NCBI GenBank assembly: GCA_045604285.1
Contig: JAZUNS010000122.1
Span: forward strand, 1-61,994
DNA from: Eubacteriales bacterium
Lineage (GTDB): Bacteria; Bacillota; Clostridia; Oscillospirales; CAG-382
Direction: 5' to 3'
DNA: 61,994 nt
In this document: positions 1-61,994 of the stretch, piece after piece
Layout: each line of letters begins with the position of its first letter
How positions within the stretch are numbered: the first letter of the stretch is position 1
Notes under the pieces: generated by a model
Database searches by the model: none
The model's input: only the letters and a program-made list of their open reading frames with translations
What the model was told of the DNA's origin: nothing
Program-made: the position numbers and the translations under genes

Positions 1-38
1 ATATAATTATTAGGAAATTTGTGATTGGAGTATACTAT

Positions 39-956
39 ATGCCAATAAAAATACCAAATTCTTTACCTGCCACAGAAACTCTTGAGAAAGAAAACATATT
101 TACAATAGAGCACTTCAGAGCTGAAAAACAGGACATACGCCCTTTAAAGATTGCTATTTTAAATTTAATGCCTACTAAAATTGTAACCGAGACACAATTG
201 TTAAGATTGCTTTCGAACACACCTCTGCAGATAGATGTAACTTTGCTTACAACCTCCAGCTATGCTTCGAAAAACACCCCTGCCGAACATTTAAAAACTT
301 TTTATACTACGTTTGATAAAATCAAGGACAACAAATTCGACGGTTTCATTATCACCGGCGCACCTCTTGAATCTATGGAGTTTGAAGCCGTAAGTTATTG
401 GGAAGAGCTTTGTGAAATAATGGAATGGACCAAACACAACGTATACTCAACCCTTTTTATTTGCTGGGGCGCTTTTGCAGGCTTGCACTATAAATACGGT
501 ATTGATAAACACATTTTAAGCAGTAAAGTTTCCGGTGTATACATTCACGACACCTTGCTCCCCTCTCATCCTTTGTTAAGAGGGTTTGACGAAAAATTTT
601 ATGCCCCACATTCAAGATATTCGGGCATTTACAGTGAAGAAATTGAAAACTGCAATCAGTTACTTCTACTGGCTAAATCTAATGAAGTAGGTCCCTATTT
701 AGCTATTTCAAAAGACGGTCGAAACGTTTTTGTTTTTGGGCACGGCGAATACGATGCCGATACCCTAAAGCTTGAATACATAAGAGATTGTGACAGAGGC
801 TTAAATCCCGATATACCTAAAAACTATTTCGAAAACGATAATCCTGGCTCAACGCCGATTAATAGATGGCGCGCACATTCGCATTTATTGTTTTCTAATT
901 GGTTAAACTATTTTGTATATCAAAATACTCCCTATAATTTGGAGGAAATCCTTTAA
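39..956 (+). CDS. metA: Homoserine O-acyltransferase (MetA family)
   Basis: The translation is collinear with MetA (MPIKIP.., IRPLKIAILNLMP, FDGFIITGAP, active-site FICWG, APHSRYS, NWLNYFVYQ). I moved the start from GTG 21 to ATG 39, which has GGAG 8 nt upstream. Confidence 0.93.
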   Translation: MPIKIPNSLPATETLEKENIFTIEHFRAEKQDIRPLKIAILNLMPTKIVTETQLLRLLSNTPLQIDVTLLTTSSYASKNTPAEHLKTFYTTFDKIKDNKFDGFIITGAPLESMEFEAVSYWEELCEIMEWTKHNVYSTLFICWGAFAGLHYKYGIDKHILSSKVSGVYIHDTLLPSHPLLRGFDEKFYAPHSRYSGIYSEEIENCNQLLLLAKSNEVGPYLAISKDGRNVFVFGHGEYDADTLKLEYIRDCDRGLNPDIPKNYFENDNPGSTPINRWRAHSHLLFSNWLNYFVYQNTPYNLEEIL

Positions 957-1864
957 TGGAACACATAAAAGAGAAAATCAACAGATTAAAGAAAGAAAAA
1001 AACGCTATTATATTGGCTCATTACTATCAACCGTTGGAAATACAATTAATTGCAGATATCGTCGGAGATTCTCTTGAGCTTGCAAGAAAAAGCAAAAGTA
1101 CGGATGCAGACGTGCTTGTTTTTTGCGGGGTAAGCTTTATGGGGGAAAGCGCTGCACTTTTATGTCCGGATAAGCGTGTTTTATTACCCGCTCCTAACGC
1201 AGGTTGCTACATGGCCGATACCATCACGCCGGATGATGTAAACAATTTAAAGATTCAACACCCCAACAGCACGGTTATCTGCTATATAAACTCAACTGCT
1301 GCAACAAAAGCAGTATGCGATATTTGCTGTACTTCTTCCAATGCTCTTAAGGTTGCTGCCTCAGTACAAACAAAAGATATAATTTTTGTTCCTGACAAAA
1401 ACTTAGGCAGATACGTTGCCGAAAAAGTAAAAGATAAAGAGTTTCACTTTCACGAAAACGGCTGTTGCCCTATACACGATAAACTTAGTCTTGAAGCTTT
1501 GAAAAAATGCAAACGACTCTATCCAAACGCCAAGATACTTGTTCACCCCGAATGCTCAAAACCTATATGCGACAGCGCTGACTTCATAGGAAGCACGTCA
1601 CAGATAATTGATTTTTGTAGAGATAATACAGCAACAGAATTTATTATTTGTACCGAGATAGGCGTTACAGAGCGAATGCAAGCGATGATGCCTGATAAAA
1701 GCTTTTATATACCTGACGCTAAACAATTATATTGTGACAGCATGAAAGCCATAACCCTTGAAATGGTTGCCAACACTTTGGAGACAATGAGCGGTGAAGT
1801 AAAGATTGACGAAGCTTTGAGGGATGCCGCCCTACTTCCCATAGAAAGGATGCTTAAGCTATGA
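956..1864 (+). CDS. nadA: Quinolinate synthase
   Basis: NadA-like translation (AIILAHYYQ, conserved Cys residues). The ATG overlaps the metA stop (TAATG). Confidence 0.93.
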   Translation: MEHIKEKINRLKKEKNAIILAHYYQPLEIQLIADIVGDSLELARKSKSTDADVLVFCGVSFMGESAALLCPDKRVLLPAPNAGCYMADTITPDDVNNLKIQHPNSTVICYINSTAATKAVCDICCTSSNALKVAASVQTKDIIFVPDKNLGRYVAEKVKDKEFHFHENGCCPIHDKLSLEALKKCKRLYPNAKILVHPECSKPICDSADFIGSTSQIIDFCRDNTATEFIICTEIGVTERMQAMMPDKSFYIPDAKQLYCDSMKAITLEMVANTLETMSGEVKIDEALRDAALLPIERMLKL

Positions 1865-3402
1865 GGAATTACGTTTATAATGAAGCTGCAAAAGATAGCG
1901 ACATATATAATTTCGACGCGATAATTGTTGGAAGCGGAATTGCGGGATTATATTGCGCATTGCACTTAAACACAGAAATGCAGGTTGCAGTTATCACAAA
2001 GGCTAATATAAGCGAAAGCAACTCTTACCTTGCACAAGGCGGTATTGCTGCAGTTATAAGCAAAGAAGATCAATTTATCGGACATATTCAGGACACTTTA
2101 GTGGCCGGTGCAGGTTTATGTGATGAAAACGCCGTTAAGGTTTTGGTTGAGGAAGGTCCCGAAAATATTCGTGAGCTTATAGAGATGCAAATTCCCTTTG
2201 ACGTTAATTCCGAAGGCGACCTGCTTATAACCAAAGAAGGCGGACACCACATGCGCAGAATTGTCCACTGCGGCGGCGATGCTACCGGCAAAGAAACCAC
2301 CAAGCAATTAGGACGTCTTGCCTCTACGAAAGAAAATTTGCACTTCTTTATGGAGAGCTATCTTGTAGATATACTTACAGACGATAGAGGCGTATGTGGC
2401 ATTATCGTTGTGGTTGGGCAAGAATATCGCATACTTAAAACCAGAAATTTGGTTATCGCTACCGGCGGTATAGGCCAACTTTACAGATACACAACAAACC
2501 CTGTCGGTGCGGTTGGTGACGGAATTGCAGCAGCAGCAAGAATCGGAGCAGAACTTTCCAATATGGAAATGGTGCAATTTCATCCCACAACGCTTATACC
2601 TAACGATAACCCTGAAAGGCTGTTTTTGATTTCCGAAGCTGTACGTGGCGAAGGTGCTATACTGCGTAATTACCGTGGTGAAGCATTTATGAAAGGCAAG
2701 CACCCCCTTGCTGACCTCGCACCGAGAGACATTGTCACAAGAGAAATTATTAAGGAGCTGAAGCTTAACGGCGGCGACAGAGTTTTCCTTGATACGTCAT
2801 CTATGTCTACAGAATTTTTCTCCAATCGCTTCCCTACCATATACAGACAATGTACAGAACAAGGTATTAAGCTTACATCAGAATCCATCCCCGTAAGGCC
2901 TGCACAGCATTATTTTATGGGCGGTGTAAAAACAGACATCGACGGCAGAACAAATATTGAAGGGCTGTTTTGCTGCGGTGAGTGCGCAGAGAGCGGAATA
3001 CATGGCGGGAATCGTTTAGCCTCGAATTCCGTTTTGGAATGCTTGGTTTTCGGCAGAAGATCCGCAAATTATATCAACGACAATTTCAGTCCTTGTGACA
3101 CCAAAAAGCCGATTCTTCACGAAAAAAGCTACGGCAGCGTTGTTCATACCAATGAGTTTTTCAGCCAAATAGAAAAAATCATTAAAGAAACAATGACCAA
3201 TTACGCAGGGCCGGAAAGAGGCTTTAAGGGTATGCTTTCAGGGTTATCGATACTATACGATCTACGCGAACAGCTTGATAACACTTATCTTTCTACCCCT
3301 TTCCATTACAGAATAGACAATATGCTTCAAAATGCTGTTTCAATTTTAGAGTCGGCTTATAACAGAAAAGACAGCGTTGGTGCCCACTATATCATTGATT
3401 AG
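1861..3402 (+). CDS. nadB: L-aspartate oxidase
   Basis: It has an FAD dinucleotide fold (IIVGSGIAGL) and a fumarate-reductase/succinate-DH flavoprotein-like body (RIVHCGGDATG, HYFMGG). The start overlaps nadA (ATGA). Confidence 0.93.
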   Translation: MRNYVYNEAAKDSDIYNFDAIIVGSGIAGLYCALHLNTEMQVAVITKANISESNSYLAQGGIAAVISKEDQFIGHIQDTLVAGAGLCDENAVKVLVEEGPENIRELIEMQIPFDVNSEGDLLITKEGGHHMRRIVHCGGDATGKETTKQLGRLASTKENLHFFMESYLVDILTDDRGVCGIIVVVGQEYRILKTRNLVIATGGIGQLYRYTTNPVGAVGDGIAAAARIGAELSNMEMVQFHPTTLIPNDNPERLFLISEAVRGEGAILRNYRGEAFMKGKHPLADLAPRDIVTREIIKELKLNGGDRVFLDTSSMSTEFFSNRFPTIYRQCTEQGIKLTSESIPVRPAQHYFMGGVKTDIDGRTNIEGLFCCGECAESGIHGGNRLASNSVLECLVFGRRSANYINDNFSPCDTKKPILHEKSYGSVVHTNEFFSQIEKIIKETMTNYAGPERGFKGMLSGLSILYDLREQLDNTYLSTPFHYRIDNMLQNAVSILESAYNRKDSVGAHYIID

Positions 3403-3411
3403 GAGAACAAT

Positions 3412-4239
3412 ATGGAATTTGATAAGATTATATTAACATCATTTGAAGAAGATATGCCAAACGGTGATATAACCACCGTTGCCACGATATCAAAAGACGC
3501 TATTGCCGAGGGCTGCTTTAAAGCAAAAGCAAACGGGGTAATTTGCGGTATTGAAATTGCAAGAAGAAGTTTTGAGCTTTGCGGAGGCGACGTAGAGTAT
3601 ACTCCTCTGGTAAAGGATGGAGACGTAATTAGCAGCGGTGACGTGATTGCTACAGTAAAAGGCAATGCAAGAACCATTCTTATGGCAGAAAGAACTGCAC
3701 TTAACCTAATGCAGCGTGCAAGCGGCATTGCTACAGTAACAAGACAAGCCGTTGAAAGCATAGCGGAGTTTGAAACACGTATTACTGACACAAGAAAAAC
3801 CATGCCCGGACTTAGAATTCTTGATAAATACGCTGTTCGCATTGGCGGCGCGGTTAACCATCGTTTTGGATTGTCAGACGGCATATTGATAAAGGACAAT
3901 CACATAGCGGCTGCGGGCGGAATTACCGAAGCCGTAGCAAAAGCTAAAGCCTACGCCCCCCACACCTTAAAAATAGAAGTGGAGACCGAAAGTATGGAGC
4001 AGGTTGTGGAAGCACTTAATGCAGGCGCCGATATAATTATGCTTGACAACATGAATTGCGAACAAATGAAATCCGCTGTTGAATATATAAACGGTCGTGC
4101 TGTTACCGAAGCAAGCGGTAATATGGGTGAGCGCAACCTTAAAGAAGTTGCTGCCACAGGCGTAGATTTGATCTCTATAGGTGCATTAACACACTCCGTT
4201 AAAGCTTTGGATATCAGCTTAAAGTTTAGAATTATTTAG
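3412..4239 (+). CDS. nadC: Nicotinate-nucleotide (quinolinate) pyrophosphorylase
   Basis: NadC-like translation (DTRKTxPGLR, IKDNHI, MLDNM). AGGAG lies upstream of the ATG. The gene completes the nadABC set. Confidence 0.93.
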   Translation: MEFDKIILTSFEEDMPNGDITTVATISKDAIAEGCFKAKANGVICGIEIARRSFELCGGDVEYTPLVKDGDVISSGDVIATVKGNARTILMAERTALNLMQRASGIATVTRQAVESIAEFETRITDTRKTMPGLRILDKYAVRIGGAVNHRFGLSDGILIKDNHIAAAGGITEAVAKAKAYAPHTLKIEVETESMEQVVEALNAGADIIMLDNMNCEQMKSAVEYINGRAVTEASGNMGERNLKEVAATGVDLISIGALTHSVKALDISLKFRII

Positions 4240-4255
4240 TATTTGGAGGACTCAG

Positions 4256-5251
4256 ATGACCGAAAAGGACATGAACGAGTTAAACTTGGATTTTTTGCTT
4301 AAGCTATTTGGTACACTCGACGCAAACGTTGATATACTTGAAAACGCCTTTGACGTTAAACTTCATAACAGAGGTGACAGCATAAAAATCACCGGCGAAG
4401 AAAGCGCTGTAACCATGGCGGAAAAAGCTATTTTGCAACTGGAAAAGCTTTCGGCTTTCAGCGAAACAATTGATGAAAACAGCCTAAACTATGTAATTTC
4501 AATGGTTCAGGATCAGCGTGAAGATGAGCTTTCTACGATTTACAGCGGTTGTATTTGCCTTACTAACAAAGGCAAGCCAATAAAAGCTAAAACCGTTGGA
4601 CAACAACGTTACGTTGATGCCATAAAATCCAACACAATAGTTTTCGGTGTTGGACCTGCAGGTACAGGCAAAACTTTTTTGGCAGTTGCAATGGCGGTAT
4701 CAGCGTTAAAAGCCAAAGAAATTTCAAGAATAATTCTAACTCGTCCTGCGGTTGAGGCAGGTGAAAAATTAGGCTTTTTACCGGGCGACCTTCAAAGCAA
4801 AATCGACCCTTATTTAAGGCCTTTATATGACGCTTTAGGCGAAATGCTTGGCGGCGAGAGTTTTTCTCGTTTTTTAGAAAAAGGCATTATCGAAATTGCT
4901 CCCTTGGCGTATATGCGCGGAAGAACCCTTGACGATGCTTTTATAATTCTTGACGAAGCGCAAAATACCACGCCGGAGCAAATGAAAATGTTTTTAACCA
5001 GGCTTGGCAACAATTCAAAAGCTATTGTAACAGGCGACGTGACACAAATCGACCTACCGTTTATAAAAAAGAGCGGTCTGGTTGAGGCTATTGAAATTCT
5101 TAATGATATTCAAGGCATAGCTATTTTTAAGTTTTCGCACAAAGACGTCGTACGCCATCCATTAGTACAAAAAATCATCTTGGCATACGAAAAGCACGGA
5201 ATTAAGCACAGCGATCACAGCGACGAGTGCCGTGTTTATAAACGCAGGTGA
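4256..5251 (+). CDS. phoH: PhoH-like ATPase
   Basis: Walker A motif GPAGTGKT, plus ILTRPAVEAGEKLGFLPGD and FIILDEAQN. It sits in the conserved position upstream of ybeY-era. Confidence 0.92.
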   Translation: MTEKDMNELNLDFLLKLFGTLDANVDILENAFDVKLHNRGDSIKITGEESAVTMAEKAILQLEKLSAFSETIDENSLNYVISMVQDQREDELSTIYSGCICLTNKGKPIKAKTVGQQRYVDAIKSNTIVFGVGPAGTGKTFLAVAMAVSALKAKEISRIILTRPAVEAGEKLGFLPGDLQSKIDPYLRPLYDALGEMLGGESFSRFLEKGIIEIAPLAYMRGRTLDDAFIILDEAQNTTPEQMKMFLTRLGNNSKAIVTGDVTQIDLPFIKKSGLVEAIEILNDIQGIAIFKFSHKDVVRHPLVQKIILAYEKHGIKHSDHSDECRVYKRR

Positions 5252-5255
5252 ATCT

Positions 5256-5708
5256 ATGATTAAAGTATTATTCAATAATAGGACAAACTGTGCCTTTGAC
5301 AGAAAAACGTTAAACGCAATGAAGAAACTGATTGTGTTTACCTTACAGTCAGAGCTTGACGACATTGAAGGCGAAGTATCATTAACTGTTTGCAATAACA
5401 AATATATCCACGAATTAAACAAAGAGTTTAGGGGCGTAGATGCCCCCACCGACGTTTTATCCTTCCCTACCCTTGATTTTGAAGAGGATGATTCTTACGT
5501 TTCCTTTGGTGATATTGTTATATCTGTAGAACGTGCAAGGGAACAAGCGGAAGAGTTTGGGCATAGCGAGATGCGTGAGTTTTGCTTTTTATGCGTACAT
5601 TCTGCACTTCATCTTTTGGGTTATGACCATGTAGATGACGAAGAAGGCAGACTTTATATGGAAAAACGCCAGGACGAAATACTAAACGAATATGGCATTA
5701 CAAGATAA
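5256..5708 (+). CDS. ybeY: rRNA maturation endoribonuclease YbeY
   Basis: Zinc motif HSALHLLGYDH. ATG 5256 (AGGTGA upstream) is preferred over GTG 5232, which lies inside phoH. Confidence 0.92.
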   Translation: MIKVLFNNRTNCAFDRKTLNAMKKLIVFTLQSELDDIEGEVSLTVCNNKYIHELNKEFRGVDAPTDVLSFPTLDFEEDDSYVSFGDIVISVERAREQAEEFGHSEMREFCFLCVHSALHLLGYDHVDDEEGRLYMEKRQDEILNEYGITR

Positions 5709-5723
5709 TCGGGAGAAAAAATT

Positions 5724-6614
5724 ATGTCAACTAAAACCGCTTTTATTATAATTACCGGAAAACCTAACGTAGGCAAATCGACTTTAATCAATGCGTTGAT
5801 TGGCGAAAAAATAGCAATCGTGTCAAAACGCCCCCAAACCACAAGAAACAGAATCACAGGTGTAGTAACCAAGGGCGAGGATCAATACGTTTTTATAGAT
5901 ACCCCCGGCCTGCATAAACCCAGAAACTTGCTGGGTGAATATATGATGCGTGCCGCAGGCAATGCATCAGAGGATGCAGATATAGTCTTGTTTGTTGTTG
6001 ACGTTACTACCAAGCTTACCGCTGCAGAGCGTGACGCATTAAGAAAAAATTGTGACAGCAACGCAAAAGTTATCTTGGTAATAAATAAAGTCGATGCAAT
6101 TAACAAAGGCGTTTTAGCTGAATATATTTCTAAAATCAGTGAAGAGTTTGAATTCCATGCCGTTATTCCTCTCTCTGCACTTGAAAACGATGGTGTAGAC
6201 ATAATTTTTGACGAGCTTAAACCATTGCTTATTGAATCGCCCCATTTTTTCCCTGACGATATGTTGACCGATATGCCGGAAAGACAGCTTTTAGCGGAGC
6301 TGATCAGAGAAAAAATACTTCGTCTTACCGAAGATGAAGTACCTCACGGCGTTGCAGTTGTGATAGAAGAATACAAAGAAGAAAAAGACATTATAAAAGT
6401 AAGAGCGGAAATTTATTGTGAAAAAGAAGCACATAAGTCGATACTTATCGGCAAAAACGGTGCAATGCTTAAAAAAATTGGTTCATACGCCAGACAAGAT
6501 GCTGAAAAAATGTTTGGTATACATATGCACCTTGATTTATGGGTTAAGGTTAAAGAAAACTGGCGTGACCGAAGAACCTTGCTGGCTGATTTTGGATATA
6601 ACAACGAGGAATAA
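5724..6614 (+). CDS. era: GTPase Era
   Basis: G1 GKPNVGKST, G3 DTPG, NKVD, and a C-terminal KH domain (ILIGKNGAMLKKIG). Confidence 0.95.
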   Translation: MSTKTAFIIITGKPNVGKSTLINALIGEKIAIVSKRPQTTRNRITGVVTKGEDQYVFIDTPGLHKPRNLLGEYMMRAAGNASEDADIVLFVVDVTTKLTAAERDALRKNCDSNAKVILVINKVDAINKGVLAEYISKISEEFEFHAVIPLSALENDGVDIIFDELKPLLIESPHFFPDDMLTDMPERQLLAELIREKILRLTEDEVPHGVAVVIEEYKEEKDIIKVRAEIYCEKEAHKSILIGKNGAMLKKIGSYARQDAEKMFGIHMHLDLWVKVKENWRDRRTLLADFGYNNEE

Positions 6615-6617
6615 TTT

Positions 6618-7421
6618 ATGTATATCAAATGTCGAGGTCTTGTTATCAAGCAGGCAGATTCGGGAGAAAAAGGTAAATTATTAACAATCCTTACAGAAAA
6701 CAAGGGCGTAATATATGCAAAGGCCGCAGGCGGCAAGAATATTAGTGCCGGATATTTTAGATGTTGTCAATTATTTACTTATTCTGAGTTCCATTTTTAC
6801 AGTGGATATACACCCGGCTCGCTTACAATACTCGACGCAGTATATCACAGAAGCTTTTTTGATCTTTCAAAAAATATAGAAAACTTTGCTTTAGCCTCAT
6901 ATTGTGCGGAACTTTGCAAAATTTCAATGATTGGAAATTCAGAAGACGCTGAAGTTTTACGATTGTTATTGAACACTTTTCACACGATCGAACAAGATAG
7001 TTACTTACATGACCACATAAAAGCAGTTTTTGAAATACGGTTGGGAGCATTGCTTGGACTTGCTCCATATATTGAAGAGTGCGATTGTTGCGGTATCGCC
7101 TTACCAAACGAAGACGTCGCTACTTACTTTGATGTAGATACGAGTTGTGTAAGGTGTAAAAATTGCACTATGCTTGCAAAAAGCAGAGGGCCGGTCATTC
7201 ATATGCCCGCAGCTGTATATCGTTCTGTACTGCACGTTTTAAACGCAGACAAGCATGATATATTCAAATTTAAAACCGATGGCTCAACACTGGAAATTTT
7301 TTCTCTAATAAGCGAAAAATACTTGTTGCGATGCTTAGAATACGAGCCTAAATCGCTGCCGCTATATAAATCCTTTAAAAGCATTCCTTTGGAGGAAGAC
7401 AAAAACGATGATTCAGTTTGA
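6618..7421 (+). CDS. recO: DNA repair protein RecO
   Basis: Conserved position after era. It has an OB-fold N-terminus and a Cys4 zinc motif (CDCCG ... CVRCKNC). Confidence 0.88.
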   Translation: MYIKCRGLVIKQADSGEKGKLLTILTENKGVIYAKAAGGKNISAGYFRCCQLFTYSEFHFYSGYTPGSLTILDAVYHRSFFDLSKNIENFALASYCAELCKISMIGNSEDAEVLRLLLNTFHTIEQDSYLHDHIKAVFEIRLGALLGLAPYIEECDCCGIALPNEDVATYFDVDTSCVRCKNCTMLAKSRGPVIHMPAAVYRSVLHVLNADKHDIFKFKTDGSTLEIFSLISEKYLLRCLEYEPKSLPLYKSFKSIPLEEDKNDDSV

Positions 7422-9792
7422 AAAAGCAGTATTTACCCTTGAATTTGATAAAATAAGACAAAAGCTTAGTTCACTTGCAAAAACAGAAGCAGCCAAGAAA
7501 AAGCTGCTTGAAATCATGCCGTCTTCCGACCCTATTATTGTTGGCAGGCTTACCGAAGAAACTTCAAAGGCTAAGGAACTAACCGTGGTTAAGGGAGCGC
7601 CTCCCTTCGGAAGCTCTAAGGATATTTCGGGACTGTTGGATAGAGCGTCACGCGGCGGCATGCTTTCTGCATCGGAGTTGTTATCCGTAGCCTATGTTTT
7701 GCGCACTGTTTCCAGCTTGTTGAAATACAAAGGCGGAGACGCAGGGTGTCTTAATAGCTATTTTGATTTATTGCAAGAGAATAATTTTCTTGAGAAACAA
7801 ATATCGTCTGCAATAATCGGAGAGGATATGATAGCCGATGATGCAAGCGATGCACTATTTAAAATAAGACGCGAAGCAAGAAAAACTGAAAACTCTATAC
7901 GAGACATTTTAGCCGGTTATACCAGTGGCCATAAATCAAAATTCCTCCAGGAGAATATCGTTACCATACGAGGCGGCAGGTACGTTGTCCCCGTCAAAGC
8001 CGAATACAAAAACGAAGTAAAAGGTCTTTTGCACGACACATCCGCTTCGGGCGCTACCTTATTTATCGAACCTTTGGCTGTCCTCGAAGCTAACAACAGA
8101 CTTAGAGAATTAAAGTCTGCGGAAGAAGAGGAAATAATTAGGATACTTACAACACTTACCGACGATGTTGCCAGATTTTTACCACAGCTTACTTTAAACT
8201 GCAGAGTAATAACTGACTTAGCCTGCATTTTTGCCCGTGGCGAATATTCCTACGAAATTGACGGTTGTGCTGCATTAATCCCAAAACAGAATAATAATAT
8301 AAAACTTATAAAGGCGCGCCATCCGTTGATAGCACCAGATAAAGTTGTACCAATCAGTTTAGAGTACGGAAAAACACAGAAATCACTGATTATCACCGGT
8401 CCCAATACCGGCGGTAAAACCGTAACTTTAAAAACTATCGGCTTATTAGCTATGATGGCGCAATGCGGGTTGCATATTCCTTGTCTGTACGGGTCAGAAC
8501 TTCCAGTATTCTCTAATATACTCGCAGACATCGGTGACGAACAAAGCATAGAGCAATCTTTGTCGACATTCTCGGCACACATGGTTAACATTTCATCCAT
8601 ATTAAATGAATTTGATGATAATAGTTTGGTTCTGTTTGACGAGCTTGGAGCAGGAACCGATCCGGTTGAGGGGGCAGCTCTTGCTGTTGCTATTTTGGAC
8701 GCTGTAAAAAACGCCGGTGCATTAACTGCAGCTACCACACATTATGCCGAGCTTAAGCTTTATGCTTTGGAAAATGATGATGTTTTAAACGCGTCCTGCG
8801 AGTTTGACGTTGAAACACTTAAGCCAACCTACAGACTGATTATTGGGCTTCCTGGTAAATCAAACGCTTTTTCTATTTCTGCCCGTCTTGGCATATCTGC
8901 AGAAATCATTGAAAAAGCCGCTGCCATTATGAAAGAAGATAATAAGAAGTTTGAGGACATATTAACAAAGCTGGAGGCTACGGAAAGCATTCTTGAGAAA
9001 GAACGGGCTGTTTTAGCAGCCGAAAAACAAGCAGCCGAGAAGATGATTGCCGACGCAGAGCAAAAGGCTAAAGAGCTTGAGGAACGTAGCGAACGAGAGA
9101 TTTCACGTGCCAGAGAGCAAGCAAACGCTATACTAGCCAGTGCTAAATCTTCAAGTGAATTTATTTTCGACGAACTTAGAAAACTTCAAAAAGAAAAAGA
9201 CAAAGCTGACGCTAAGGAAAGACTTGAAAAATCCCGTGCCGACATTAGGAGTGCCTTAAAAATCGGCGGTGAAAGCATATACGCAGAAATTGAAACGGAA
9301 ACGAGCCCCGAAGAAGAGTACGTTCTTCCCCGTCCATTGGAAAAAGGGGATTCTGTTTTAATCGCTGATATTAACAAAAAAGGAATAGTTGTATCGATTG
9401 AAGGCAAAAAAGCTATTGTTCAAGCCGGTGTAATTAAAACAAAAACCCCTATTACAAATTTAAGGCTGCTTGCTGAGCAAGTAGTAATACCCGAAGGGTA
9501 TGAAAAATCTGCAAAGCCCACACCTCTTAGAGAATCTGTAAAAAATGAAATAGACTTAAGAGGTGAAACCGGCGATGACGCATGGTTCATGGTTGACAGA
9601 TACCTTGACAGTGCTGTAACGGCGGGTTATTCAACAGTAACACTTATACACGGAAAAGGTACCGGTGCGCTTAGAGCTGCACTTTGGCGTTACATGAAAG
9701 GAGACAAACGCATAAAATCATTCCGTAGCGGCAGATATGGTGAAGGCGATACCGGTGTAACAATTGTTGAACTTACGGGTAAACACAAATGA
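7408..9792 (+). CDS. mutS2: Endonuclease MutS2
   Basis: 794 aa with MutS ATPase motifs (GPNTGGKT, DELGAGTDP), a coiled-coil linker and a C-terminal Smr domain (IDLRGE.., LIHGKGTGALR). Confidence 0.95.
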   Translation: MIQFEKAVFTLEFDKIRQKLSSLAKTEAAKKKLLEIMPSSDPIIVGRLTEETSKAKELTVVKGAPPFGSSKDISGLLDRASRGGMLSASELLSVAYVLRTVSSLLKYKGGDAGCLNSYFDLLQENNFLEKQISSAIIGEDMIADDASDALFKIRREARKTENSIRDILAGYTSGHKSKFLQENIVTIRGGRYVVPVKAEYKNEVKGLLHDTSASGATLFIEPLAVLEANNRLRELKSAEEEEIIRILTTLTDDVARFLPQLTLNCRVITDLACIFARGEYSYEIDGCAALIPKQNNNIKLIKARHPLIAPDKVVPISLEYGKTQKSLIITGPNTGGKTVTLKTIGLLAMMAQCGLHIPCLYGSELPVFSNILADIGDEQSIEQSLSTFSAHMVNISSILNEFDDNSLVLFDELGAGTDPVEGAALAVAILDAVKNAGALTAATTHYAELKLYALENDDVLNASCEFDVETLKPTYRLIIGLPGKSNAFSISARLGISAEIIEKAAAIMKEDNKKFEDILTKLEATESILEKERAVLAAEKQAAEKMIADAEQKAKELEERSEREISRAREQANAILASAKSSSEFIFDELRKLQKEKDKADAKERLEKSRADIRSALKIGGESIYAEIETETSPEEEYVLPRPLEKGDSVLIADINKKGIVVSIEGKKAIVQAGVIKTKTPITNLRLLAEQVVIPEGYEKSAKPTPLRESVKNEIDLRGETGDDAWFMVDRYLDSAVTAGYSTVTLIHGKGTGALRAALWRYMKGDKRIKSFRSGRYGEGDTGVTIVELTGKHK

Positions 9793-10469
9793 CAAACAAA
9801 TATGAAAGACAACTTCCCCTTTTAGGCCAAAACTCGCCGGACGTGCTGGCTAACAAAACTGTAATGGTGTGTGGTCTTGGCGGAGTGGGCGGCTTTATTG
9901 TAGAAGGGCTTGTCAGGGCAGGCGTTGGTAACTTTATCCTTATTGATAACGATGTTTTTGATATAACCAATATCAATAGGCAAATTTTGTGTACAACCGA
10001 AACCGTTGGACTCAGAAAAACTTTGGTTGCTGCCGAGCGTATAAAATCAATTAACCCCTCTGCAAACTGTATTATAGAGGATATATTTTTAAGTAAAACC
10101 AATATAGAGGCTTTACTATTAAAGTATCGGCCTGACTATGTCGCAGATGCCATAGATAATATTTCTGCTAAGGTTATGCTTGCAAAAGTATGTGATCTAA
10201 ACAGTATCCCCATCATTGCTTCCATGGGTACCGGGAATAAGCTTGATCCAACTGCTTTTAAATGCTCTGATATTTATAAGACTTCTGTATGTCCCCTTGC
10301 AAAAGTAATGCGAAAACTTTTAAAAGAAGAAAACGTTTCTTCATTAAAGGTTGTTTACAGCGAAGAGATTCCTAAGTGCAGCGGAAAAGTTGTTAGCTCG
10401 GTATCTTTTGTGCCCTCCGTTGCGGGCATGATAATTGCAGGCGAAATAATTAAAGATTTGACAAAATAG
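9789..10469 (+). CDS. tcdA: tRNA threonylcarbamoyladenosine dehydratase (ThiF/E1-like, TcdA/YgdL type)
   Basis: E1-like Rossmann fold (VCGLGGVGG, LIDNDVFDITNINRQ) and TcdA-like length. The start overlaps the mutS2 stop. Confidence 0.82.
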   Translation: MTNKYERQLPLLGQNSPDVLANKTVMVCGLGGVGGFIVEGLVRAGVGNFILIDNDVFDITNINRQILCTTETVGLRKTLVAAERIKSINPSANCIIEDIFLSKTNIEALLLKYRPDYVADAIDNISAKVMLAKVCDLNSIPIIASMGTGNKLDPTAFKCSDIYKTSVCPLAKVMRKLLKEENVSSLKVVYSEEIPKCSGKVVSSVSFVPSVAGMIIAGEIIKDLTK

Positions 10470-10497
10470 AACGGCTTAAGCTTTTGCTTAAGCCGTT
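10470..10497. terminator. Bidirectional intrinsic terminator between convergent tcdA and the nucleoside ABC operon
   Basis: Perfect hairpin AACGGCTTAAGC-TTTTG-CTTAAGCCGTT, followed by ATCTTTTT on the plus strand and flanked by A/T on the other side. Confidence 0.8.
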
Positions 10498-10507
10498 ATC
10501 TTTTTGG

Positions 10508-11494
10508 TTATCTTTCTTCTCTAAAGTATGACAAACCTAAATGTGCGGGAGGTTGAGTTTCCTTCTTCCTGCGCAAGCTTGTAAAGATAAGAACGATTAT
10601 CGTTACAACGTAGGGCAACATTTTAAGAAGTTCTCGTGCGGAAGAGGAAATATTGGGGATGTAAAGGTGAGAAATACAAAGTCCACCGAATACGATAGAG
10701 CCTATAATTGCAAGGTTAGGTCTCCAAATAGCAAAAATAACCAAAGCAATTGCAAGCCAGCCACGGTCGCCGAAACCGTCATTTGACCAATTCCCTATTT
10801 CCATTACATAGAAAAGACCGCCAATACCTGCAATAACACTACCAATGCAAGTAGCGCAATACTTATACAGATTTACGTTTATACCTGCAGCATCTGCGGT
10901 AGCAGGATTCTCGCCTACGGCACGCAAGCTAAGCCCTTTTGAGGTTTTATTAAGGAAATAGGCGCTGATTACTGCAATAATTATTCCTAAATAGAATAAG
11001 AAACCATGTGATAGGAAAATTTGACCAAACCAACCAAGTTTATCTGCGATTGGCAAATAAGACTTATAAATCTCGCTTGTTCTTGAGAAGTTAACGGATG
11101 CAACTTCGCTGCCTACCAGTTTAACCAAAGAACCGCCGAAGAAGTTGCCCAGTCCGGTACCAAAGGTTGTAAGTGCCAACCCCGTTACGTTTTGGTTTGC
11201 TCTTAAAGTTACGGTAAGGAAACAATAAATCAATCCCATCACCAAAGACCCCAAGATACAACAAGCCAAAGGAATGGCAACAGCCAAAAAAGGATTAAGT
11301 TCGGCACCGGCGGGAAGACTGTTTTCGTAAAAGAATGCGCCTATAACGCCGCAAATAGCACCAACGTACATAGTTCCGGCGGTACCGAGATTAAGATGGC
11401 CGGATTTTTCTGTTAAAATTTCACCGGTAGAACCGAACAGCAAGGGAACGCTTTGCACAAGCGCACGCTGAATAATAAAGGGTATAGATACCAT
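10508..11494 (-). CDS. Nucleoside/BMP-family ABC transporter permease (NupQ/YufQ-like)
   Basis: Polytopic membrane protein that is last in an operon collinear with B. subtilis nupNOPQ. AGGAG lies upstream. Confidence 0.87.
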   Translation of the reverse strand: MVSIPFIIQRALVQSVPLLFGSTGEILTEKSGHLNLGTAGTMYVGAICGVIGAFFYENSLPAGAELNPFLAVAIPLACCILGSLVMGLIYCFLTVTLRANQNVTGLALTTFGTGLGNFFGGSLVKLVGSEVASVNFSRTSEIYKSYLPIADKLGWFGQIFLSHGFLFYLGIIIAVISAYFLNKTSKGLSLRAVGENPATADAAGINVNLYKYCATCIGSVIAGIGGLFYVMEIGNWSNDGFGDRGWLAIALVIFAIWRPNLAIIGSIVFGGLCISHLYIPNISSSARELLKMLPYVVTIIVLIFTSLRRKKETQPPAHLGLSYFREER

Positions 11495-11496
11495 TG

Positions 11497-12705
11497 TTAT
11501 TTCAACTCCTTACTGTTTGAGAATTTTTTAAGAAACGAAAACTTAACTTTATAGTTAATGAAGAATTCGCAGCCAATTATAAAGAAAATAATGATTGCTG
11601 TGAGTATTTCCGAAAAAGACTCATTAATCTTTAGGTCGGTGGCGACCTTAGAGGCACCGCTATCCATGAAAACGAACAGGAAAGAGGTAACAATCATCAC
11701 TAACGGGTTAAACTTTGCAAGCCAAGAAACCATTATAGCAGTAAAGCCTCTACCCTCAACGGTATTGGTTGCAACGGTATGCTCGACACCGGAAACCAAA
11801 AGGAAACCAGCCAAACCGCAAATCGCACCGGATATAAGCATTGTTCTAAGTATTACTTTCTTAACGTTAATACCAATATATCTTGCGGTGTTTTCACTTT
11901 CACCGACAACAGAAATCTCATATCCCTGCTTGCTGTATTTTAAGTATACGTACAAAGCAATAGTAAGAACAAGGACAATAAGAATTACGTGGGCATAATC
12001 GGGTATGCGCGCGTTCTTAACGTTATCAAAAAGGCCTTCGAAAATATTTGGAAGCCAACCGTATCTGCCGCCATCTTCGGTTTTTAGTTTAAAATTAATA
12101 ACACCGATAACGTTGGAGCCGTTTGAAGGAGCCCATTCGATACAGAAATATGCAACAATTTGCGTTGCAATATAGTTAAGCATCAGTGTAAACAGAGTTT
12201 CGTTAGTATTCCACTGAGCTTTAAATATCGCAGGAATTAAAGCCCAAACCGCACCTGCAAGCGTTGACGAAACAAACATTATTAAAAGCAACATCGTAGG
12301 AGAAACTTTATCACCGATGTGAAGCATACATCCGGCCGAAACGAGGCATCCCATAAGAACTTGGCCCTCTGCGCCAATGTTCCAGAATCGCATTTTAAAA
12401 GCAGGAGTTACTGCAAGAGCAACACACAGCAATATTGCCGTTTCTTGTATTACAACCCAAAATTGGCGATTTTGAGCCATATTAAACTTCTCGCGATATT
12501 CTGCATCGCCTATTAAGCTGTTCCATATCGTTTTATACAAATCAAAAGGTTTTACGCCGGTTATGAAGTATGCAACAATTGCACAAAAGACCAACGCAAG
12601 CAAAATAGCTCCCAGCCTTATGAGCCAAGCCTTCCACCATTCGATCTTATCTCTTTTCACAAGATGAAACAAGGGCTCACGCACAGTGTTAGGTTCATTC
12701 TGCAT
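11497..12705 (-). CDS. Nucleoside/BMP-family ABC transporter permease (NupP/YufP-like)
   Basis: Polytopic membrane protein. ATG 12705 (GGAGG 9 nt upstream) is preferred over the longer ORF start at 12723. Confidence 0.85.
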   Translation of the reverse strand: MQNEPNTVREPLFHLVKRDKIEWWKAWLIRLGAILLALVFCAIVAYFITGVKPFDLYKTIWNSLIGDAEYREKFNMAQNRQFWVVIQETAILLCVALAVTPAFKMRFWNIGAEGQVLMGCLVSAGCMLHIGDKVSPTMLLLIMFVSSTLAGAVWALIPAIFKAQWNTNETLFTLMLNYIATQIVAYFCIEWAPSNGSNVIGVINFKLKTEDGGRYGWLPNIFEGLFDNVKNARIPDYAHVILIVLVLTIALYVYLKYSKQGYEISVVGESENTARYIGINVKKVILRTMLISGAICGLAGFLLVSGVEHTVATNTVEGRGFTAIMVSWLAKFNPLVMIVTSFLFVFMDSGASKVATDLKINESFSEILTAIIIFFIIGCEFFINYKVKFSFLKKFSNSKELK

Positions 12706-14266
12706 TCTGTTCACCCTCCTCATCTTTTTTACCGTTGTTTAAATATGCATCGGAAGAAGTCATCAACATACCGATGTGATTCTTATCAGCGGTCCTACCG
12801 TCCACAATTCCGGTAATATGGCCGGAACCAATAACCATGATTCTATCACAAAGTTCTATAAGAACGTCCAAGTCTTCACCTACGAAAATAACCGCAACGC
12901 CCTTATCCTTTTGCTGATTCAACAAATTGTATATCAAGTAGGAAGAGTTAATATCCAAGCCACGTACCGGATAAGCTGCCATAAGAACAGTCGGCGATGC
13001 GGCTATTTCTCTGCCTACCAAAACCTTTTGTACGTTACCGCCGGAAAGCCTCCTTACCGGTGTGTTTACACTGGGGGTTGATACATAAAGCTTATCAATT
13101 ATATCCTCTGCCAAATGCTTGGGATTCTTTCTATGCAGGAAGAATGGACCGCCTTTGCCATAGGTTCTAAGCATCATATTATCAACGATATCCATGTTAC
13201 CTACAAGACCCATGCCCAGTCTGTCTTCCGGTACAAAAGAAAGTCTAACACCTAAATTCCTTATTTGAAGAGGTGTTTTATCTCTCAAATTTTCAGCTTT
13301 GTCTGTATTTGGATCAAAATATACGATCTCACCTGAATTAACCTTTTGTAATCCTGCAATAGATTCCAAAAGCTCTCTTTGACCACTGCCTGCTATCCCA
13401 GCGATGCCTAATATTTCACCAGAATATGCTGTGAAGGATATGTCATCCAACACTTTCACGCCCTCGCGGTTTATGCAATTCAAATTCTTTACAACAAGCC
13501 TCGGTGTGGGATTGGTGCATTCGGAACGTTTTATATTTAACGAAACCTTTTGACCAACCATCATTTCAGTCAACTTGTTGGGGTCGGTTTCACAGGTGTT
13601 AACGGTACCAACGTGCTTACCCTTACAAAGAACCGCTACCCTATCAGACAGCGCCATAACCTCGTGTAGCTTATGAGTAATAATTATTATAGATTTGCCG
13701 CTATCTCTCATATTTCTTAAAATATTAAAGAGTTTTTCGGTTTCTTGAGGTGTTAAAACAGCTGTAGGCTCGTCAAGAATCAGTACATCGGCGCCTCTGT
13801 ACAGGACCTTAATAATTTCAACCGTCTGCTTTTCAGAAACAGACATTTCATAAATCTTTTTGTCCGGGTCAATATCAAATCCATAGCGAGAGCTAAGCTC
13901 AACTATTTCTTGCTTTGCATTTGAACCTTTGGTTTTCTTGGGGTCCTTAATGCCCAAAACGATATTTTCGGTAGCAGTAAAAACATCAACAAGCTTAAAG
14001 TGCTGATGTATCATACCTATCCTGTAATCCAAAGCATCTTTGGGAGAACGAATACAGGCTTCTTTACCTCTGATAAAAATAGAACCCTCATCAGGATAAT
14101 ATATACCGGCAATCATATTCATTAAGGTAGTTTTACCGCAACCGTTTTCGCCGAGTATAGAGAGAATTTCTCCCTCATAAATCGTCAAACTAACGTTATC
14201 GTTGGCAACTACACTGCCAAAAGTCTTTGTTATACCCTTTAATTCAACGGCGGCCGTTTTTGACAT
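12695..14266 (-). CDS. Nucleoside/BMP-family ABC transporter ATP-binding protein, duplicated NBD (NupO/YufO-like)
   Basis: Two ABC cassettes (Walker A GENGCGKTT; signatures VSEKQTVEI and LSGGNVQKV; Walker B ILDEPT). 523 aa, typical of this family. Confidence 0.93.
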   Translation of the reverse strand: MSKTAAVELKGITKTFGSVVANDNVSLTIYEGEILSILGENGCGKTTLMNMIAGIYYPDEGSIFIRGKEACIRSPKDALDYRIGMIHQHFKLVDVFTATENIVLGIKDPKKTKGSNAKQEIVELSSRYGFDIDPDKKIYEMSVSEKQTVEIIKVLYRGADVLILDEPTAVLTPQETEKLFNILRNMRDSGKSIIIITHKLHEVMALSDRVAVLCKGKHVGTVNTCETDPNKLTEMMVGQKVSLNIKRSECTNPTPRLVVKNLNCINREGVKVLDDISFTAYSGEILGIAGIAGSGQRELLESIAGLQKVNSGEIVYFDPNTDKAENLRDKTPLQIRNLGVRLSFVPEDRLGMGLVGNMDIVDNMMLRTYGKGGPFFLHRKNPKHLAEDIIDKLYVSTPSVNTPVRRLSGGNVQKVLVGREIAASPTVLMAAYPVRGLDINSSYLIYNLLNQQKDKGVAVIFVGEDLDVLIELCDRIMVIGSGHITGIVDGRTADKNHIGMLMTSSDAYLNNGKKDEEGEQNAE

Positions 14267-14342
14267 AGAGCACCTCCAAAATAAATATATTCCTCAAAAC
14301 AAAGCCGAAAAGGCGGCGCTGTTTTCAAAAATATATTAAGAT

Positions 14343-14370
14343 AAGGCGGGACGGTAAATGTCCCGCCTTA
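14343..14370 (-). terminator. Intra-operon hairpin after the binding-protein gene
   Basis: Minus strand AAGGCGGGAC-atttacc-GTCCCGCCTT followed by a T-rich tract. A second small hairpin (GCCG-cctttt-CGGC TTTGTTTT) follows, upstream of the ATPase gene. Confidence 0.6.
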
Positions 14371-14383
14371 TTAATTAACAAAC

Positions 14384-15613
14384 TTAGCTAATGGTTATAC
14401 CGTCGATGTCAATGTCGAAGTAAGGAGCGCAACGATGTTCGGATTCATAGAAAACGCCGTCCTTAATAACTTCGGTATCCTTGGTATAATTTGCATCGGT
14501 ATCAACGTCTGCAAGATAGCTGGTAAGACGTTCGCCGCCAACGGTGAAGTTAGCAGTATCAAATACGTGGCGAGTGCCTGCAACGAGTTCCTTCTTAGCA
14601 GCTTCAATAGCTTCAGCAGTACCTTCAGCAGCTGCAGCAGTGTTAATGTCGGTAAGAACTACAGAACCTTCTTCAATGCCGCCGCACCAGTCATCGTCAA
14701 TTGCTTCGCCCTTAAGCCAGCAGTTAACAACGTACTCATAGTAAGGAGCCCAGTTGATTCTGGAAGAAACGATGTAGGTATTAGGGCAAGCAGAAATGGT
14801 GCTGCCGTTATAAGAAACGTTAGGAACGCCTTTTTCTTCACATGCGGAAGGAGCGCCCATAGAGTCAGCGTGCTGGCTAATAAGAGCACAACCTGCATTG
14901 ATAAGAGCAAGTGCGGTTTCTTTTTCGGTGTTTTCGTTGTACCAGCTGTCGGTAAACTTAACTTCCATAGTAGCGGAAGGGCAAACGGATCTTGCGCCAA
15001 GGAAGAAAGAGGTGTAGCCGGACTTAACTTCTGCATATGCAAAAGCACCAACGTAACCTATCTTAGCCTGTTCAGCGGTGATCTTACCGTCAGCGATCAT
15101 TTCGTTAAGCTTCATACCTGCAGCGATACCTGCAAGATATCTGCCTTCATAAATAGAAGCAAATGCGTTGTGGAAGTTATCGGTGCCGTCGGTGTGAGAC
15201 ATGGTACCGGTTGCATGGCAGAATTCAACGTTAGGATATTCTTCTGCAGCCTGCATCATATAAGACTCATGACCGAAAGAGTCAGCGATAATGATGTCGC
15301 AGTCGTAGCTTTCAACAAGCTCAACAGCTGCATCGTAGCATTCCTGTCCTTCGGGAACGTTGGACTTAATGATAACCTGGTTATCAGCAAGACCAAGATT
15401 TTCCTTAGCTTCGTTCATAGCGCTGATGAAGTTAAGGTCATAGGTGGAGTTCTCATCATGGAGACAGATAAGACCGATGGTGAGATCAGAAAGCTGTTTT
15501 GCAGCAGCTTCTTCGGAAGAGGTAGTGCTGGAAGAGTCCTCGGTATTGCCGCCGCATGCTACAACGGAAACGAGCATGAGAGCAACGAGGAGCAGGGAAA
15601 GAAACTTTTTCAT
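14384..15613 (-). CDS. BMP-family (basic membrane protein) nucleoside-binding lipoprotein (NupN/PnrA-like)
   Basis: Lipobox VVAC|GG after a signal peptide, a Ser/Thr-rich linker and a BMP-like body. It is the first gene of the ABC importer set. Confidence 0.9.
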   Translation of the reverse strand: MKKFLSLLLVALMLVSVVACGGNTEDSSSTTSSEEAAAKQLSDLTIGLICLHDENSTYDLNFISAMNEAKENLGLADNQVIIKSNVPEGQECYDAAVELVESYDCDIIIADSFGHESYMMQAAEEYPNVEFCHATGTMSHTDGTDNFHNAFASIYEGRYLAGIAAGMKLNEMIADGKITAEQAKIGYVGAFAYAEVKSGYTSFFLGARSVCPSATMEVKFTDSWYNENTEKETALALINAGCALISQHADSMGAPSACEEKGVPNVSYNGSTISACPNTYIVSSRINWAPYYEYVVNCWLKGEAIDDDWCGGIEEGSVVLTDINTAAAAEGTAEAIEAAKKELVAGTRHVFDTANFTVGGERLTSYLADVDTDANYTKDTEVIKDGVFYESEHRCAPYFDIDIDGITIS

Positions 15614-15662
15614 GTCAGTCCTCCAAAAAATTTTTTATGTAAATATTTTTACATTCTAAGTA

Positions 15663-16232
15663 TTATCTAAAAACAACGCTTCCGTTTTCAAAGCGTTCTA
15701 TAATAGCTAACGACTCAACTCTGATGCCTTGAGCTCTTAATTCGTCGCCACCTTTTTGAAAACCTTTTTCAACTGCAATTGCAGCGCCTGCAACCTTGGC
15801 ACCTGCCTGATTGGAAATATCTATCAAGCCGCGCAAAGCTTCACCATGAGCTAAGAAATCATCTACAAGCAAAACAGTATCGGTTTCATTTAAGAACTCG
15901 GCAGTAACTACAGCATCATAATCATTACCATGGGTGTAAGAGTGAACTTTTGCCTTATATACGTTACCTGCAACATTGCCGGAGCGATGTTTTTTAGCAA
16001 ATAGCACGGGTACGTTTAAAGCAACACCTGCGGCAACCGCAACAGCAATGCCGGAGGCCTCTATAGTTAAAATCTTAGTAACGCCGCTATCCTTATAAAG
16101 CTTAGCGATCTCCTTCCCCATTTCCATTACAAAGCTTGAATCTATTTGCTGGTTTAGGAAAGAACCGATATTTAAAATATTACCGGGCATAACCTTGCCT
16201 TCGCTTAAAATTTTCTTTTCCAATGCTTCCAT
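15663..16232 (-). CDS. xpt: Xanthine phosphoribosyltransferase
   Basis: Collinear with Xpt (MEALEKKILSEG.., LTIEASGIA, PRPP loop LLVDDFLAHGEA). ATG 16232 has GAGGTG 4 nt upstream. Confidence 0.93.
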   Translation of the reverse strand: MEALEKKILSEGKVMPGNILNIGSFLNQQIDSSFVMEMGKEIAKLYKDSGVTKILTIEASGIAVAVAAGVALNVPVLFAKKHRSGNVAGNVYKAKVHSYTHGNDYDAVVTAEFLNETDTVLLVDDFLAHGEALRGLIDISNQAGAKVAGAAIAVEKGFQKGGDELRAQGIRVESLAIIERFENGSVVFR

Positions 16233-16244
16233 AAAACACCTCAT

Positions 16245-16379
16245 TCACAAAAAGAAAAACAGGCAACTGCCTTGCCTGTATAGTGCAACAGAAGTTTGAT
16301 AATCCAAGCGATAAAATGGGCCAAACCATCGTTCCACATTCAAAATATACATCGGCAAGGTAAAACAAAATTCATTACA
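16245..16379 (-). promoter_or_regulatory. Structured 5' leader of xpt (candidate riboswitch/attenuator, class not recognised)
   Basis: A 13-bp helix (CCUUGCC..UGUAUA, 16346..16360, with UAUACAGGCAAGG, 16270..16282) encloses about 63 nt. It shares its 3' arm with the 5' arm of the terminator, so the two folds are mutually exclusive. Confidence 0.55.
16249..16279 (-). terminator. Leader terminator/attenuator in front of xpt
   Basis: Minus strand ACAGGCAA-GGCAG-UUGCCUGU (8 bp) followed by UUUUCUUUUUG, ending about 15 nt before the xpt RBS. Confidence 0.75.
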
Positions 16380-16408
16380 ATTATATACAGAATGCAACAA
16401 AAAATCAA
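16380..16408 (-). promoter_or_regulatory. Putative sigma-A promoter of xpt
   Basis: Minus strand TTGATT - 17 nt - TATAAT. Confidence 0.5.
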
Positions 16409-16469
16409 GAGTATTTCTGTCAAAATTTCAGACTTATTGAAAATCCTTATGTGCAACATCAACAAAATG

Positions 16470-16499
16470 AAAAAGGCGCGAGAACATGGTCTCGCGCCC
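16470..16499 (-). terminator. Intrinsic terminator after purL
   Basis: Minus strand GGGCGCGAG-accatgtt-CTCGCGCC followed by TTTTTC, about 10 nt after the purL stop. Confidence 0.85.
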
Positions 16500-16508
16500 T
16501 TCATTAGA

Positions 16509-19500
16509 TTATTTAAAATACTTAACGGCAGCTTCAAACATACGGATGTCATAGTTACCGGGAACATTTTTATACAAACCGTTTCCGATTCTCTCACTAT
16601 GTCCCATCTTACCGAAAACTCTTCCGTCGGGAGATGTAATACCTTCAATAGCAAACATTGAATTGTTGGGATTAAAATGAACGTCAGCAGTAGCCTTGTT
16701 TTCAAAATCTACGTACTGAGTTGCAATTTGTCCATTCTCCGCTAACTTCTTAATTAAGTCTTCGTTAGCTAAGAATCTGCCTTCACCATGAGAAATAGGC
16801 ACATTATACACGTCACCTACTTCAGTAAGAGCGAGCCATGGAGATTTGTTGGAAGCAATTCTTGTACGCACGATTCGTGATTGGTGACGGGAAATAGTGT
16901 TGAAAGTAAGGGTAGGACAATTCTCGTCGGTGTCAATAATCTTGCCGTAAGGAACAAGGCCAAGCTTTATTAACGCTTGAAAACCGTTGCAAATTCCGCA
17001 CATAAGTCCGTCTCTTTGCTCAAGCAATTCAGTCACACTTTGTTTGATCGCGTCATTACGGAAGAACGCTGTTATAAACTTACCGCTTCCGTCAGGTTCG
17101 TCACCGCCGGAAAAACCCCCGGGGATAAATACGATTTGCGACTCTTTAAGGCTATTGGCAAACCCTTCAATGCTTCGCTTAATACCGTCAGCACTAAGGT
17201 TGTTAATAACCATTATCGTAGGTTCTGCGCCTGCATCTCTTACCGCTTTTGCGCTGTCATATTCACAGTTGGTTCCGGGGAATACAGGAATTAATACCTT
17301 AGGTACTGCTGTTTTAACCGCGGGAGCTACCCACTCGGTTGCTTTATAAGAGAAAGTCTCAATATTATTTTGGCTTTGTTCTATGTTACACGGATAAACA
17401 CTTTCAAGCTTGCCTTCATAGCGGTCAAGTAGTGAATCAAGATCGATCTTCTCATCACCACGGCAAATAACTTCTTCGCCTACCGTTTCACCTATAACAA
17501 TCCCCTCTTGAACACCATCTGCAACTTCGGCGACAAAAGCACCGTAGTTATAGCCGAATATATCCTTAACACTAAGGGCATCGTTATATTTAAAACCTAT
17601 GCTGTTACCAAAGCACATCTTCATAACAGCTTCACCAATACCGCCAATACCGGGAGTATAACAAGCAAATACTTTTCCGTTTTCTGCAAAGTTCTTGATC
17701 TTTTCAAAGCAAGAAATCAAAGATGTGCTGTCAGGCAAACCTTTTTCATTATATTCAGGAGCAATAAGCACAACCTTGTTACCTGCTGCCTTAAACTCGG
17801 GAGATATGACTTGCTGCGTCTTACCCGTTGTTACGGCAAAAGAAACAAGAGTAGGCGGAACGTGGATATCTTCAAAGGAGCCACTCATAGAATCCTTGCC
17901 GCCGATAGCGCCTATACCAAGATCCATTTGAGCTTCAAATGCACCAAGTAACGCCGCAAAAGGTTTACCCCAACGCACAGAATCCTTAAGAGGTTTTTCA
18001 AAATATTCCTGGAAAGTCAAGTAAACGTCTTCAAAATATGCACCGCTTGCAACGAGCTTGGAAACCGATTCAACTACAGCCAAATATGCACCGTGGTAAG
18101 GACTTTGCTCAGATACAAAAGGATTATACCCCCAAGACATGAAAGAGCAATCGTCCGTATGTTTCTTTTCCATGGAGATTTTCTGAATCATGGATTGAGA
18201 GGGAGTAAGCTGATTTTTACCGCCAAAAGGCATCACAACGGTTCCTGCGCCTATTGTAGAGTCGAATCTTTCCGACAATCCGCGTTTAGAGCAAGAGTTT
18301 AAATCGGTAGCAACAGCAGCATAGTTGTCAGCAAAACTACCGCTGACATCCTTATTGCATAGCTTTGCTGCAGCAGGAGATACCGTTATGTGCTTGTCCG
18401 CACCGTTGGAATTCAAAAACTCTCTGCTTATATCTACTATCTTGTTGCCTTTCCAGGTCATTGTAAGCCTTGGAGCTTCAGTAACCGTAGCAACAACGGT
18501 AGCCTGAAGGTTTTCTGTGTTTGCCAATGCCAAGAATGCATCAGAGTCTTTAGCCTCGACCACAACAGCCATACGCTCTTGAGATTCACTGATTGCAAGC
18601 TCGGTACCGTCAAGGCCTTCGTACTTTTTGGGGACGGCATCCAGATTAATCGCAAGGCCGTCTGCCAATTCACCTATTGCCACGGAAACGCCGCCTGCGC
18701 CGAAGTCATTACAACGTTTTATCATGCGACAAGCAACGGGGTTTCTAAACAAACGCTGAAGCTTTCTTTCCTCAGGTGCATTGCCCTTCTGAACCTCTGC
18801 ACCGCAGCTTTCCAAAGATTTAGAGGTGTGAGACTTAGAAGAACCTGTAGCGCCACCGCAACCGTCACGACCGGTAGCACCGCCAAGAAGTATTACAACG
18901 TCACCTGCAGATGGGCGTTCACGTCTAACGTTTTCGGCAGGAGCAGCCGCAATTACTGCACCTATTTCCATCCTTTTAGCTGCATAACCGGGATGATAAA
19001 TTTCATCAACTATACCGGTGGAAATACCAATCTGGTTACCGTAGGAAGAATAACCTGCGGCAGCAGTGGTAACAATTTTTCTTTGAGGAAGTTTTCCCTC
19101 TATAGTTTCACTTACGGGCTTTAGAGGATCTGCGGCACCGGTTACTCTCATTGCGCCATATACGTAAGAACGACCGGAAAGCGGGTCACGAATTGCGCCG
19201 CCAATACAAGTAGCTGCACCGCCAAAAGGCTCTATTTCTGTAGGGTGATTATGCGTTTCGTTTTTAAAAAGCAACAGCCAAGGCTCTTTTTTGCCGTCAG
19301 CTTCTACTTCTATCTTAACAGTACACGCATTGATCTCTTCCGATTCGTCAAGCTTGTCAAGTTTTCCATTAGCTCTCAAGTGCTTTACTGCCAAAGTAGC
19401 AATATCCATCAAGCAAATGGGTTTGTTTCTGCCAAGCTCTTTGCGAGCAGCTATATATCTGTTGTACGCACTTTGAAGGATCTCATCATCAAACTTAACG

Positions 19501-20198
19501 TCATCAATAACCGTAAGAAACGTTGTGTGACGGCAATGATCAGACCAATAGGTATCTATCATGCGTATTTCTGTAATTGTGGGATCTCTGCCTTCTTCAA
19601 TAAAATACTTCTGGCAAAATGCAATATCTTCGTCATCCATTGCCAAACCATAGGTGGAAACAAACTTGCTTAAACCTTCTCTGTCCAAGGAATTAAACCC
19701 GTCTATTGTTGCAACAGTTTCGGGAAGTTCATAACTCATAGCCAAAGTTTCAGGCTTAGATAAAGAAGCCTCTCTTGCTTCTACAGGGTTAATAACATAC
19801 TTTTTAATTTCGCTGACCTGAGCATCGGTAAGATTGCCGTACAAAGCATAAACCTTTGCCGTTCTTATTGTGGGTCTGTCACCCTGGGATATTATCTGGA
19901 TACACTGTGCTGCAGAATCTGCTCTTTGATCAAACTGACCGGGGAGATATTCAACAGCAAAGCAGATAGTATCGGTAAAAGGAAACTCGTCATACACAAT
20001 GTCAAGCTGAGGTTCGGAGAATACTGCCGTCTTAGCATAATCGAACAACGATTGATCTATATTCTCTGCATCGTACCTATTCAAAAGCTTAATATCGGTT
20101 AACTCCGAAATACCCAAAAGGGTACGCAAATCAGAAAGCAAAGCTTTAGCTTCATGGTCAAGGCCTTGCTTTTTTTCTACATACACTCTATATACCAC
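16509..20198 (-). CDS. purL: Phosphoribosylformylglycinamidine (FGAM) synthase, single-chain large form
   Basis: 1229 aa with the AIR-synthase-like duplicated core and a C-terminal class I glutaminase (GICNGFQAL, HGEGRF). The start is GTG with GGAGG 7 nt upstream. Confidence 0.96.
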   Translation of the reverse strand: MVYRVYVEKKQGLDHEAKALLSDLRTLLGISELTDIKLLNRYDAENIDQSLFDYAKTAVFSEPQLDIVYDEFPFTDTICFAVEYLPGQFDQRADSAAQCIQIISQGDRPTIRTAKVYALYGNLTDAQVSEIKKYVINPVEAREASLSKPETLAMSYELPETVATIDGFNSLDREGLSKFVSTYGLAMDDEDIAFCQKYFIEEGRDPTITEIRMIDTYWSDHCRHTTFLTVIDDVKFDDEILQSAYNRYIAARKELGRNKPICLMDIATLAVKHLRANGKLDKLDESEEINACTVKIEVEADGKKEPWLLLFKNETHNHPTEIEPFGGAATCIGGAIRDPLSGRSYVYGAMRVTGAADPLKPVSETIEGKLPQRKIVTTAAAGYSSYGNQIGISTGIVDEIYHPGYAAKRMEIGAVIAAAPAENVRRERPSAGDVVILLGGATGRDGCGGATGSSKSHTSKSLESCGAEVQKGNAPEERKLQRLFRNPVACRMIKRCNDFGAGGVSVAIGELADGLAINLDAVPKKYEGLDGTELAISESQERMAVVVEAKDSDAFLALANTENLQATVVATVTEAPRLTMTWKGNKIVDISREFLNSNGADKHITVSPAAAKLCNKDVSGSFADNYAAVATDLNSCSKRGLSERFDSTIGAGTVVMPFGGKNQLTPSQSMIQKISMEKKHTDDCSFMSWGYNPFVSEQSPYHGAYLAVVESVSKLVASGAYFEDVYLTFQEYFEKPLKDSVRWGKPFAALLGAFEAQMDLGIGAIGGKDSMSGSFEDIHVPPTLVSFAVTTGKTQQVISPEFKAAGNKVVLIAPEYNEKGLPDSTSLISCFEKIKNFAENGKVFACYTPGIGGIGEAVMKMCFGNSIGFKYNDALSVKDIFGYNYGAFVAEVADGVQEGIVIGETVGEEVICRGDEKIDLDSLLDRYEGKLESVYPCNIEQSQNNIETFSYKATEWVAPAVKTAVPKVLIPVFPGTNCEYDSAKAVRDAGAEPTIMVINNLSADGIKRSIEGFANSLKESQIVFIPGGFSGGDEPDGSGKFITAFFRNDAIKQSVTELLEQRDGLMCGICNGFQALIKLGLVPYGKIIDTDENCPTLTFNTISRHQSRIVRTRIASNKSPWLALTEVGDVYNVPISHGEGRFLANEDLIKKLAENGQIATQYVDFENKATADVHFNPNNSMFAIEGITSPDGRVFGKMGHSERIGNGLYKNVPGNYDIRMFEAAVKYFK

Positions 20199-20200
20199 AA

Positions 20201-21469
20201 CTATACCTCCATCGCTTCAAGAGCTTTCCGTCCAATATCCTTGCGATAATACGCATTGTCAAAACTGATTTTACCTACGTAAGAGTATGCCTTCGTAATT
20301 GCATCATCAAGTTTATCAGCCGTCGCAGTAACGCCCAAAACTCTACCGCCGGAAGTTACAAGCATATCATCCTTTAATGCTGCACCGGCAACGTAAACGC
20401 AGTCTGCAACCTCTGCAGGGATTGTGATCTTAAAGCCCTTATCATATTTCTCCGGGTAACCATTAGAAGCCATTATAACACAACATGCGCTTCCGTCATA
20501 GAACTCAACATCAAGAGTTGAAAGCTTTTCTTCTGTAACAGCCTTCATAACGGTCAGCAAATCAGTTTTCAACAATGGGAGCACAACCTGAGTTTCAGGA
20601 TCACCAAAGCGACAATTATACTCAATAACCTTGGGACCGTTAGGCGTAAGCATCAAGCCAAAATACAGACAACCTTTAAAAGTCCTGCCTTCAGCATTCA
20701 TTGCTTTTACTGTAGGCATAAAAATAGTTTCCATACACTCCTTGGCGATAGCATCGGTATAATAAGGGTTAGGGGCAACCGTTCCCATACCGCCGGTATT
20801 TAATCCGTTATCACCATCTTTGGCACGCTTATGGTCCATAGAAGAAACCATGGGGCAAAGCGCCACACCGTCGGTAAAGGCCAAAACTGATACTTCGGGG
20901 CCGGTCAAAAATTCTTCAATTACAATTTTGTCACCGCTTTTGCCAAAAACCTTATCTTCCATAACGGAAGCAACGGCTGCAAAAGCTTCTTCCCTTGTTT
21001 GTGCAATAATTACACCCTTGCCCAACGCCAAGCCGTCAGCCTTGATAACCGTAGGAATAGGAGCATCTTTCAAATATTCAAGAGCGGCTGCTGCATTATC
21101 GAACACTTCATATTTTGCAGTGGGAATATTATATTTTTTCATTAAGTCTTTGGCAAAAACTTTACTGCCTTCAATAATAGCGGCTTCAGCCCTCGGACCG
21201 AAGCAAGGAATGCCCTCGTTCTCCAACGCATTAACAGCACCCAAAACCAACGGATCGTCAGGAGCAACTATGGCATAGTCGATATTATTTGCTTTTGCAA
21301 ATGCACAAATGCCATCTATATCCTTGGCACCTATGTCAACACAAACAGCATCAGAGGCAATCCCACCGTTACCGGGAAGCGCATATATATTATCAACTTC
21401 GGGGTTTTCTTTTATCTTCTTTATGATGGCATGTTCGCGGCCGCCACCGCCGACAACCAATACTTTCAT
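20201..21469 (-). CDS. purD: Phosphoribosylamine-glycine ligase
   Basis: MKVLVVGGGGREHA.. and an ATP-grasp body. ATG 21469 (GAGGTG upstream) is preferred over the 25-codon longer ORF. Confidence 0.95.
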   Translation of the reverse strand: MKVLVVGGGGREHAIIKKIKENPEVDNIYALPGNGGIASDAVCVDIGAKDIDGICAFAKANNIDYAIVAPDDPLVLGAVNALENEGIPCFGPRAEAAIIEGSKVFAKDLMKKYNIPTAKYEVFDNAAAALEYLKDAPIPTVIKADGLALGKGVIIAQTREEAFAAVASVMEDKVFGKSGDKIVIEEFLTGPEVSVLAFTDGVALCPMVSSMDHKRAKDGDNGLNTGGMGTVAPNPYYTDAIAKECMETIFMPTVKAMNAEGRTFKGCLYFGLMLTPNGPKVIEYNCRFGDPETQVVLPLLKTDLLTVMKAVTEEKLSTLDVEFYDGSACCVIMASNGYPEKYDKGFKITIPAEVADCVYVAGAALKDDMLVTSGGRVLGVTATADKLDDAITKAYSYVGKISFDNAYYRKDIGRKALEAMEV

Positions 21470-21486
21470 AAAAACACCTCTTCGTA

Positions 21487-22671
21487 TTAATGATGGAACA
21501 AACGCATTCCCGTGAATGCCATTACCATGCCAAACTGGTTGCAACGCGCAATAACGTCGTTGTCTCTAAGAGAGCCACCGGGTTCAGCAATATACTTAAC
21601 GCCCGTCATTTTAGCACGCTTAATGCTGTCATCAAAGGGGAAGAAAGCGTCAGAACCCAAAGAAACGCCGTCGATACCGTCAAGATATTCTCTGATCTCA
21701 GCATCCGTGAGAGGCTCAGGTCTTTGTGTGAAATACTGTTCCCATACGCCTTCTGCGCAAACGTCTTCTTCGTTTCTGTTAATATAGCCATCGATAACGT
21801 TGTCTCGTTCGGGTCTGGTAAGCTCAGGTCTGAAGGGCAAGGACAAAACCTTATCGTGCTGACGCAAAAACCAAGTATCAGCCTTAGTGGCAGCAAGACG
21901 GGTACAATGGATTCTGGATTGCTGACCGGCGCCTACGCCAATGGCCTGACCGTCAACAGCAAAGCAAACAGAATTAGATTGTGTGTATTTTAGAGTAATC
22001 AGGGATACAACCAAATCACGTATTGCTTCATCGGTGAACTCTTTATTCTCAGTAACTATGTTATTTAAAAGGTCGGGATCTATTTTAAAGTCATTTCTGC
22101 CCTGCTCAAAGGTTATGCCGTAAACTTGTTTTTTCTCAGAAGCTTCGGGAACGTAATTGGGGTCAATTTTTACGATATTGTAATTTCCCTTTTTCTTGGT
22201 CTTTAAAATCTCAAGAGCTTCGGGCTCATATCCGGGAGCGATAATGCCGTCGGACATTTCACGCTTAATAAGGTTAGCGGTAGTAACGTCACAAACGTCG
22301 GACAGTGCAATCCAGTCGCCAAAAGAGCACATTCTGTCTGTACCTCTTGCTCTGGCAAATGCGCATGCCAAGGGAGAATCGTCAAGCCCGGGGATATCAT
22401 CAACAAAACATGCTTTTTTAAGCTTTTCAGGCAAAGGTATGCCGACAGCCGCAGAGGTAGGGCTAACGTGCTTAAAAGACGTAGCGGCAGGCAAACCAAG
22501 CGCCTTCTTCAATTCGGATACTAACTGCCAAGAATTAAATGCATCTAAAAAGTTTATATAACCGGGTCTGCCGTTAAGAATTTCTATAGGAAGGTCAGAG
22601 CCGTCTGCCATAAATATTTTTGCAGGTTTTTGGTTAGGATTACAGCCGTATTTAAGTTCAAATGTTTTCAT
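21487..22671 (-). CDS. purH: AICAR formyltransferase (PurH transformylase domain only, no MGS-like cyclohydrolase domain)
   Basis: 394 aa (MKTFELKYGCNPNQ.., FKHVSPTSAAVG, GGSLRD). It matches the short AICARFT-only form, and the N-terminal IMPCH domain of bifunctional PurH is absent. Confidence 0.87.
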   Translation of the reverse strand: MKTFELKYGCNPNQKPAKIFMADGSDLPIEILNGRPGYINFLDAFNSWQLVSELKKALGLPAATSFKHVSPTSAAVGIPLPEKLKKACFVDDIPGLDDSPLACAFARARGTDRMCSFGDWIALSDVCDVTTANLIKREMSDGIIAPGYEPEALEILKTKKKGNYNIVKIDPNYVPEASEKKQVYGITFEQGRNDFKIDPDLLNNIVTENKEFTDEAIRDLVVSLITLKYTQSNSVCFAVDGQAIGVGAGQQSRIHCTRLAATKADTWFLRQHDKVLSLPFRPELTRPERDNVIDGYINRNEEDVCAEGVWEQYFTQRPEPLTDAEIREYLDGIDGVSLGSDAFFPFDDSIKRAKMTGVKYIAEPGGSLRDNDVIARCNQFGMVMAFTGMRLFHH

Positions 22672-22681
22672 TGTATTTACC

Positions 22682-23401
22682 TCATTTATTCTTATTAATC
22701 ATTCTGTTTTCAATAGAGCCGGTTTTAAGGTCAATATATCTTACGTAAAGAGAAATTTTATTTTGTTCATTAAGTGCATTCCACAAGCTGTTGGTAAAGG
22801 AATCTATATCATTTTCAATAGCAACTCTTTCAGGCTCGCCGCAAAACGTGGGAATGGGGTTGCCGTCACAAACGTAGGTGTGAAGGAAATGGCCAAGACC
22901 GGGAAGAGATACATAACTGTAGGTGAAACGATTGCAAGCGCTTCCCTTTTCGTCTGCGCTCTTTAAAATACTCATTTCGTAAGAGAAATCAGAAGTGTCA
23001 AACTTTAGCATTCCGCTTATTCTGGGAGTAAAATTAGGGGCGTCAGGCTCAAATTCACGGCTGGTAAGCGCTTCAGAAAAGCTCTTTCCTGCGGCAAGTC
23101 CGTCATAAACAGTATCGGTTTGATTTCCGTTAGTAACAATAAGGTAATTCTTATATTTTCTGATCGGAGAATAAATTATCAAGCTGGGATCTTCAACGGC
23201 AGACTCGTCAAACGGATGTATGATAACTTCATCGCCCTGTTCGACAAAAACGCGGTTTCTGCTGTTATTACTTCTACCCATAATAAAATAGGCAACGCAT
23301 GCTTTGGTTTCGTCGGGGGTTTTACCAATAACGATACCCCTGCCAACGTAGGCATTATCTTTAATCAATTCCGGGAGATTATTAATTTTATAAACATTCA
23401 T
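22682..23401 (-). CDS. purO: IMP cyclohydrolase, PurO (archaeal) type
   Basis: 239 aa. By eye, AYVGRGIVIGK...AYFIMGRSNNSRNR, TNGNQTDT and FTPRISG line up with PurO motifs. It lies directly upstream of the AICARFT-only purH. Confidence 0.78.
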   Translation of the reverse strand: MNVYKINNLPELIKDNAYVGRGIVIGKTPDETKACVAYFIMGRSNNSRNRVFVEQGDEVIIHPFDESAVEDPSLIIYSPIRKYKNYLIVTNGNQTDTVYDGLAAGKSFSEALTSREFEPDAPNFTPRISGMLKFDTSDFSYEMSILKSADEKGSACNRFTYSYVSLPGLGHFLHTYVCDGNPIPTFCGEPERVAIENDIDSFTNSLWNALNEQNKISLYVRYIDLKTGSIENRMINKNK

Positions 23402-23403
23402 TT

Positions 23404-24024
23404 TTATTTCTCTCTTTCTGACATAATTTTTTCACATACCTTTTCAGTAGCTTTGGGAAGTATCTTCCACTCTGCTAACTTCATAACTCTTTTTTGCAAG
23501 GTTTCGGCGGTATCGTTTGCCCTTATCGCAACGGCTTTTTGCATGATTATTTCGCCGCCGTCGGGTATTTCATTAACGTAATGAACGGTGGCACCGGTTA
23601 CTTTAACGCCATATTCCAAGGCGGCTTCATGAACTCGAAGACCATAAAATCCTTTTCCGCAAAAAGATGGAATGAGCGAAGGGTGAACGTTAATAATTCT
23701 TTTTTCAAAGGCATTGGTAAACTTTTCGCTTAATATAGACATAAAGCCGGCGAGAACAATTAGCTCTATTCCTTCTTCATGTAAAGTGTTTATCAAAGCA
23801 TCCTCAAATTCCGAATGGGAAGAATAATTGCTTTTAAGAATTACTTTTGTAGAGATTCCTGCTTTCTCAGCTCTTGTCAATGCATACGCATTGCTGTTGT
23901 TGGATACAACCAAAGAAATGTAACCGTTTTTGATAATACCCGCATCCTGAGCATCAATTAAAGCTTGAAGATTTGTGCCGCCGCCGGAAACAAAAACTGC
24001 TATTTTAACTTTACTGTTCATCAC
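23404..24024 (-). CDS. purN: Phosphoribosylglycinamide formyltransferase
   Basis: IAVFVSGGGTNLQALID, NVHPSLIP and GATVHYV motifs. Confidence 0.93.
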   Translation of the reverse strand: MMNSKVKIAVFVSGGGTNLQALIDAQDAGIIKNGYISLVVSNNSNAYALTRAEKAGISTKVILKSNYSSHSEFEDALINTLHEEGIELIVLAGFMSILSEKFTNAFEKRIINVHPSLIPSFCGKGFYGLRVHEAALEYGVKVTGATVHYVNEIPDGGEIIMQKAVAIRANDTAETLQKRVMKLAEWKILPKATEKVCEKIMSEREK

Positions 24025-24035
24025 TGCACCGCTTA

Positions 24036-25076
24036 CTAAGACAGAATAATCTTGTCATCGTTTTCGCAAATTTCACCGATAATATATGCAGACTCGCCAC
24101 AAGCATTAAGAACAGAAATAGCTTTATCTGCTTCATCTTTGGGAACAACTATGCTCATACCAACACCCATGTTAAAGGTATTAAACATATCTCTTTCGCT
24201 AATGCCGCCGGTTTTTGCGATAAGCTCGAAAATAGGAAGAATCTTTATTGCAGATTTATCTATCTTTGCACAAAGCCCGTTGGGAATGCTGCGGGGAATG
24301 TTTTCATAAAAACCGCCGCCTGTAATATGAGATATGCCCTTTACATTAACAGCATCAAGCAAAGCCAAAACGGGCTTTACATAAATTTTAGTAGGTGTAA
24401 GGAGCGTTTCCCCGATAGAGCCGGAAAGTTCAGCTACGTTAGATTTTATATCCTTATTTTCAACGTCAAATACTTTTCTAACGAGAGAGAAGCCGTTAGA
24501 ATGAACGCCGCTTGAAGGCAATGCTATTATAACGTCTCCGCTTGCCATTTTTTTATTATCTATGATCTTGTCCTTATCAACAACACCTGTGCAATAACCT
24601 GCAAGATCATACTCATCAACAGGATAAAATCCGGGCATTTCTGCGGTTTCACCACCAATAAGAGCAGCGCCGGATTGAACGCAACCATCACAAACGCCCT
24701 TTACTATATCAGCTATACGTTCGGGAATGTTCTTTCCGCAAGCGATATAATCAAGGAAAAACAAAGGCTTAGCGCCACTGCAAATGATATCGTTAACACA
24801 CATTGCAACGCAATCAATACCTACGGTGTCGTGTTTATCCATAATAAAAGCAATTTTAAGCTTTGTGCCAACACCATCGGTACCGCTGACTAACACGGGT
24901 TTACGTATACCTTCCAGATCAAGCTCAAACAAGCCACCAAAGCCGCCGACGTCGGAACATACTCCCTTAGTTATGGTTTTAGCTATATGCTGTTTCATCA
25001 ATTCGACAGCTTTATAACCGGCAGTAATATCAACACCGGCAGCTGCGTAGCTATCAGACTTAGATTGTAAATTCAT
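24036..25076 (-). CDS. purM: Phosphoribosylformylglycinamidine cyclo-ligase (AIR synthetase)
   Basis: YAAAGVDI.., [15 protein letters not shown] and ITGGG motifs. Confidence 0.95.
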
Positions 25077-25080
25077 AATT

Positions 25081-26505
25081 CTATTCCTTTCCGTTCCAAC
25101 AATATGTACATAATTTACAGGGTTCTATCCCTATCGCTTCGCAAACACCTTTAAGAGACTGAAACTCTAAAGATGCAAAGTTGAATTTTTTAGCTATCGC
25201 CTCTCTGAGCATTTTACCTCTCTCGGTGGAAGCGTCGCTATATTCTTCCAAATGTTTGCTACCCTCTTCACCTTCAAGCTCATAAACAACACGTCTTGCA
25301 ATAAGCTCCATCTCGTCTACAGAGCGTGAAAAATTAAGATATTTACATCCATACATTATAGGGGGGCAAGCTGAACGCATATGGACGGTTTTTGCGCCGT
25401 TATCGTAAAGAAAATCAACGGTTTCTTTAAGCTGGGTCCCTCTCACTATAGAGTCATCCACAAAAAGAAGATTTTTATCAACTATTAAATCGTGGACAGG
25501 AATTTGCTTCATTTTAGCTACCTTATCCCTATCCTTTTGATTGGATGGCATAAAGCTTCTTGGCCAGGTAGGAGTATATTTAATAAAGGGTCTTGCAAAA
25601 GGGATTCTGCTTTGATTTGCATAACCGATAGCATGAGGAGTGCCTGAATCCGGTACACCTCCAACATAATCGATGTCATCGCAATTGCCGTTTTCCATAT
25701 CTTGCTTTGCCATTATCTCACCATTGCGATAACGCATCAACTCGACATTAATACCCTCATAGCTTGAAGTAGAATATCCATAATACGACCACAAGAAAGC
25801 ACAAACACGCATTTCTTCACCGGGAGGAGAAAGTTGCTTTAACCCGTTACAGGTCAATTCTACTATTTCACCGGGGCCAAGCTCTCGCTCTATACGATAA
25901 TCTAACTTTTGGCAAGCAAAAGATTCAAAAGATACACAATAACCGTTATCGTTTTTGCCAACAATAACCGGTATTCTGCCAAGCCTATCCCTTGCAGCGA
26001 TAATAGAGCCATCGTCTTTTAAAATCAAAATAGAGGCAGTACCTTCTATGGCCTTTTGTGCAAACCTTATGCCTTCAATAAAATTGCTTTTTTGATTTAT
26101 CAGTGCAGCAACCAGCTCAACCGTATTTATTCTGCCGCCGGTCATAGCTCCAAAATGCCCGCCGCTAAAAGACAAGTATTGATTAATAAGCGCTTCGGCA
26201 TTATTAATCACACCAACTATACTAATTGCATAGGTTCCGATATTAGAACGAATCAACAACGGTTGAGGATCGGTATCACTAATACAACCTATGGCAGAGC
26301 GTCCTTTCATTTCATCAAAAACGTCTTCAAATTTAGTTCTGAACGGCGAGTTTTGTATATTATGTATTTCTCTTTGTAAACCGATTTTATCGTCAAATGC
26401 GGCCATACCGCCGCGTTTTGTTCCTAAATGAGAATGATAGTCCGTACCAAAGAAAACGTCCATTATTGCGCTTTCTTTACATACGGCACCAAAAAAGCCA
26501 CCCAT
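25081..26505 (-). CDS. purF: Amidophosphoribosyltransferase homologue lacking the canonical N-terminal Cys
   Basis: The PRTase domain is intact ([13 protein letters not shown]) and a C-terminal Cys cluster is present (CKLCTYC). The N-terminus reads MGGFFG instead of MCG[IV]FG. GGAGG lies 5 nt upstream of the ATG. Confidence 0.85.
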
Positions 26506-26529
26506 TTTTACCTCCGTAAATTATCTTAC

Positions 26530-27024
26530 TTACTTATTGAATTCAGCAGCAACAGCTTCATCCTTAGACAAAACGACCGCCGCATCAGCATTTCTTTTTT
26601 CCACAAGACGATCGTGCAACCCCTTATCATCAACCGCTAAAATCTGTGCAGCAAGCAAGGCTGCGTTTGCGCCACCGTTTACTGCAACGGTAGCAACGGG
26701 TATGCCCGTAGGCATTTGCACTGTTGAAAGCAGCGCATCCATGCCGTCAAAGCAGCTTGATTTACAGGGAATGCCAATAACCGGTAATACAGTATTGGCA
26801 GCAATAGCGCCCGCTAAATGTGCCGCCATACCAGCTGCGGCAATGATTGCGCCAAAGCCTTTGTCGTAGGCGTTAACAGCAAAATCTTTAGCCTGCTCAG
26901 GCGTTCTGTGCGCTGAATAAACGTGTACTTCGAAAGGGATTTCCAAGGCGGTCAACATATCCGTCGCCTTTTTTATGATAGGAAGATCGCTGTCACTCCC
27001 CATAACTATTCCAACTTTTTTCAC
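26530..27024 (-). CDS. purE: N5-carboxyaminoimidazole ribonucleotide mutase (class I-like PurE)
   Basis: [10 protein letters not shown] and AGMAAHLAG motifs. GTG 27024 has GGAGG 7 nt upstream, so the longer ORF start at 27057 is rejected. Confidence 0.9.
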
Positions 27025-27041
27025 AATTAAACCTCCAACAT

Positions 27042-27084
27042 AACAGAAAGGGCGCACTTACCCCTCTAAGGAGTAAATGTGCCC
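27042..27084 (-). terminator. Expression-platform terminator of the ZTP riboswitch
   Basis: Minus strand GGGCAC-A-UUUACUCC-uuaga-GGGGUAA-GUGCGCCC followed by UUUCUGUU. Its 5' arm (GGGCAC) overlaps the conserved 3' CCGUCUGGGCAC element of the aptamer. Confidence 0.75.
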
Positions 27085-27165
27085 AGACGGTCGGCATACA
27101 AACTAACCATGTCCGTTCTGCTTCCTTGTGGTGTCCCACTTATCCGTCAGTCACAGAATCGGCTA
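27079..27165 (-). promoter_or_regulatory. ZTP (pfl motif) riboswitch aptamer
   Basis: Minus strand ..UUCUG-UGACUGACGGAUAA-GUGG-gaca-CCAC-AAGGAAG-CAGAA..(hairpin linker)..ACCGUCUGGGCAC. This matches the pfl consensus GUGACUGGCG ... CCGCCUGGGCA, with compensatory GACGG/CCGUC pseudoknot pairing. It sits upstream of a pur operon. Confidence 0.8.
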
Positions 27166-27176
27166 AACCTATAGAT

Positions 27177-27206
27177 ATTTTATCATAACATTGTATGAAT
27201 TGTCAA
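27177..27206 (-). promoter_or_regulatory. Putative sigma-A promoter of the pur operon
   Basis: Minus strand TTGACA - 18 nt - TAAAAT, beginning 16 nt after the pyrB stop. Confidence 0.5.
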
Positions 27207-27222
27207 GGCACTGATATATTAC

Positions 27223-28299
27223 TTAGCGTGATTTTGTCTCGCAATACAAACAGCGATACGTTTTATTCGCTTCATCCGTTAGAACAAATTTGTGCTGAAG
27301 CTCCTGCTCCGTAGCGGTTATACATCTGGGATTGTCACATACAAGATCGGTACGATGTGCAACCTCACATGCCATTTCTTTATTTTCAGCTTCCTTCAAC
27401 AGTTTCAAAATCAACGCCATACGCATATATTTTCCGTTAAGCACCTGTTCAAAATATTTCGCTCTCGGGTCATCGTCAACCGCTACGCTTATTTCGTTAA
27501 CACGGGGCAACGGATGAAGTATACACATATCTTTTTTTGCATTTACCAACTTATCCGGCGTTAAAATAAAGCTGTTCTTTAAGCACTCGTACTCGTCATT
27601 ACTTGCAAAGCGTTCACGCTGCAGTCTTGTCATATAAAGAACGTCAAGTTCAGGCATAGCCTCCTCAAGGCTGGAAACCTGCTTATAAGGCATACCGTTC
27701 TTTTCCAGAACGTCTTTTCTTATATATCCGGGAAGCGTAAGCTTATCAGGGGCAATTAATACGGTATTTACTTCTGTATACCTCGAAAGAGCCGAGATCA
27801 ATGAATGAACCGTTCTGCCATATTTAAGGTCACCGCAATAACCAATAGTAATTTTATTAAGACGGCCCTTGCAACGGTATATTGTAAGCAAATCCGCAAG
27901 CGTTTGCGTAGGATGGTTATGCCCACCGTCTCCGGCGTTAATAACAGGCACCGTAGCATTTCTTGAAGCAACGTACGGAGCGCCCTCTTTATAATGACGC
28001 ATAACTAAAATATCGGCATAACAGCTTAAAACCTTTGCTGTGTCCGCAACGCTTTCACCCTTTGCTGCAGAAGAACTGTTGGGCTCTGAAAAACCTATAA
28101 CATTTCCGCCAAGCTCGTACATAGCCGCTTCAAAGCTTAATCTTGTTCTGGTAGACGGCTCAAAAAACAAAGTAGCAAGCTTTTTTCCTTTGCATATTTC
28201 AGAATATTTAGCAGGATTGGCAATGATATCCTTAGCTGTGGCGATCAAGGAATCAAGCTCTTCAACGGAAAAATCGTTTATACCAATTAAACTTCTCAT
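27223..28299 (-). CDS. pyrB: Aspartate carbamoyltransferase catalytic chain fused to a PyrI-type zinc domain
   Basis: Catalytic motifs [21 protein letters not shown] and [10 protein letters not shown]. An extra ~50-aa C-terminal tail, [14 protein letters not shown]...YRCLYCET, has the Cys4 pattern of the PyrI C-terminal domain. Confidence 0.9.
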
Positions 28300-28323
28300 A
28301 AGTTTTACACTTTCTTTATAGAA

Positions 28324-28953
28324 TTAGCCTATCCAGCTTTCATCGGAAGGATTATTTCTAAAAGCGATAAGACGTGCTACGTCTTCAGATTTAATATATC
28401 CTTCTTTTGCTGCAACCTCGACCACGGTATCAAAATCTGTTAAAGAAATGTTCTTAACATTAGCTTCTGCCATTCTGTCAAGACCCTTTTTCATTCCGTA
28501 AGTAAATATACTTACTATACCCAAAACCTCGGCACCTGCTTCTCTTAAAGCGTTTACAACTTCAATAACGCTGCCGCCGGTAGAAATCAAATCCTCAACA
28601 ACAACTACTTTTTGACCTTTTTCAAGCTTACCCTCGATCTGATTGCCTCTGCCGTGATCTTTAGCGCCGGAACGTACATATCCCATAGGCATATCAAGCA
28701 AATGACCGGTTATTGCAGCATGGGCTATACCGGCAGTTGATGTACCCATTAGAACCTCGGCTTCGGGGTAATTTTCCTTAATCAACTCAGCAAGACCGTT
28801 TTCTATATCGTTTCTTACTGCGGGAGCAGTAAGGGTCAATCTATTGTCACAGTAAATAGGACTTTTGATTCCGCTTGCCCAGGTAAAGGGTTTATCGGGG
28901 CTGAGAAAAACAGCCTTAATGGACAATAAGTCTTTTGCGATTATATTCTTCAT
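28324..28953 (-). CDS. pyrE: Orotate phosphoribosyltransferase
   Basis: PRPP loop [16 protein letters not shown] 28953 has GGAGG 5 nt upstream, and the TTG at 28965 is itself part of that RBS. Confidence 0.92.
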
Positions 28954-28965
28954 AATATCCTCCAA

Positions 28966-29664
28966 TTAATCAACAAAATCAGCAACACATCTGTTATATG
29001 CAGCTACAGGATCTTCAGCGGCGGTAATAGGTCTACCGACAACAATGTAGTCAGAACCTTCAATCTTCGCTTGCGCAGGCGTCATAACACGCTTTTGGTC
29101 ACCGATATTACCATCAGCAAACCTCACACCGGGAGTAACCGTTAAGAAACTGTCGCCGCAAGTTTCGTGAACCTTTTTTGCTTCCAAAGGAGAGCAAACA
29201 ACGCCATCCAAACCCGAAAGCTTAGCGTTTTCGGCATAATGCATAACAACCTTATCAATAGGCTCTTTTATCAACAAATCGTTTTCAAGGCTTTGCTGAT
29301 CGGTGGAAGTAAGTTGCGTTACTGCAATAAGCAGAGGTCTTGAGCCATCGGGACGGGTTAATCCCTCAATTGCAGCTTCCATCATAGCCTTGGTGCCTGC
29401 TGCATGTAAATTGCACATATCAACGTCCAACTTGGACAATACAGCCATAGACTTTTTAACGGTATTGGGAATATCGTGAAGCTTCAAATCCAAAAAGATT
29501 TTATGTCCACGTGCTTTGATTCCCTTAACTATATCGGGGCCTGCGCCGTAAAAAAGCTCCATACCTATTTTTACAAAAGGTTTTCTATCACCAAACTTAT
29601 CAAGAAATTCAAAAACTTGTTCTGCGCTTGCAAAATCACAAGCAACTATTACGTCTTTACCCAT
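28966..29664 (-). CDS. pyrF: Orotidine 5'-phosphate decarboxylase
   Basis: VACDF.., KIGMELF, FLDLKLHDIPNT and VVGRPI motifs. Confidence 0.94.
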   Translation of the reverse strand: MGKDVIVACDFASAEQVFEFLDKFGDRKPFVKIGMELFYGAGPDIVKGIKARGHKIFLDLKLHDIPNTVKKSMAVLSKLDVDMCNLHAAGTKAMMEAAIEGLTRPDGSRPLLIAVTQLTSTDQQSLENDLLIKEPIDKVVMHYAENAKLSGLDGVVCSPLEAKKVHETCGDSFLTVTPGVRFADGNIGDQKRVMTPAQAKIEGSDYIVVGRPITAAEDPVAAYNRCVADFVD

Positions 29665-30575
29665 TAGTGAGCACCTCCAATAATATCACACAAATTAGTT
29701 ATTCCGTATTTATCAGCTACGGACGGAAGATCGTTAACTATATCTCTGCATATATAAGGATCAATCAAATTTGCGGCACCGATCTCTACAGCTGTAGCAC
29801 CTGCAAGCATCATCTCTATAACATCCTCCGCGGAAGAAACGCCACCCATCCCAACAACGGGGATTTTTACCGCTTTAGACACTTGATATACCATGCGCAA
29901 AGCAACGGGAAAGATTGCGCTGCCCGAAAAGCCGCCCATGGTATTGGCTATAATCGGGCGCTTAGTTTTTAAACTAATTCTCATACCAAGCATCGTGTTG
30001 ATTAAGCTTATACCGTCTGCACCGGCGTCCTCGCACGCTTTAGCGATGCTGACAATATCGGTTACGTTGGGAGAAAGTTTTACGATGATTGGCTTTGTTG
30101 TAACAGCCTTAACTGCTTTTGTTACCTCTGCCGCCGCATTAGGATCTGTTCCGAAACTCATGCCCCCTCCGTGTACGTTTGGGCAACTTACGTTAACCTC
30201 AAACCAGCCTATTTGATCACAAGAATCAAGCATTTCACAAGTGTAGGCATATTCTTCCAAAGAAAAACCGCTTACATTGGCCATAACCTTTTTGTTAAAG
30301 CAAGCGCTAAGACGTGGCAATTCTTCTTCTATAACCTTATGCACGCCCGGATTTTGTAAACCCACAGCGTTGATCATACCAGCAGTGCATTCAGCTATCC
30401 TCGGCGTAGGATTACCAAAACGCGGCTCTTTTGTAGTCCCCTTAAAGGAAAAGGTGCCCAAAAGGTTAATATCATATAAATCGGCAAATTCGTAACCATA
30501 ACCAAAAGTACCGCTTGCAGGAATAACGGGATTATCAAGCTCAATTCCGCAAAGAGAAACACTTAATCTGCCCAT
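29664..30575 (-). CDS. pyrD: Dihydroorotate dehydrogenase B, catalytic subunit
   Basis: Class 1B PyrD motifs (NPVIPASGTFG, NVSCPN, GGLSG-like GGFSGSAI). It follows pyrK. Confidence 0.94.
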   Translation of the reverse strand: MGRLSVSLCGIELDNPVIPASGTFGYGYEFADLYDINLLGTFSFKGTTKEPRFGNPTPRIAECTAGMINAVGLQNPGVHKVIEEELPRLSACFNKKVMANVSGFSLEEYAYTCEMLDSCDQIGWFEVNVSCPNVHGGGMSFGTDPNAAAEVTKAVKAVTTKPIIVKLSPNVTDIVSIAKACEDAGADGISLINTMLGMRISLKTKRPIIANTMGGFSGSAIFPVALRMVYQVSKAVKIPVVGMGGVSSAEDVIEMMLAGATAVEIGAANLIDPYICRDIVNDLPSVADKYGITNLCDIIGGAH

Positions 30576-31297
30576 ATAATTTCCTCCTTTTCCAAAACGG
30601 GACCGTCACGGCATATACGTTTATTACCGTATAAAGTTTTACACGAGCACCCCATACACGCACCAAATCCACATCCCATACGCTCTTCAAAGCTGAATTG
30701 ACCGCTTGTTTTTGAGCAACGGTAAACCGCCTTAAGCATTGGTTCGGGGCCACAGGTGTATATATAGCTATAATCAAGTTCCGCCATAGCGTCGGTTACA
30801 AAGCCTTTTACGCCAAAACTACCGTCAACCGTGGTAACGATAACCTTGCATCCCAAGGCTTCAAATTCTTCTTTATAGAAAACTTCTTCTTTTTTATTAA
30901 AGCCAAGAATAACCGTAGGTATTAAGTTGTTTGCAATGAGGCGTTTGGCCAGCATATAAAGAGGCGGAACACCAACACCACCGCCAATCAGCAACGGAGC
31001 AGTTCCTGCAACAGACAAATCATATCCATTGCCTAAGCCGACAAGAACGTCCAAGTTTCCGTCTGCCATCTCGCTCATAGCTTCGGTACCTTTGCCAACA
31101 ACTTTGTAAATTAAAGTTAACGTGTCATCTTCAACGTCGCACACAGAAATAGGGCGTCTTAAAAACAAGCCATCTAACTTAATATTTACAAACTGACCGG
31201 GGGCGGTGATATCGCTAACATCACCTTTTAGTTTCATTACATACACCGAAGGTGCAATCATTCGGTTTTCTGTAATATTTAAAATGCTTTGTTTCAT
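30563..31297 (-). CDS. pyrK: Dihydroorotate dehydrogenase B, electron-transfer (FAD/2Fe-2S) subunit
   Basis: RRPISV FAD motif and a C-terminal Cys cluster (CGFGACMGCSC..C). ATG 31297 has GAGG 6 nt upstream, so the TTG at 31309 is rejected. Confidence 0.9.
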   Translation of the reverse strand: MKQSILNITENRMIAPSVYVMKLKGDVSDITAPGQFVNIKLDGLFLRRPISVCDVEDDTLTLIYKVVGKGTEAMSEMADGNLDVLVGLGNGYDLSVAGTAPLLIGGGVGVPPLYMLAKRLIANNLIPTVILGFNKKEEVFYKEEFEALGCKVIVTTVDGSFGVKGFVTDAMAELDYSYIYTCGPEPMLKAVYRCSKTSGQFSFEERMGCGFGACMGCSCKTLYGNKRICRDGPVLEKEEIIWAD

Positions 31298-31305
31298 ATA
31301 GAACC

Positions 31306-34300
31306 TCAAGAATCAATAGTAGATATGCAAAGGGTGGTTTCTTCAAGAACGTCCAGCAATACACGCACAGTGTCAAGCGCCGTGAAAATTGTAACGTTGT
31401 TTTCGATAGCAGCACGTCTTATTTCATAACCATCGCTAACATTACCGTTTGTTCCCAAGTCTCTCGTATTTATTACGTATGCAATATGTCCTTGACGCAA
31501 AGCATCGGGGATTTCACTACTACCATCTCCGATCTTTTTAAGTACGTGAGTGCGGATACCGTTAGCTTTTAAGAACTTAGCTGTACCTTCTGTAGCTTGA
31601 ATATTAAAACCGAGATTATAAAATCTACGTATTAAAGGAAGAGCTTCTTCTTTATCCTTATCACAAATCGTTGCAAATACGGTACCGTAGTTCTGCAAAT
31701 GCATACCGGATGCCTGCAAAGCTTTATAAAGCGCTCTGTTAAGCTTGTTATCGTAGCCTATGGCCTCACCGGTTGACTTCATTTCGGGAGAGAGATATGC
31801 ATCCAGTCCACGAATTTTATTAAAGGAAAATACGGGAACCTTAACATACCAACGCTGTTTTTCATCGGGGTATATACCAAATATTCCCTGCTCCTTCAAG
31901 CTCTTGCCCATTATAACCTCGGTTGCTATATCAGCAAGGTTATAGCCCGTTGATTTGGAAAGGAACGGAACTGTTCTGGAAGACCTGGGGTTAACCTCAA
32001 TAATGTAAACGTTGTCATCTTTATCAACAATAAACTGAATGTTGTAAAGACCGATTATACCTATACCAAGCCCCAATTTTTTTGCATACTGCAGAATTAT
32101 TCCCTTAACCTTATCTGAGATACTAAAGGTGGGATATACGCTGATAGAGTCACCGCTGTGAACGCCGGTACGCTCTACAAGCTCCATAATACCGGGAACA
32201 AACACATCTGTACCGTCGCAAATAGCATCAACCTCAACCTCTTTACCTTCCAGATATTTGTCAACAAGTACGGGCTTGTCCTCGTCAATTTCAACTGCAG
32301 TTTTTAAATAGTGACGCAATTGCTCTTCGTTGCCGACAATCTGCATCGCTCTGCCACCTAAAACGAAACTGGGACGAACAAGCACGGGATATCCAATTTC
32401 TGCTGCGGCATTTATACCATCTTCTATTTTCGTTACAGCCTTGCCTTTAGGTTGAGGAATGTTCAATTCCTTCAATATTTTTTCAAAGCTGTCTCTGTTT
32501 TCTGCACGTTCTATTGCTTCGCAATCTGTGCCTATGATTCTTACGCCTCGTTTCATGAGAGGCTCAGCAAGATTTATCGCTGTCTGTCCACCCAAAGAAG
32601 CGATTACGCCTTCGGGTTTTTCAAACTCGATGATGTTCATTACATCTTCTGCAGTCAAGGGTTCAAAATAAAGCTTGTCTGCCGTAGTATAATCAGTAGA
32701 AACCGTTTCAGGGTTATTATTAATTATTATAGCCTCATAGCCGGATTGTTTAATTGTAGTAACGGCATGAACAGTAGAATAGTCAAATTCAACACCTTGA
32801 CCAATTCTGATAGGACCTGCACCGAGAACGATAAGCTTTTTCTTATCTGTAAGAACGGAAGCGTTATCTCCCATATATGAGGAGTAAAAATACGGTATAT
32901 ACGCATTGGTGTGGCAAGTGTCTACCATCTTGAAATTAGGGAAAAGCTCATTTTCTTTACGATAATTCCAAACCGAAGTTTCGTCTGTTCCCCAAAGCTT
33001 TGCAATATATTTATCACTAAATCCTGTTTTTTTAGCTTCGGCAAGGCATCCAAGGTTAAAAGGATTCTCTCTAATTAACTTTTCTTGTTCAATGATGTTC
33101 TTAATAGACTCAAGGAAGTAAGGAGTTATAAGCGTAATTTTAGCAACTGTTTCAACAGCTTCACCCCTGCGGAAAAGCTCTGCAATGGCAAAAATATTAT
33201 CATCCTTAAATTCTGCAATATATTTCTTCAATTCTTCGACAGAATAAGAATCAAACTTTGCCAAATGAAAATGGCAGGCACCGATTTCCAATGAGCGTAC
33301 AGATTTCAGTAAACATTCCTCTAAAGTAGAGCCTATACCCATTACTTCGCCCGTAGCCTTCATCTGAGTTCCTAAAGAATTTGAAGCAGAAGCAAACTTA
33401 TCAAACGGAAATCTGGGCAGCTTGGCAACAATGTAATCCAACTTAGGTTCAAATGCAGCAGTAGTATTGGCTACTGTAATTTCTTCCAAAGACATACCAA
33501 CGGCAATCTTAGCAGTTACCCTTGCTATAGGATATCCGCTTGCTTTAGACGCCAATGCAGAAGAACGGGAAACTCTTGGATTAACTTCTATTAAGTAATA
33601 TTCGCTGCTGTTAGGATTAAGTGCAAACTGAACGTTACATCCGCCTTCTATCTTGAGCTCGCGTATTATTTTAATCGCACTGTCATTAAGCATTTTGTGG
33701 TCATGCTCGCTTAATGTTAATATGGGGGCAACGACTATAGAGTCACCGGTATGAACGCCTACGGGGTCAATATTTTCCATACCGCAAATAGTAATAGCAG
33801 TATCGTTGGAATCGCGCATTACTTCAAACTCTATTTCCTTATATCCTTTTACGCTTTTTTCTATAAGCACCTGATGCACGGGAGATAGCTTAAAAGCGTT
33901 AAGGCCGATTTCTATAAGCTCCTGCTCGTTGTTTGCAAATCCGCCACCGGTCCCGCCAAGGGTAAAAGCGGGGCGCAAAACAACGGGATAGCCTATCTTT
34001 TCAGCCGCTGCTTTTGCTTCATCTAAATTATAAGTAATTTCAGAAGGTATAGTAGGCTCACCTATGGACTCACAAAGCTCTTTGAAAAGTTCTCTATCCT
34101 CTGCCCTTTCTATGCTGGCGCTACTCGTTCCGAGAAGTTCAACGCCGCATTCCTTTAAAACGCCCTTACGTTCTAACTGCGTTGCAAGGTTTAAGCCGGT
34201 TTGACCACCGATACCGGGAACAATAGCATCAGGTCTTTCATATCTTAATATTTTTGCAATGTACTCCAGAGACAACGGCTCCATATAAACCTTATCAGCA

Positions 34301-34479
34301 ATGGTCGTATCGGTCATTATCGTAGCAGGGTTAGAGTTACAAAGTACAACCTCGTATCCTTCTTCCTTTAACGCCAAACATGCTTGTGTTCCGGCATAAT
34401 CAAACTCCGCAGCTTGACCTATTACTATCGGACCTGAACCGATAATCAATATCTTTTTTATATCTGTTCTTTTAGCCAT
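31306..34479 (-). CDS. carB: Carbamoyl-phosphate synthase large subunit
   Basis: 1057 aa with duplicated ATP-grasp halves (IIGSGPIVIGQAAEFDY / VLGAGPIRIGQGVEFDY) and a C-terminal MGS-like domain. Confidence 0.97.
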   Translation of the reverse strand: MAKRTDIKKILIIGSGPIVIGQAAEFDYAGTQACLALKEEGYEVVLCNSNPATIMTDTTIADKVYMEPLSLEYIAKILRYERPDAIVPGIGGQTGLNLATQLERKGVLKECGVELLGTSSASIERAEDRELFKELCESIGEPTIPSEITYNLDEAKAAAEKIGYPVVLRPAFTLGGTGGGFANNEQELIEIGLNAFKLSPVHQVLIEKSVKGYKEIEFEVMRDSNDTAITICGMENIDPVGVHTGDSIVVAPILTLSEHDHKMLNDSAIKIIRELKIEGGCNVQFALNPNSSEYYLIEVNPRVSRSSALASKASGYPIARVTAKIAVGMSLEEITVANTTAAFEPKLDYIVAKLPRFPFDKFASASNSLGTQMKATGEVMGIGSTLEECLLKSVRSLEIGACHFHLAKFDSYSVEELKKYIAEFKDDNIFAIAELFRRGEAVETVAKITLITPYFLESIKNIIEQEKLIRENPFNLGCLAEAKKTGFSDKYIAKLWGTDETSVWNYRKENELFPNFKMVDTCHTNAYIPYFYSSYMGDNASVLTDKKKLIVLGAGPIRIGQGVEFDYSTVHAVTTIKQSGYEAIIINNNPETVSTDYTTADKLYFEPLTAEDVMNIIEFEKPEGVIASLGGQTAINLAEPLMKRGVRIIGTDCEAIERAENRDSFEKILKELNIPQPKGKAVTKIEDGINAAAEIGYPVLVRPSFVLGGRAMQIVGNEEQLRHYLKTAVEIDEDKPVLVDKYLEGKEVEVDAICDGTDVFVPGIMELVERTGVHSGDSISVYPTFSISDKVKGIILQYAKKLGLGIGIIGLYNIQFIVDKDDNVYIIEVNPRSSRTVPFLSKSTGYNLADIATEVIMGKSLKEQGIFGIYPDEKQRWYVKVPVFSFNKIRGLDAYLSPEMKSTGEAIGYDNKLNRALYKALQASGMHLQNYGTVFATICDKDKEEALPLIRRFYNLGFNIQATEGTAKFLKANGIRTHVLKKIGDGSSEIPDALRQGHIAYVINTRDLGTNGNVSDGYEIRRAAIENNVTIFTALDTVRVLLDVLEETTLCISTIDS

Positions 34480-34494
34480 GAGAATACCTCCTAC

Positions 34495-35700
34495 TTACAG
34501 ACCGTTATTATACACAATAGTTCCGTTGCAAATCGTTGCAACACATTCACCGAAAAGCCTTTCGCCTTCAAAGGGGGTTGCTTTACCTTTGGATAAAAAC
34601 TTTGCAGAGTCAACCGTAAATGAAGCATTAAGATCCCAAACGGTGCATTCATCTTTCATAGATATTCCAAATCGTCTTCTGGGATTTATTGCGAAAAGCT
34701 CTATGGCACGTTCAAGACTTATAAGCCCCGTTTTTATAAAATTTGTATATATAAGCGGAAACGCAGTTTCCAATCCGACGATGCCGAAGGCACTTTTTTC
34801 AAGTCCTTTTGCTTTTTCCTCTAAAGAATGTGGGGCGTGATCCGTAGCAATCATATCTATCGTGCCATCCAAAAGCCCCTCAATCAACGCTTCTCTATCC
34901 TTGGCAGAACGTAAAGGCGGATTCATTTTGAATCTTCCGTCCTCTTGCAAGCACATATCATCAAGAATCAAATAGTGCGGGGCGGTTTCGCAAGTAATAT
35001 CGACGCCTTCATTTTTAGCTTTTCTTATCAGATCAACACTTTCTTTTGTAGATATATGGCACACGTGATATGAACAACCTGTTTCTTTTACTAACTCTAT
35101 ATCTCTTTTGATAGGTAAAAATTCGCTTTCACTACAAATACCTTTATGATTATGCAATTTTGCATATTCACCATCATGGATGTATCCACCTTTAAGCAAA
35201 GAATTATCTTCACAATGTGCAACTATAATTTTATTATTTCTCTTTGCTGCCAGCATAGCAGCTTTCATAACGTCGCTATTCTGAACACCACGACCATCAT
35301 CTGAGAAAGCAACGGCTTTGGGAGATAACCCATCAAAATCGCTGAGTTCGTTCCCCAGTTCCCCAACCGTTATAGCGGCATAAGGAAAAACGTTGATCTT
35401 TGCATCTTTGCTGATTATGTCAAGTTGCAATTGTAAATTATCTATATTGTCGGGTACCGGAATAAGATTGGGCATCGTGCAAACCGCAGTATAACCACCA
35501 CGCGAAGCAGCATCACAACCGCTGCTTATAGTTTCTTTATAAGAAAAGCCCGGCTGACGAAAATGCACATGCACATCGCAAAAGCCGGGAAAAACAACAT
35601 ATTTAGAATAAGGGGCGAAAAGCTCGCCTGCAGAAACTTTTGAAAGGACTGCAGAAACATCAATGATATTAACATCTTTATTACCATTGACATAAGACAT
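34495..35700 (-). CDS. pyrC: Dihydroorotase
   Basis: Amidohydrolase metal motifs (DVHVHFRQPG, HVCHIST, ATDHAPH). It is the first gene of the pyr operon. Confidence 0.93.
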   Translation of the reverse strand: MSYVNGNKDVNIIDVSAVLSKVSAGELFAPYSKYVVFPGFCDVHVHFRQPGFSYKETISSGCDAASRGGYTAVCTMPNLIPVPDNIDNLQLQLDIISKDAKINVFPYAAITVGELGNELSDFDGLSPKAVAFSDDGRGVQNSDVMKAAMLAAKRNNKIIVAHCEDNSLLKGGYIHDGEYAKLHNHKGICSESEFLPIKRDIELVKETGCSYHVCHISTKESVDLIRKAKNEGVDITCETAPHYLILDDMCLQEDGRFKMNPPLRSAKDREALIEGLLDGTIDMIATDHAPHSLEEKAKGLEKSAFGIVGLETAFPLIYTNFIKTGLISLERAIELFAINPRRRFGISMKDECTVWDLNASFTVDSAKFLSKGKATPFEGERLFGECVATICNGTIVYNNGL

Positions 35701-35719
35701 AACACCTATCTCCTTTCAT

Positions 35720-35794
35720 AAAAAAATCTCGCCACATATGGCAAGACACAAAAAAGCAGACACAATTTCTGTGTCAAAAATATATAATCTTGCC
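35720..35794 (-). promoter_or_regulatory. pyr operon leader with two terminator-like hairpins and an alternative pairing
   Basis: Minus strand GACAC-agaaauu-GUGUC + UGCUUUUUUG, then CUUGCC-auaugu-GGCGAG + AUUUUUUU. An upstream GGCAAGA (35788..35794) can pair with UCUUGCC instead. Confidence 0.6.
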
Positions 35795-35833
35795 GATAGC
35801 TCTGTACCGTGCTTAAAGATATTCGTTGAACAT

Positions 35834-35862
35834 ATGTTATCATAGATATTTTTTTATGTCAA
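35834..35862 (-). promoter_or_regulatory. Putative sigma-A promoter of the pyr operon
   Basis: Minus strand TTGACA - 17 nt - TAACAT. Confidence 0.45.
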
Positions 35863-35919
35863 CATAAAAAACAAACAATTTTATAGTTTTTTCCCTATTT
35901 GTTTTACGCACAACAACCA

Positions 35920-35952
35920 AGAAAAAACAAGGCAACATAACGGTTGCCTTGT
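35920..35952 (-). terminator. Intrinsic terminator ending the 12.7 kb ABC/Yip1 operon
   Basis: Minus strand AACAAGGCAAC-cgttat-GTTGCCTTGTT followed by TTTTTCTT, about 20 nt after the stop at 35974. Confidence 0.85.
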
Positions 35953-35973
35953 TTTCTATACTTGGTATAAGTA

Positions 35974-37008
35974 TTAGCCGGTAACACCGGTACGTTCGAT
36001 ACCTTGAACAAGCTTCTTCTGACCGAAAAGGAACAGAATTACAAGAGGTATCAGTATAAGTATACCAACTGCGTTCTGGATTGCCAATGCATAATTGTTA
36101 GCAACCTGTGCATAATCTTCAAACCAACGCAACGCGGTAGAAGTTTTTTGCACTTCATCAAGGATTTGATTATAGAACACATAGTCGGAATTTGCATAAA
36201 GCATCTTGGTATAGAATCTGTCAGTCCACTGCCAAGAGAAGGTAAAGATGAATATAGTTACCATCATAGGTACGGACATGGGAACGATTATATTCCAAAA
36301 CGTCCTCATGGTGCCTGCGCCGTCAACGTACGCAGCTTCTTCAAGTTCATCGGGAACACCTTTATAGAACTGACGCATCATGAAGATATACAAACCGTTT
36401 CTGTAGCCAATTGCACCGAAAGAAAGAAGTGCAATAGGCCAGTTGGTAGCAAATACGGAATCGGATTCAGGATTCAAAAGGTTTATGCCCAAAGGAATGC
36501 CCCAAATCTTAAAGTCTTGGAAGAAGAATCTCATTGTAGACTGCATCGTCTTGTGAGGAATTACAAGAGTAACGATTACAAACAAGAACAGCAAAGACTT
36601 ACCTTTGAAGTTAAACTTGGAAAAACCGTAGCCTACAAGAGAACACATAAGCATTTGTACGACACCGCAGAACAAGGACACAAGACCTGTATTAAGCGTT
36701 GCCTGCCAGAAAGAGGTTTCGTTTAAAATCATCTTGTAAGTATCAAAAGTAGGATACTTAGGTACAAGCTTAACGGTAACGTCAACGAAATCTTCACCGG
36801 ACATCAAAGAGGTAGATATTTTTGAATAATAAGGGAACAGTATTACATATGAAATACCAATAAGGAATGCATATCTAAACAGTGCCCACAAAAACTTTTT
36901 TGCTGCGAAAAGGGTAAGATACTTATATCTAAAGCGAGTCCAACCGGTAACGTTTTCGTCCAATTTAACTTTATTCTTAGAATAAGTAGGTCTGTCAAAA
37001 GCTCCCAT
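35974..37008 (-). CDS. Binding-protein-dependent ABC permease (MalG/LplC-like), second pair
   Basis: Polytopic protein with EAA loop EEAAYVDGAGTMRTFWNIIVP. An AAGGGGGA RBS is present. Confidence 0.88.
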   Translation of the reverse strand: MGAFDRPTYSKNKVKLDENVTGWTRFRYKYLTLFAAKKFLWALFRYAFLIGISYVILFPYYSKISTSLMSGEDFVDVTVKLVPKYPTFDTYKMILNETSFWQATLNTGLVSLFCGVVQMLMCSLVGYGFSKFNFKGKSLLFLFVIVTLVIPHKTMQSTMRFFFQDFKIWGIPLGINLLNPESDSVFATNWPIALLSFGAIGYRNGLYIFMMRQFYKGVPDELEEAAYVDGAGTMRTFWNIIVPMSVPMMVTIFIFTFSWQWTDRFYTKMLYANSDYVFYNQILDEVQKTSTALRWFEDYAQVANNYALAIQNAVGILILIPLVILFLFGQKKLVQGIERTGVTG

Positions 37009-37026
37009 TAATAACTTCCCCCTTTC

Positions 37027-38010
37027 TTAGTCTCTACGTTGATAGAATACATATGCGGAAATAATACCGGCAACAGCACCTATTATCAACAGAATTACGA
37101 TGAAATACATCCACGACATTGACATCGCCAACGAAAGATTAGTGGTACCGGAGGTCTCATTAATCTCGGTTATATATTTCATTACGTTATTAGATTCGGT
37201 AGTAAACGCATCGATTATGGTATAAATTGCATTTACAAGAATCATAGGGCTGATCATAGGGAAAGTAATCTTCCAGAAGGTTTCCCAAGAAGATGCGCCC
37301 TCGATATATGCAGATTCGTAAATTGCGGGAGCAATAGACTGCAAACCTGCAAGGAATATCAGCATTTGTACACCGGAACGATTGATGATGCCATAAACGT
37401 CATTAACAAGACCGGTAACGTAGGTAACAAGGCCTTCGCCTACTGCCATATTTGCGAAGAAACGCTGAACGTCAATCTGGTTAATAATTTCTGCGCCTGC
37501 AGAAGCAGCTTGGCCTCCTTCCTCACCGGAAGAAATTGAACCCATGCTCTCGGTCATTGTGTTTGCTGCGATGTCAATATACTCAATTATACCGGTCGAA
37601 ACGATAACAGGTATAAAGAATATAGCTCTGAATACTGCTCTGCCACGCATCTTTTGATTAAGAATAATAGCAAGGAAGAGCGAGAAAATTACTATAGCGG
37701 GAACGTCCAAGAGCAAGTCGAGGAGGTTGGTACCAAGCTCTTGCAAAAATCTAACATCTTCACCGATAAACGCATCAATATAGTTCTGAAAACCAACAAA
37801 ATTGTACGTAACGGGCTGAGATGTAGCATCGATTCTGCTAAAGCTTATACGTAAAGACTCAATTATCATCGGAAGATATATGAATGCAAAGCCCAAAATG
37901 AAAGGCAATACAAACACATACCCCATCCTTGATCTGCTCTTTTCCAAGGATTTCGATTTACGACGCTTAGCCGGGCTGCTTAAAGATGCAACTGTGATTC
38001 TGTTTTTCAT
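37027..38010 (-). CDS. Binding-protein-dependent ABC permease (MalF/LplB-like), second pair
   Basis: Polytopic protein with EAA loop ESAYIEGASSWETFWKITFP. ATG 38010 (AGGAGG upstream) is preferred over ATG 38037. Confidence 0.86.
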   Translation of the reverse strand: MKNRITVASLSSPAKRRKSKSLEKSRSRMGYVFVLPFILGFAFIYLPMIIESLRISFSRIDATSQPVTYNFVGFQNYIDAFIGEDVRFLQELGTNLLDLLLDVPAIVIFSLFLAIILNQKMRGRAVFRAIFFIPVIVSTGIIEYIDIAANTMTESMGSISSGEEGGQAASAGAEIINQIDVQRFFANMAVGEGLVTYVTGLVNDVYGIINRSGVQMLIFLAGLQSIAPAIYESAYIEGASSWETFWKITFPMISPMILVNAIYTIIDAFTTESNNVMKYITEINETSGTTNLSLAMSMSWMYFIVILLIIGAVAGIISAYVFYQRRD

Positions 38011-38026
38011 TATTATCCGGCCCTCC

Positions 38027-40885
38027 TTATCCTTCATTAGACGGAGCGAATGTTAAAATATCCGTCGCTTTTACCGTATGGGTTCCATTATCATGGAATA
38101 CAAAATCGGAATCGCTGTAATTAATAACAATTGAATATCCATTGTCATAAGTTACGCGTGCAACGTTATAGTAATCATCGAGGAACTCGTGCTTAACTAT
38201 ACAATTATATTTAACATTGCTAAGTACATCGTTAATCTCGTGATAAGTATTGTATATATCCTCAAGCCAAATGCTGTATCTTACAGAGTAATACTTGGAA
38301 TAAGACTCATCATTCTTAAGATCGGATGTATTCTGAACTGCAACGATAAAGTAAGGAACTGCGCCACATTCTATAGTCTTCAAAACAGAGGACTGATAGT
38401 CGCCTGCCAGGTTCAAAGCTGTACCTGCATACTCAACAGAGCCGTGAAGAACCATGCTATAGAAAGGTATCTCAGTAGAGGTGTTTCTCAACAAAGAGTC
38501 TTCAAGAGGAACTTCAAGAATAAGGTCGGCGTACTTTACAGCAAAAATATTACCACCGGTAAGAAGTACGTTTTCGTTTTGCTCGCTGACTTTCTTAAGA
38601 AGTCTGTCAACGAGAACCTTGGAGTCTTCTCTATTAAGAGGATCATCTTCGTTAAAGTCAGAATTAAGATACTGACCTAAAGTAGAAACTGAAATAGCGT
38701 TAACACCGTACTCTTTGTACTCAGAATAGGTAGAATCGTAAAAGCCCATCATCTTGTTTGTAGAAATAACGCCAAGGCCGCTGTAATCGTAAGATTGATA
38801 TACGGGGTTATAAGCCTTCATGAAAGCTTTTCTGTCATCAATTGTACGAGCAAGATCCTTATCTGCGTCAAAACCGTCAAACATTTCGTCTGCTCTGGAA
38901 AGGGTAAAGTCAAAATCGGGATAAACAGTAACGCCTTTATCATGAGCATAGGAAATCAAGTCTTTAAACGAATCATCGCCACCAAGAACTTTTTCTACGT
39001 CAACGCCGGAAGGAACGTTATAATCAAGACCGCCATCCAACCAACCGTTAAGCTTAACAACGATATTATTAATCTTGCGACCAACACTATCGCCCTGAAG
39101 CATATCAATGATACTTGTCTTGATATCGTCAAAGGTGGTTAATGCTTTCATCTTGGAGTAAGGAACACCAAGAATGCGCGCGGTTGTTTCAATAGCACCC
39201 AACGTTTCAATTACAAGAGGAATATCAGCTTTATCGTCTGCTTCCATAAGAGAGATGGTGCCGTTATCAAGCAAGTAAGAACGCAAGGTATTTGCCATCG
39301 AAGAATAGCTTGTATCCTTTTCATCAAGGATAAAGATTCTAACCTTATAGTTTCTTGTATATTTACGTTTTGCTTCAACAGTCCACATTGTAGAACCGCC
39401 GGAACCACTACCACCAAGACTATATTGGTCGGTAGGACGAGGGTTAAACTTAGTGTAAGCCTGCAAATAAGGATGAGAGTTTGCAGCACAGTTAACTGAA
39501 ATGTCTGCTAAAGATTCACCCTCTTCAACGTAAGCCAAGTAGCCTCTTGCCTTTTCTGTTCCGTCTTCTGCAGCGACAACTTCAGTCATGCCGAAAACAG
39601 GAAGCCTTGCAACTTCGTTGTTGGAACCGGAAATGGTAGAGAAAGAATAATCCTGACCGTATGCAGTAGTTACTAAGGTAAATGTTTGAGATTTTGCATC
39701 TTTAAAATCAATGATAGCACCGGAGCCATCGGGATAAAGAGCAAAACCAGAGTTGTTTATGTTACCAGCACCTGCATAAGGAAGAAGATATACGTCATTA
39801 AGCTGGAAAGACGAGGAGTCGAAACGGATATTACCTGCAGAACAACGAACAACCATACCATATTTATCAAAGGTATATTCAATAGCAAGCTTGAAGGAAG
39901 CAGGAGCTTCGGTTGCAACGGTATAACCGGTTTCTGCATGGTCTTCGTCCAACTGCTCAGCAGTGTAGCCGACTTTCTTTACCCATTCTTCGATATCATC
40001 CATTACTTTACCTTGACCGGTCTTTACGTCGTAAAGATAGCATGTGCCCAACCTATTAACTGCATTTACAACATAATCGGGTTCGCCGGAAAGGTCATCT
40101 TTGCTTATAGGTCTGTAAGGAGCCTTAGCTCTTTCAGAATAGAAATCAAAATTATCGGGATAATCAATGAGCAACTGAGCGTCAACTTTTTCCATCAAAG
40201 CCAAATACTTTTCTTCGGTAATGAAGAAAGGAAGTATACGCTTAACTGCCTGTTCACCAACAGCGTATTCAACTCTGGCACCGTTCTTTATGCCGGAAAT
40301 CTTAATCTGATCGAACAATGCGGACTCTTCAAAGCTATAATACTTATCAGCAACACCGTTTTGAGTGTAATCGATTATAAGCTGAGAATAAAGCTGTGCC
40401 TTGATAGATGTAGCTGCTGTAATACTGCCTATAGCGTAGGGGTTGGTAGACCACTGACCACAGAAGTCATAAATAGCCGTAACTTCATTGCCCTTTAAGT
40501 CTAAAATCGTTTTGTCCGCATAATCGGGATGCAAATCGGGCTTTTTGTCGCCATCAGCATCAACGAGTTTAAGGCAAATAAGCTCACCCGTTAAATCATC
40601 AACATATAACGCATAAGCAGGTGTACCGTCAGCATCATTGTGAGCATACACAAACTTCATGGAAGGTATGCCACCATTAATAACATCAGCGGTAGGTCCG
40701 TCAGCGTATATGCGCTCTACAATGCTTGCGTAAGGAGCAATCATATAAGCCGCTTCAAGCTTATCCCATTTATCAACCGCTTCACCTTCTTCTTCAGCAA
40801 AAACGGTAATAAAACCACAACAAGGGATACACAAAGCCAATACTACGAACAAGGCAATAACTGATAATAATTTATTCATCTTCAT
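38027..40885 (-). CDS. Large (~950 aa) secreted/anchored protein of unknown function, possibly glycoside-hydrolase-like (resembles what I recall as DUF5696; unverified)
   Basis: It has an N-terminal signal/anchor (MKMNKLLSVIALFVVLAL..) and a long uninterrupted ORF. The C-terminal half has alternating beta/alpha-like motifs (VVKLNGWLDGG, VTVYPDFDF, NAISVSTLG, LLTGGN). The start is uncertain (40885 vs 40909). Confidence 0.75.
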   Translation of the reverse strand: MKMNKLLSVIALFVVLALCIPCCGFITVFAEEEGEAVDKWDKLEAAYMIAPYASIVERIYADGPTADVINGGIPSMKFVYAHNDADGTPAYALYVDDLTGELICLKLVDADGDKKPDLHPDYADKTILDLKGNEVTAIYDFCGQWSTNPYAIGSITAATSIKAQLYSQLIIDYTQNGVADKYYSFEESALFDQIKISGIKNGARVEYAVGEQAVKRILPFFITEEKYLALMEKVDAQLLIDYPDNFDFYSERAKAPYRPISKDDLSGEPDYVVNAVNRLGTCYLYDVKTGQGKVMDDIEEWVKKVGYTAEQLDEDHAETGYTVATEAPASFKLAIEYTFDKYGMVVRCSAGNIRFDSSSFQLNDVYLLPYAGAGNINNSGFALYPDGSGAIIDFKDAKSQTFTLVTTAYGQDYSFSTISGSNNEVARLPVFGMTEVVAAEDGTEKARGYLAYVEEGESLADISVNCAANSHPYLQAYTKFNPRPTDQYSLGGSGSGGSTMWTVEAKRKYTRNYKVRIFILDEKDTSYSSMANTLRSYLLDNGTISLMEADDKADIPLVIETLGAIETTARILGVPYSKMKALTTFDDIKTSIIDMLQGDSVGRKINNIVVKLNGWLDGGLDYNVPSGVDVEKVLGGDDSFKDLISYAHDKGVTVYPDFDFTLSRADEMFDGFDADKDLARTIDDRKAFMKAYNPVYQSYDYSGLGVISTNKMMGFYDSTYSEYKEYGVNAISVSTLGQYLNSDFNEDDPLNREDSKVLVDRLLKKVSEQNENVLLTGGNIFAVKYADLILEVPLEDSLLRNTSTEIPFYSMVLHGSVEYAGTALNLAGDYQSSVLKTIECGAVPYFIVAVQNTSDLKNDESYSKYYSVRYSIWLEDIYNTYHEINDVLSNVKYNCIVKHEFLDDYYNVARVTYDNGYSIVINYSDSDFVFHDNGTHTVKATDILTFAPSNEG

Positions 40886-40889
40886 AAAA

Positions 40890-43226
40890 TTATCTACCTG
40901 CCTTTCCATAAGTATCTTTAAGCTTTTTTATACCCTTATTTGCAAATACGAATATAGCTATCACTGCAACAACTATAACTACCGTAAGAATAGCATTAAG
41001 GGGTTTGGTGAAGAATTCACCGATCTCTTCAGTTGTGCCTCTAAGCTTCAATTCTACGAAAATAGTATAGACGAAAGAAGCTATTTTTTGAACAAGGCTA
41101 GTAAACAGTATGCCGATGAACATAATAAATGCCATACCAACTATACTACCTACTATCGTTATCAAATTCTTGAAAAGCGCATAGTCGTGAATTACCATTA
41201 CGCCGAAGAACAGAAGCATCAAAGCCCAAACGAAACCAAAAGAGGTCAAAAGATTAACCAAACCTTGCTCGTCAAGGATGGTAACATTTGAAAGCAAAAC
41301 TGAAGGTATAATCGTCAAGGGAAGAGGAAGAAGTGCATAACAGGTAGTGATATACACATCCTTCAAGCTACCTTCACCCTCGAACAGCGTGGTCAAGCAC
41401 CAGTTAGCAGCAACCCAAAGCGCAACGGGCATTAACACTGAAAGAATAGACATGAAGATACTGGATTCTTCATTATAAGGATTATAAAGGTAGCCTTTAC
41501 CCATTGCTTGATACACAAAAGCAACAACAGTAATACCGAGGATAGTTGTAGCACCCTTTATAGAACCACGCTTTTCATGTTTCAAATCCCAGAAACCATC
41601 GAAAGGATGGGTTAGGATATGGAAAGCATAAAAAACTTCTTCCTTAAGAGTTCTCTTTTCTTTGTAAACAAGACCCTTTTTGTTGACCTTAGTTATATAT
41701 TTCATACACTTGCTAAGAAGAACAAGTGCAACAACTACAACAACAGGGATAAGATATACCCACTTTTCAATCCATTGCTTACGTAAAGCTGCATAAGCAA
41801 TAGAGTAGTTTTCGGTATCATAAGCAAGCTTACAATACTTCATGGATTCTTCATAATCACCATCACGATACAAACTTTGGGCAATGCCTATGTAAGCACT
41901 ATCGTAATTGTTATTGTGCTGAAGTATGGTCTTGTAATACTCTACAGATAAATCGTAATTCTGATCCAAAGTGTTCTGAAGAGCAGCTGCAACGAGATCG
42001 CCGTATTCGGTTCTTTCGTAAACAGTTATAATATTAAGGTCGCTAAGCACAAGAATCTTAGAACCCTGGTAGGCGATAGCGTTAAACGTTGTACCCTGCC
42101 CTATTTGTTCACCTTTATCACCAAAGGCGAACAGCAAGTTGCCGTTATTATCATAAGTGAATATACGGCTACGCTTTTGGTCGATTATACTCCACATACC
42201 GGAGGGCCCAAGGGCTACGTCAACTATTACAGAAGCGCCGGTCACGGTGTTTTCTGCAGTTGCGATAACATTAACGTCAACCTCACCGGAAGGAGGATAA
42301 AAGCCATTTCTTCTCATAACGTCACTACCGTTAGGATTCAGCTTTTTAACGGGAGCATAGTCAGCAGATTTATCACGGTTAGTAATTGCGTTCTGCTGTT
42401 CAGCTGCGTCAATGGAAGAAGTAGTAACATACAAGAAGCCTTCAGAGTCGATCGTGATATTGTTATACTCTGTAGGAACGAACTTTTCACCTGCAGCAAT
42501 TTGTTCTTCTGAAAGGAACAAGGAACGCCACAGAATTGTAAAAGCGTTATAGGAAACTTTCTGAGGACCTATAAAGTTATTGAATGAACCATCACGGTTA
42601 AGGGAAATAACGCCGTAGTTTGTACTTTGAGAAACTACATAAACACGACCGGCTTGGTCAGCAGCTACTGCGATAGGTGTGTAAATGCTATTCTCGGGCA
42701 TTACGTCACTGGAAGGTTCGGGAACGATGCAAACAAAATTACCGAGCTTATCAAAAATAACGATACGCTTATTCTTAGTATCGGCTACATACACTTCAGT
42801 ATCGGAAACATACAGACCGGTAGGGCCTGACAAAGAATCGGCAACGCCTTCATCATTTACGAAATCGCTAATAATGAACTTAAGTGCATAATTCTCATCA
42901 AGAACTTTAATGTTGTTCTTTATAGAGTCGGAGATATAAACGTTATTTTCGTTGTCTGTACAAATATCCTCAATTGCGCCAAATGCCAATTGGTCGGAAG
43001 TGTACATGCTGCTTGCATTCTCATTTGCACCTGCTTCAAACTGCTTAAGAACGGAATTGGCTGTAATAAGAGTTGAAGATACATACGCATGGGGACTTTG
43101 AACCATCTTACCGTTTACGTCATAAGTATAAGTGGTATACGGAACAATCGCACTTGCCGATATGCAACCGAGAAGCATAACAAAGCAAAACGAAATGGAA
43201 ATGAATTTAATTAATCGTTTTTTCAT
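40890..43226 (-). CDS. Lipoprotein NHL-repeat propeller / TPR-like / Yip1-like multi-pass membrane fusion protein
   Basis: Lipobox MLLGC. It has repeated NHL-like blades (VYISDSIKNNIKVLD, VYVADTKNKRIVIFDKLGNF, VYVVSQSTNYGVISLNRDGSF, RIFTYDNNGNLLFAFG) and a TPR-like stretch (aa 410-485). About 7 TM segments follow, with a Yip1-like core. Confidence 0.72.
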   Translation of the reverse strand: MKKRLIKFISISFCFVMLLGCISASAIVPYTTYTYDVNGKMVQSPHAYVSSTLITANSVLKQFEAGANENASSMYTSDQLAFGAIEDICTDNENNVYISDSIKNNIKVLDENYALKFIISDFVNDEGVADSLSGPTGLYVSDTEVYVADTKNKRIVIFDKLGNFVCIVPEPSSDVMPENSIYTPIAVAADQAGRVYVVSQSTNYGVISLNRDGSFNNFIGPQKVSYNAFTILWRSLFLSEEQIAAGEKFVPTEYNNITIDSEGFLYVTTSSIDAAEQQNAITNRDKSADYAPVKKLNPNGSDVMRRNGFYPPSGEVDVNVIATAENTVTGASVIVDVALGPSGMWSIIDQKRSRIFTYDNNGNLLFAFGDKGEQIGQGTTFNAIAYQGSKILVLSDLNIITVYERTEYGDLVAAALQNTLDQNYDLSVEYYKTILQHNNNYDSAYIGIAQSLYRDGDYEESMKYCKLAYDTENYSIAYAALRKQWIEKWVYLIPVVVVVALVLLSKCMKYITKVNKKGLVYKEKRTLKEEVFYAFHILTHPFDGFWDLKHEKRGSIKGATTILGITVVAFVYQAMGKGYLYNPYNEESSIFMSILSVLMPVALWVAANWCLTTLFEGEGSLKDVYITTCYALLPLPLTIIPSVLLSNVTILDEQGLVNLLTSFGFVWALMLLFFGVMVIHDYALFKNLITIVGSIVGMAFIMFIGILFTSLVQKIASFVYTIFVELKLRGTTEEIGEFFTKPLNAILTVVIVVAVIAIFVFANKGIKKLKDTYGKAGR

Positions 43227-43241
43227 GTTATCCTCCTTATT

Positions 43242-44129
43242 TTAGTCCTTCATACCGGAAGTAGACATTGTTTGAATTACATTACTTTGAGTAATGATAA
43301 ATACGATAATAGGAACTATCATGGTAACAACAGTAGATGCAGCGGAAGCACCTGCTCTCGCTATACCTGCAGAAACAACCTGGCTTATAGCGTAGTTAAA
43401 AGTTTTAAGCTGTTCGCTATAAATGTAGGTACTTGTACCACTGTTCCACAAACCATTGAATGCAAATATAATCAAGGTAACCCACGCAGGCTTAACCATG
43501 GGCATTGCAATGGTCCAGAAAATTCTCATTTCGCTGGCACCTTCAAGACGGGCAGACTCAAGAACGGGGTCAGATACGGATGTTTCCATAAACTGCTTCA
43601 TCAAGTACAAGCCATACGTTGTACACCATGCAGGAACTATAAGCGCCCAATAGGTATCGATCATACCGAAGATAGACATTGTTATAAAGTTGGTTATACC
43701 TGTAACTGTAGAGTTAAACATCAAGGAATAAACAACTATCTTAAAGAAGAATTTTCTACCGGGGAAAGCTATCTTCGCCAAGGCGTATGCCGCAAGAGAG
43801 GAGAACAGTACGTTGCCTGCGGTACCGACTACTGAAATAAACACGGTATTAAATATGTAGCGTGAAAAAGGTACCCAAGCGTCACCCAACATTCTGAACA
43901 AGTCGGTATAGTTTTTGCCGGTGGGATGTTCAACAAACACTCTGGGCGGGAACCGCCACAGCTCATCAAGAGGCTTGAGGGACTGTGAAATGGCATAAAT
44001 CATAGGGAAAATCATTACAACGCCGAACAAAGCGAGGAAGAAAAATATACCTGCATCGCCGCCGGCAGAGCGATTTAAACGCTTAGGTTTGTCGCCCTTC
44101 TTTTGCGCTCTGGTTAATTTCTTAGCCAT
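43242..44129 (-). CDS. Binding-protein-dependent ABC permease (MalG/LplC-like), first pair
   Basis: Polytopic protein with EAA loop ESARLEGASEMRIFWTIAMP. Confidence 0.9.
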   Translation of the reverse strand: MAKKLTRAQKKGDKPKRLNRSAGGDAGIFFFLALFGVVMIFPMIYAISQSLKPLDELWRFPPRVFVEHPTGKNYTDLFRMLGDAWVPFSRYIFNTVFISVVGTAGNVLFSSLAAYALAKIAFPGRKFFFKIVVYSLMFNSTVTGITNFITMSIFGMIDTYWALIVPAWCTTYGLYLMKQFMETSVSDPVLESARLEGASEMRIFWTIAMPMVKPAWVTLIIFAFNGLWNSGTSTYIYSEQLKTFNYAISQVVSAGIARAGASAASTVVTMIVPIIVFIITQSNVIQTMSTSGMKD

Positions 44130-44134
44130 ATTTC

Positions 44135-45082
44135 TTATGTACCCACCTTTCTCAACATTTTGGTAACGAGGGCGTTTGCACCAACCATCATGAGGAACAA
44201 GATGGTTGCAATTGCAGATGCATAACCCATTTCAAAACGTGATCCACCGTAGTCCTGGAGATGGTGCATTATGGTATGCACACAATAGTCAGGGCTGGGG
44301 AAACCTACAAGCGCAGTTATAACGGCGCCGAAGCCAAAGGAGTTGGTTATCGCCAAGATAGCACCGAGCATAAGCTGAGGCTTCATAGTAGGAAGGGTGA
44401 TATACCAAAGTTCCTGGAAACGATGCTTAATACCGTCAACCGCACCTGCTTCGTACAAAGACTTATCAACAACCTGGAAACCTGCGATAAACGTAAGGAA
44501 CGAAGTACCCAAGCTGGTCCAAAGAGCAACTACAATTACCAACGGGAATATGTAATCAGTATCCTGGAACCAAAGCACAGGGGAATTGATAAAGCCTAAC
44601 TGCATAAGCCAGGAGTTAACAAGACCGTATTGGTCGCCGGAGAACAGCAACGTCCAAATGAGGTATACGTTACCTGCTATGGAAGGTGCATAGAATATAA
44701 GGGTTACAAATGCTCTAAGCTTAGGCTTAAGCTCATTTATAAACCATGCGATAAACAAAGATAACAAATAAGATACGGGGCCGGTTATGCATGCAAAAAT
44801 GAACGTATTTTTAATAGATAAAAGGAAAATATCGTCATCGAGGAAAAGTCTGATATAGTTATCAAACCAAACAAGATCCGGCCACTCAAGCATGTTGAAC
44901 GTAGTAAAACTGAGAACCACGGAAAGGATAACGGGAACTACAGTGAATGTGAAGAAAAGAAGGAAGAACGGAGCAATCATAAGATATGCTACTTTATACT
45001 TTTTCATTTCTATCCAAGTCCACTGGAGCTTTGATTTGTCTCTTCTAAGCACAGGCTGCTCAGAAATTGTCTTTTGTTCCAT
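44135..45082 (-). CDS. Binding-protein-dependent ABC permease (MalF/LplB-like), first pair
   Basis: Polytopic protein with EAA loop YEAGAVDGIKHRFQELWYITLP. Confidence 0.9.
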   Translation of the reverse strand: MEQKTISEQPVLRRDKSKLQWTWIEMKKYKVAYLMIAPFFLLFFTFTVVPVILSVVLSFTTFNMLEWPDLVWFDNYIRLFLDDDIFLLSIKNTFIFACITGPVSYLLSLFIAWFINELKPKLRAFVTLIFYAPSIAGNVYLIWTLLFSGDQYGLVNSWLMQLGFINSPVLWFQDTDYIFPLVIVVALWTSLGTSFLTFIAGFQVVDKSLYEAGAVDGIKHRFQELWYITLPTMKPQLMLGAILAITNSFGFGAVITALVGFPSPDYCVHTIMHHLQDYGGSRFEMGYASAIATILFLMMVGANALVTKMLRKVGT

Positions 45083-45120
45083 ATTACATCTCCTTGAATA
45101 ATTTAATGAAAAGTATCGCC

Positions 45121-48100
45121 TTAATCATCCAGAGGATAATCTTCAGCTATAGGCAGATCAAACTCTTGCCTCTTTCTTGAAAGCTCTGCATTAATTGTAG
45201 TTATGTAGGACTGCAACTTTTCAACAGGTTCGTCATCATCATTGTAAACACCCAAGAACGCAAATTGTGCATAACGAGCAATTATGTAACCACCGGGATA
45301 TTCGGGAGTACAAGTAATGTTCTGGAACTGTGCAAAAAGTCTGTCATACTCAGCCTTAGACCAAGGCATGGAGTAGAGTGCTTCCATGTTAGCGGTGTTC
45401 TGCTTTGCGGAAGGACCGAGAAGAGCTTCCATCTCGTTACCGTAGCTACTTTGTGCATCAGCGCTGGACCACCACTGCATAAATACGTATGTAGCAAATT
45501 CGTTTCCACGCTCTTCAACAGAACGCAACATCATCATGGTTGTAACGGTACCAACAGAAGTATTGTTAATGATACCGGTCTTTTCATCAATAGTGCCGGG
45601 CAGCGGAACGAATTCCCACATACCGTTAATTTCAGGCGCAAATACTATAAGCTGGTTGTATGCCGTATAATCAGCAACTGCAATGGGCATTTCACCGGAG
45701 CGGAAACGGTTTGCAAAGTCATAGGTTACGGGGAAATCATACATCGTGTAAAGCTGGCAAACGTCTTCAAAACATGCCAATGCAGTTTCGTCATCAAGGT
45801 TGATTGTCATACCGTCGGTTTTAGGAACCTCAAGAGAAACAAGCTCACCGGTGTTTTCATCAACATAAGTCTTAATGTATGTGTTGCCGCTTTCCTTTAA
45901 CTTTTTCCAATATTCTTCGTTGTTCTTATAGGCATCATAATTGCCTTCATCGTACATCGTTATACCCTTTTGGTACATCCAAATCGTAGAGCCGGTAACA
46001 CCGGAGGGGAAACCGATTTCCAACTTGTTGGACTGTAAGGTATAAATCATCTGATAGAACTCATCCCAGGTATAAGGAACGGTCAAATCAAGTTCTGCTA
46101 ATATGTCTTTTCTGTAGAACATCATATAGAATGACATATTTTCAGGAATACCATACATCTTGCCGTAAAGTGTAAGGGGTACGGTAGCCTGTTCAGCAAA
46201 ACGTTCTTTTACTTCATCAATGGTATCAACTCTCCAATCAAGAGCGCCATCTTCAGTGTAAAGAATATTGCCTTTTTCATCCTTATAGTATTTGCTGAAA
46301 TATTCGTCATCTTCATAGGCAGAGAAATCATTAAAGTTGTAACCTTTAACATCATCACCCTGCTTATATTCGGTTGTATCATTTAGAGCCATTACCGCTG
46401 AACGAATTGCGTAGTTGATTGCCTCCGTCTGTGCATTACCCAAAGCAACGTCAGGGCCGGTGCCTGCGAGGGTGGAAGGCAACAACGTACCTGCAGCAAC
46501 CAGTTTAACTTTTATATCAATACCGGGATACAAAGTCGTAAACTTATCGTCAACCAAATTTCTCAAAATAGAAGCCTGGTCACGACCGGTAGTAACCCAA
46601 ACCTCAACGGTATGTTCTTGGTCGGTTTCCTCAGTGCCTTCACCGGAAGAACTACTAATAGAAGTATAATCGGTGAAGAAGGACATCACAAACTTAAGAA
46701 TTTCCTGCCACAGTTCTCTAAAGAAACCGGCTTCTGCTTCGGGAAGTGCATCAGCAGGAGACATAAATCTAAAGTAGTCGATATTTAAGGGCTGATTCTG
46801 GGTTTGTGTAAGCCAAGTACCCAAAGAACCACTTTGTGTTTTCAAATCATCCATCAAAGAAGCGATCTTAGAAGGATCATTACCCATCTGGCTAACGGTG
46901 TAAGCAACTTTCTCAAGGGTTACAGAGTGATCACCAGGGCCCATAGCAGCTACGAGCTTATCATAAATATCATAAAGATTTTCTGCCTCAGTCCTCAAAC
47001 CTCTAACAACCTCGGGCAGAGTACGCTCAAAGCTGTAGTCACGATATTCGTCAGGATCGGGACCGGTAATCATCAATATCTTTCTGTAGTAAGAGTTTAT
47101 ATTATTAAGAGAAACTTCAACGTCGCTAAGAAGACCGGCCATCTCGCCAAGAACGACCTCAAGTCTGATTGTATACGTATGGTCTTTTTCCAAATAGAAT
47201 TTGAAATCAGTATTCCCGTCGGAGAGAACACCGGTCTGCCATACGTCGCTGTAATCGAAACGCAAAGCTGCAGCTTCAGCAAAAGGAATTTCACCATCGA
47301 TATACAGTCTTCTGGAAACAAAAACGCCGGAGTAGAAGTCCTGTATAGAACGAGTTACTATGTTATAAAAGCCGGTTTCGGGAACAGTAACCTGCCACTC
47401 AATCCACTGACCAACATACTGCCACTTGTCGCCGCCTATTTCATTAAGGAGTGTACAAGATACGTCCTGAGGTTCAGTGTAAGCGGAAGTTCTGTCGCTG
47501 GTTTGGTATATTGTGTTAGAAGAAGTTTTATATGTATCTTCACCTTGAACAGAAACACAAGTACCGGAAGTTACGTCCTTTGCATCCTTATGAGCCTCAA
47601 GATACTCCTCATAAGACTGTGCGCTCTTTACAGGGACAAAAGAGAGTGCAGACAGAACGAGAGGCTCTCTGATAGCGTCAAGGGTAACCGTATGGGTAGA
47701 GCCGGCTTCAAGATAAAACATAAGGGGCTCAGAAGCATAGCCGGTGGAATCGTAAATCTTAGTAGTTACCCATTCTGCAAGCAGTTCCTTATCAGGCTTC
47801 TTTTCGTTATCATTGCCATCTACAACGAAAAGGGTTTTACCGTTTTTCTTAGCTTCTTCCAAAGCCTTGAAATACGCCTCTTCATTGGAATAAATAGCAA
47901 CTTTACCTTTAACACACTTATCGCAGCCTTCCTTGCTACCGTTGCAATTCTCGCACTTTAAATAGTAAGTGTCAAGCCAAGTACGCTGAAATTCTACAGA
48001 ACGCGCTTCCTTATAGGGAATCGCACCGTCGATAAGTATCTTTCTTTCAATAGCGGAGTTCTTTGCAGTAATATTCAACAAATCAGCACCGCATTCTTTA

Positions 48101-48651
48101 CACTTAGTTTCAGTGTTGGAAAAATCTTCCTTTTCAACAGTTGTAACGGTAAGCTTGTGACCGTCTTCGCAACTATCGGAAGGATAAAAATACACGTTGC
48201 CGGTGTAATATTCAGCTTCTAACCAATAGAAGGCGGTTTCTTCTACAGTGAATGTAAAAGTAACGCTACCATCATCGCCTGCAACGAGAATAGGAAAATC
48301 AGCACTCTTGTCAACGCCTTCAACGCCGGCAAGCTTGTTTACGTTTTCCAAATAAGCAATCGTAGCGTCATGAGCTTTTTCATCAACACAAGACGACAAG
48401 TCGATGCTTATCTCTTTCGTTGCATTCTTATCGCTTGAATAAGAATTAACGTGCAAATAGTCGGAATAAGAGGTTGAAGATAATTCATCCTTAATCTCCG
48501 ACAAATCGATTTCTACCATTGAATCGGGAAGATCCATGGTACCGGTTTCAGCAGCGCTTGCATTTCCGACAGAACCAAAGCCTGTTACAAGCATAACAAG
48601 CATTAGCACAAAGACAAGCGCTCTTTTGGGCATAGAAGTTTCTCTTGCCAT
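45121..48651 (-). CDS. Giant (~1176 aa) extracellular solute-binding protein with N-terminal duplicated beta-sandwich (CBM-like) modules
   Basis: The C-terminal ~520 aa are family-1 SBP-like (VEVWVTTGRDQ.., GTGPDVALG). The N-terminal ~650 aa are extra. The signal peptide has ASAAE and no lipobox Cys. ATG 48651 has AGGAGG 8 nt upstream. Confidence 0.85.
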   Translation of the reverse strand: MARETSMPKRALVFVLMLVMLVTGFGSVGNASAAETGTMDLPDSMVEIDLSEIKDELSSTSYSDYLHVNSYSSDKNATKEISIDLSSCVDEKAHDATIAYLENVNKLAGVEGVDKSADFPILVAGDDGSVTFTFTVEETAFYWLEAEYYTGNVYFYPSDSCEDGHKLTVTTVEKEDFSNTETKCKECGADLLNITAKNSAIERKILIDGAIPYKEARSVEFQRTWLDTYYLKCENCNGSKEGCDKCVKGKVAIYSNEEAYFKALEEAKKNGKTLFVVDGNDNEKKPDKELLAEWVTTKIYDSTGYASEPLMFYLEAGSTHTVTLDAIREPLVLSALSFVPVKSAQSYEEYLEAHKDAKDVTSGTCVSVQGEDTYKTSSNTIYQTSDRTSAYTEPQDVSCTLLNEIGGDKWQYVGQWIEWQVTVPETGFYNIVTRSIQDFYSGVFVSRRLYIDGEIPFAEAAALRFDYSDVWQTGVLSDGNTDFKFYLEKDHTYTIRLEVVLGEMAGLLSDVEVSLNNINSYYRKILMITGPDPDEYRDYSFERTLPEVVRGLRTEAENLYDIYDKLVAAMGPGDHSVTLEKVAYTVSQMGNDPSKIASLMDDLKTQSGSLGTWLTQTQNQPLNIDYFRFMSPADALPEAEAGFFRELWQEILKFVMSFFTDYTSISSSSGEGTEETDQEHTVEVWVTTGRDQASILRNLVDDKFTTLYPGIDIKVKLVAAGTLLPSTLAGTGPDVALGNAQTEAINYAIRSAVMALNDTTEYKQGDDVKGYNFNDFSAYEDDEYFSKYYKDEKGNILYTEDGALDWRVDTIDEVKERFAEQATVPLTLYGKMYGIPENMSFYMMFYRKDILAELDLTVPYTWDEFYQMIYTLQSNKLEIGFPSGVTGSTIWMYQKGITMYDEGNYDAYKNNEEYWKKLKESGNTYIKTYVDENTGELVSLEVPKTDGMTINLDDETALACFEDVCQLYTMYDFPVTYDFANRFRSGEMPIAVADYTAYNQLIVFAPEINGMWEFVPLPGTIDEKTGIINNTSVGTVTTMMMLRSVEERGNEFATYVFMQWWSSADAQSSYGNEMEALLGPSAKQNTANMEALYSMPWSKAEYDRLFAQFQNITCTPEYPGGYIIARYAQFAFLGVYNDDDEPVEKLQSYITTINAELSRKRQEFDLPIAEDYPLDD

Positions 48652-48707
48652 TCGACATTCCTCCTGAAAATTACTGTATAATATTACATCATACAAATAC
48701 AAGCTTT

Positions 48708-48736
48708 ATATTAACAGATTGGAGTTATTTTGTCAA
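48708..48736 (-). promoter_or_regulatory. Putative sigma-A promoter of the ABC/Yip1 operon
   Basis: Minus strand TTGACA - 17 nt - TAATAT, about 55 nt upstream of the SBP start. Confidence 0.55.
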
Positions 48737-49099
48737 GCTTTCAAAATAATATATAGGAACATATATTTTTGTTTTTTTACAGAAGAGCTTGCATTAACTA
48801 TTTATTAACATTTTGAGAAAACTGACCATTAAAATCAAATGCTAATCTTTTTCTTATTACCAATTTACACGTATTCAAAATTCGCGCCTTAAGCTTCCAA
48901 AAAATATTGATTAACGAGCTAAAAGTACAATAATTTTTAAAAGAATTAACTTTAAAATTACATAGTTATAATCGCAAATCTTCGCTGGCGCCAAACCATA
49001 ATAAATGCGCAGCGCAATTTTGTGGATATTGTACATTTTTGTCCGTGCCTTTTTGTGCAGTATGCACTTACAATTTGTTGTGATTTTTGCGGCAACGAC

Positions 49100-49134
49100 A
49101 AAAGCGCACAAAACATTCGTTCTGGCGCTTTTTG
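49100..49134. terminator. Weak bidirectional hairpin after the M15 peptidase gene
   Basis: AAAAGCGC-(17 nt)-GCGCTTTT with T-runs on both strands. The large loop makes this a low-confidence call. Confidence 0.35.
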
Positions 49135-49145
49135 TGTTAAACTTT

Positions 49146-50210
49146 TCAATTGTTTAAACTTTTTAGTGTAACCACATAGTAACCGCTGTTAGTACCGGAT
49201 ATACTATATGTATACTTCGATTCATCTTCCGGCACATTAATTTGCGTCACATCACCATCGTGCGCTTTGACGGCATAAATCTCATAGCCGTTCCCCTGCG
49301 CATCTTTGATAGTAGCCCTATTTTCATAATCGGTCTTTTCTTGAAGATATTTAATATAATCCTCTAAAACCCATTTATTGACATGCATAATAGCGGCATG
49401 CGGAACGCCGATATATCTGAAATGTGTGGAATCGGAACGCGCCTGTGTAACATCATCTTTACCTTCAGGATACCTTAAAGCGAAACCGTATTTCCAGCAA
49501 TTGTCCGTGAACCATTCATAGGGTCCCTCCCCCATTGTACCGGAAGAGCTCGGATATACAGTAAGATGCAAAGCCAAACCCGTTTGATGTTCACTTTGAC
49601 CGCCCGCTTGCATATAAGGAAGCTCTGTCTTTTCGGCTGTAGCTGATTCCTTATCGTAACTAGACTGTTGATCTTCTGCCGAAACGTATGCACGCGAAAC
49701 CATAAGCGTATTAAGAGGAATATTTGTGTCCGCATAAAACCCATCAAGCATAAGACATAAAGCGTTAAAGGCGTCCAAGTCAAGCTCAAGAGAAGCATAG
49801 CTTAAAACAAAATCTTTGTCAAGCTTTGTTTTTTCTACATATATGTTCACAAGACGCTCACTAACATCATTAGTGAACTTGTGGTCTTGATTAACAAACA
49901 GCATTTCGCCTTCTTGAAGCATGGAATTGTTAACTTCAACAACTTTAAAATCGATCGTATCGTTCCCGGTTGGAGGTGCAACGCTAGTCAAAGACGAATC
50001 GTCGGCCTCTGATTTTTCAGGCATACTTGAGTCAGAAGTTCCGTCTATTACCACACGACTATCATTAGCTGTAGAGTCGCCGTCAGTGTTTCGTTCGCAT
50101 GTGCCAAACGAGACAAGCAGCACTATTATGAGCGCCATAACAACTACAATAACAATAGCCATTTTTTCAAATTCATACATCTTATTCTTATTGTTCAAAT
50201 TACCTGACAT
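49146..50210 (-). CDS. Membrane-anchored VanY/LdcB-like (M15B) peptidase homologue with variant metal motifs
   Basis: An N-terminal TM segment is followed by SEHQTGLALH and CWKYGFALRYP..DSTHFRYIG, which resemble the SxHxxGxAxD and ExxH blocks. ATG 50210 has GAGGTG 4 nt upstream. Confidence 0.8.
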   Translation of the reverse strand: MSGNLNNKNKMYEFEKMAIVIVVVMALIIVLLVSFGTCERNTDGDSTANDSRVVIDGTSDSSMPEKSEADDSSLTSVAPPTGNDTIDFKVVEVNNSMLQEGEMLFVNQDHKFTNDVSERLVNIYVEKTKLDKDFVLSYASLELDLDAFNALCLMLDGFYADTNIPLNTLMVSRAYVSAEDQQSSYDKESATAEKTELPYMQAGGQSEHQTGLALHLTVYPSSSGTMGEGPYEWFTDNCWKYGFALRYPEGKDDVTQARSDSTHFRYIGVPHAAIMHVNKWVLEDYIKYLQEKTDYENRATIKDAQGNGYEIYAVKAHDGDVTQINVPEDESKYTYSISGTNSGYYVVTLKSLNN

Positions 50211-50240
50211 AACACACCTCAGCACTCGATAGTAAGCAAA

Positions 50241-50262
50241 GGGCGGGCTAAAAAGCCCGCCC
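50241..50262 (-). terminator. Intrinsic terminator after PFOR
   Basis: Minus strand GGGCGGGC-ttttt-AGCCCGCCC followed by TTTGCTT. Confidence 0.85.
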
Positions 50263-50273
50263 GAATATCTTGG

Positions 50274-53200
50274 TTATTCTGCTAACTTCTTAAGTTGAGC
50301 ATACTTATCCTTTGCACACTTTTCAGCGTTTTCAAAAAGAACAGCTGCTCTATCAGGGAACGCGATGCCCAAAGAGCTGTAACGAGTTTCGGTCTTGATG
50401 AAGTCCTGATAATTCGTTGTGGGTTCCTTGGAATCGAGAACGAAGGGGTTTACACCCTCAGCGTTGCGACGAGGATCAAATCTAAAGGTATGCCAATAGC
50501 CGGCAGCAACAGCAGCCTTAGTTTCAAGCATGCTGGTACCAAGACCCTTCTTTATACCATGGTTAATACAAGGAGCATAACCGATAACGATAGAGGGACC
50601 CTTGTAGCTTTCAGCTTCAGTGATTGCCTTTATGCACTGGTTATAGTCAGCACCCATTGCAACCTGTGCAACGTATACGTAACCGTAAGACATTGCGATT
50701 GCAGCGAGATCCTTCTTCTTGGTGCCCTTGCCGTTAGCAGCAAACTGAGCAACAGAACCGATAGGAGTAGCCTTAGAAGCCTGACCGCCGGTGTTAGAGT
50801 ATACTTCGGTATCAAATACGAAAATGTTAATATCTTCGCCGGAAGCAAGTGCGTGGTCAAGACCGCCGAAGCCGATATCGTATGCCCAACCGTCGCCGCC
50901 GAATATCCAAACGGACTTCTTAACGAAGAGGTCGCTCATAGCGAGAGCTTTATCGATATCTGCCTTGTCACAATTGCAAGAAGACTTAGCATTCTTAAGC
51001 ACGTCGATAAGTGCAGCAGATGCAGCCTTAGAAGCTTCACCTTCATCCTTAACTTCGAGCCATGCCTTTGCAGCCGAGGAAAGCTTTTCGCATTCAGCTT
51101 CTGCAAACTTCTCTACCAAAGCGATAAGCTTAGAACGTCTGGTGCGAATAGCGGTAGCCATACCAAGACCGTATTCTGCGTTATCTTCAAAGAGAGAGTT
51201 AGCCCAAGCGGGACCGTTACCCTGTTTGTTAGTGGTGTAAGGAGTAGCAGGTGCAGAACCGCCCCAAATGGAAGAACAGCCGGTAGCGTTAGCTATAAGC
51301 ATTCTATCGCCGTAAAGCTGAGTAATAAGCTTTGCGTAAGGAGTTTCGCCACAACCGGGGCAAGCGCCGGAGAACTCAAGCAGAGGCTGCTTGAACTGGC
51401 TGCCCTTTACGGTTTCTTGCTTAAACTTAGCAAGAACATTAGCGTCGTCACAATACTTGTAGCTGAGTTCGAAATACTGCTGTTGATCAAGCTGGGTGTC
51501 GGTAGCAGCCATATTAAGAGCCTTTTCGCCCTTGCGGCCGGGACAGATCTGTGCACAAGAACCGCAGCCTACGCAGTCAAGCACGGAAACGGTAACGCCA
51601 AACTTGTATCCGGGAAGGCCGGTCATTGCGGTAAGCTTCATTTCAGGATACTGTTCTGCTTCAGCATCAGTCATAGCAACAGGTCTGATTGCTGCGTGAG
51701 GACATACCAAAGAGCAGAAGTTACACTGGATACAATTTTCAGGAATCCAAGAGGGAACGTCAACAGCTACACCGCGCTTTTCAAAAGCAGAGCTGCCCTG
51801 AGGGAATGTACCGTCAGCACTGTCTGCAAATGCAGAAACAGGAAGATCGTCACCCTTCTGACCGTTAACGGGAGTAAGTATGTTCTTAACGAAGTTTGCA
51901 AGTTCGGGTCTTGCGTTGATTTCAGCGTCTGCAGCTTCTGCATCAACAGCGTTTGCCCAAGAAGCAGGAACGTCAATCTTAACTGCTGCATTAGCGCCTG
52001 CGTCAATTGCAGAGTAGTTCATCTGAACTACTGCTTCGCCCTTCTTAAAGAAGCTCTTATATGCTGCTTCCTTCATGTACTTGATTGCATCTTCGGAAGG
52101 AATGATGTTAGCAAGATTGAAGAATGCACTTTGAAGAACGGTATTGGTTCTGCCGCCGAGACCGAGGCCACGAGCGATAGTAATAGCGTCAACGGTATAG
52201 AAGTTTACGTTTTTAGTTGCGATATCACGCTTTGCCTTTGCAGGAAGATATTTTTCAAGTTCTTCTGCAGACCACTGGCAGTTAAGAAGGAAGGTTGCTC
52301 CATCCTTAAGGTCGCCGGTAATATCATACTTGTTGATATAAGAAGGATTGTGGCAAGCTACGAAGTCAGCCTGAGAAACGTAATAAGTGGAACGAATGGG
52401 CTTATCACCGAAACGAAGGTGAGAAACGGTTATACCGCCGGACTTCTTAGAGTCATAAGCGAAATAAGCCTGAATGTATTTGTCGGTATGGTCACCGATA
52501 ATCTTAATAGAGTTCTTGTTTGCACCAACGGTACCGTCGGAACCAAGACCCCAGAATTTACAAGAAACAGTTCCTTCGGGAGCAGTGCTTTCCATAGGAA
52601 CGATGGGAAGAGAAAGATTGGTAACGTCATCGTTAATGCCGAGGGTAAAGCCGTTGATGGGCTTTTCAGCATCAAGGTTAGCGTAAACAGCTTTAATGCA
52701 TGCAGGGGTAGTGTCCTTAGAACCGAGACCGAAACGGCCGCCTACAACCAAAGCACCTTCAAATTCAGTACCTCTGAGAGCGCTTACAACGTCAAGATAA
52801 AGAGGCTCAGCCAAAGAGCCGGGCTCTTTAGTACGGTCAAGAACAGCTATCTTCTTAACGGACTTAGGAATAGCATTAACAAAGCTGTCGATTGCGAAGG
52901 GACGGTAAAGTCTAACCTTAAGAAGACCAAGTTTTTCGCCCTTTGCGTTAAGATAATCAATAGTTTCTTCTATGGTATCGCAAACAGAGCCCATAGCGAT
53001 GATGATCTTATCAGCATCAGCAGCACCGTAATAGTTGAAAAGCTTATAATCGGTACCTATCTTAGCGTTAACCTTATCCATGTATTCCTGAACAACAGCG
53101 GGAACGGCATTATAATAAGGATTGCATGCTTCTCTTGCCTGGAAGAATATGTCAGGATTCTGTGCAGAACCTCTGAGAACGGGATGTTCGGGATTGAGAG

Positions 53201-53819
53201 CACGCGCTCTAAAATCTTCTATAGCTTCCCAATCAACCATTTCAGCAAGATCTTCATAATCCCAAGCTTCTACCTTCTGAATTTCGTGAGAAGTTCTGAA
53301 GCCGTCAAAATAGTGAAGAACGGGAACTCTGGATTTGATAGCTGCCAAATGAGCAACCGCACCAAGGTCCATTACTTCCTGTACGTTGTTAGCGCAAAGC
53401 ATGGTGAAGCCGGTCTGGCGGCAAGCCATAACGTCGGAATGGTCACCAAAAATGTTAAGAGCGTGAGATGCTACGCAACGTGCGGAAACGTGAATAACAC
53501 CGGGGAGCAATTCACCGGCGATCTTGTACATATTGGGAATCATCAGGAGCAAGCCCTGAGAAGCAGTATAAGTAGTAGTGAAAGCACCTGCTGCAAGAGA
53601 ACCGTGAACAGTACCTGCTGCACCGCCTTCGGATTGCATTTCAACAACCCTAACCTGCTGACCGAATATGTTCTTTCTGCCATCTGCAGACCACTTATCA
53701 ACATATTCTGCCATAGGAGAAGAGGGTGTGATGGGGTAAATACCGGCAACCTCAGTAAAGGCGTAAGACACATGCGCTGCCGCTGTGTTGCCGTCCATTG
53801 AAATTTTCTTTCTGAGCAT
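50274..53819 (-). CDS. nifJ: Pyruvate:ferredoxin (flavodoxin) oxidoreductase
   Basis: 1181 aa single-chain PFOR with two ferredoxin-type clusters (CIQCNFCSLVCP, CVGCGSCAQICP) and a TPP domain (GGDGWAYDIG). A GGAGG RBS is present. Confidence 0.97.
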   Translation of the reverse strand: MLRKKISMDGNTAAAHVSYAFTEVAGIYPITPSSPMAEYVDKWSADGRKNIFGQQVRVVEMQSEGGAAGTVHGSLAAGAFTTTYTASQGLLLMIPNMYKIAGELLPGVIHVSARCVASHALNIFGDHSDVMACRQTGFTMLCANNVQEVMDLGAVAHLAAIKSRVPVLHYFDGFRTSHEIQKVEAWDYEDLAEMVDWEAIEDFRARALNPEHPVLRGSAQNPDIFFQAREACNPYYNAVPAVVQEYMDKVNAKIGTDYKLFNYYGAADADKIIIAMGSVCDTIEETIDYLNAKGEKLGLLKVRLYRPFAIDSFVNAIPKSVKKIAVLDRTKEPGSLAEPLYLDVVSALRGTEFEGALVVGGRFGLGSKDTTPACIKAVYANLDAEKPINGFTLGINDDVTNLSLPIVPMESTAPEGTVSCKFWGLGSDGTVGANKNSIKIIGDHTDKYIQAYFAYDSKKSGGITVSHLRFGDKPIRSTYYVSQADFVACHNPSYINKYDITGDLKDGATFLLNCQWSAEELEKYLPAKAKRDIATKNVNFYTVDAITIARGLGLGGRTNTVLQSAFFNLANIIPSEDAIKYMKEAAYKSFFKKGEAVVQMNYSAIDAGANAAVKIDVPASWANAVDAEAADAEINARPELANFVKNILTPVNGQKGDDLPVSAFADSADGTFPQGSSAFEKRGVAVDVPSWIPENCIQCNFCSLVCPHAAIRPVAMTDAEAEQYPEMKLTAMTGLPGYKFGVTVSVLDCVGCGSCAQICPGRKGEKALNMAATDTQLDQQQYFELSYKYCDDANVLAKFKQETVKGSQFKQPLLEFSGACPGCGETPYAKLITQLYGDRMLIANATGCSSIWGGSAPATPYTTNKQGNGPAWANSLFEDNAEYGLGMATAIRTRRSKLIALVEKFAEAECEKLSSAAKAWLEVKDEGEASKAASAALIDVLKNAKSSCNCDKADIDKALAMSDLFVKKSVWIFGGDGWAYDIGFGGLDHALASGEDINIFVFDTEVYSNTGGQASKATPIGSVAQFAANGKGTKKKDLAAIAMSYGYVYVAQVAMGADYNQCIKAITEAESYKGPSIVIGYAPCINHGIKKGLGTSMLETKAAVAAGYWHTFRFDPRRNAEGVNPFVLDSKEPTTNYQDFIKTETRYSSLGIAFPDRAAVLFENAEKCAKDKYAQLKKLAE

Positions 53820-53850
53820 TTTTAATACCTCCGTATAGTTTTACACCGAT

Positions 53851-53879
53851 ATTATAGCACTAATTTTCCCCCGTGTAAA
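53851..53879 (-). promoter_or_regulatory. Putative strong sigma-A promoter of PFOR
   Basis: Minus strand TTTACA - 17 nt - TATAAT, about 30 nt upstream of the start codon. Confidence 0.6.
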
Positions 53880-53963
53880 TATCTATTTTTATATTTTTGC
53901 CGCTAATTTAGCAAAAATTATTGTGTATAAACTCCAATACAAATTAAAATAATGTACAAAGTA

Positions 53964-53991
53964 TTGCATTATGGAAATTATGTGGTATAAT
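53964..53991 (+). promoter_or_regulatory. Putative sigma-A promoter of comM
   Basis: TTGCAT - 16 nt - TATAAT with an extended -10 TGg. Confidence 0.5.
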
Positions 53992-54028
53992 AATAATGTA
54001 TATTTTTATGTAGTTTAGAGGAACAATT

Positions 54029-55579
54029 ATGGTTAATATAGTTTGTTCTGCGGCCGTTAACGGCATTGACGGCTTGATGGTTTCCGTAGAAAGTGTCAGC
54101 TACTCAAACCTAAAAGAAAAAATGGAAATTATTGGGTTGCCCGACACTGCAATAAGAGAAGCAGAAGGTAGGATACGAGGCGCCGCAGCTAACAGCGGTA
54201 TACCTTTAAGGCACGGTGTGCTTACGGTTAATTTAGCACCTGCTTCGCAGAAAAAAGAAGGTACCGGGTTGGATCTGCCAATACTTTTGTCAGTAATCGA
54301 TACCGACAAAATAGGCAGGCTGAATTTGGGAGCAAAATGCTTTGTTGGTGAATTATCCTTAACAGGTGAAATAAGGCCCATACACGGTGTGCTTTCTATG
54401 GCACTTGCCGCTAAGGATTCCGGCTTTCAAGAAATATACGTTCCCGAAGCAAATGCCGCAGAGGCTTCCATTGCAAGAGGGATTGACGTTATACCCGTCG
54501 CTAATTTAAAACAGCTTATCAATCATCTCAAGGGAAAAGAGATAATTGAACCGAAAAAGCTTACAATGAAGGAGTTGCAGGAAATTGCAGCTTTGGATAC
54601 TTTAGACTTTTGTGACGTTAAAGGTCAAGATGAAGCGAAATACGCTTTGGAAATTGCAGCGGCAGGCTTTCATAACGTACTGCTTATCGGCCCTCCAGGT
54701 TCCGGTAAAAGTATGCTTGCAAAAAGATTGCCGTCAATTATGCCGAGGATGACTTTAAATGATGCTATCGAAAGCACGCGCATACATTCCGTAGCAGGGA
54801 TTCTTCCTGCTAACACACCTTTAATCACATCCAGACCCTTCCGTTCACCTCATCATACCATCTCAGCAGCAGGTTTGGCAGGCGGCGGTAAGATACCTGT
54901 GCCGGGTGAAATTTCTTTGGCGCATAACGGTGTTCTTTTCTTGGATGAGTTCCCGGAATTTGACAAATCCGCTACAGAGATATTGCGTCAGCCTTTAGAA
55001 GACGGCAGCGTTACAATAACAAGAGTCAGTGGCAGTATTACTTATCCCTGCTCTTTCATGTTAGTCGCCGCAATGAATCCTTGCAAATGCGGATACTTTG
55101 GTCATTTAACAAAACCTTGTATATGTTCGCCTGCGTCCAGACTATCATACATAAACAAAATATCAGGACCACTGCTTGATAGAATTGACATCCAAATCGA
55201 AGTGCAATCCCTTGAATTCAACACACTTTCTTCAACATCAAGCGCTGAAGCCAGTGCCAGCATAAGGAAACGTGTTTCGGAAGCAAGAGCTTTTGCAGCA
55301 CAAAGGTTTGAGTTTGAAACCGTAGGCGGAAAGCCCCTTTTGTTTAATTCGCAAATGCGCACTGAACATATTAAGCGTTTTTGTAACCCCACCCAAAAAG
55401 GAATAGAATTACTGAAGAAGGCATACGATACATTAGGCTTGTCTGCAAGAGGTTATGACAAGATTTTAAAGCTTGCTCGTACTGTTGCAGATTTTGACAA
55501 AAGCGATATGCTGACCGAAGATCATATTTCATTAGCTATTCAGCTAAGAACACTTGACAGAAATTATTGGACAAAATAA
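54029..55579 (+). CDS. comM: Mg-chelatase-like AAA+ ATPase YifB/ComM
   Basis: Lon-protease-like N-terminal domain, Walker A GPPGSGKSM, FLDEFPEF, and a C-terminal ChlI-like domain. Confidence 0.93.
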   Translation: MVNIVCSAAVNGIDGLMVSVESVSYSNLKEKMEIIGLPDTAIREAEGRIRGAAANSGIPLRHGVLTVNLAPASQKKEGTGLDLPILLSVIDTDKIGRLNLGAKCFVGELSLTGEIRPIHGVLSMALAAKDSGFQEIYVPEANAAEASIARGIDVIPVANLKQLINHLKGKEIIEPKKLTMKELQEIAALDTLDFCDVKGQDEAKYALEIAAAGFHNVLLIGPPGSGKSMLAKRLPSIMPRMTLNDAIESTRIHSVAGILPANTPLITSRPFRSPHHTISAAGLAGGGKIPVPGEISLAHNGVLFLDEFPEFDKSATEILRQPLEDGSVTITRVSGSITYPCSFMLVAAMNPCKCGYFGHLTKPCICSPASRLSYINKISGPLLDRIDIQIEVQSLEFNTLSSTSSAEASASIRKRVSEARAFAAQRFEFETVGGKPLLFNSQMRTEHIKRFCNPTQKGIELLKKAYDTLGLSARGYDKILKLARTVADFDKSDMLTEDHISLAIQLRTLDRNYWTK

Positions 55580-55687
55580 TGCATTATTTTAATGTGGGAA
55601 ATGTTGGAAACTTAGCATCAAAACCCAAAAAGTTGCATATATCCGATGGGTTTATATTAAAGTACGGCAGCGAAACCCACATTTTTC

Positions 55688-55712
55688 TGTGGAAAAGTAC
55701 GTTTTTTCCACA
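55688..55712 (+). terminator. Hairpin downstream of comM
   Basis: TGTGGAAAA-gtacg-TTTTTTCCACA. The T-run is inside the 3' arm rather than after it, so terminator function is uncertain. Confidence 0.4.
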
Positions 55713-55740
55713 TTATGTAATCTGCTAAAAAGGAAAAGCT

Positions 55741-56400
55741 ATGGACTACGAAGGTAATTATTTCCCCGATGAAGAGGAATCTTCACAAAGCAAAGGTAAA
55801 ACAGTAAGAAAAAAAATAATAAGATACGGCTTTTTTGGATTAATTTCTTTGATATACGTCGTCTCATTTGCAATATTGTTCACCAATTGCGAACTTGACC
55901 TATACACTCAAATCACTTTTTCCAAAAGAGCGCAGCAAATTTACAATGAATCTCCCGAAGATTTTGTTGTGTATGAAATGTATCCCCAGGTATTTATGAA
56001 CTATGACGGAAGCGTGCAGATAGACTGTGTAGTATATTCACCAACCGTTAACGAGCTTGAAATAGGAATAAAGTACAACAAAAAACTAATAGTAGACGGC
56101 AACGAGCCTACCTTTTTCCTTACTGATACCAATGAAAATTCATATAATGTCTGCAACGTTGTTTCAGATACTAAGGGCAGATATGTTTACGCGAGAATAT
56201 CTTTTGAGCAAGTAACGCTTAATTTAGAAGAAAATGTATATACCAACCCGGATTTCTCCGCCGATGCCGAGGGCGAAGGTGAGGCGTATGACACCTTAAA
56301 GTTCGTCTTAACGATTGATTATTCAGATTCCAAAGAAAACGAAGCACTAAGTATATTTAATAGCAACACAGCAATAGAAATAATCGATTTTAAACGATAA
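55741..56400 (+). CDS. Hypothetical single-pass membrane protein
   Basis: Clean 219-codon ORF with a basic N-terminus, one TM (YGFFGLISLIYVVSFAILF) and a beta-rich ectodomain. I recognise no motif. Confidence 0.7.
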   Translation: MDYEGNYFPDEEESSQSKGKTVRKKIIRYGFFGLISLIYVVSFAILFTNCELDLYTQITFSKRAQQIYNESPEDFVVYEMYPQVFMNYDGSVQIDCVVYSPTVNELEIGIKYNKKLIVDGNEPTFFLTDTNENSYNVCNVVSDTKGRYVYARISFEQVTLNLEENVYTNPDFSADAEGEGEAYDTLKFVLTIDYSDSKENEALSIFNSNTAIEIIDFKR

Positions 56401-56431
56401 ACTTTTTCAATTTTAGGAGATTGATAGTTTT

Positions 56432-57331
56432 ATGTTTTATTTAAAGAAAGCTATGCTTGGTATTACAGCACTTGCGCTGTCTTTCGGTGTCCATTCAGCT
56501 AATTTTTATTTTTACAATCAAGATAGCATCGACACGAATAAAGCAGAAGCGCACGCAGATACCGTGGAAAGTATCAATGACAAAACTATGGATTTTTTGT
56601 TTCCTTATGTCGAAGTAGAAAGCACACCTGAGGAACCGGACTCCAGCACTCCTGCACCGTCATTGAACGTACCGGCAAATATGACGTATTCCGATGCTGA
56701 GTTTTCTAAGTTTAGCGACACATATCTTGGAGAAACTGCCGATGCAGGTGAAAACTACTTTGAAGATATTGTTTTTTGCGGCGATAGCTTGACATACGGT
56801 TTAGGATTGGACTCCAGATATTTAGGAAACTACAGTGTTGTTGCTTGGGGCGGGTTGGGTGTATACGATTACTTGGATTTTAAAAGTAAGCCTTGCTTTA
56901 ATAAGTCAGAAGAATTAAAATCGCCTATCGAGTGGCTTACCGAAATGCAGCCCTCGGTTGTTTACATAATGTTAGGGACCAACGGAATTGCAGTCTGGTC
57001 TAATGAATTGCACATAAACCTATACAACGAGATGCTTGACAGAATAGAAAGTGCTATTCCAAACGCTACTATAGTTCTTGTCGGCATCCCTGCTTGGGCA
57101 TCATTTAAGAATACCGAAACTTTCAACGGACAAAAGGTTGATAACTTCAATATGATGCTTTTAGAAACGGCTTATGCACGCGGACACTATTATTTAAATT
57201 TCGGCGACGCCACAAGAGATGAAAACGGCAATATAAGAGATGAATTATGCTCTACCGACGGTATTCATTGGCAAAAAGCCTGCAAAGAATTATATTTGAA
57301 ATATATTAGAACTCATACAATTTTTCAATAA
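56432..57331 (+). CDS. Secreted/anchored SGNH (GDSL) hydrolase
   Basis: Block I FCGDSLTYG, block III MLGTNG and block V DGIHW, with an N-terminal signal/anchor. Confidence 0.82.
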   Translation: MFYLKKAMLGITALALSFGVHSANFYFYNQDSIDTNKAEAHADTVESINDKTMDFLFPYVEVESTPEEPDSSTPAPSLNVPANMTYSDAEFSKFSDTYLGETADAGENYFEDIVFCGDSLTYGLGLDSRYLGNYSVVAWGGLGVYDYLDFKSKPCFNKSEELKSPIEWLTEMQPSVVYIMLGTNGIAVWSNELHINLYNEMLDRIESAIPNATIVLVGIPAWASFKNTETFNGQKVDNFNMMLLETAYARGHYYLNFGDATRDENGNIRDELCSTDGIHWQKACKELYLKYIRTHTIFQ

Positions 57332-57359
57332 AACGTAAAGCCCTTCAGGAGGTGTTGTT

Positions 57360-58169
57360 TTGGATAAAGTTAAACTTCCTTACCGAATAAAGAAAAAGAT
57401 TCCTTTCCTTGCAGTATATACCATTGTCAGCTTTATTATGTTGGTAATATCAGTAATGTGTTTGTTTTCCCCGTTTTTACCAATAACAAAGGATGTATTT
57501 TCATCTACTCAACAAACTGTCTATATGTTCATCGGCGGTATATGTACGCCCTTCTTCACCTTTTTTCTTTGTTACTCTCTTTTAAATACATTTTCACCCT
57601 CTGATGGTATCGTCATAACTGAAAAAGGCTTTTATGAAAAAACCATGGCAGATGGCTGCGTAGGATTCATTTCTGCAAGCTCTATAGTATCCCTAAAGCT
57701 TTTTGGCAACAAAAAGAAGCAGTTCTTGGGAGTTAAAATTGATTCGACTGCAGTTGAAAATTTAGGAAAAACAAAACGAGCTAAGCAGGAAATATTTAAC
57801 AATGTAGAATGCGGTATGCCGGCCGTAATTATACGCAGTTGCGATATTTCTGTTCCGATAAGAGACGTATTAAATACAATGCTGCAGCTATATGCCAAGC
57901 CTAAAACGGACGAGGAGACTGTTAGCAAAGATGTCGTTTCTATAGCAGAAACCGCTACAGACGATGCAATTTTAGAGCAAGCCCCTGAACAAGATATTGA
58001 ACAGGTTGAGTTTTTGTCAATCGTGGATGATGATAATGAGCTTGTGCCCTCCCCCTCTTCCGAGGCTCTCGACGACCTTCCCCTTACCATGGCCCCTGAA
58101 CAAGATACGCCACACATCACTAATATTGACGAGCTGTTATCGCACATTCTTAACAATAAAAACAATTAA
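57360..58169 (+). CDS. Hypothetical two-TM membrane protein with acidic C-terminal tail
   Basis: TTG start with GGAGGTG 5 nt upstream. Two TM segments are followed by a ~90-aa globular part and a D/E-rich tail. Confidence 0.68.
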   Translation: MDKVKLPYRIKKKIPFLAVYTIVSFIMLVISVMCLFSPFLPITKDVFSSTQQTVYMFIGGICTPFFTFFLCYSLLNTFSPSDGIVITEKGFYEKTMADGCVGFISASSIVSLKLFGNKKKQFLGVKIDSTAVENLGKTKRAKQEIFNNVECGMPAVIIRSCDISVPIRDVLNTMLQLYAKPKTDEETVSKDVVSIAETATDDAILEQAPEQDIEQVEFLSIVDDDNELVPSPSSEALDDLPLTMAPEQDTPHITNIDELLSHILNNKNN

Positions 58170-58990
58170 TGAAAAACAAAACATTAACACTTCTTATCAC
58201 TACTGCTTTCGCATTATTAATAGCTTTTGCTGTCACATTAATAAAGGATGGCGGCAATGAGAATACAATATCAGATTCCGCCGATGGCTCTATAGATGTT
58301 ATAGAAACAAGGGATGATAGTTCCAACCATTCTGAAGATCTGACAAGCATTGAAATCTCAGCTACTGAAACTTCTGTTTTTGACAGCGAAGCGATAACCG
58401 AAAGCTCGTGTTTAGAGAGTAAAGAAACGGTCACCGAAAGCAGCGAAGAAAGCTTGTCCGAACCAGATACCGCTGACAATCTTATTAACAATTGCAAAAA
58501 TATCGTTTCTGATGGTATTTATAAGCTTGTTATAACCAAGCAACGCAGAATAGGCGGTCTGTCGTTACCGATAGTAACCACATACTGGTTTGGTAAAGAT
58601 TATATCAACATTATTGAAGCAGAAACACACAATATTTCTACGGAAATATTTATCAATTCAAACGGTGCATATATGCTTAATTTATCAGAAAATTCTGCGT
58701 ATCTTATGCCTACTTCAACCGTTAAAATCCCCACAATAAATTTTAAGACGATTGATTATGTTTCAAGTGGAAACGTTACGATTGGAAACACGGTTTATAA
58801 AGTTGAAAAGTATTACAGCAAAGAAAACGACACTTTTTACGACCTGCTGTTTAGCGCAAACGAGATACAAAAGATCAAGGTATATAAATCAGAAACAGAC
58901 TACGAGCTGATTGGTTTTGAGCTTATAGACGACATTAGCGACGGCAGAAACTGCTTGCCGCAAGGTATTGAAATCATTGACAGACGATAA
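58169..58990 (+). CDS. Hypothetical anchored/secreted protein with S/T/E-rich linker
   Basis: The ATG overlaps the upstream stop (TAATG). It has an N-terminal TM, a low-complexity linker and a ~170-aa beta-rich domain. Confidence 0.7.
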   Translation: MKNKTLTLLITTAFALLIAFAVTLIKDGGNENTISDSADGSIDVIETRDDSSNHSEDLTSIEISATETSVFDSEAITESSCLESKETVTESSEESLSEPDTADNLINNCKNIVSDGIYKLVITKQRRIGGLSLPIVTTYWFGKDYINIIEAETHNISTEIFINSNGAYMLNLSENSAYLMPTSTVKIPTINFKTIDYVSSGNVTIGNTVYKVEKYYSKENDTFYDLLFSANEIQKIKVYKSETDYELIGFELIDDISDGRNCLPQGIEIIDRR

Positions 58991-59010
58991 AAATATTGGA
59001 GTAAATTTGT

Positions 59011-60048
59011 ATGATTAGTAATCCTCTTATAGCTTTTTCAAACACTTATAACTTTCAAATAGAAAACGACTACGCCTTTGGAATCATTGAAGGATATATG
59101 GTTACTGTTTATAACAGTGGCACTAAGAAAACAGCTTTTATAAGCTGTTGCTTCCCTACTGATAGCACCCCCGAGGAGAACAAAATTAATTCTTATGCGT
59201 TTTCTGCTGAGATCAATAAAATTATTGATGACGGCTATCTTGCGCTTAAAAATTATGAGATAACTTGTGATTCTGTTTCTTTCACCACCGTAGAAGAGTT
59301 GAAAAATTTTGATAAAGCAGTAAAAAAACTAATAGAGCTTCTTATACATTTCAACATTCCCGGATGTGAGGTTTGTATTGATTGCGGAAGACCCATTGGC
59401 GATTCTCCAAAATGTGTTGTTGAAAGCCAAAACGCACACGTGATGTGCAAAGACTGCGCTGATGCATACGTTGAAGAAATTAGCAGCAGCGACGCTGTAA
59501 AGAACAAATCAAAATCACGGGTAAAAGGTACTTGTTGCTCTGTCATAGGAAGCTTATTGGGGCTTATTATTGCGCTGTTCGCCTATATTGTATTTGTTCC
59601 TGCCAATGATATTTTGGGGCTTAATCCCCTTATTCTTAATCTGCCTTTTGCGGCAATAACAACAATATTGTCATTCCTTTTTTACAGAATATTTACCGGT
59701 AACAAAAGCTTGGAGCGTATACTTCCCTGCCTTATAACTTCCGCACTATTCACCGTTATAAACGTTTATTTCTCCACGGCTATTATATATGCAAAAACAT
59801 TCGGAGTGTCCTCTTTCAATAGCGCATCCGGCGTTATGGGTATAATATTAAAATCCCCTGTTAACAATCCATATTTTAAGTCCGACGCCCTTTCTCACCT
59901 ATTTTACAGCGTAGTAATAGTAATAATCGTTGTATTGATATACTCAATAATTTTTGAAGAAAAGAAAGTGGCACCTTTAAAGGTATTTCCTATGAATTCC
60001 GGTAACATTGAATCCACCGATTACACAGAACCCAAAGAAGAGATTTAA
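59011..60048 (+). CDS. Hypothetical membrane protein with cytoplasmic Cys-rich (zinc-ribbon-like) domain
   Basis: A GGAG RBS is present. The soluble N-terminal domain carries CEVCIDCG..C..HVMCKDC, followed by about 5 TM segments. Confidence 0.7.
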   Translation: MISNPLIAFSNTYNFQIENDYAFGIIEGYMVTVYNSGTKKTAFISCCFPTDSTPEENKINSYAFSAEINKIIDDGYLALKNYEITCDSVSFTTVEELKNFDKAVKKLIELLIHFNIPGCEVCIDCGRPIGDSPKCVVESQNAHVMCKDCADAYVEEISSSDAVKNKSKSRVKGTCCSVIGSLLGLIIALFAYIVFVPANDILGLNPLILNLPFAAITTILSFLFYRIFTGNKSLERILPCLITSALFTVINVYFSTAIIYAKTFGVSSFNSASGVMGIILKSPVNNPYFKSDALSHLFYSVVIVIIVVLIYSIIFEEKKVAPLKVFPMNSGNIESTDYTEPKEEI

Positions 60049-60095
60049 GCAGCTTTTAAGAATCACGCTGCACAATTAATGCGGAGGTGAGCTTT

Positions 60096-60770
60096 ATGCG
60101 AGTTTTAGTAGTAGAAGACGAACAACGCATTGCTAACGCTTTATGCAGGATGATGGAAGATTGTAAATATGCATGTGACGTTGTCTACGACGGCATGGAT
60201 GGATATTTATACGCAGAAAGCGACATATACGACATTATAATCTTAGATATAATGTTGCCCCGTATGAACGGCATTGAAATAGTAAAGAAATTGCGAGAAA
60301 AAAGAATTAAAACACCTGTTTTACTTCTTACTGCCCGTGGTGAAACTGAAGAAAAGGTTAAGGGACTTGACAGCGGCGCCGACGATTATATGACAAAGCC
60401 ATTTGCCAAAGAAGAGCTTTTAGCAAGAGTAAGGGCATTGACACGCAGACAGGGTGAAGTTATTTTAGACGAAATCACATTTTCAGATATTACGCTAAAT
60501 TTATCAAGCTACACGTTAAACAGAGGTGAAAAATCTGTACATTTGGGCTTAAAAGAATTTGAAATTTTAAAGATTCTAATGTCTAACCCTAAAAGTGTTA
60601 CCCAAAAAGAGGATTTGATAACAAAGGTATGGGGCTATGATTCCGATGCGGAAGATAACAACGTTGAGGTATATATTTCTTTTATCCGCAAAAAACTTGC
60701 TTTTTTAGGCTCTAACGTTGTAATCGGAACTGTAAGAAAAATAGGCTACTTTTTGGAGGTCTCCTCTTGA
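60096..60770 (+). CDS. OmpR-family response regulator
   Basis: Receiver domain (VLVVEDE, DIIILDIMLP, K at MTKPF) plus a winged-helix output domain (LTRRQ.., EVYISFIRKK). ATG 60096 has GGAGGTG upstream. Confidence 0.93.
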   Translation: MRVLVVEDEQRIANALCRMMEDCKYACDVVYDGMDGYLYAESDIYDIIILDIMLPRMNGIEIVKKLREKRIKTPVLLLTARGETEEKVKGLDSGADDYMTKPFAKEELLARVRALTRRQGEVILDEITFSDITLNLSSYTLNRGEKSVHLGLKEFEILKILMSNPKSVTQKEDLITKVWGYDSDAEDNNVEVYISFIRKKLAFLGSNVVIGTVRKIGYFLEVSS

Positions 60771-61927
60771 TTGCTAAACTCAGGATCAAGTTTGTTTCTA
60801 TCATGATGTTGATGGTTACTATTGTAATGCTGCTTGCTTTCTATTTCAATTACGTTATAATTAAAACTAATATGTATGAGCAAAGCATACAAACCTTAGA
60901 AGACGTTTTGAAGCACGGCAGATCTAATGACGCAAAGTCGTTTATTGTCAAAAAGGACGTTACAGGAATATACCAGCAACCAGGGCGCGAACGCGAAGAT
61001 ATAGAGCTTTTGGTAGAGGAAGCTTTGCTTTCTGAAAGCGACGTTGGTGAGATTGAGCAGGAAAAATTAAGGTTTATGAAAATAAACGTTCGCAGTTCCG
61101 TTCATATAGCTTTTACCAGCACGGTTGAAGAAAACATTACGCTTTATAATATGATGCGTTTCTCGACCTTCATAATAATATGCTGTTCTTTTGTAATCTT
61201 AGGCATTTCTGTTTTTTTGGCATATATTGCTACAAAGCCGATTTCAAAATCAATAACTGTTCAAAAGCAGCTTATCGCTGATGCGTCACACGAACTTAAA
61301 ACCCCTGTTACTGCAATTATTGCTTCTACAGATGTTCTTCTTTCCGACGCTTCCTTAACACCGGATGAACATAACTGGATTAGCGGTATAAAAACTTCTG
61401 CAGAAGATATGTCTTTTTTAATAAGTGATATGCTTCAATCGGCAAGCAACGAAAAGAAGCACACAAAAAACACTTTTGCAAAGATTGATCTATCTGACGT
61501 TGTTACGTCAACATGCTTAAATTTTGAAGCTGTTTTTTTTGAGGCTGGAAAAGAATTCTCATACACGATAGAAGATAATCTTATAATTATGGGAAATTTA
61601 AGCTCTATAAAGCAACTAATCAGAATCTTTTTGGATAATGCCTGCAAGCACTCTAATAACAAAGGGCGTATTCATTTAAGTTTAAAAGCGGTTAACGACT
61701 ACGCAGAGCTTTTTGTGCACAATACGGGAACACAAATACCGCAAGAAGAGTTGGCAAATATTTTTGATAGATTCTATCGCGTAGATAAATCACGATCTTC
61801 AACGTCAGGCTCTGGGCTGGGGCTATCTATTGCAAAACGAATAGCAGAAGAACATTCAACTAAAATCGGAGTCGGCAGCGAAATTACAGGAACATACTTT
61901 TGTATCGATTTCAAATTATCAAAATAA
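60767..61927 (+). CDS. Sensor histidine kinase
   Basis: Two TM segments flank a ~110-aa loop. H-box DASHELKTPV, N-box LDNACKHS and G-box GSGLGLSIAKRI are present. The start overlaps the RR stop. Confidence 0.92.
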   Translation: MIAKLRIKFVSIMMLMVTIVMLLAFYFNYVIIKTNMYEQSIQTLEDVLKHGRSNDAKSFIVKKDVTGIYQQPGREREDIELLVEEALLSESDVGEIEQEKLRFMKINVRSSVHIAFTSTVEENITLYNMMRFSTFIIICCSFVILGISVFLAYIATKPISKSITVQKQLIADASHELKTPVTAIIASTDVLLSDASLTPDEHNWISGIKTSAEDMSFLISDMLQSASNEKKHTKNTFAKIDLSDVVTSTCLNFEAVFFEAGKEFSYTIEDNLIIMGNLSSIKQLIRIFLDNACKHSNNKGRIHLSLKAVNDYAELFVHNTGTQIPQEELANIFDRFYRVDKSRSSTSGSGLGLSIAKRIAEEHSTKIGVGSEITGTYFCIDFKLSK

Positions 61928-61944
61928 TGTATTTAAAATCTAAA

Positions 61945-61969
61945 GGGCATCGTAGTTAAAACGATGCCC
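61945..61969. terminator. Hairpin after the kinase gene
   Basis: GGGCATCG-tagttaaaa-CGATGCCC. The T-rich tract is clearer on the minus strand, so it may serve a convergent gene beyond the window. Confidence 0.5.
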
Positions 61970-61994
61970 TCAAGCTGATGACAAACCCTGTCAT

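Follow-up and report, generated by a model that had tools for sequence, protein, structure and literature searches.

A conserved seven-gene cluster combining two CUT1-type permease pairs with a giant binding protein, an NHL-TPR-Yip1 protein and a DUF5696 protein

The seven genes located at positions 35974..48651 on the minus strand of the analyzed DNA (hereafter the window, a stretch of 61,994 nucleotides from a Eubacteriales bacterium) represent a cassette that is real and very widely conserved in Gram-positive bacteria. These genes, denoted A to G, encode a giant secreted binding protein (SBP), two pairs of sugar importer permeases and, between the pairs, an NHL-TPR-Yip1 membrane protein and a DUF5696 protein. 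Gram-positive ABC sugar importers are usually pictured as a lipoprotein binder combined with a single permease pair and an ATPase; the module departs from this picture in having a giant binder without an anchor, two permease pairs and, in addition, two large extracytoplasmic proteins. The part types are known; what is uncharacterized is the conserved architecture with two translocons, along with both large proteins. The explanation that we favor and regard as reasonably likely is that the cluster is one operon responsible for cell-surface capture, trimming and import of complex oligosaccharides, with plant glycans of the hemicellulose type as the most likely substrates.

Organization and conservation of the cluster

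The seven tightly packed ORFs of the initial annotation are all present at the expected positions, with intergenic gaps of 38, 5, 15, 4, -11 and 18 nt for the start codons chosen there; that the cluster encodes a single SBP and no regulator is also correct. The longest ORF of gene A begins with TTG at 48702, and the ATG at 48651 is preceded by AGGAGG; given that this ATG and AGGAGG are conserved in six relatives, the originally chosen start at 48651 is right. For gene E, a start at 40885 is more plausible than one at 40909, and for gene F, ATG 38010 is a possible alternative to the start at 38037, in which case the 11-nt overlap would vanish.

A consensus scan identifies the near-consensus promoter that was thought to frame the cluster at 48708..48736 on the minus strand (-35 TTGACA, a 17-nt spacer, extended -10 TG-TAATAT). 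The motif alone is weak evidence because promoter-like sites in the region are no commoner than in shuffled sequences (43 vs 41.6). The -35 and -10 elements are kept in all seven aligned relatives amid upstream DNA that has diverged completely and is unalignable, and this conservation lends real support to the predicted promoter. The 5' leader (48652..48707, minus strand) contains TGTAT repeats and an imperfect palindrome, TGTAATATTATACA, followed by the ribosome-binding site AGGAGG. These features are conserved in three related loci (L001, L007 and L009), and TGTAT-type repeats are found in three more (L010, L012 and L053); the repeats and the palindrome are a candidate operator. A search for cre (CcpA) sites detects none in the promoter and a single match with one mismatch inside the SBP gene. 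At the other end, an intrinsic-terminator-like hairpin (35922..35957, minus strand; 15-pair stem, 6-nt loop and T tract), corresponding to the strong terminator described initially, precedes a separate pyr operon. Tight spacing, conserved promoter and ribosome-binding site, the terminator and the fixed gene order are all compatible with the original proposal of one transcription unit and support the conclusion that the seven genes behave as a single conserved unit.

The gene-neighborhood survey suggested by the initial annotation reveals identical order in all 91 related loci examined, from both Clostridia and Bacilli, and this order persists even where the ~950-aa protein encoded by gene E is only about 25% identical. 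Among 86 loci from distinct genomes, A-B-C-D-E-F-G are found on one strand in 69; in the remaining 17, the cluster is truncated at a contig end or, in L002, interrupted by frameshifts, and none shows a rearrangement. The best match of each permease across loci is the gene in the same position. The same order is observed in Paenibacillus sp. EC2-1, Paenibacillus cellulosilyticus and Butyrivibrio fibrisolvens, and a search started with a distant relative of the giant SBP retrieves it again, complete in L091 and up to the fourth gene, where the contig ends, in L089. Members of protein clusters for which an organism name is available belong to Paenibacillus, Bacillus and uncultured Clostridia only. 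A literature search (DUF5696, Athe_0177/0178, Csac_2415/2416 and combinations of Yip1, NHL and SBP) brought up no work dealing with the module as a whole, and DUF5696 is not mentioned in the searchable literature.

Protein components

Gene A (45121..48651, minus strand) encodes a secreted protein of 1176 aa with a signal peptide. The AlphaFold2 (AF2) model, built with orthologues drawn from a representative search (pLDDT 81.4, pTM 0.80), consists of predicted beta-sandwich domains (~120-232, 287-340 and 365-500), a four-helix bundle (504-618) and a MalE-type SBP fold (681-1165). A Foldseek search identifies oligosaccharide SBPs with target-normalized TM scores up to 0.81, the whole-chain matches covering the SBP half only, and a profile search against PDB identifies Lin1841 (E 1e-22). 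Thus, gene A encodes a family-1 (MalE-like) SBP of the kind found in CUT1 importers, in agreement with the earlier assignment to sugar-type binding proteins, to which the extra beta-sandwich domains can now be added. SBP_bac_1/8 is matched in 15-21 of 29 orthologues, which also yield weak matches to CBM_35 and Golvesin_C, the CBM-like ones scoring 17-29 bits over ~40 residues. When grouped at 50% identity, the family has at least 1,100 clusters (1109 with E<=1e-30). A lipobox, an LPXTG motif and an SLH anchor are absent from the proteins encoded by both genes A and E.

The four permeases, all encoded on the minus strand, are MalF/MalG-type subunits, each with the cytoplasmic EAA coupling loop of CUT1 importers; EAA-G motifs are found in 4 of 4, as had been claimed for both pairs. 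In pair 1, gene B (44135..45082; 315 aa, EAA loop at aa 211) is of the MalF/UgpA type, with 42 bits to BPD_transp_1, matches to UgpA, GlcT and MalF, and 58% identity to the Butyrivibrio orthologue; gene C (43242..44129; 295 aa, EAA loop at aa 191) is of the MalG/UgpE type (UgpE 75 bits, MalG 47 bits), its Pfam match of 22.8 bits falling below the gathering score. In pair 2, gene F (37027..38037; 336 aa, EAA loop at aa 241), another MalF/UgpA-type permease, contains a long extracytoplasmic insert (~aa 157-225) and matches UgpA as well as BPD_transp_1, the latter with 40.8 bits over aa 224-333 only; in other loci, its closest counterpart is always the gene at the corresponding position. Gene G (35974..37008; 344 aa, EAA loop at aa 224) is of the MalG type (BPD_transp_1 56.9 bits, with UgpE and MalG matches).

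A tblastn search of the 62-kb window, with Paenibacillus UgpC as the positive control, detects no MalK/MsmX/UgpC-type ATPase, so that the initial statement that an ATPase is missing holds for this type. The window does encode, at 12695..14266, a fused double-NBD ATPase of a Bmp/CUT2 nucleoside transporter (29% identity) that is unrelated to the cluster; it was overlooked by a scan for Walker A and LSGGQ motifs, which tblastn replaced. In P. cellulosilyticus, ugpC is encoded in cis, directly upstream of the module copy, and in L030 a MalK/MsmX/UgpC-type ATPase is found ~8.5 kb from the module. Together with the co-induction of msmK in Caldicellulosiruptor bescii (see below), the ugpC gene in cis in one Paenibacillus makes an ATPase borrowed from elsewhere plausible.

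Gene D (40890..43226, minus strand) encodes a signal peptide, an ectodomain that consists of a six-blade NHL propeller and TPR (aa ~28-489), a TM at 490-508, a cytoplasmic motif, HPFDGFWDLKHEKRGS, that is near-invariant in the conserved columns (540-555), a Yip1 TM bundle at 589-724, with which the hydropathy-derived TM segments are consistent, and a last TM at 743-761. The Pfam search identifies Yip1 (PF04893) over the full profile (aa 535-704) with 55.5 bits, above the curated cut-off of 28.6, and NHL with 37 bits, and a profile search against PDB retrieves NHL propellers, with the PknD sensor at E 7e-21, and TPR. In Butyrivibrio, the counterpart is split into separate NHL and YIP1 genes. 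The sequence LLGC of the window protein resembled a lipobox; however, conservation is seen for an ASA signal-peptidase-I site and not for this Cys, and a lipoprotein was rejected.

Gene E (38027..40885, minus strand) encodes a protein of 952 aa with an N-terminal signal or anchor that belongs to DUF5696 (PF18952, E 8e-151), with relatives in at least 179 GTDB species. In the AF2 model (pLDDT 86.8, pTM 0.81), a lineage-specific region (~40-320) is followed by a GH129-like three-domain fold, namely a beta-sandwich, a (beta/alpha)8 barrel (~550-860) and a C-terminal beta domain. The best structural matches in Foldseek are the GH129 and GH129-like glycosidases (ZgGH129-like 5opq, E 1e-25; NagBb 5wzn, E 1e-21; also 8rzk; target-normalized TM 0.70-0.73), and the profile search against PDB also finds NagBb (E 1e-7). 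Given that identity in the structural alignments is 11-14%, that the profile match extends over 130 residues only and that the Pfam assignment is DUF5696, this protein is a remote relative of GH129 rather than a member. The profile, structure prediction and Foldseek check recommended by the initial annotation for this gene thus points to a GH129/GH129-like alpha-glycosidase fold, and this predicted fold fits the 'processing' role that had been suggested.

In GH129, the nucleophile is an Asp after beta-4 (D435 in NagBb, D486 in DagB), and the acid/base residue is a Glu (E478 in NagBb). A candidate nucleophile of DUF5696, D743 in the motif NSDF, is conserved in ~27 of 31 sequences, the equivalence being set by strand order and spacing, not by superposition. 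The candidate acid/base position, 790 at the end of beta-6, is D or E in ~20 of 31 and N in ~9, which means that some or all DUF5696 members may not be hydrolases. Between NagBb and the GH129-like DagB, which is active, the acid/base residue likewise differs (PMC5698469). In contrast to GH129, DUF5696 proteins possess an extra N-terminal region of ~280 residues, a signal peptide and their own family-invariant motifs, PDGSG and YGxD, both outside the barrel; they lack a conserved acid/base residue and are always embedded in an ABC transporter operon.

Relation to known systems and alternative explanations

The module shares the MalE-type SBP, MalF/MalG permeases and EAA loops with MalEFGK2-type CUT1 importers (TC 3.A.1.1), among which those of Firmicutes that share MsmX/MsmK also often have the ATPase encoded elsewhere. 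It differs in the SBP, which is about three times the normal size, contains beta-sandwich and helical domains and lacks a lipobox, and in the presence of two permease pairs per operon with two large obligatory extra proteins. The association of a bacterial Yip1-domain membrane protein with an ABC transporter has a precedent in Bacillus subtilis, where YknW, a Yip1-family membrane protein, is an accessory subunit; YknXYZ, however, is an exporter of the MacB/FtsX type that includes a membrane-fusion protein and belongs to a different ABC class. Gene D, in contrast, is combined with type I importer permeases, and a large NHL-TPR ectodomain is attached to its Yip1 domain. The neighbors of gene D are BPD_transp_1 permeases, the SBP and DUF5696; the families FtsX, HlyD and ABC_tran are not found there, which sets it apart from YknWXYZ. 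The proposed logic of surface binding, trimming and uptake that are coupled and encoded together is the same as in the SusCD 'utilisomes' of Bacteroidota; however, the SusCD systems, which are complexes, differ entirely in proteins, envelope and energy source.

In C. bescii, a xylan degradation locus contains a cluster of the same order, Athe_0174-0181, in which the annotation recognizes two CUT1 transporters on either side of an "NHL protein" and a "putative GH129" (PMC8579813). This cluster, named xloEFG-X-GH129-axoFGE (orthologues Csac_2419-2412), is induced on xylan and Avicel, with msmK co-induced, and is controlled by one upstream XynR operator that was verified in vitro (PMC8579813; PMC12285236). 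By annotation and order, it matches the window cluster (SBP, two permeases, 'NHL repeat-containing protein', 'putative GH129', two permeases, no ATPase); it differs in an eighth gene, a second SBP (AxoE), followed by xylanases, whereas the window has one SBP and housekeeping neighbors. The 'GH129' label would be explained by GH129 being the best solved relative of the DUF5696 profile. In a search for DUF5696 among named Caldicellulosiruptor proteins, a 31-sequence profile returned the same relatives and concatenated conserved blocks returned short fragments only. The view that the architecture is wholly undescribed is not supported, given that a cluster of the same order is already part of a published locus (PMC8579813); X and GH129 are uncharacterized in that work.

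The publication reads the C. bescii cluster as two separate transporters, and the same could apply to the window: A-B-C and F-G would be independent CUT1 importers flanking two unrelated surface proteins, the second importer would use a binder encoded elsewhere, and D and E would be separate from transport. Each pair is indeed a complete MalF and MalG set with EAA loops, and in both C. bescii and Butyrivibrio an ordinary SBP, which we regard as unrelated to the giant SBP, directly follows the second pair; on this point, the initial assumption of one SBP for both pairs is not supported. Nevertheless, D and E are always located between the pairs, and none of the 91 loci has a DUF5696 gene elsewhere than in the module. 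In the survey of 116 flank families, those with two or more matches do not include SBP families, so that a second SBP in cis is rare. The order has also survived from Bacilli to Clostridia, which is rare for unlinked functions, and on balance we consider two independent importers unlikely.

The neighborhoods bring up another explanation, that the module recovers or remodels the wall or capsule glycopolymer of the cell itself rather than foraging for external glycans. Housekeeping genes (PFOR, VanY and the pyr operon) surround the cluster in the window and, likewise, in most relatives; in 43 of 86 loci, the gene immediately upstream, in the same orientation, encodes a VanY-type D,D-carboxypeptidase, the promoter is strong and apparently unregulated, and most hosts lack both CAZymes and a regulator nearby. 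The window flanks contain no regulator and no classified CAZyme and thus do not resemble a Gram-positive PUL. However, the VanY/PFOR adjacency looks like lineage synteny and is missing in Paenibacillus, Butyrivibrio, L005 and L006, and sugar-sensing two-component systems and GH43 or GH130 genes are neighbors in other hosts: Butyrivibrio has a GH43 and a two-component system (HK/RR) beside the module, as expected of a Gram-positive PUL, Paenibacillus has an AraC-type response regulator and a sensor-like SBP, and L006 has a GH130 nearby. With the same-order cluster of C. bescii induced by xylan, a role in envelope maintenance seems quite improbable. Finally, that the NHL propeller of gene D, with its likeness to the PknD sensor domain, detects an outside polymer while the near-invariant cytoplasmic motif regulates a shared ATPase or the translocons, DUF5696 with its variable acid/base position being a non-catalytic glycan binder, is highly improbable, given that the Pfam search finds no recognizable signaling output domain in gene D, that most DUF5696 sequences retain the candidate nucleophile Asp and that the acid/base residue is lost also between active GH129 and GH129-like enzymes (PMC5698469).

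Proposed function and implications

Under the favored explanation of capture, trimming and import, the giant binding protein would hold the glycan at the cell surface, the DUF5696 protein would remove or cleave an alpha-linked residue, and the two translocons would import the products, possibly of two classes in lineages with extra SBPs, both driven by a MalK/MsmX/UgpC-type ATPase encoded elsewhere. Because the binder and the enzyme lack a lipobox, LPXTG motif and SLH anchor, the NHL-TPR-Yip1 protein might serve as a membrane tether or organizer that keeps them beside the channels. The composite glycan capture, processing and uptake machine of the initial annotation thus survives in its conserved unit, SBP type, glycosidase-like fold and glycan links elsewhere, whereas there is no support for a wholly undescribed system, for one SBP serving both pairs or for a specific partnership of the NHL-Yip1 and DUF5696 proteins with the second translocon. 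More tentatively, and with considerable doubt, all seven proteins might form one supercomplex, a Gram-positive counterpart of the utilisome, in which the NHL-TPR-Yip1 protein tethers the unanchored binder and the GH129-like enzyme over two MalFG translocons and its cytoplasmic motif couples outside events to the shared ATPase; DUF5696 would then constitute a novel family of glycosidases that serves this machine alone.

The layout is kept from Paenibacillus to rumen and gut Clostridia, and the module is common in fiber-degrading gut and rumen lineages and probably is present also in the biomass degrader C. bescii. If its parts work together, the module would provide a function for DUF5696, a role for bacterial Yip1 domains and a model of surface glycan processing coupled to uptake in monoderm bacteria, and current reconstructions in which the cluster is divided between two unrelated transporters would have to be revised.

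Conservation and predicted transcription signals of the seven-gene module

The strongest result of this analysis is the conservation of the module. When one genome per GTDB species was scanned, just two DUF5696 peptide patterns sufficed to identify at least 179 relatives of this family, of which 80 loci were taken for study. When all ORFs of 86 loci are compared with the seven proteins of the window, 69 loci show the single-strand order A-B-C-D-E-F-G; in the 17 others the module is truncated at a contig end or, in L002, disrupted by frameshifts, and none is rearranged. The order persists in Paenibacillus sp. EC2-1 and L006, where identity is down to 28% and 25%, respectively. A distant relative of the giant substrate-binding protein (SBP), used as the starting point, leads to the same module, which is complete in one locus (L091) and interrupted by the contig end after the fourth gene in another (L089). 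Thus, gene order in relatives, set beforehand as a refutation test, is conserved. In two loci (L019 and L020), one on a contig of a 'Candidatus Margulisbacteria' MAG and the other on a contig of a Clostridiales MAG, the modules have the same gene lengths and almost the same match statistics; one of the two bins is probably misassigned.

In the window, the seven co-directional minus-strand ORFs lie where the initial annotation placed them and, with its start codons, are separated from A to G by 38, 5, 15, 4, −11 and 18 nt. A consensus scan finds the promoter TTGACA-17-TAATAT with a TG upstream of the −10 element (48736..48708, minus strand) and, at the other end, a terminator-like hairpin of 15 pairs with a T tract (35957..35922, minus strand). 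On its own the promoter motif is little proof, because promoter-like sites in the module region show no excess over shuffled sequence (43 vs 41.6). When upstream DNA from six relatives is aligned, however, the −35 element, the extended −10 element, the ribosome-binding site AGGAGG and the start ATG (48651) are retained, whereas all sequence beyond the −35 element is unalignable; this footprint supports both the promoter and the SBP start codon originally proposed. The leader between the −10 element and the ribosome-binding site (48660..48705, minus strand) is conserved in close relatives, with TGTAT repeats as well as an imperfect palindrome, TGTAATATTATACA. Repeats of the TGTAT type are also kept in leaders of more distant relatives, and these elements are a possible operator for some regulator. 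Separately, cre-like sites (TGWAANCGNTNWCA, at most one mismatch) are enriched across the window (18 vs 5.1 expected, palindromes being counted on both strands), and one lies inside the SBP gene (48537..48550).

Binding protein, permeases and DUF5696

Protein A, the giant SBP (45121..48651), itself has no Pfam match; its orthologs match SBP_bac_1/8, and a search of PDB with its profile identifies sugar-binding proteins, the best being Lin1841 (E 1e-22). The structural model of A (pLDDT 81.4, pTM 0.80) comprises a signal peptide, beta-rich regions (residues ~120-232, 287-340 and 365-500), a four-helix bundle (504-618) and a MalE-type fold (681-1165) whose structural matches are mostly oligosaccharide binders. 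The matches of A orthologs to CBM_35 and Golvesin_C are weak (17-29 bits across ~40 residues) and give only a hint that the beta domains may bind carbohydrate. The SBP family includes 1109 clusters at 50% identity with E<=1e-30; among the best 150 of these, nearly all members have 900-1450 residues. Cultured Paenibacillus and Bacillus supply many members of the family.

Pfam and NCBIfam scans assign B (44135..45082) and F (37027..38037) to MalF/UgpA-type, and C (43242..44129) and G (35974..37008) to MalG/UgpE-type permeases. All four contain EAA loops, so that each pair looks like a complete translocon. In other loci, each permease without exception finds its best match in the gene at the corresponding position; therefore, the two pairs are old, distinct lineages. 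Between the window and Butyrivibrio, the first pair (58% and 54% identity) is far more conserved than the second pair (42% and 38%), the SBP (35%) or the DUF5696 protein (27%).

Protein E (38027..40885) matches Pfam DUF5696, a name absent from the searchable literature, over its full length (E 8e-151). Its model, built with 31 homologs in the alignment, is a confident prediction (pLDDT 86.8, pTM 0.81), with structural matches to the GH129 and GH129-like enzymes 5opq, 8rzk and 5wzn at target-normalized TM 0.70-0.73, after which GH101, GH31 and GH36 enzymes rank next; independently, a sequence-profile search with DUF5696 matches the GH129 enzyme NagBb (E 1e-7). D743 ('NSDF'), an Asp that follows barrel strand 4, is kept in ~27 of 31 DUF5696 sequences, and the expected acid/base position is D or E in ~20 and N in ~9 of the 31. 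This variability does not exclude catalysis, because NagBb and the GH129-like DagB, both active, differ likewise, the nucleophile alone being conserved between them (PMC5698469). The strictly invariant motifs of the family, PDGSG and YGxD, are located in the beta-sandwich. Given 11-14% sequence identity, DUF5696 is a remote relative of GH129, not a member.

Related loci, ATPase and genomic neighborhood

The module is present in two annotated records from cultured bacteria. The cluster of Butyrivibrio fibrisolvens D1 (pNP243) opens with a divergent histidine kinase and response regulator and continues with GH43, the giant SBP, two permeases, an 'NHL repeat-containing protein', a 'YIP1 family protein', DUF5696, a further two permeases and, last, two ordinary SBPs. 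In Paenibacillus cellulosilyticus, ugpC, encoding a MalK/MsmX-type ATPase, adjoins the giant SBP gene directly upstream. A tblastn search with this UgpC finds such an ATPase nearby in one further source (L030) of 93 and none in the window, in agreement with the initial report of a cluster lacking an ATPase. The neighboring CUT2/Bmp-type nucleoside ABC transporter (10508..15613, minus strand) consists of a PnrA-like binding protein (14384..15613), a fused double-NBD ATPase (12695..14266, minus strand) and two permease-sized ORFs; this ATPase lacks the canonical LSGGQ and was for that reason overlooked by a simple motif scan.

A regulon reconstruction in Caldicellulosiruptor bescii describes an operon, xloEFG-X-GH129-axoFGE, that heads a xylan degradation locus and encodes an SBP (Athe_0174), permeases (Athe_0175, 0176), an 'NHL repeat-containing protein' (Athe_0177), a 'putative GH129' (Athe_0178), permeases (Athe_0179, 0180) and a second SBP (Athe_0181); all these genes are up on xylan and Avicel and are assigned to XynR and AraR, and the co-induced ATPase is msmK (PMC8579813). 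XynR binds an operator upstream of Athe_0174 in vitro (PMC12285236). The gene order, the product names and, as in Butyrivibrio, an additional SBP following permease pair 2 make it very likely that this is the same module. Of the earlier proviso that the large proteins might fall in well-characterized enzyme families of a described utilization locus, the families are not borne out, while a probable homolog does lie in such a locus. The cluster was treated there as two independent transporters, leaving X and GH129 without explanation (PMC8579813); we consider this reading of the module rather unlikely.

In the window, the module is flanked by housekeeping genes unrelated to it: those for PFOR and a VanY-type peptidase on the upstream side, and the pyr operon on the downstream side. 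The 116 flanking gene families covered by a Pfam census are a heterogeneous, mainly housekeeping set, with a few CAZyme-related genes and two AraC-type response regulators. Of the 86 loci L001-L086, 43 have a VanY-type D,D-carboxypeptidase gene immediately upstream of the module and co-oriented with it; for PFOR the count is 38. In the window, where this upstream region spans 49146..53819 (minus strand), VanY has its own weak terminator-like hairpin. This adjacency looks like lineage synteny, although it may have a functional basis. Recycling of envelope glycans is an improbable role for the module. A 1168-aa ORF (50295..53801, plus strand) antisense to the PFOR gene is a shadow ORF and was rejected as a gene. 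Elsewhere in the window, the aspartate carbamoyltransferase catalytic chain (27223..28299, minus strand) is fused at aa 320-356 to PyrI_C, the zinc domain of the regulatory chain, as also in the relative L001, and a ZMP/ZTP riboswitch (RF01750, 27074..27164, minus strand; 59 bits, gathering score 39) immediately precedes purE (26530..27057) and a pur operon reaching ~16509.

The NHL-TPR-Yip1 protein and the predicted role of the module

Protein D (40890..43226) matches Yip1 (55.5 bits) and NHL, both past threshold. Its profile, built from 28 orthologs, matches NHL propellers with six blades, among them the extracellular PknD sensor domain, and then TPRs; that D and E act as a sensor or gate nonetheless seems very unlikely. 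The hydropathy order is a signal peptide, an ectodomain of ~460 residues, one TM, a K/R-rich loop of ~80 residues with the nearly invariant motif HPFDGFWDLKHEKRGS, the Yip1 TM bundle and a last TM. In B. fibrisolvens pNP243 (L087, 9669..11764), separate overlapping genes encode the NHL-TPR ectodomain (498 aa) and the Yip1 membrane domain (206 aa), so that the fusion is not obligatory and D is divisible into two halves. Proteins A and E and the D ectodomain carry signal-peptidase-I-type signals, and none of the three contains a lipobox, LPXTG or SLH domain. Since D is the sole membrane-anchored extracytoplasmic protein of the module, it is the most obvious candidate for retaining the others, and would tether A and E at the translocons.

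The observation that opened this study thus stands, and its interpretation does so in part. The components are of known kinds; the conserved double-translocon architecture with DUF5696 and NHL-Yip1 is so far uncharacterized. The best-supported reading is that the module is an integrated system for capture, trimming and import of complex oligosaccharides, probably derived from hemicellulose, which is energized by an ATPase encoded elsewhere.

Follow-up and report, generated by a model that had tools for sequence, protein, structure and literature searches.

A candidate transmembrane adaptor joining an NHL propeller to a Yip1 domain in a conserved twin ABC sugar-import cassette

The prevailing view of ABC sugar import in Gram-positive fibre degraders is that a binding protein, a permease pair and a shared ATPase suffice. 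In the window analysed here, a stretch of 61,994 nucleotides from a Eubacteriales bacterium (Bacillota, Clostridia; GenBank assembly GCA_045604285.1, contig JAZUNS010000122.1), two permease pairs are encoded in one minus-strand cassette, in the order SBP, PermA1, PermA2, propeller-Yip1 gene, DUF5696, PermB1, PermB2 (Table 1). What is the role of the membrane protein at the centre of this cassette, in which an NHL propeller is joined to a Yip1 domain? The domain types are known, and the propeller-Yip1 cassette component is undescribed in the searchable literature. The answer that we favour, with a probability of roughly 0.45, is that it serves a conserved cassette for twin ABC sugar import as a dedicated transmembrane adaptor subunit, probably without enzymatic activity.

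The gene itself is genuine: in the ORF list of the whole window, 40890..43226 of the minus strand is one ORF of 778 aa, in exact agreement with an earlier note on this DNA, and a ribosome-binding site (AAGGAGGA) lies 5 nt 5' of its ATG. The encoded protein starts with a signal peptide and a six-bladed NHL propeller, continues through approximately two TPR-like repeats into a single TM helix and, past a basic linker in the cytoplasm, returns to the membrane with a five-helix Yip1 domain (AlphaFold2 model of the 778-aa protein: pLDDT 80, pTM 0.63), and both Pfam families proposed for it earlier, NHL and Yip1, are matched above cut-off. The gene was said to sit between two ABC permease pairs; it does lie inside the cassette, but it abuts PermA2 only, DUF5696 separating it from PermB1. 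The propeller-Yip1 and DUF5696 ORFs overlap by 20 nt (start and stop codons overlap) and the DUF5696 and PermB1 ORFs by 11 nt, which suggests that translation of the three may be coupled.

Table 1. Features of the propeller-Yip1 gene and of the cassette around it, in window coordinates
Feature	Position	Strand	Basis or remark
Signal peptide, aa 1-26 (MKKRLIKFISISFCFVMLLGCISASA)	43149..43226	(-)	lipobox-like LLGC and AxA signal-peptidase-I site
Six-bladed NHL beta-propeller, predicted extracytoplasmic, aa 27-405	42012..43148	(-)	Pfam NHL, PDB matches, AlphaFold2, Foldseek
TPR-like helical stalk, aa 406-489	41760..42011	(-)	about 2 repeats and a capping helix continuing into TM1
TM1, aa 490-512, outside to inside	41691..41759	(-)	hydropathy; AlphaFold2 helix 492-517
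Basic cytoplasmic linker, aa 513-555	41562..41690	(-)	invariant motif HPFDGFWDLKHEKRG at aa 540-554
Yip1 five-helix membrane domain, aa 556-731	41034..41561	(-)	Pfam Yip1 and AlphaFold2 helices
C-terminal extension, aa 732-778 (sixth helix, basic tail, stop codon)	40890..41033	(-)	AlphaFold2 pLDDT 55-70
Giant SBP (block A)	45121..48702	(-)	signal peptide without lipobox; SBP fold in C-terminal half
Permease pair A	43242..45082	(-)	PermA1 44135..45082, PermA2 43242..44129; Pfam BPD_transp_1
DUF5696 protein, secreted or anchored, GH129-like fold	38027..40909	(-)	Pfam PF18952, E 8.5e-151
Permease pair B	35974..38037	(-)	PermB1 37027..38037, PermB2 35974..37008; Pfam BPD_transp_1
Best promoter-like site 5' of the cassette	48708..48736	(-)	TTGACA, 17-nt spacer, TAATAT, extended TG; consensus match only, total site count not above shuffled expectation
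Strongest terminator-like hairpin	35922..35957	(-)	15 bp stem and T run, immediately 3' of PermB2

The LLGC string, on which an assignment as a lipoprotein had been based, is present in the window protein and compatible with a relaxed lipobox, so that this one protein may be lipidated. As a family trait, however, lipidation finds no support, given that a lipobox-like Cys occurs in 2 of 119 full-length homologues compared to 119 of 119 for the AxA..PY signal-peptidase-I site (ISASA, with IVPY after the cleavage point, in the window protein); P0002, which is 89% identical to the window protein, has LLGS where the window has LLGC.

Within the propeller, a single repeat (aa 132-158) passes the Pfam NHL (PF01436) cut-off of 20 individually, with 37.3 bits, and the AlphaFold2 model places six blades within aa 32-405, aa 55-84 being a variable helical insert. 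Comparison of this model using Foldseek yields the NHL domains of TRIM71, Thin, Brat and TRIM2 (E 1e-15 to 1e-12, target TM-score 0.70-0.75; E 7.7e-16 and 0.73 for TRIM71 8j72, E 5.7e-15 and 0.72 for Thin 6d69), and sequence matches in the PDB are to the NHL domains of Thin, TRIM proteins and PknD. TRIM71, Thin, Brat and TRIM2 thus share the six-bladed fold but are eukaryotic cytoplasmic RNA- or protein-binding domains, whereas the propeller of PknD is likewise extracytoplasmic on one TM helix, with a kinase in place of the Yip1 domain found here. The stretch C-terminal to the propeller, described earlier as TPR-like, forms five antiparallel helices in the AlphaFold2 model (aa 407-489) and matches consensus TPR proteins in the PDB (aa 423-472, E 3e-7), but the Pfam TPR families stay under their cut-offs in the window protein (TPR_19, 18.1 bits vs. 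25; TPR_2, 16.9 vs. 27); in a split orthologue, TPR_2 reaches 28.4 bits against the cut-off of 27.

For the membrane part, Pfam Yip1 (PF04893) scores 55.5 bits (cut-off 28.6; E 8.5e-15) over aa 535-704, which correspond to profile positions 1-171 of 173, and the AlphaFold2 model has five helices (556-576, 590-615, 621-646, 651-680 and 684-729; pLDDT 78-94 over 556-729), bearing out the earlier description of a Yip1-like polytopic domain with five TMs. The window protein shares the last TM of that description with its closest relatives (778-780 aa, at least 77% identity; P0002 and P0005 in alignment A1), whereas the remaining family members lack it and end after the fifth Yip1 helix, as seen in the alignment and in the length histogram. 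The topology is based on hydropathy, charge counts and AlphaFold2 helices: K and R number 11 in the linker after TM1 (aa 508-556), 0 in the two short Yip1 loops with a predicted outward orientation and 5 in the C-terminal tail. Hydropathy and the charge pattern of linker, loops and tail agree with an extracellular propeller, so that the protein is, by prediction from its sequence, a membrane protein with an outward-facing propeller.

Conservation in the protein follows the predicted topology. It is lowest in the outward Yip1 loops (0.48-0.51) and highest in the predicted cytoplasmic parts (0.79-0.92): the region of the HPFDGFWDLKHEKRG motif, with 12 of 19 columns invariant, has a mean conservation of 0.92, and the predicted cytoplasmic Yip1 loops NWCLTTLFEGEGSxKD (608-623) and HDY..KN (680-687) have values of 0.89 and 0.79, respectively. 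Extracellular scaffolding alone leaves this conserved cytoplasmic face unaccounted for, a point against the adaptor reading. Eukaryotic Yip1/YIPF proteins have the same PF04893 five-helix core with a cytoplasmic N-terminus and function together with Rab GTPases in the vesicle traffic of Golgi and ER; in the present protein, what lies N-terminal to the core is an extracytoplasmic domain and one extra helix. The eukaryotic founders of the family interact with Rab/Ypt GTPases, partners that bacteria do not have.

When related loci were compared, the order of the seven genes was identical in 80 of 80 where the contig permits, down to 46% identity. DUF5696 is present above cut-off in 35 of the 401 sampled genomes of the phylum (~9%), and in all 29 phylum-wide loci fetched, Yip1, DUF5696, PermB1 and PermB2 follow one another in this order without interruption; the cassette order recurs in all 16 wider stretches across the phylum. 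The SBP-PermA1-PermA2 part lies on the other side or elsewhere in five loci (L123, L126, L128, L118 and L129), whereas the B half (NHL-TPR-Yip1, DUF5696, PermB1, PermB2) was never seen separated. Among the carriers are Clostridia of gut and rumen, Paenibacillus and Caldicellulosiruptor (Csac_2412-2419, a xylan locus).

In the same 16 wider stretches, the NHL-TPR module always accompanies Yip1, fused to it in 9 and encoded by a separate upstream gene, often overlapping, in 7; two further split cases are L084 and L085. In split orthologues, the NHL-TPR gene terminates shortly past TM1 and a basic tail, and the linker is both the start of Yip1 and the point at which fused and split forms diverge. 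To account for the Yip1-domain tree, a minimum of 2 fusions or fissions is required, and the best tree needs 4; this repeated fusion and fission indicates that the two parts are one functional unit. Two apparent variants were discarded. The "permease-propeller fusion" called in L084 (783 aa), which would have pointed to contact with PermA2 in the manner of a Rosetta-stone protein, contains a scaffold gap (XXX, aa 215-217), past which the residues are out of frame and a new signal peptide begins, and is therefore an artefact of assembly and gene calling; a seeming third architecture (representative matches of 430-510 aa) consists of truncated sequences that begin inside the propeller.

To assess which cassette members evolve together, rate covariation was computed over 54 loci (partial r with the 5-95% subsample range, locus pairs not being independent). 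The NHL part covaries with the C-terminal part of DUF5696 (partial r 0.36, 0.26-0.47) and Yip1 with PermB1 (0.30, 0.17-0.43), whereas the values for NHL vs. PermA1 and PermA2 are about −0.13; the N-terminal part of DUF5696 covaries with PermB2 (0.52), and the positive control, SBP vs. PermA, gave 0.54-0.57. By this measure, the propeller-Yip1 protein groups with DUF5696 and the second permease pair. Covariation and synteny may also reflect shared history or block-wise transfer instead of contact.

The DUF5696 protein is predicted to fold like the GH129 glycosidases: its AlphaFold2 model (pLDDT 84) matches 5opq (E 1.5e-26) and 5wzr (E 1.2e-23) in Foldseek with target TM-scores of 0.69-0.72. A single-sequence search of the PDB with DUF5696 gave no matches, GH129 being reached only via the fold search and a profile, the PDB matches of which are weak and colinear. 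Compared to ZgGH129 (5opq) and NagBb (5wzn/5wzr), DUF5696 has the same overall fold at ~11-12% identity and an extra N-terminal region of ~330 aa; conserved acidic residues exist in it.

In having four BPD_transp_1 permeases, a family-1 SBP and an operon without an ATPase, the cassette resembles the CUT1 importers of Firmicutes that rely on a common MsmX/MsmK-type ATPase. It differs from them in that the permease pairs are locked with three constant extras (NHL-TPR, Yip1 and DUF5696) and in its giant, non-lipoprotein SBP. The absence of an ATPase from the operon is unremarkable, since the genome has two UgpC/MalK-type ATPase genes at other places. The giant SBP of the window matches sugar-binding proteins in the PDB at aa 826-909 (E 5e-6) and NCBIfam GanS weakly; cassette SBPs are ~1000-1200 aa long and show a lipobox-like pattern in 7 of 65 cases, and in the window's clade, both SBP and DUF5696 have signal-peptidase-I-type signals. 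A need to tether SBP and DUF5696, which have no lipid anchors, was considered as a reason for the propeller-Yip1 protein but does not serve as main evidence here, being weakened by Paenibacillus, in which both seem to bear uncleaved N-terminal signal-anchors of their own, so that a propeller-Yip1 tether is not strictly needed.

The closest precedent for a Yip1 protein in a transporter operon is YknW, likewise a Yip1-family polytopic protein, which is reported to modulate the assembly of the Bacillus ABC transporter YknXYZ and is encoded with it (YknWXYZ; PMC4887032). By description, YknW has no large ectodomain and its partners are a MacB-type exporter and a membrane-fusion protein, whereas those of the present protein, which carries a propeller and TPR, are CUT1-like type I importers. 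Bacteriocin clusters are another setting in which Yip1 genes are repeatedly found next to ABC accessory genes (PMC8659200). Proteins with the same architecture and place in the cassette are Csac_2416 of Caldicellulosiruptor saccharolyticus and WP_013289541.1 of C. obsidiansis, annotated as YIP1 family protein or NHL repeat containing protein. Orthologues of this type are 27-33% identical over the domains, have no sixth helix and have a second ordinary SBP after PermB2; the Csac locus comprises SBP (2412), permeases (2413/2414), a hypothetical protein (2415), the NHL/TPR membrane protein (2416), permeases (2417/2418) and SBP (2419). The transporter genes flanking the Csac_2416-type gene are induced on xylan-rich biomass (PMC5658599). 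Literature searches on DUF5696/PF18952, on YIP1 family protein with SBP and on NHL with Caldicellulosiruptor found nothing, and no paper characterising the NHL-TPR, Yip1 or DUF5696 parts of the cassette was found in the searchable literature.

The role of transporter accessory, one of two suggested in the earlier note, gains support from the conserved gene order in all three samples of loci, the ORF overlaps, the covariation with DUF5696 and PermB1 and the YknW precedent. As an adaptor, the protein would act as a member of the B half together with DUF5696, a surface protein of GH129 fold, PermB1 and PermB2. After cleavage of the signal peptide, the six-bladed propeller would stand outside the cell on its short TPR stalk, just above the membrane; a single helix would span the membrane between stalk and linker, and the Yip1 five-helix bundle would pack within it, the HPFDGFWDLKHEKRG helix, the EGEGS loop and HDY..KN forming a conserved face toward the cytoplasm or the inner leaflet. 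Propeller and TPR may position DUF5696, plus the glycan that it binds or trims, over PermB1/B2, and the Yip1 domain may touch the permease and organise or tune the complex, as YknW does for YknXYZ. We infer these physical contacts, the non-catalytic status and an effect on transport.

Part of the same evidence could be read differently, although we consider it unlikely: propeller and DUF5696 might be an unconventional substrate receptor or gate, replacing the binding protein at PermB1/B2 or acting upstream of it, with Yip1 relaying occupancy to the cytoplasmic side (coupling helices or an MsmK-type ATPase). There is one SBP for two permease pairs in the window and in 80 relatives, the terminator follows directly after PermB2, and the SBP covaries with PermA and not with PermB. 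The best-conserved parts of the protein face the cytoplasm, and the CAZymes beside the cassette vary (GH26, pectate lyase, GH106, GH35/42, a xylan locus), suggestive of a generic capture or import role for the constant parts. However, a second, ordinary SBP is encoded after PermB2 or nearby in 6 of the 16 phylum-wide loci, so that the ancestral system probably had an SBP-B of its own, and a giant SBP lies 3' of PermB2 in three more; we know of no ABC importer with a propeller as receptor. If true, this reading would amount to a new kind of device for substrate capture and gating in ABC importers, signalling via an invariant cytoplasmic face.

That the propeller is instead an enzyme (a lyase, lactonase or esterase acting on a glycan or its decoration), with Yip1 a mere anchor, seems similarly improbable. 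Virginiamycin B lyase is among the Foldseek matches as well (E 3e-10), but the top structural matches are binding propellers; the match to ScyF is partial, at 50.6 bits against a cut-off of 350, and although the NCBI name of the Peribacillus/Metabacillus orthologue is SMP-30/gluconolactonase/LRE family protein, Pfam SGL is unmatched at E <= 0.01 in the window protein and reaches 14.6 bits against 26.3 in a split orthologue. Conservation of the aa 288-333 loop (PVKKLNPNGSDVMRRNGFYPPSGEV), which is modelled with low confidence, would fit an enzyme; the invariant propeller residues, however, mostly belong to the structural blade motif xxDxxNxRIxxFD. Moreover, a single helix would suffice as an anchor, yet Yip1 and the cytoplasmic loops are the most conserved parts.

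Pairings of TPR proteins and propellers are common in envelope assembly machines, such as BamB/BamD and TolB/CpoB, and together with the strict synteny and the described effect of YknW on transporter assembly, they lend something to the notion of a non-stoichiometric assembly or biogenesis factor, involved transiently in the insertion, folding or assembly of the twin transporter or of DUF5696. We nevertheless regard such a factor as quite unlikely: the overlapping ORFs suggest amounts similar to those of DUF5696 and PermB1, and the partner-specific covariation fits stable contact at least equally well. Least probable, and unsupported by the present data, is the other suggestion of the earlier note, a signalling element in which ligand binding by the propeller is relayed to gene regulation, because, for all that an extracytoplasmic NHL domain, one helix and a cytoplasmic part with conserved motifs recall PknD (the NHL domain of which is among the PDB matches), the protein lacks an output domain of any kind (kinase, HTH, cyclase or other), no conserved regulator adjoins the cassette across the 80 related loci (the flanks are a VanY-type peptidase, PFOR and a ROK kinase), and the gene is always within the transporter operon.

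A defined role for the propeller-Yip1 protein would give bacterial Yip1 proteins a second one, and could show how the organisms that carry the cassette couple glycan processing at the surface to uptake. Caldicellulosiruptor, which has the cassette in its xylan locus, is studied for biomass conversion, and genetically tractable carriers of the cassette exist.

The NHL-TPR-Yip1 gene is a real open reading frame, with a ribosome-binding site (AAGGAGGA) 5 nt upstream of its ATG. The NHL and Yip1 domains recognised in the earlier note both exceed their Pfam cut-offs, and the AlphaFold2 model (37 homologues as input; pLDDT 80, pTM 0.63) has a six-bladed propeller, whose top Foldseek matches in the PDB are NHL propellers (TRIM71, E 7.7e-16; Thin, E 5.7e-15; target TM-scores 0.70-0.75); a sequence search of the PDB matched the NHL domains of Thin, TRIM2/3/71, Brat and PknD (best E 1.6e-10). 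The TPR-like stretch stands as far as its consensus TPR matches and five modelled helices go, although no Pfam TPR family reaches its cut-off in this protein. The conserved ectodomain loop could bind a partner or a ligand. In some homologues (P0125, P0130 and P0162; 883-998 aa), the propeller region contains an additional 150-270 aa in its N-terminal part, and these inserts matched no Pfam family.

Features of the NHL-TPR-Yip1 protein and its cassette
Feature	Residues (aa)	Window position	Evidence or value
NHL-TPR-Yip1 ORF		40890..43226 (-)	778 aa
Six-bladed arrangement of beta strands	32-405		AlphaFold2 model
NHL repeat	132-158		Pfam, 37.3 bits (cut-off 20)
Conserved loop PVKKLNPNGSDVMRRNGFYPPSGEV	288-333	42227-42364	7 invariant columns; pLDDT 46-57, lowest of ectodomain
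Five helices	407-489		AlphaFold2 model
Match to consensus TPR proteins	423-472		PDB sequence search, E 3e-7
One long helix	492-517		AlphaFold2 model
Linker after first helix	508-556		11 K+R
Yip1 domain	535-704		Pfam, 55.5 bits (cut-off 28.6), near-complete profile
Motif, predicted cytoplasmic	536-554		Conservation 0.92
Yip1 helices	556-729		AlphaFold2 model
Loop, predicted cytoplasmic	608-624		Conservation 0.89
Loop, predicted cytoplasmic	680-688		Conservation 0.79
Last helix	732-777		AlphaFold2 model, lower confidence
C-terminal extension (47 aa)		40890-41033	Sixth helix
Giant SBP		45121-48702	TTG start at 48702
SBP part matching solved sugar-binding proteins	826-909		
Best promoter-like site		48736..48708	Consensus match only
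Strongest terminator-like hairpin		35957..35922	Consensus match only

An N-terminal signal peptide places the propeller and TPR part outside the cell, and this layout, as originally proposed, agrees with the distribution of K+R, which are concentrated in the linker, absent from the two short loops predicted to face outward, and number 5 in the tail beyond the sixth helix. The label 'lipoprotein' does not extend to the family: LLGC of the window protein fits a relaxed lipobox, but P0002, a homologue 89% identical to it, has LLGS instead, and a lipobox-like Cys occurs in only 2 of 119 full-length homologues, whereas AxA..PY is kept in 119/119 (ISASA/IVPY in the window protein), so that what characterises the family is a signal peptide for signal peptidase I rather than a lipoprotein anchor. 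The 'last TM' is present here but otherwise only in the closest relatives (778-780 aa, identity 77% or more); about 98 of the 119 homologues have 730-739 aa and end directly after the fifth Yip1 helix. The extension that forms this helix could have arisen by insertion or by reading through a former stop. Conservation within the protein is highest in the loops predicted to be cytoplasmic and lowest in the outward Yip1 loops (0.48-0.51), which indicates that the Yip1 domain is more than an anchor.

Clustered at 90% identity, whole-protein matches form over 2,800 clusters, with relatives encoded in at least 584 species genomes; at 50% identity, the Yip1 part by itself matches 1,660 clusters, of which 268 reach E 1e-30 or better. 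The one-strand order giant SBP, PermA1, PermA2, NHL-TPR-Yip1, DUF5696, PermB1, PermB2 was found in 80/80 fetched loci, as far as contigs extend, and is maintained down to 46% identity. Of 401 genomes sampled across the phylum, 35 encode DUF5696 above its cut-off, with at most 3 copies per genome, and Yip1, DUF5696, PermB1 and PermB2 are contiguous and in the same order in all 29 returned loci. In the sixteen wider stretches examined across the phylum, the SBP-PermA1-PermA2 block can precede the core, follow it (L123, L126, L128) or lie elsewhere (L118, L129). Carriers include Caldicellulosiruptor obsidiansis, C. hydrothermalis, C. acetigenus, Paenibacillus taichungensis, P. pabuli, P. odorifer, Peribacillus frigoritolerans and Metabacillus idriensis. 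In the C. obsidiansis locus (L124:4362-7221), PermA2 is interrupted by an opposite-strand IS110-family transposase gene (442 aa; Pfam DEDD_Tnp_IS110 and Transposase_20), which probably inactivates the A half of this strain's cassette.

The NHL-TPR module accompanies Yip1 in 16/16 wider stretches, fused to it in 9 and encoded by its own gene upstream, often with an overlap, in 7; the split form also occurs in two metagenomic loci (L084 and L085). The split NHL-TPR protein ends in a transmembrane helix and basic tail, and the split Yip1 protein begins just upstream of the HP(F)D..FW motif. The Yip1-domain tree requires at least two fusion/fission changes (four on the best tree), and this repeated fusion and splitting indicates that the two act as one unit. 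An apparent 783-aa 'permease + propeller + TPR' gene (L084:5869-8220) was rejected as an artefact: out-of-frame residues follow a scaffold gap (XXX at aa 215-217), and the true NHL-TPR protein begins after them with a new signal peptide.

Rate covariation was expressed as partial correlations over 54 complete loci, corrected for the mean distance across the remaining parts; the values, given with 5-95% ranges of subsamples, are not probabilities. The internal positive control, SBP with PermA1 or PermA2, gave 0.54-0.57 (0.40-0.67 for SBPc-PermA1). NHL covaried with the C-terminal part of DUF5696 (0.36; 0.26-0.47), Yip1 with PermB1 (0.30; 0.17-0.43) and the N-terminal part of DUF5696 with PermB2 (0.52; 0.38-0.63), compared with about -0.13 (-0.29 to 0.07) for NHL with PermA1 or PermA2, although block-wise inheritance could produce such values without contact. 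The B half is never separated, and its ORFs overlap by 20 nt (NHL-TPR-Yip1/DUF5696, created by the 47-aa extension) and 11 nt (DUF5696/PermB1). Contiguity, recurrent fusion and fission, and rate covariation point to NHL-TPR-Yip1 belonging to the B half. Our tentative reading (probability about 0.45), based in part on the precedent of YknW, is that NHL-TPR-Yip1 would be a transmembrane adaptor that positions DUF5696 over PermB1/B2 and contacts the permease, and possibly also the ATPase side; its place as a dedicated component of the import cassette is held with much higher confidence. As a Yip1-family ABC accessory, the window protein would stand out by its ectodomain and by serving an importer.

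A substrate receptor or gate replacing the binding protein would suit the single SBP for two permease pairs in the window's clade, where a second one is absent, but is unlikely given that other lineages have a second, ordinary SBP (after PermB2 or nearby in 6/16 wider loci). An enzymatic propeller is likewise doubtful, as the protein belongs to neither SGL nor ScyF and its invariant residues are mostly structural blade positions. A transient assembly factor, a role close to that reported for YknW in modulating assembly of the YknXYZ complex (PMC4887032), also seems improbable. Signalling, suggested in the earlier note, is very unlikely, with neither an output domain nor a conserved regulator found.

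Genes flanking the cassette are not conserved; they encode a VanY-type peptidase, PFOR and a ROK kinase, but neither a regulator nor an ATPase. Firmicutes sugar importers usually share an ATPase, and the window's genome (2.0 Mb, 99.95% complete, a single DUF5696 gene) encodes two UgpC/MalK-type ATPases, both on other contigs, which fits this arrangement. One of them (L083:796-2670, contig C115; 624 aa) has about 240 residues beyond the OB/TOBE region that matched no Pfam family. The promoter-like site and terminator-like hairpin bound the seven genes. Because the TTG start of the giant SBP abuts the promoter-like site, translation probably begins at the ATG 16 codons further downstream (MARETS...). 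This SBP has no Pfam match at E 0.01 or better, including its N-terminal 580 aa, and is recognisable only by its match to solved sugar-binding proteins.

DUF5696 by itself had no sequence match in the PDB; a 29-member profile gave weak, colinear GH129 matches (E about 1e-3). Its AlphaFold2 model (pLDDT 84, pTM 0.79) matched ZgGH129 (5opq; E 1.5e-26, target TM-score 0.69) and NagBb (5wzr; E 1.2e-23, 0.72), followed by GH101, GH36 and GH31, and conserved acidic residues lie in the barrel region (D665/D667, D678, D751, E761/D762, E847). Literature searches returned no paper on DUF5696 (PF18952).

Database names of the NHL-TPR-Yip1 family are 'YIP1 family protein' or 'NHL repeat containing protein', and the only literature description found, in a re-annotation table, calls it a hypothetical protein. 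The C. saccharolyticus cassette is Csac_2412-2419, in which Csac_2416 is given as an NHL/TPR membrane protein (2127 nt) and Csac_2415 as a hypothetical protein of 2208 nt (PMC4510573 supplement); Csac_2412-2414 and 2417-2419 carry annotations as SBPs and permeases of the CUT1 type in the xylan degradation locus and are upregulated on xylan-rich biomass (PMC5658599). Neighbours of other cassettes include GH26, pectate lyase, GH106, apiosidase-like, GH35/42, and glucoamylase-like or GxGYxYP proteins. These varied neighbours indicate that the constant parts of the cassette are not tied to a single glycan, and the gene in the window is an ordinary example of a system that is widespread but uncharacterised.
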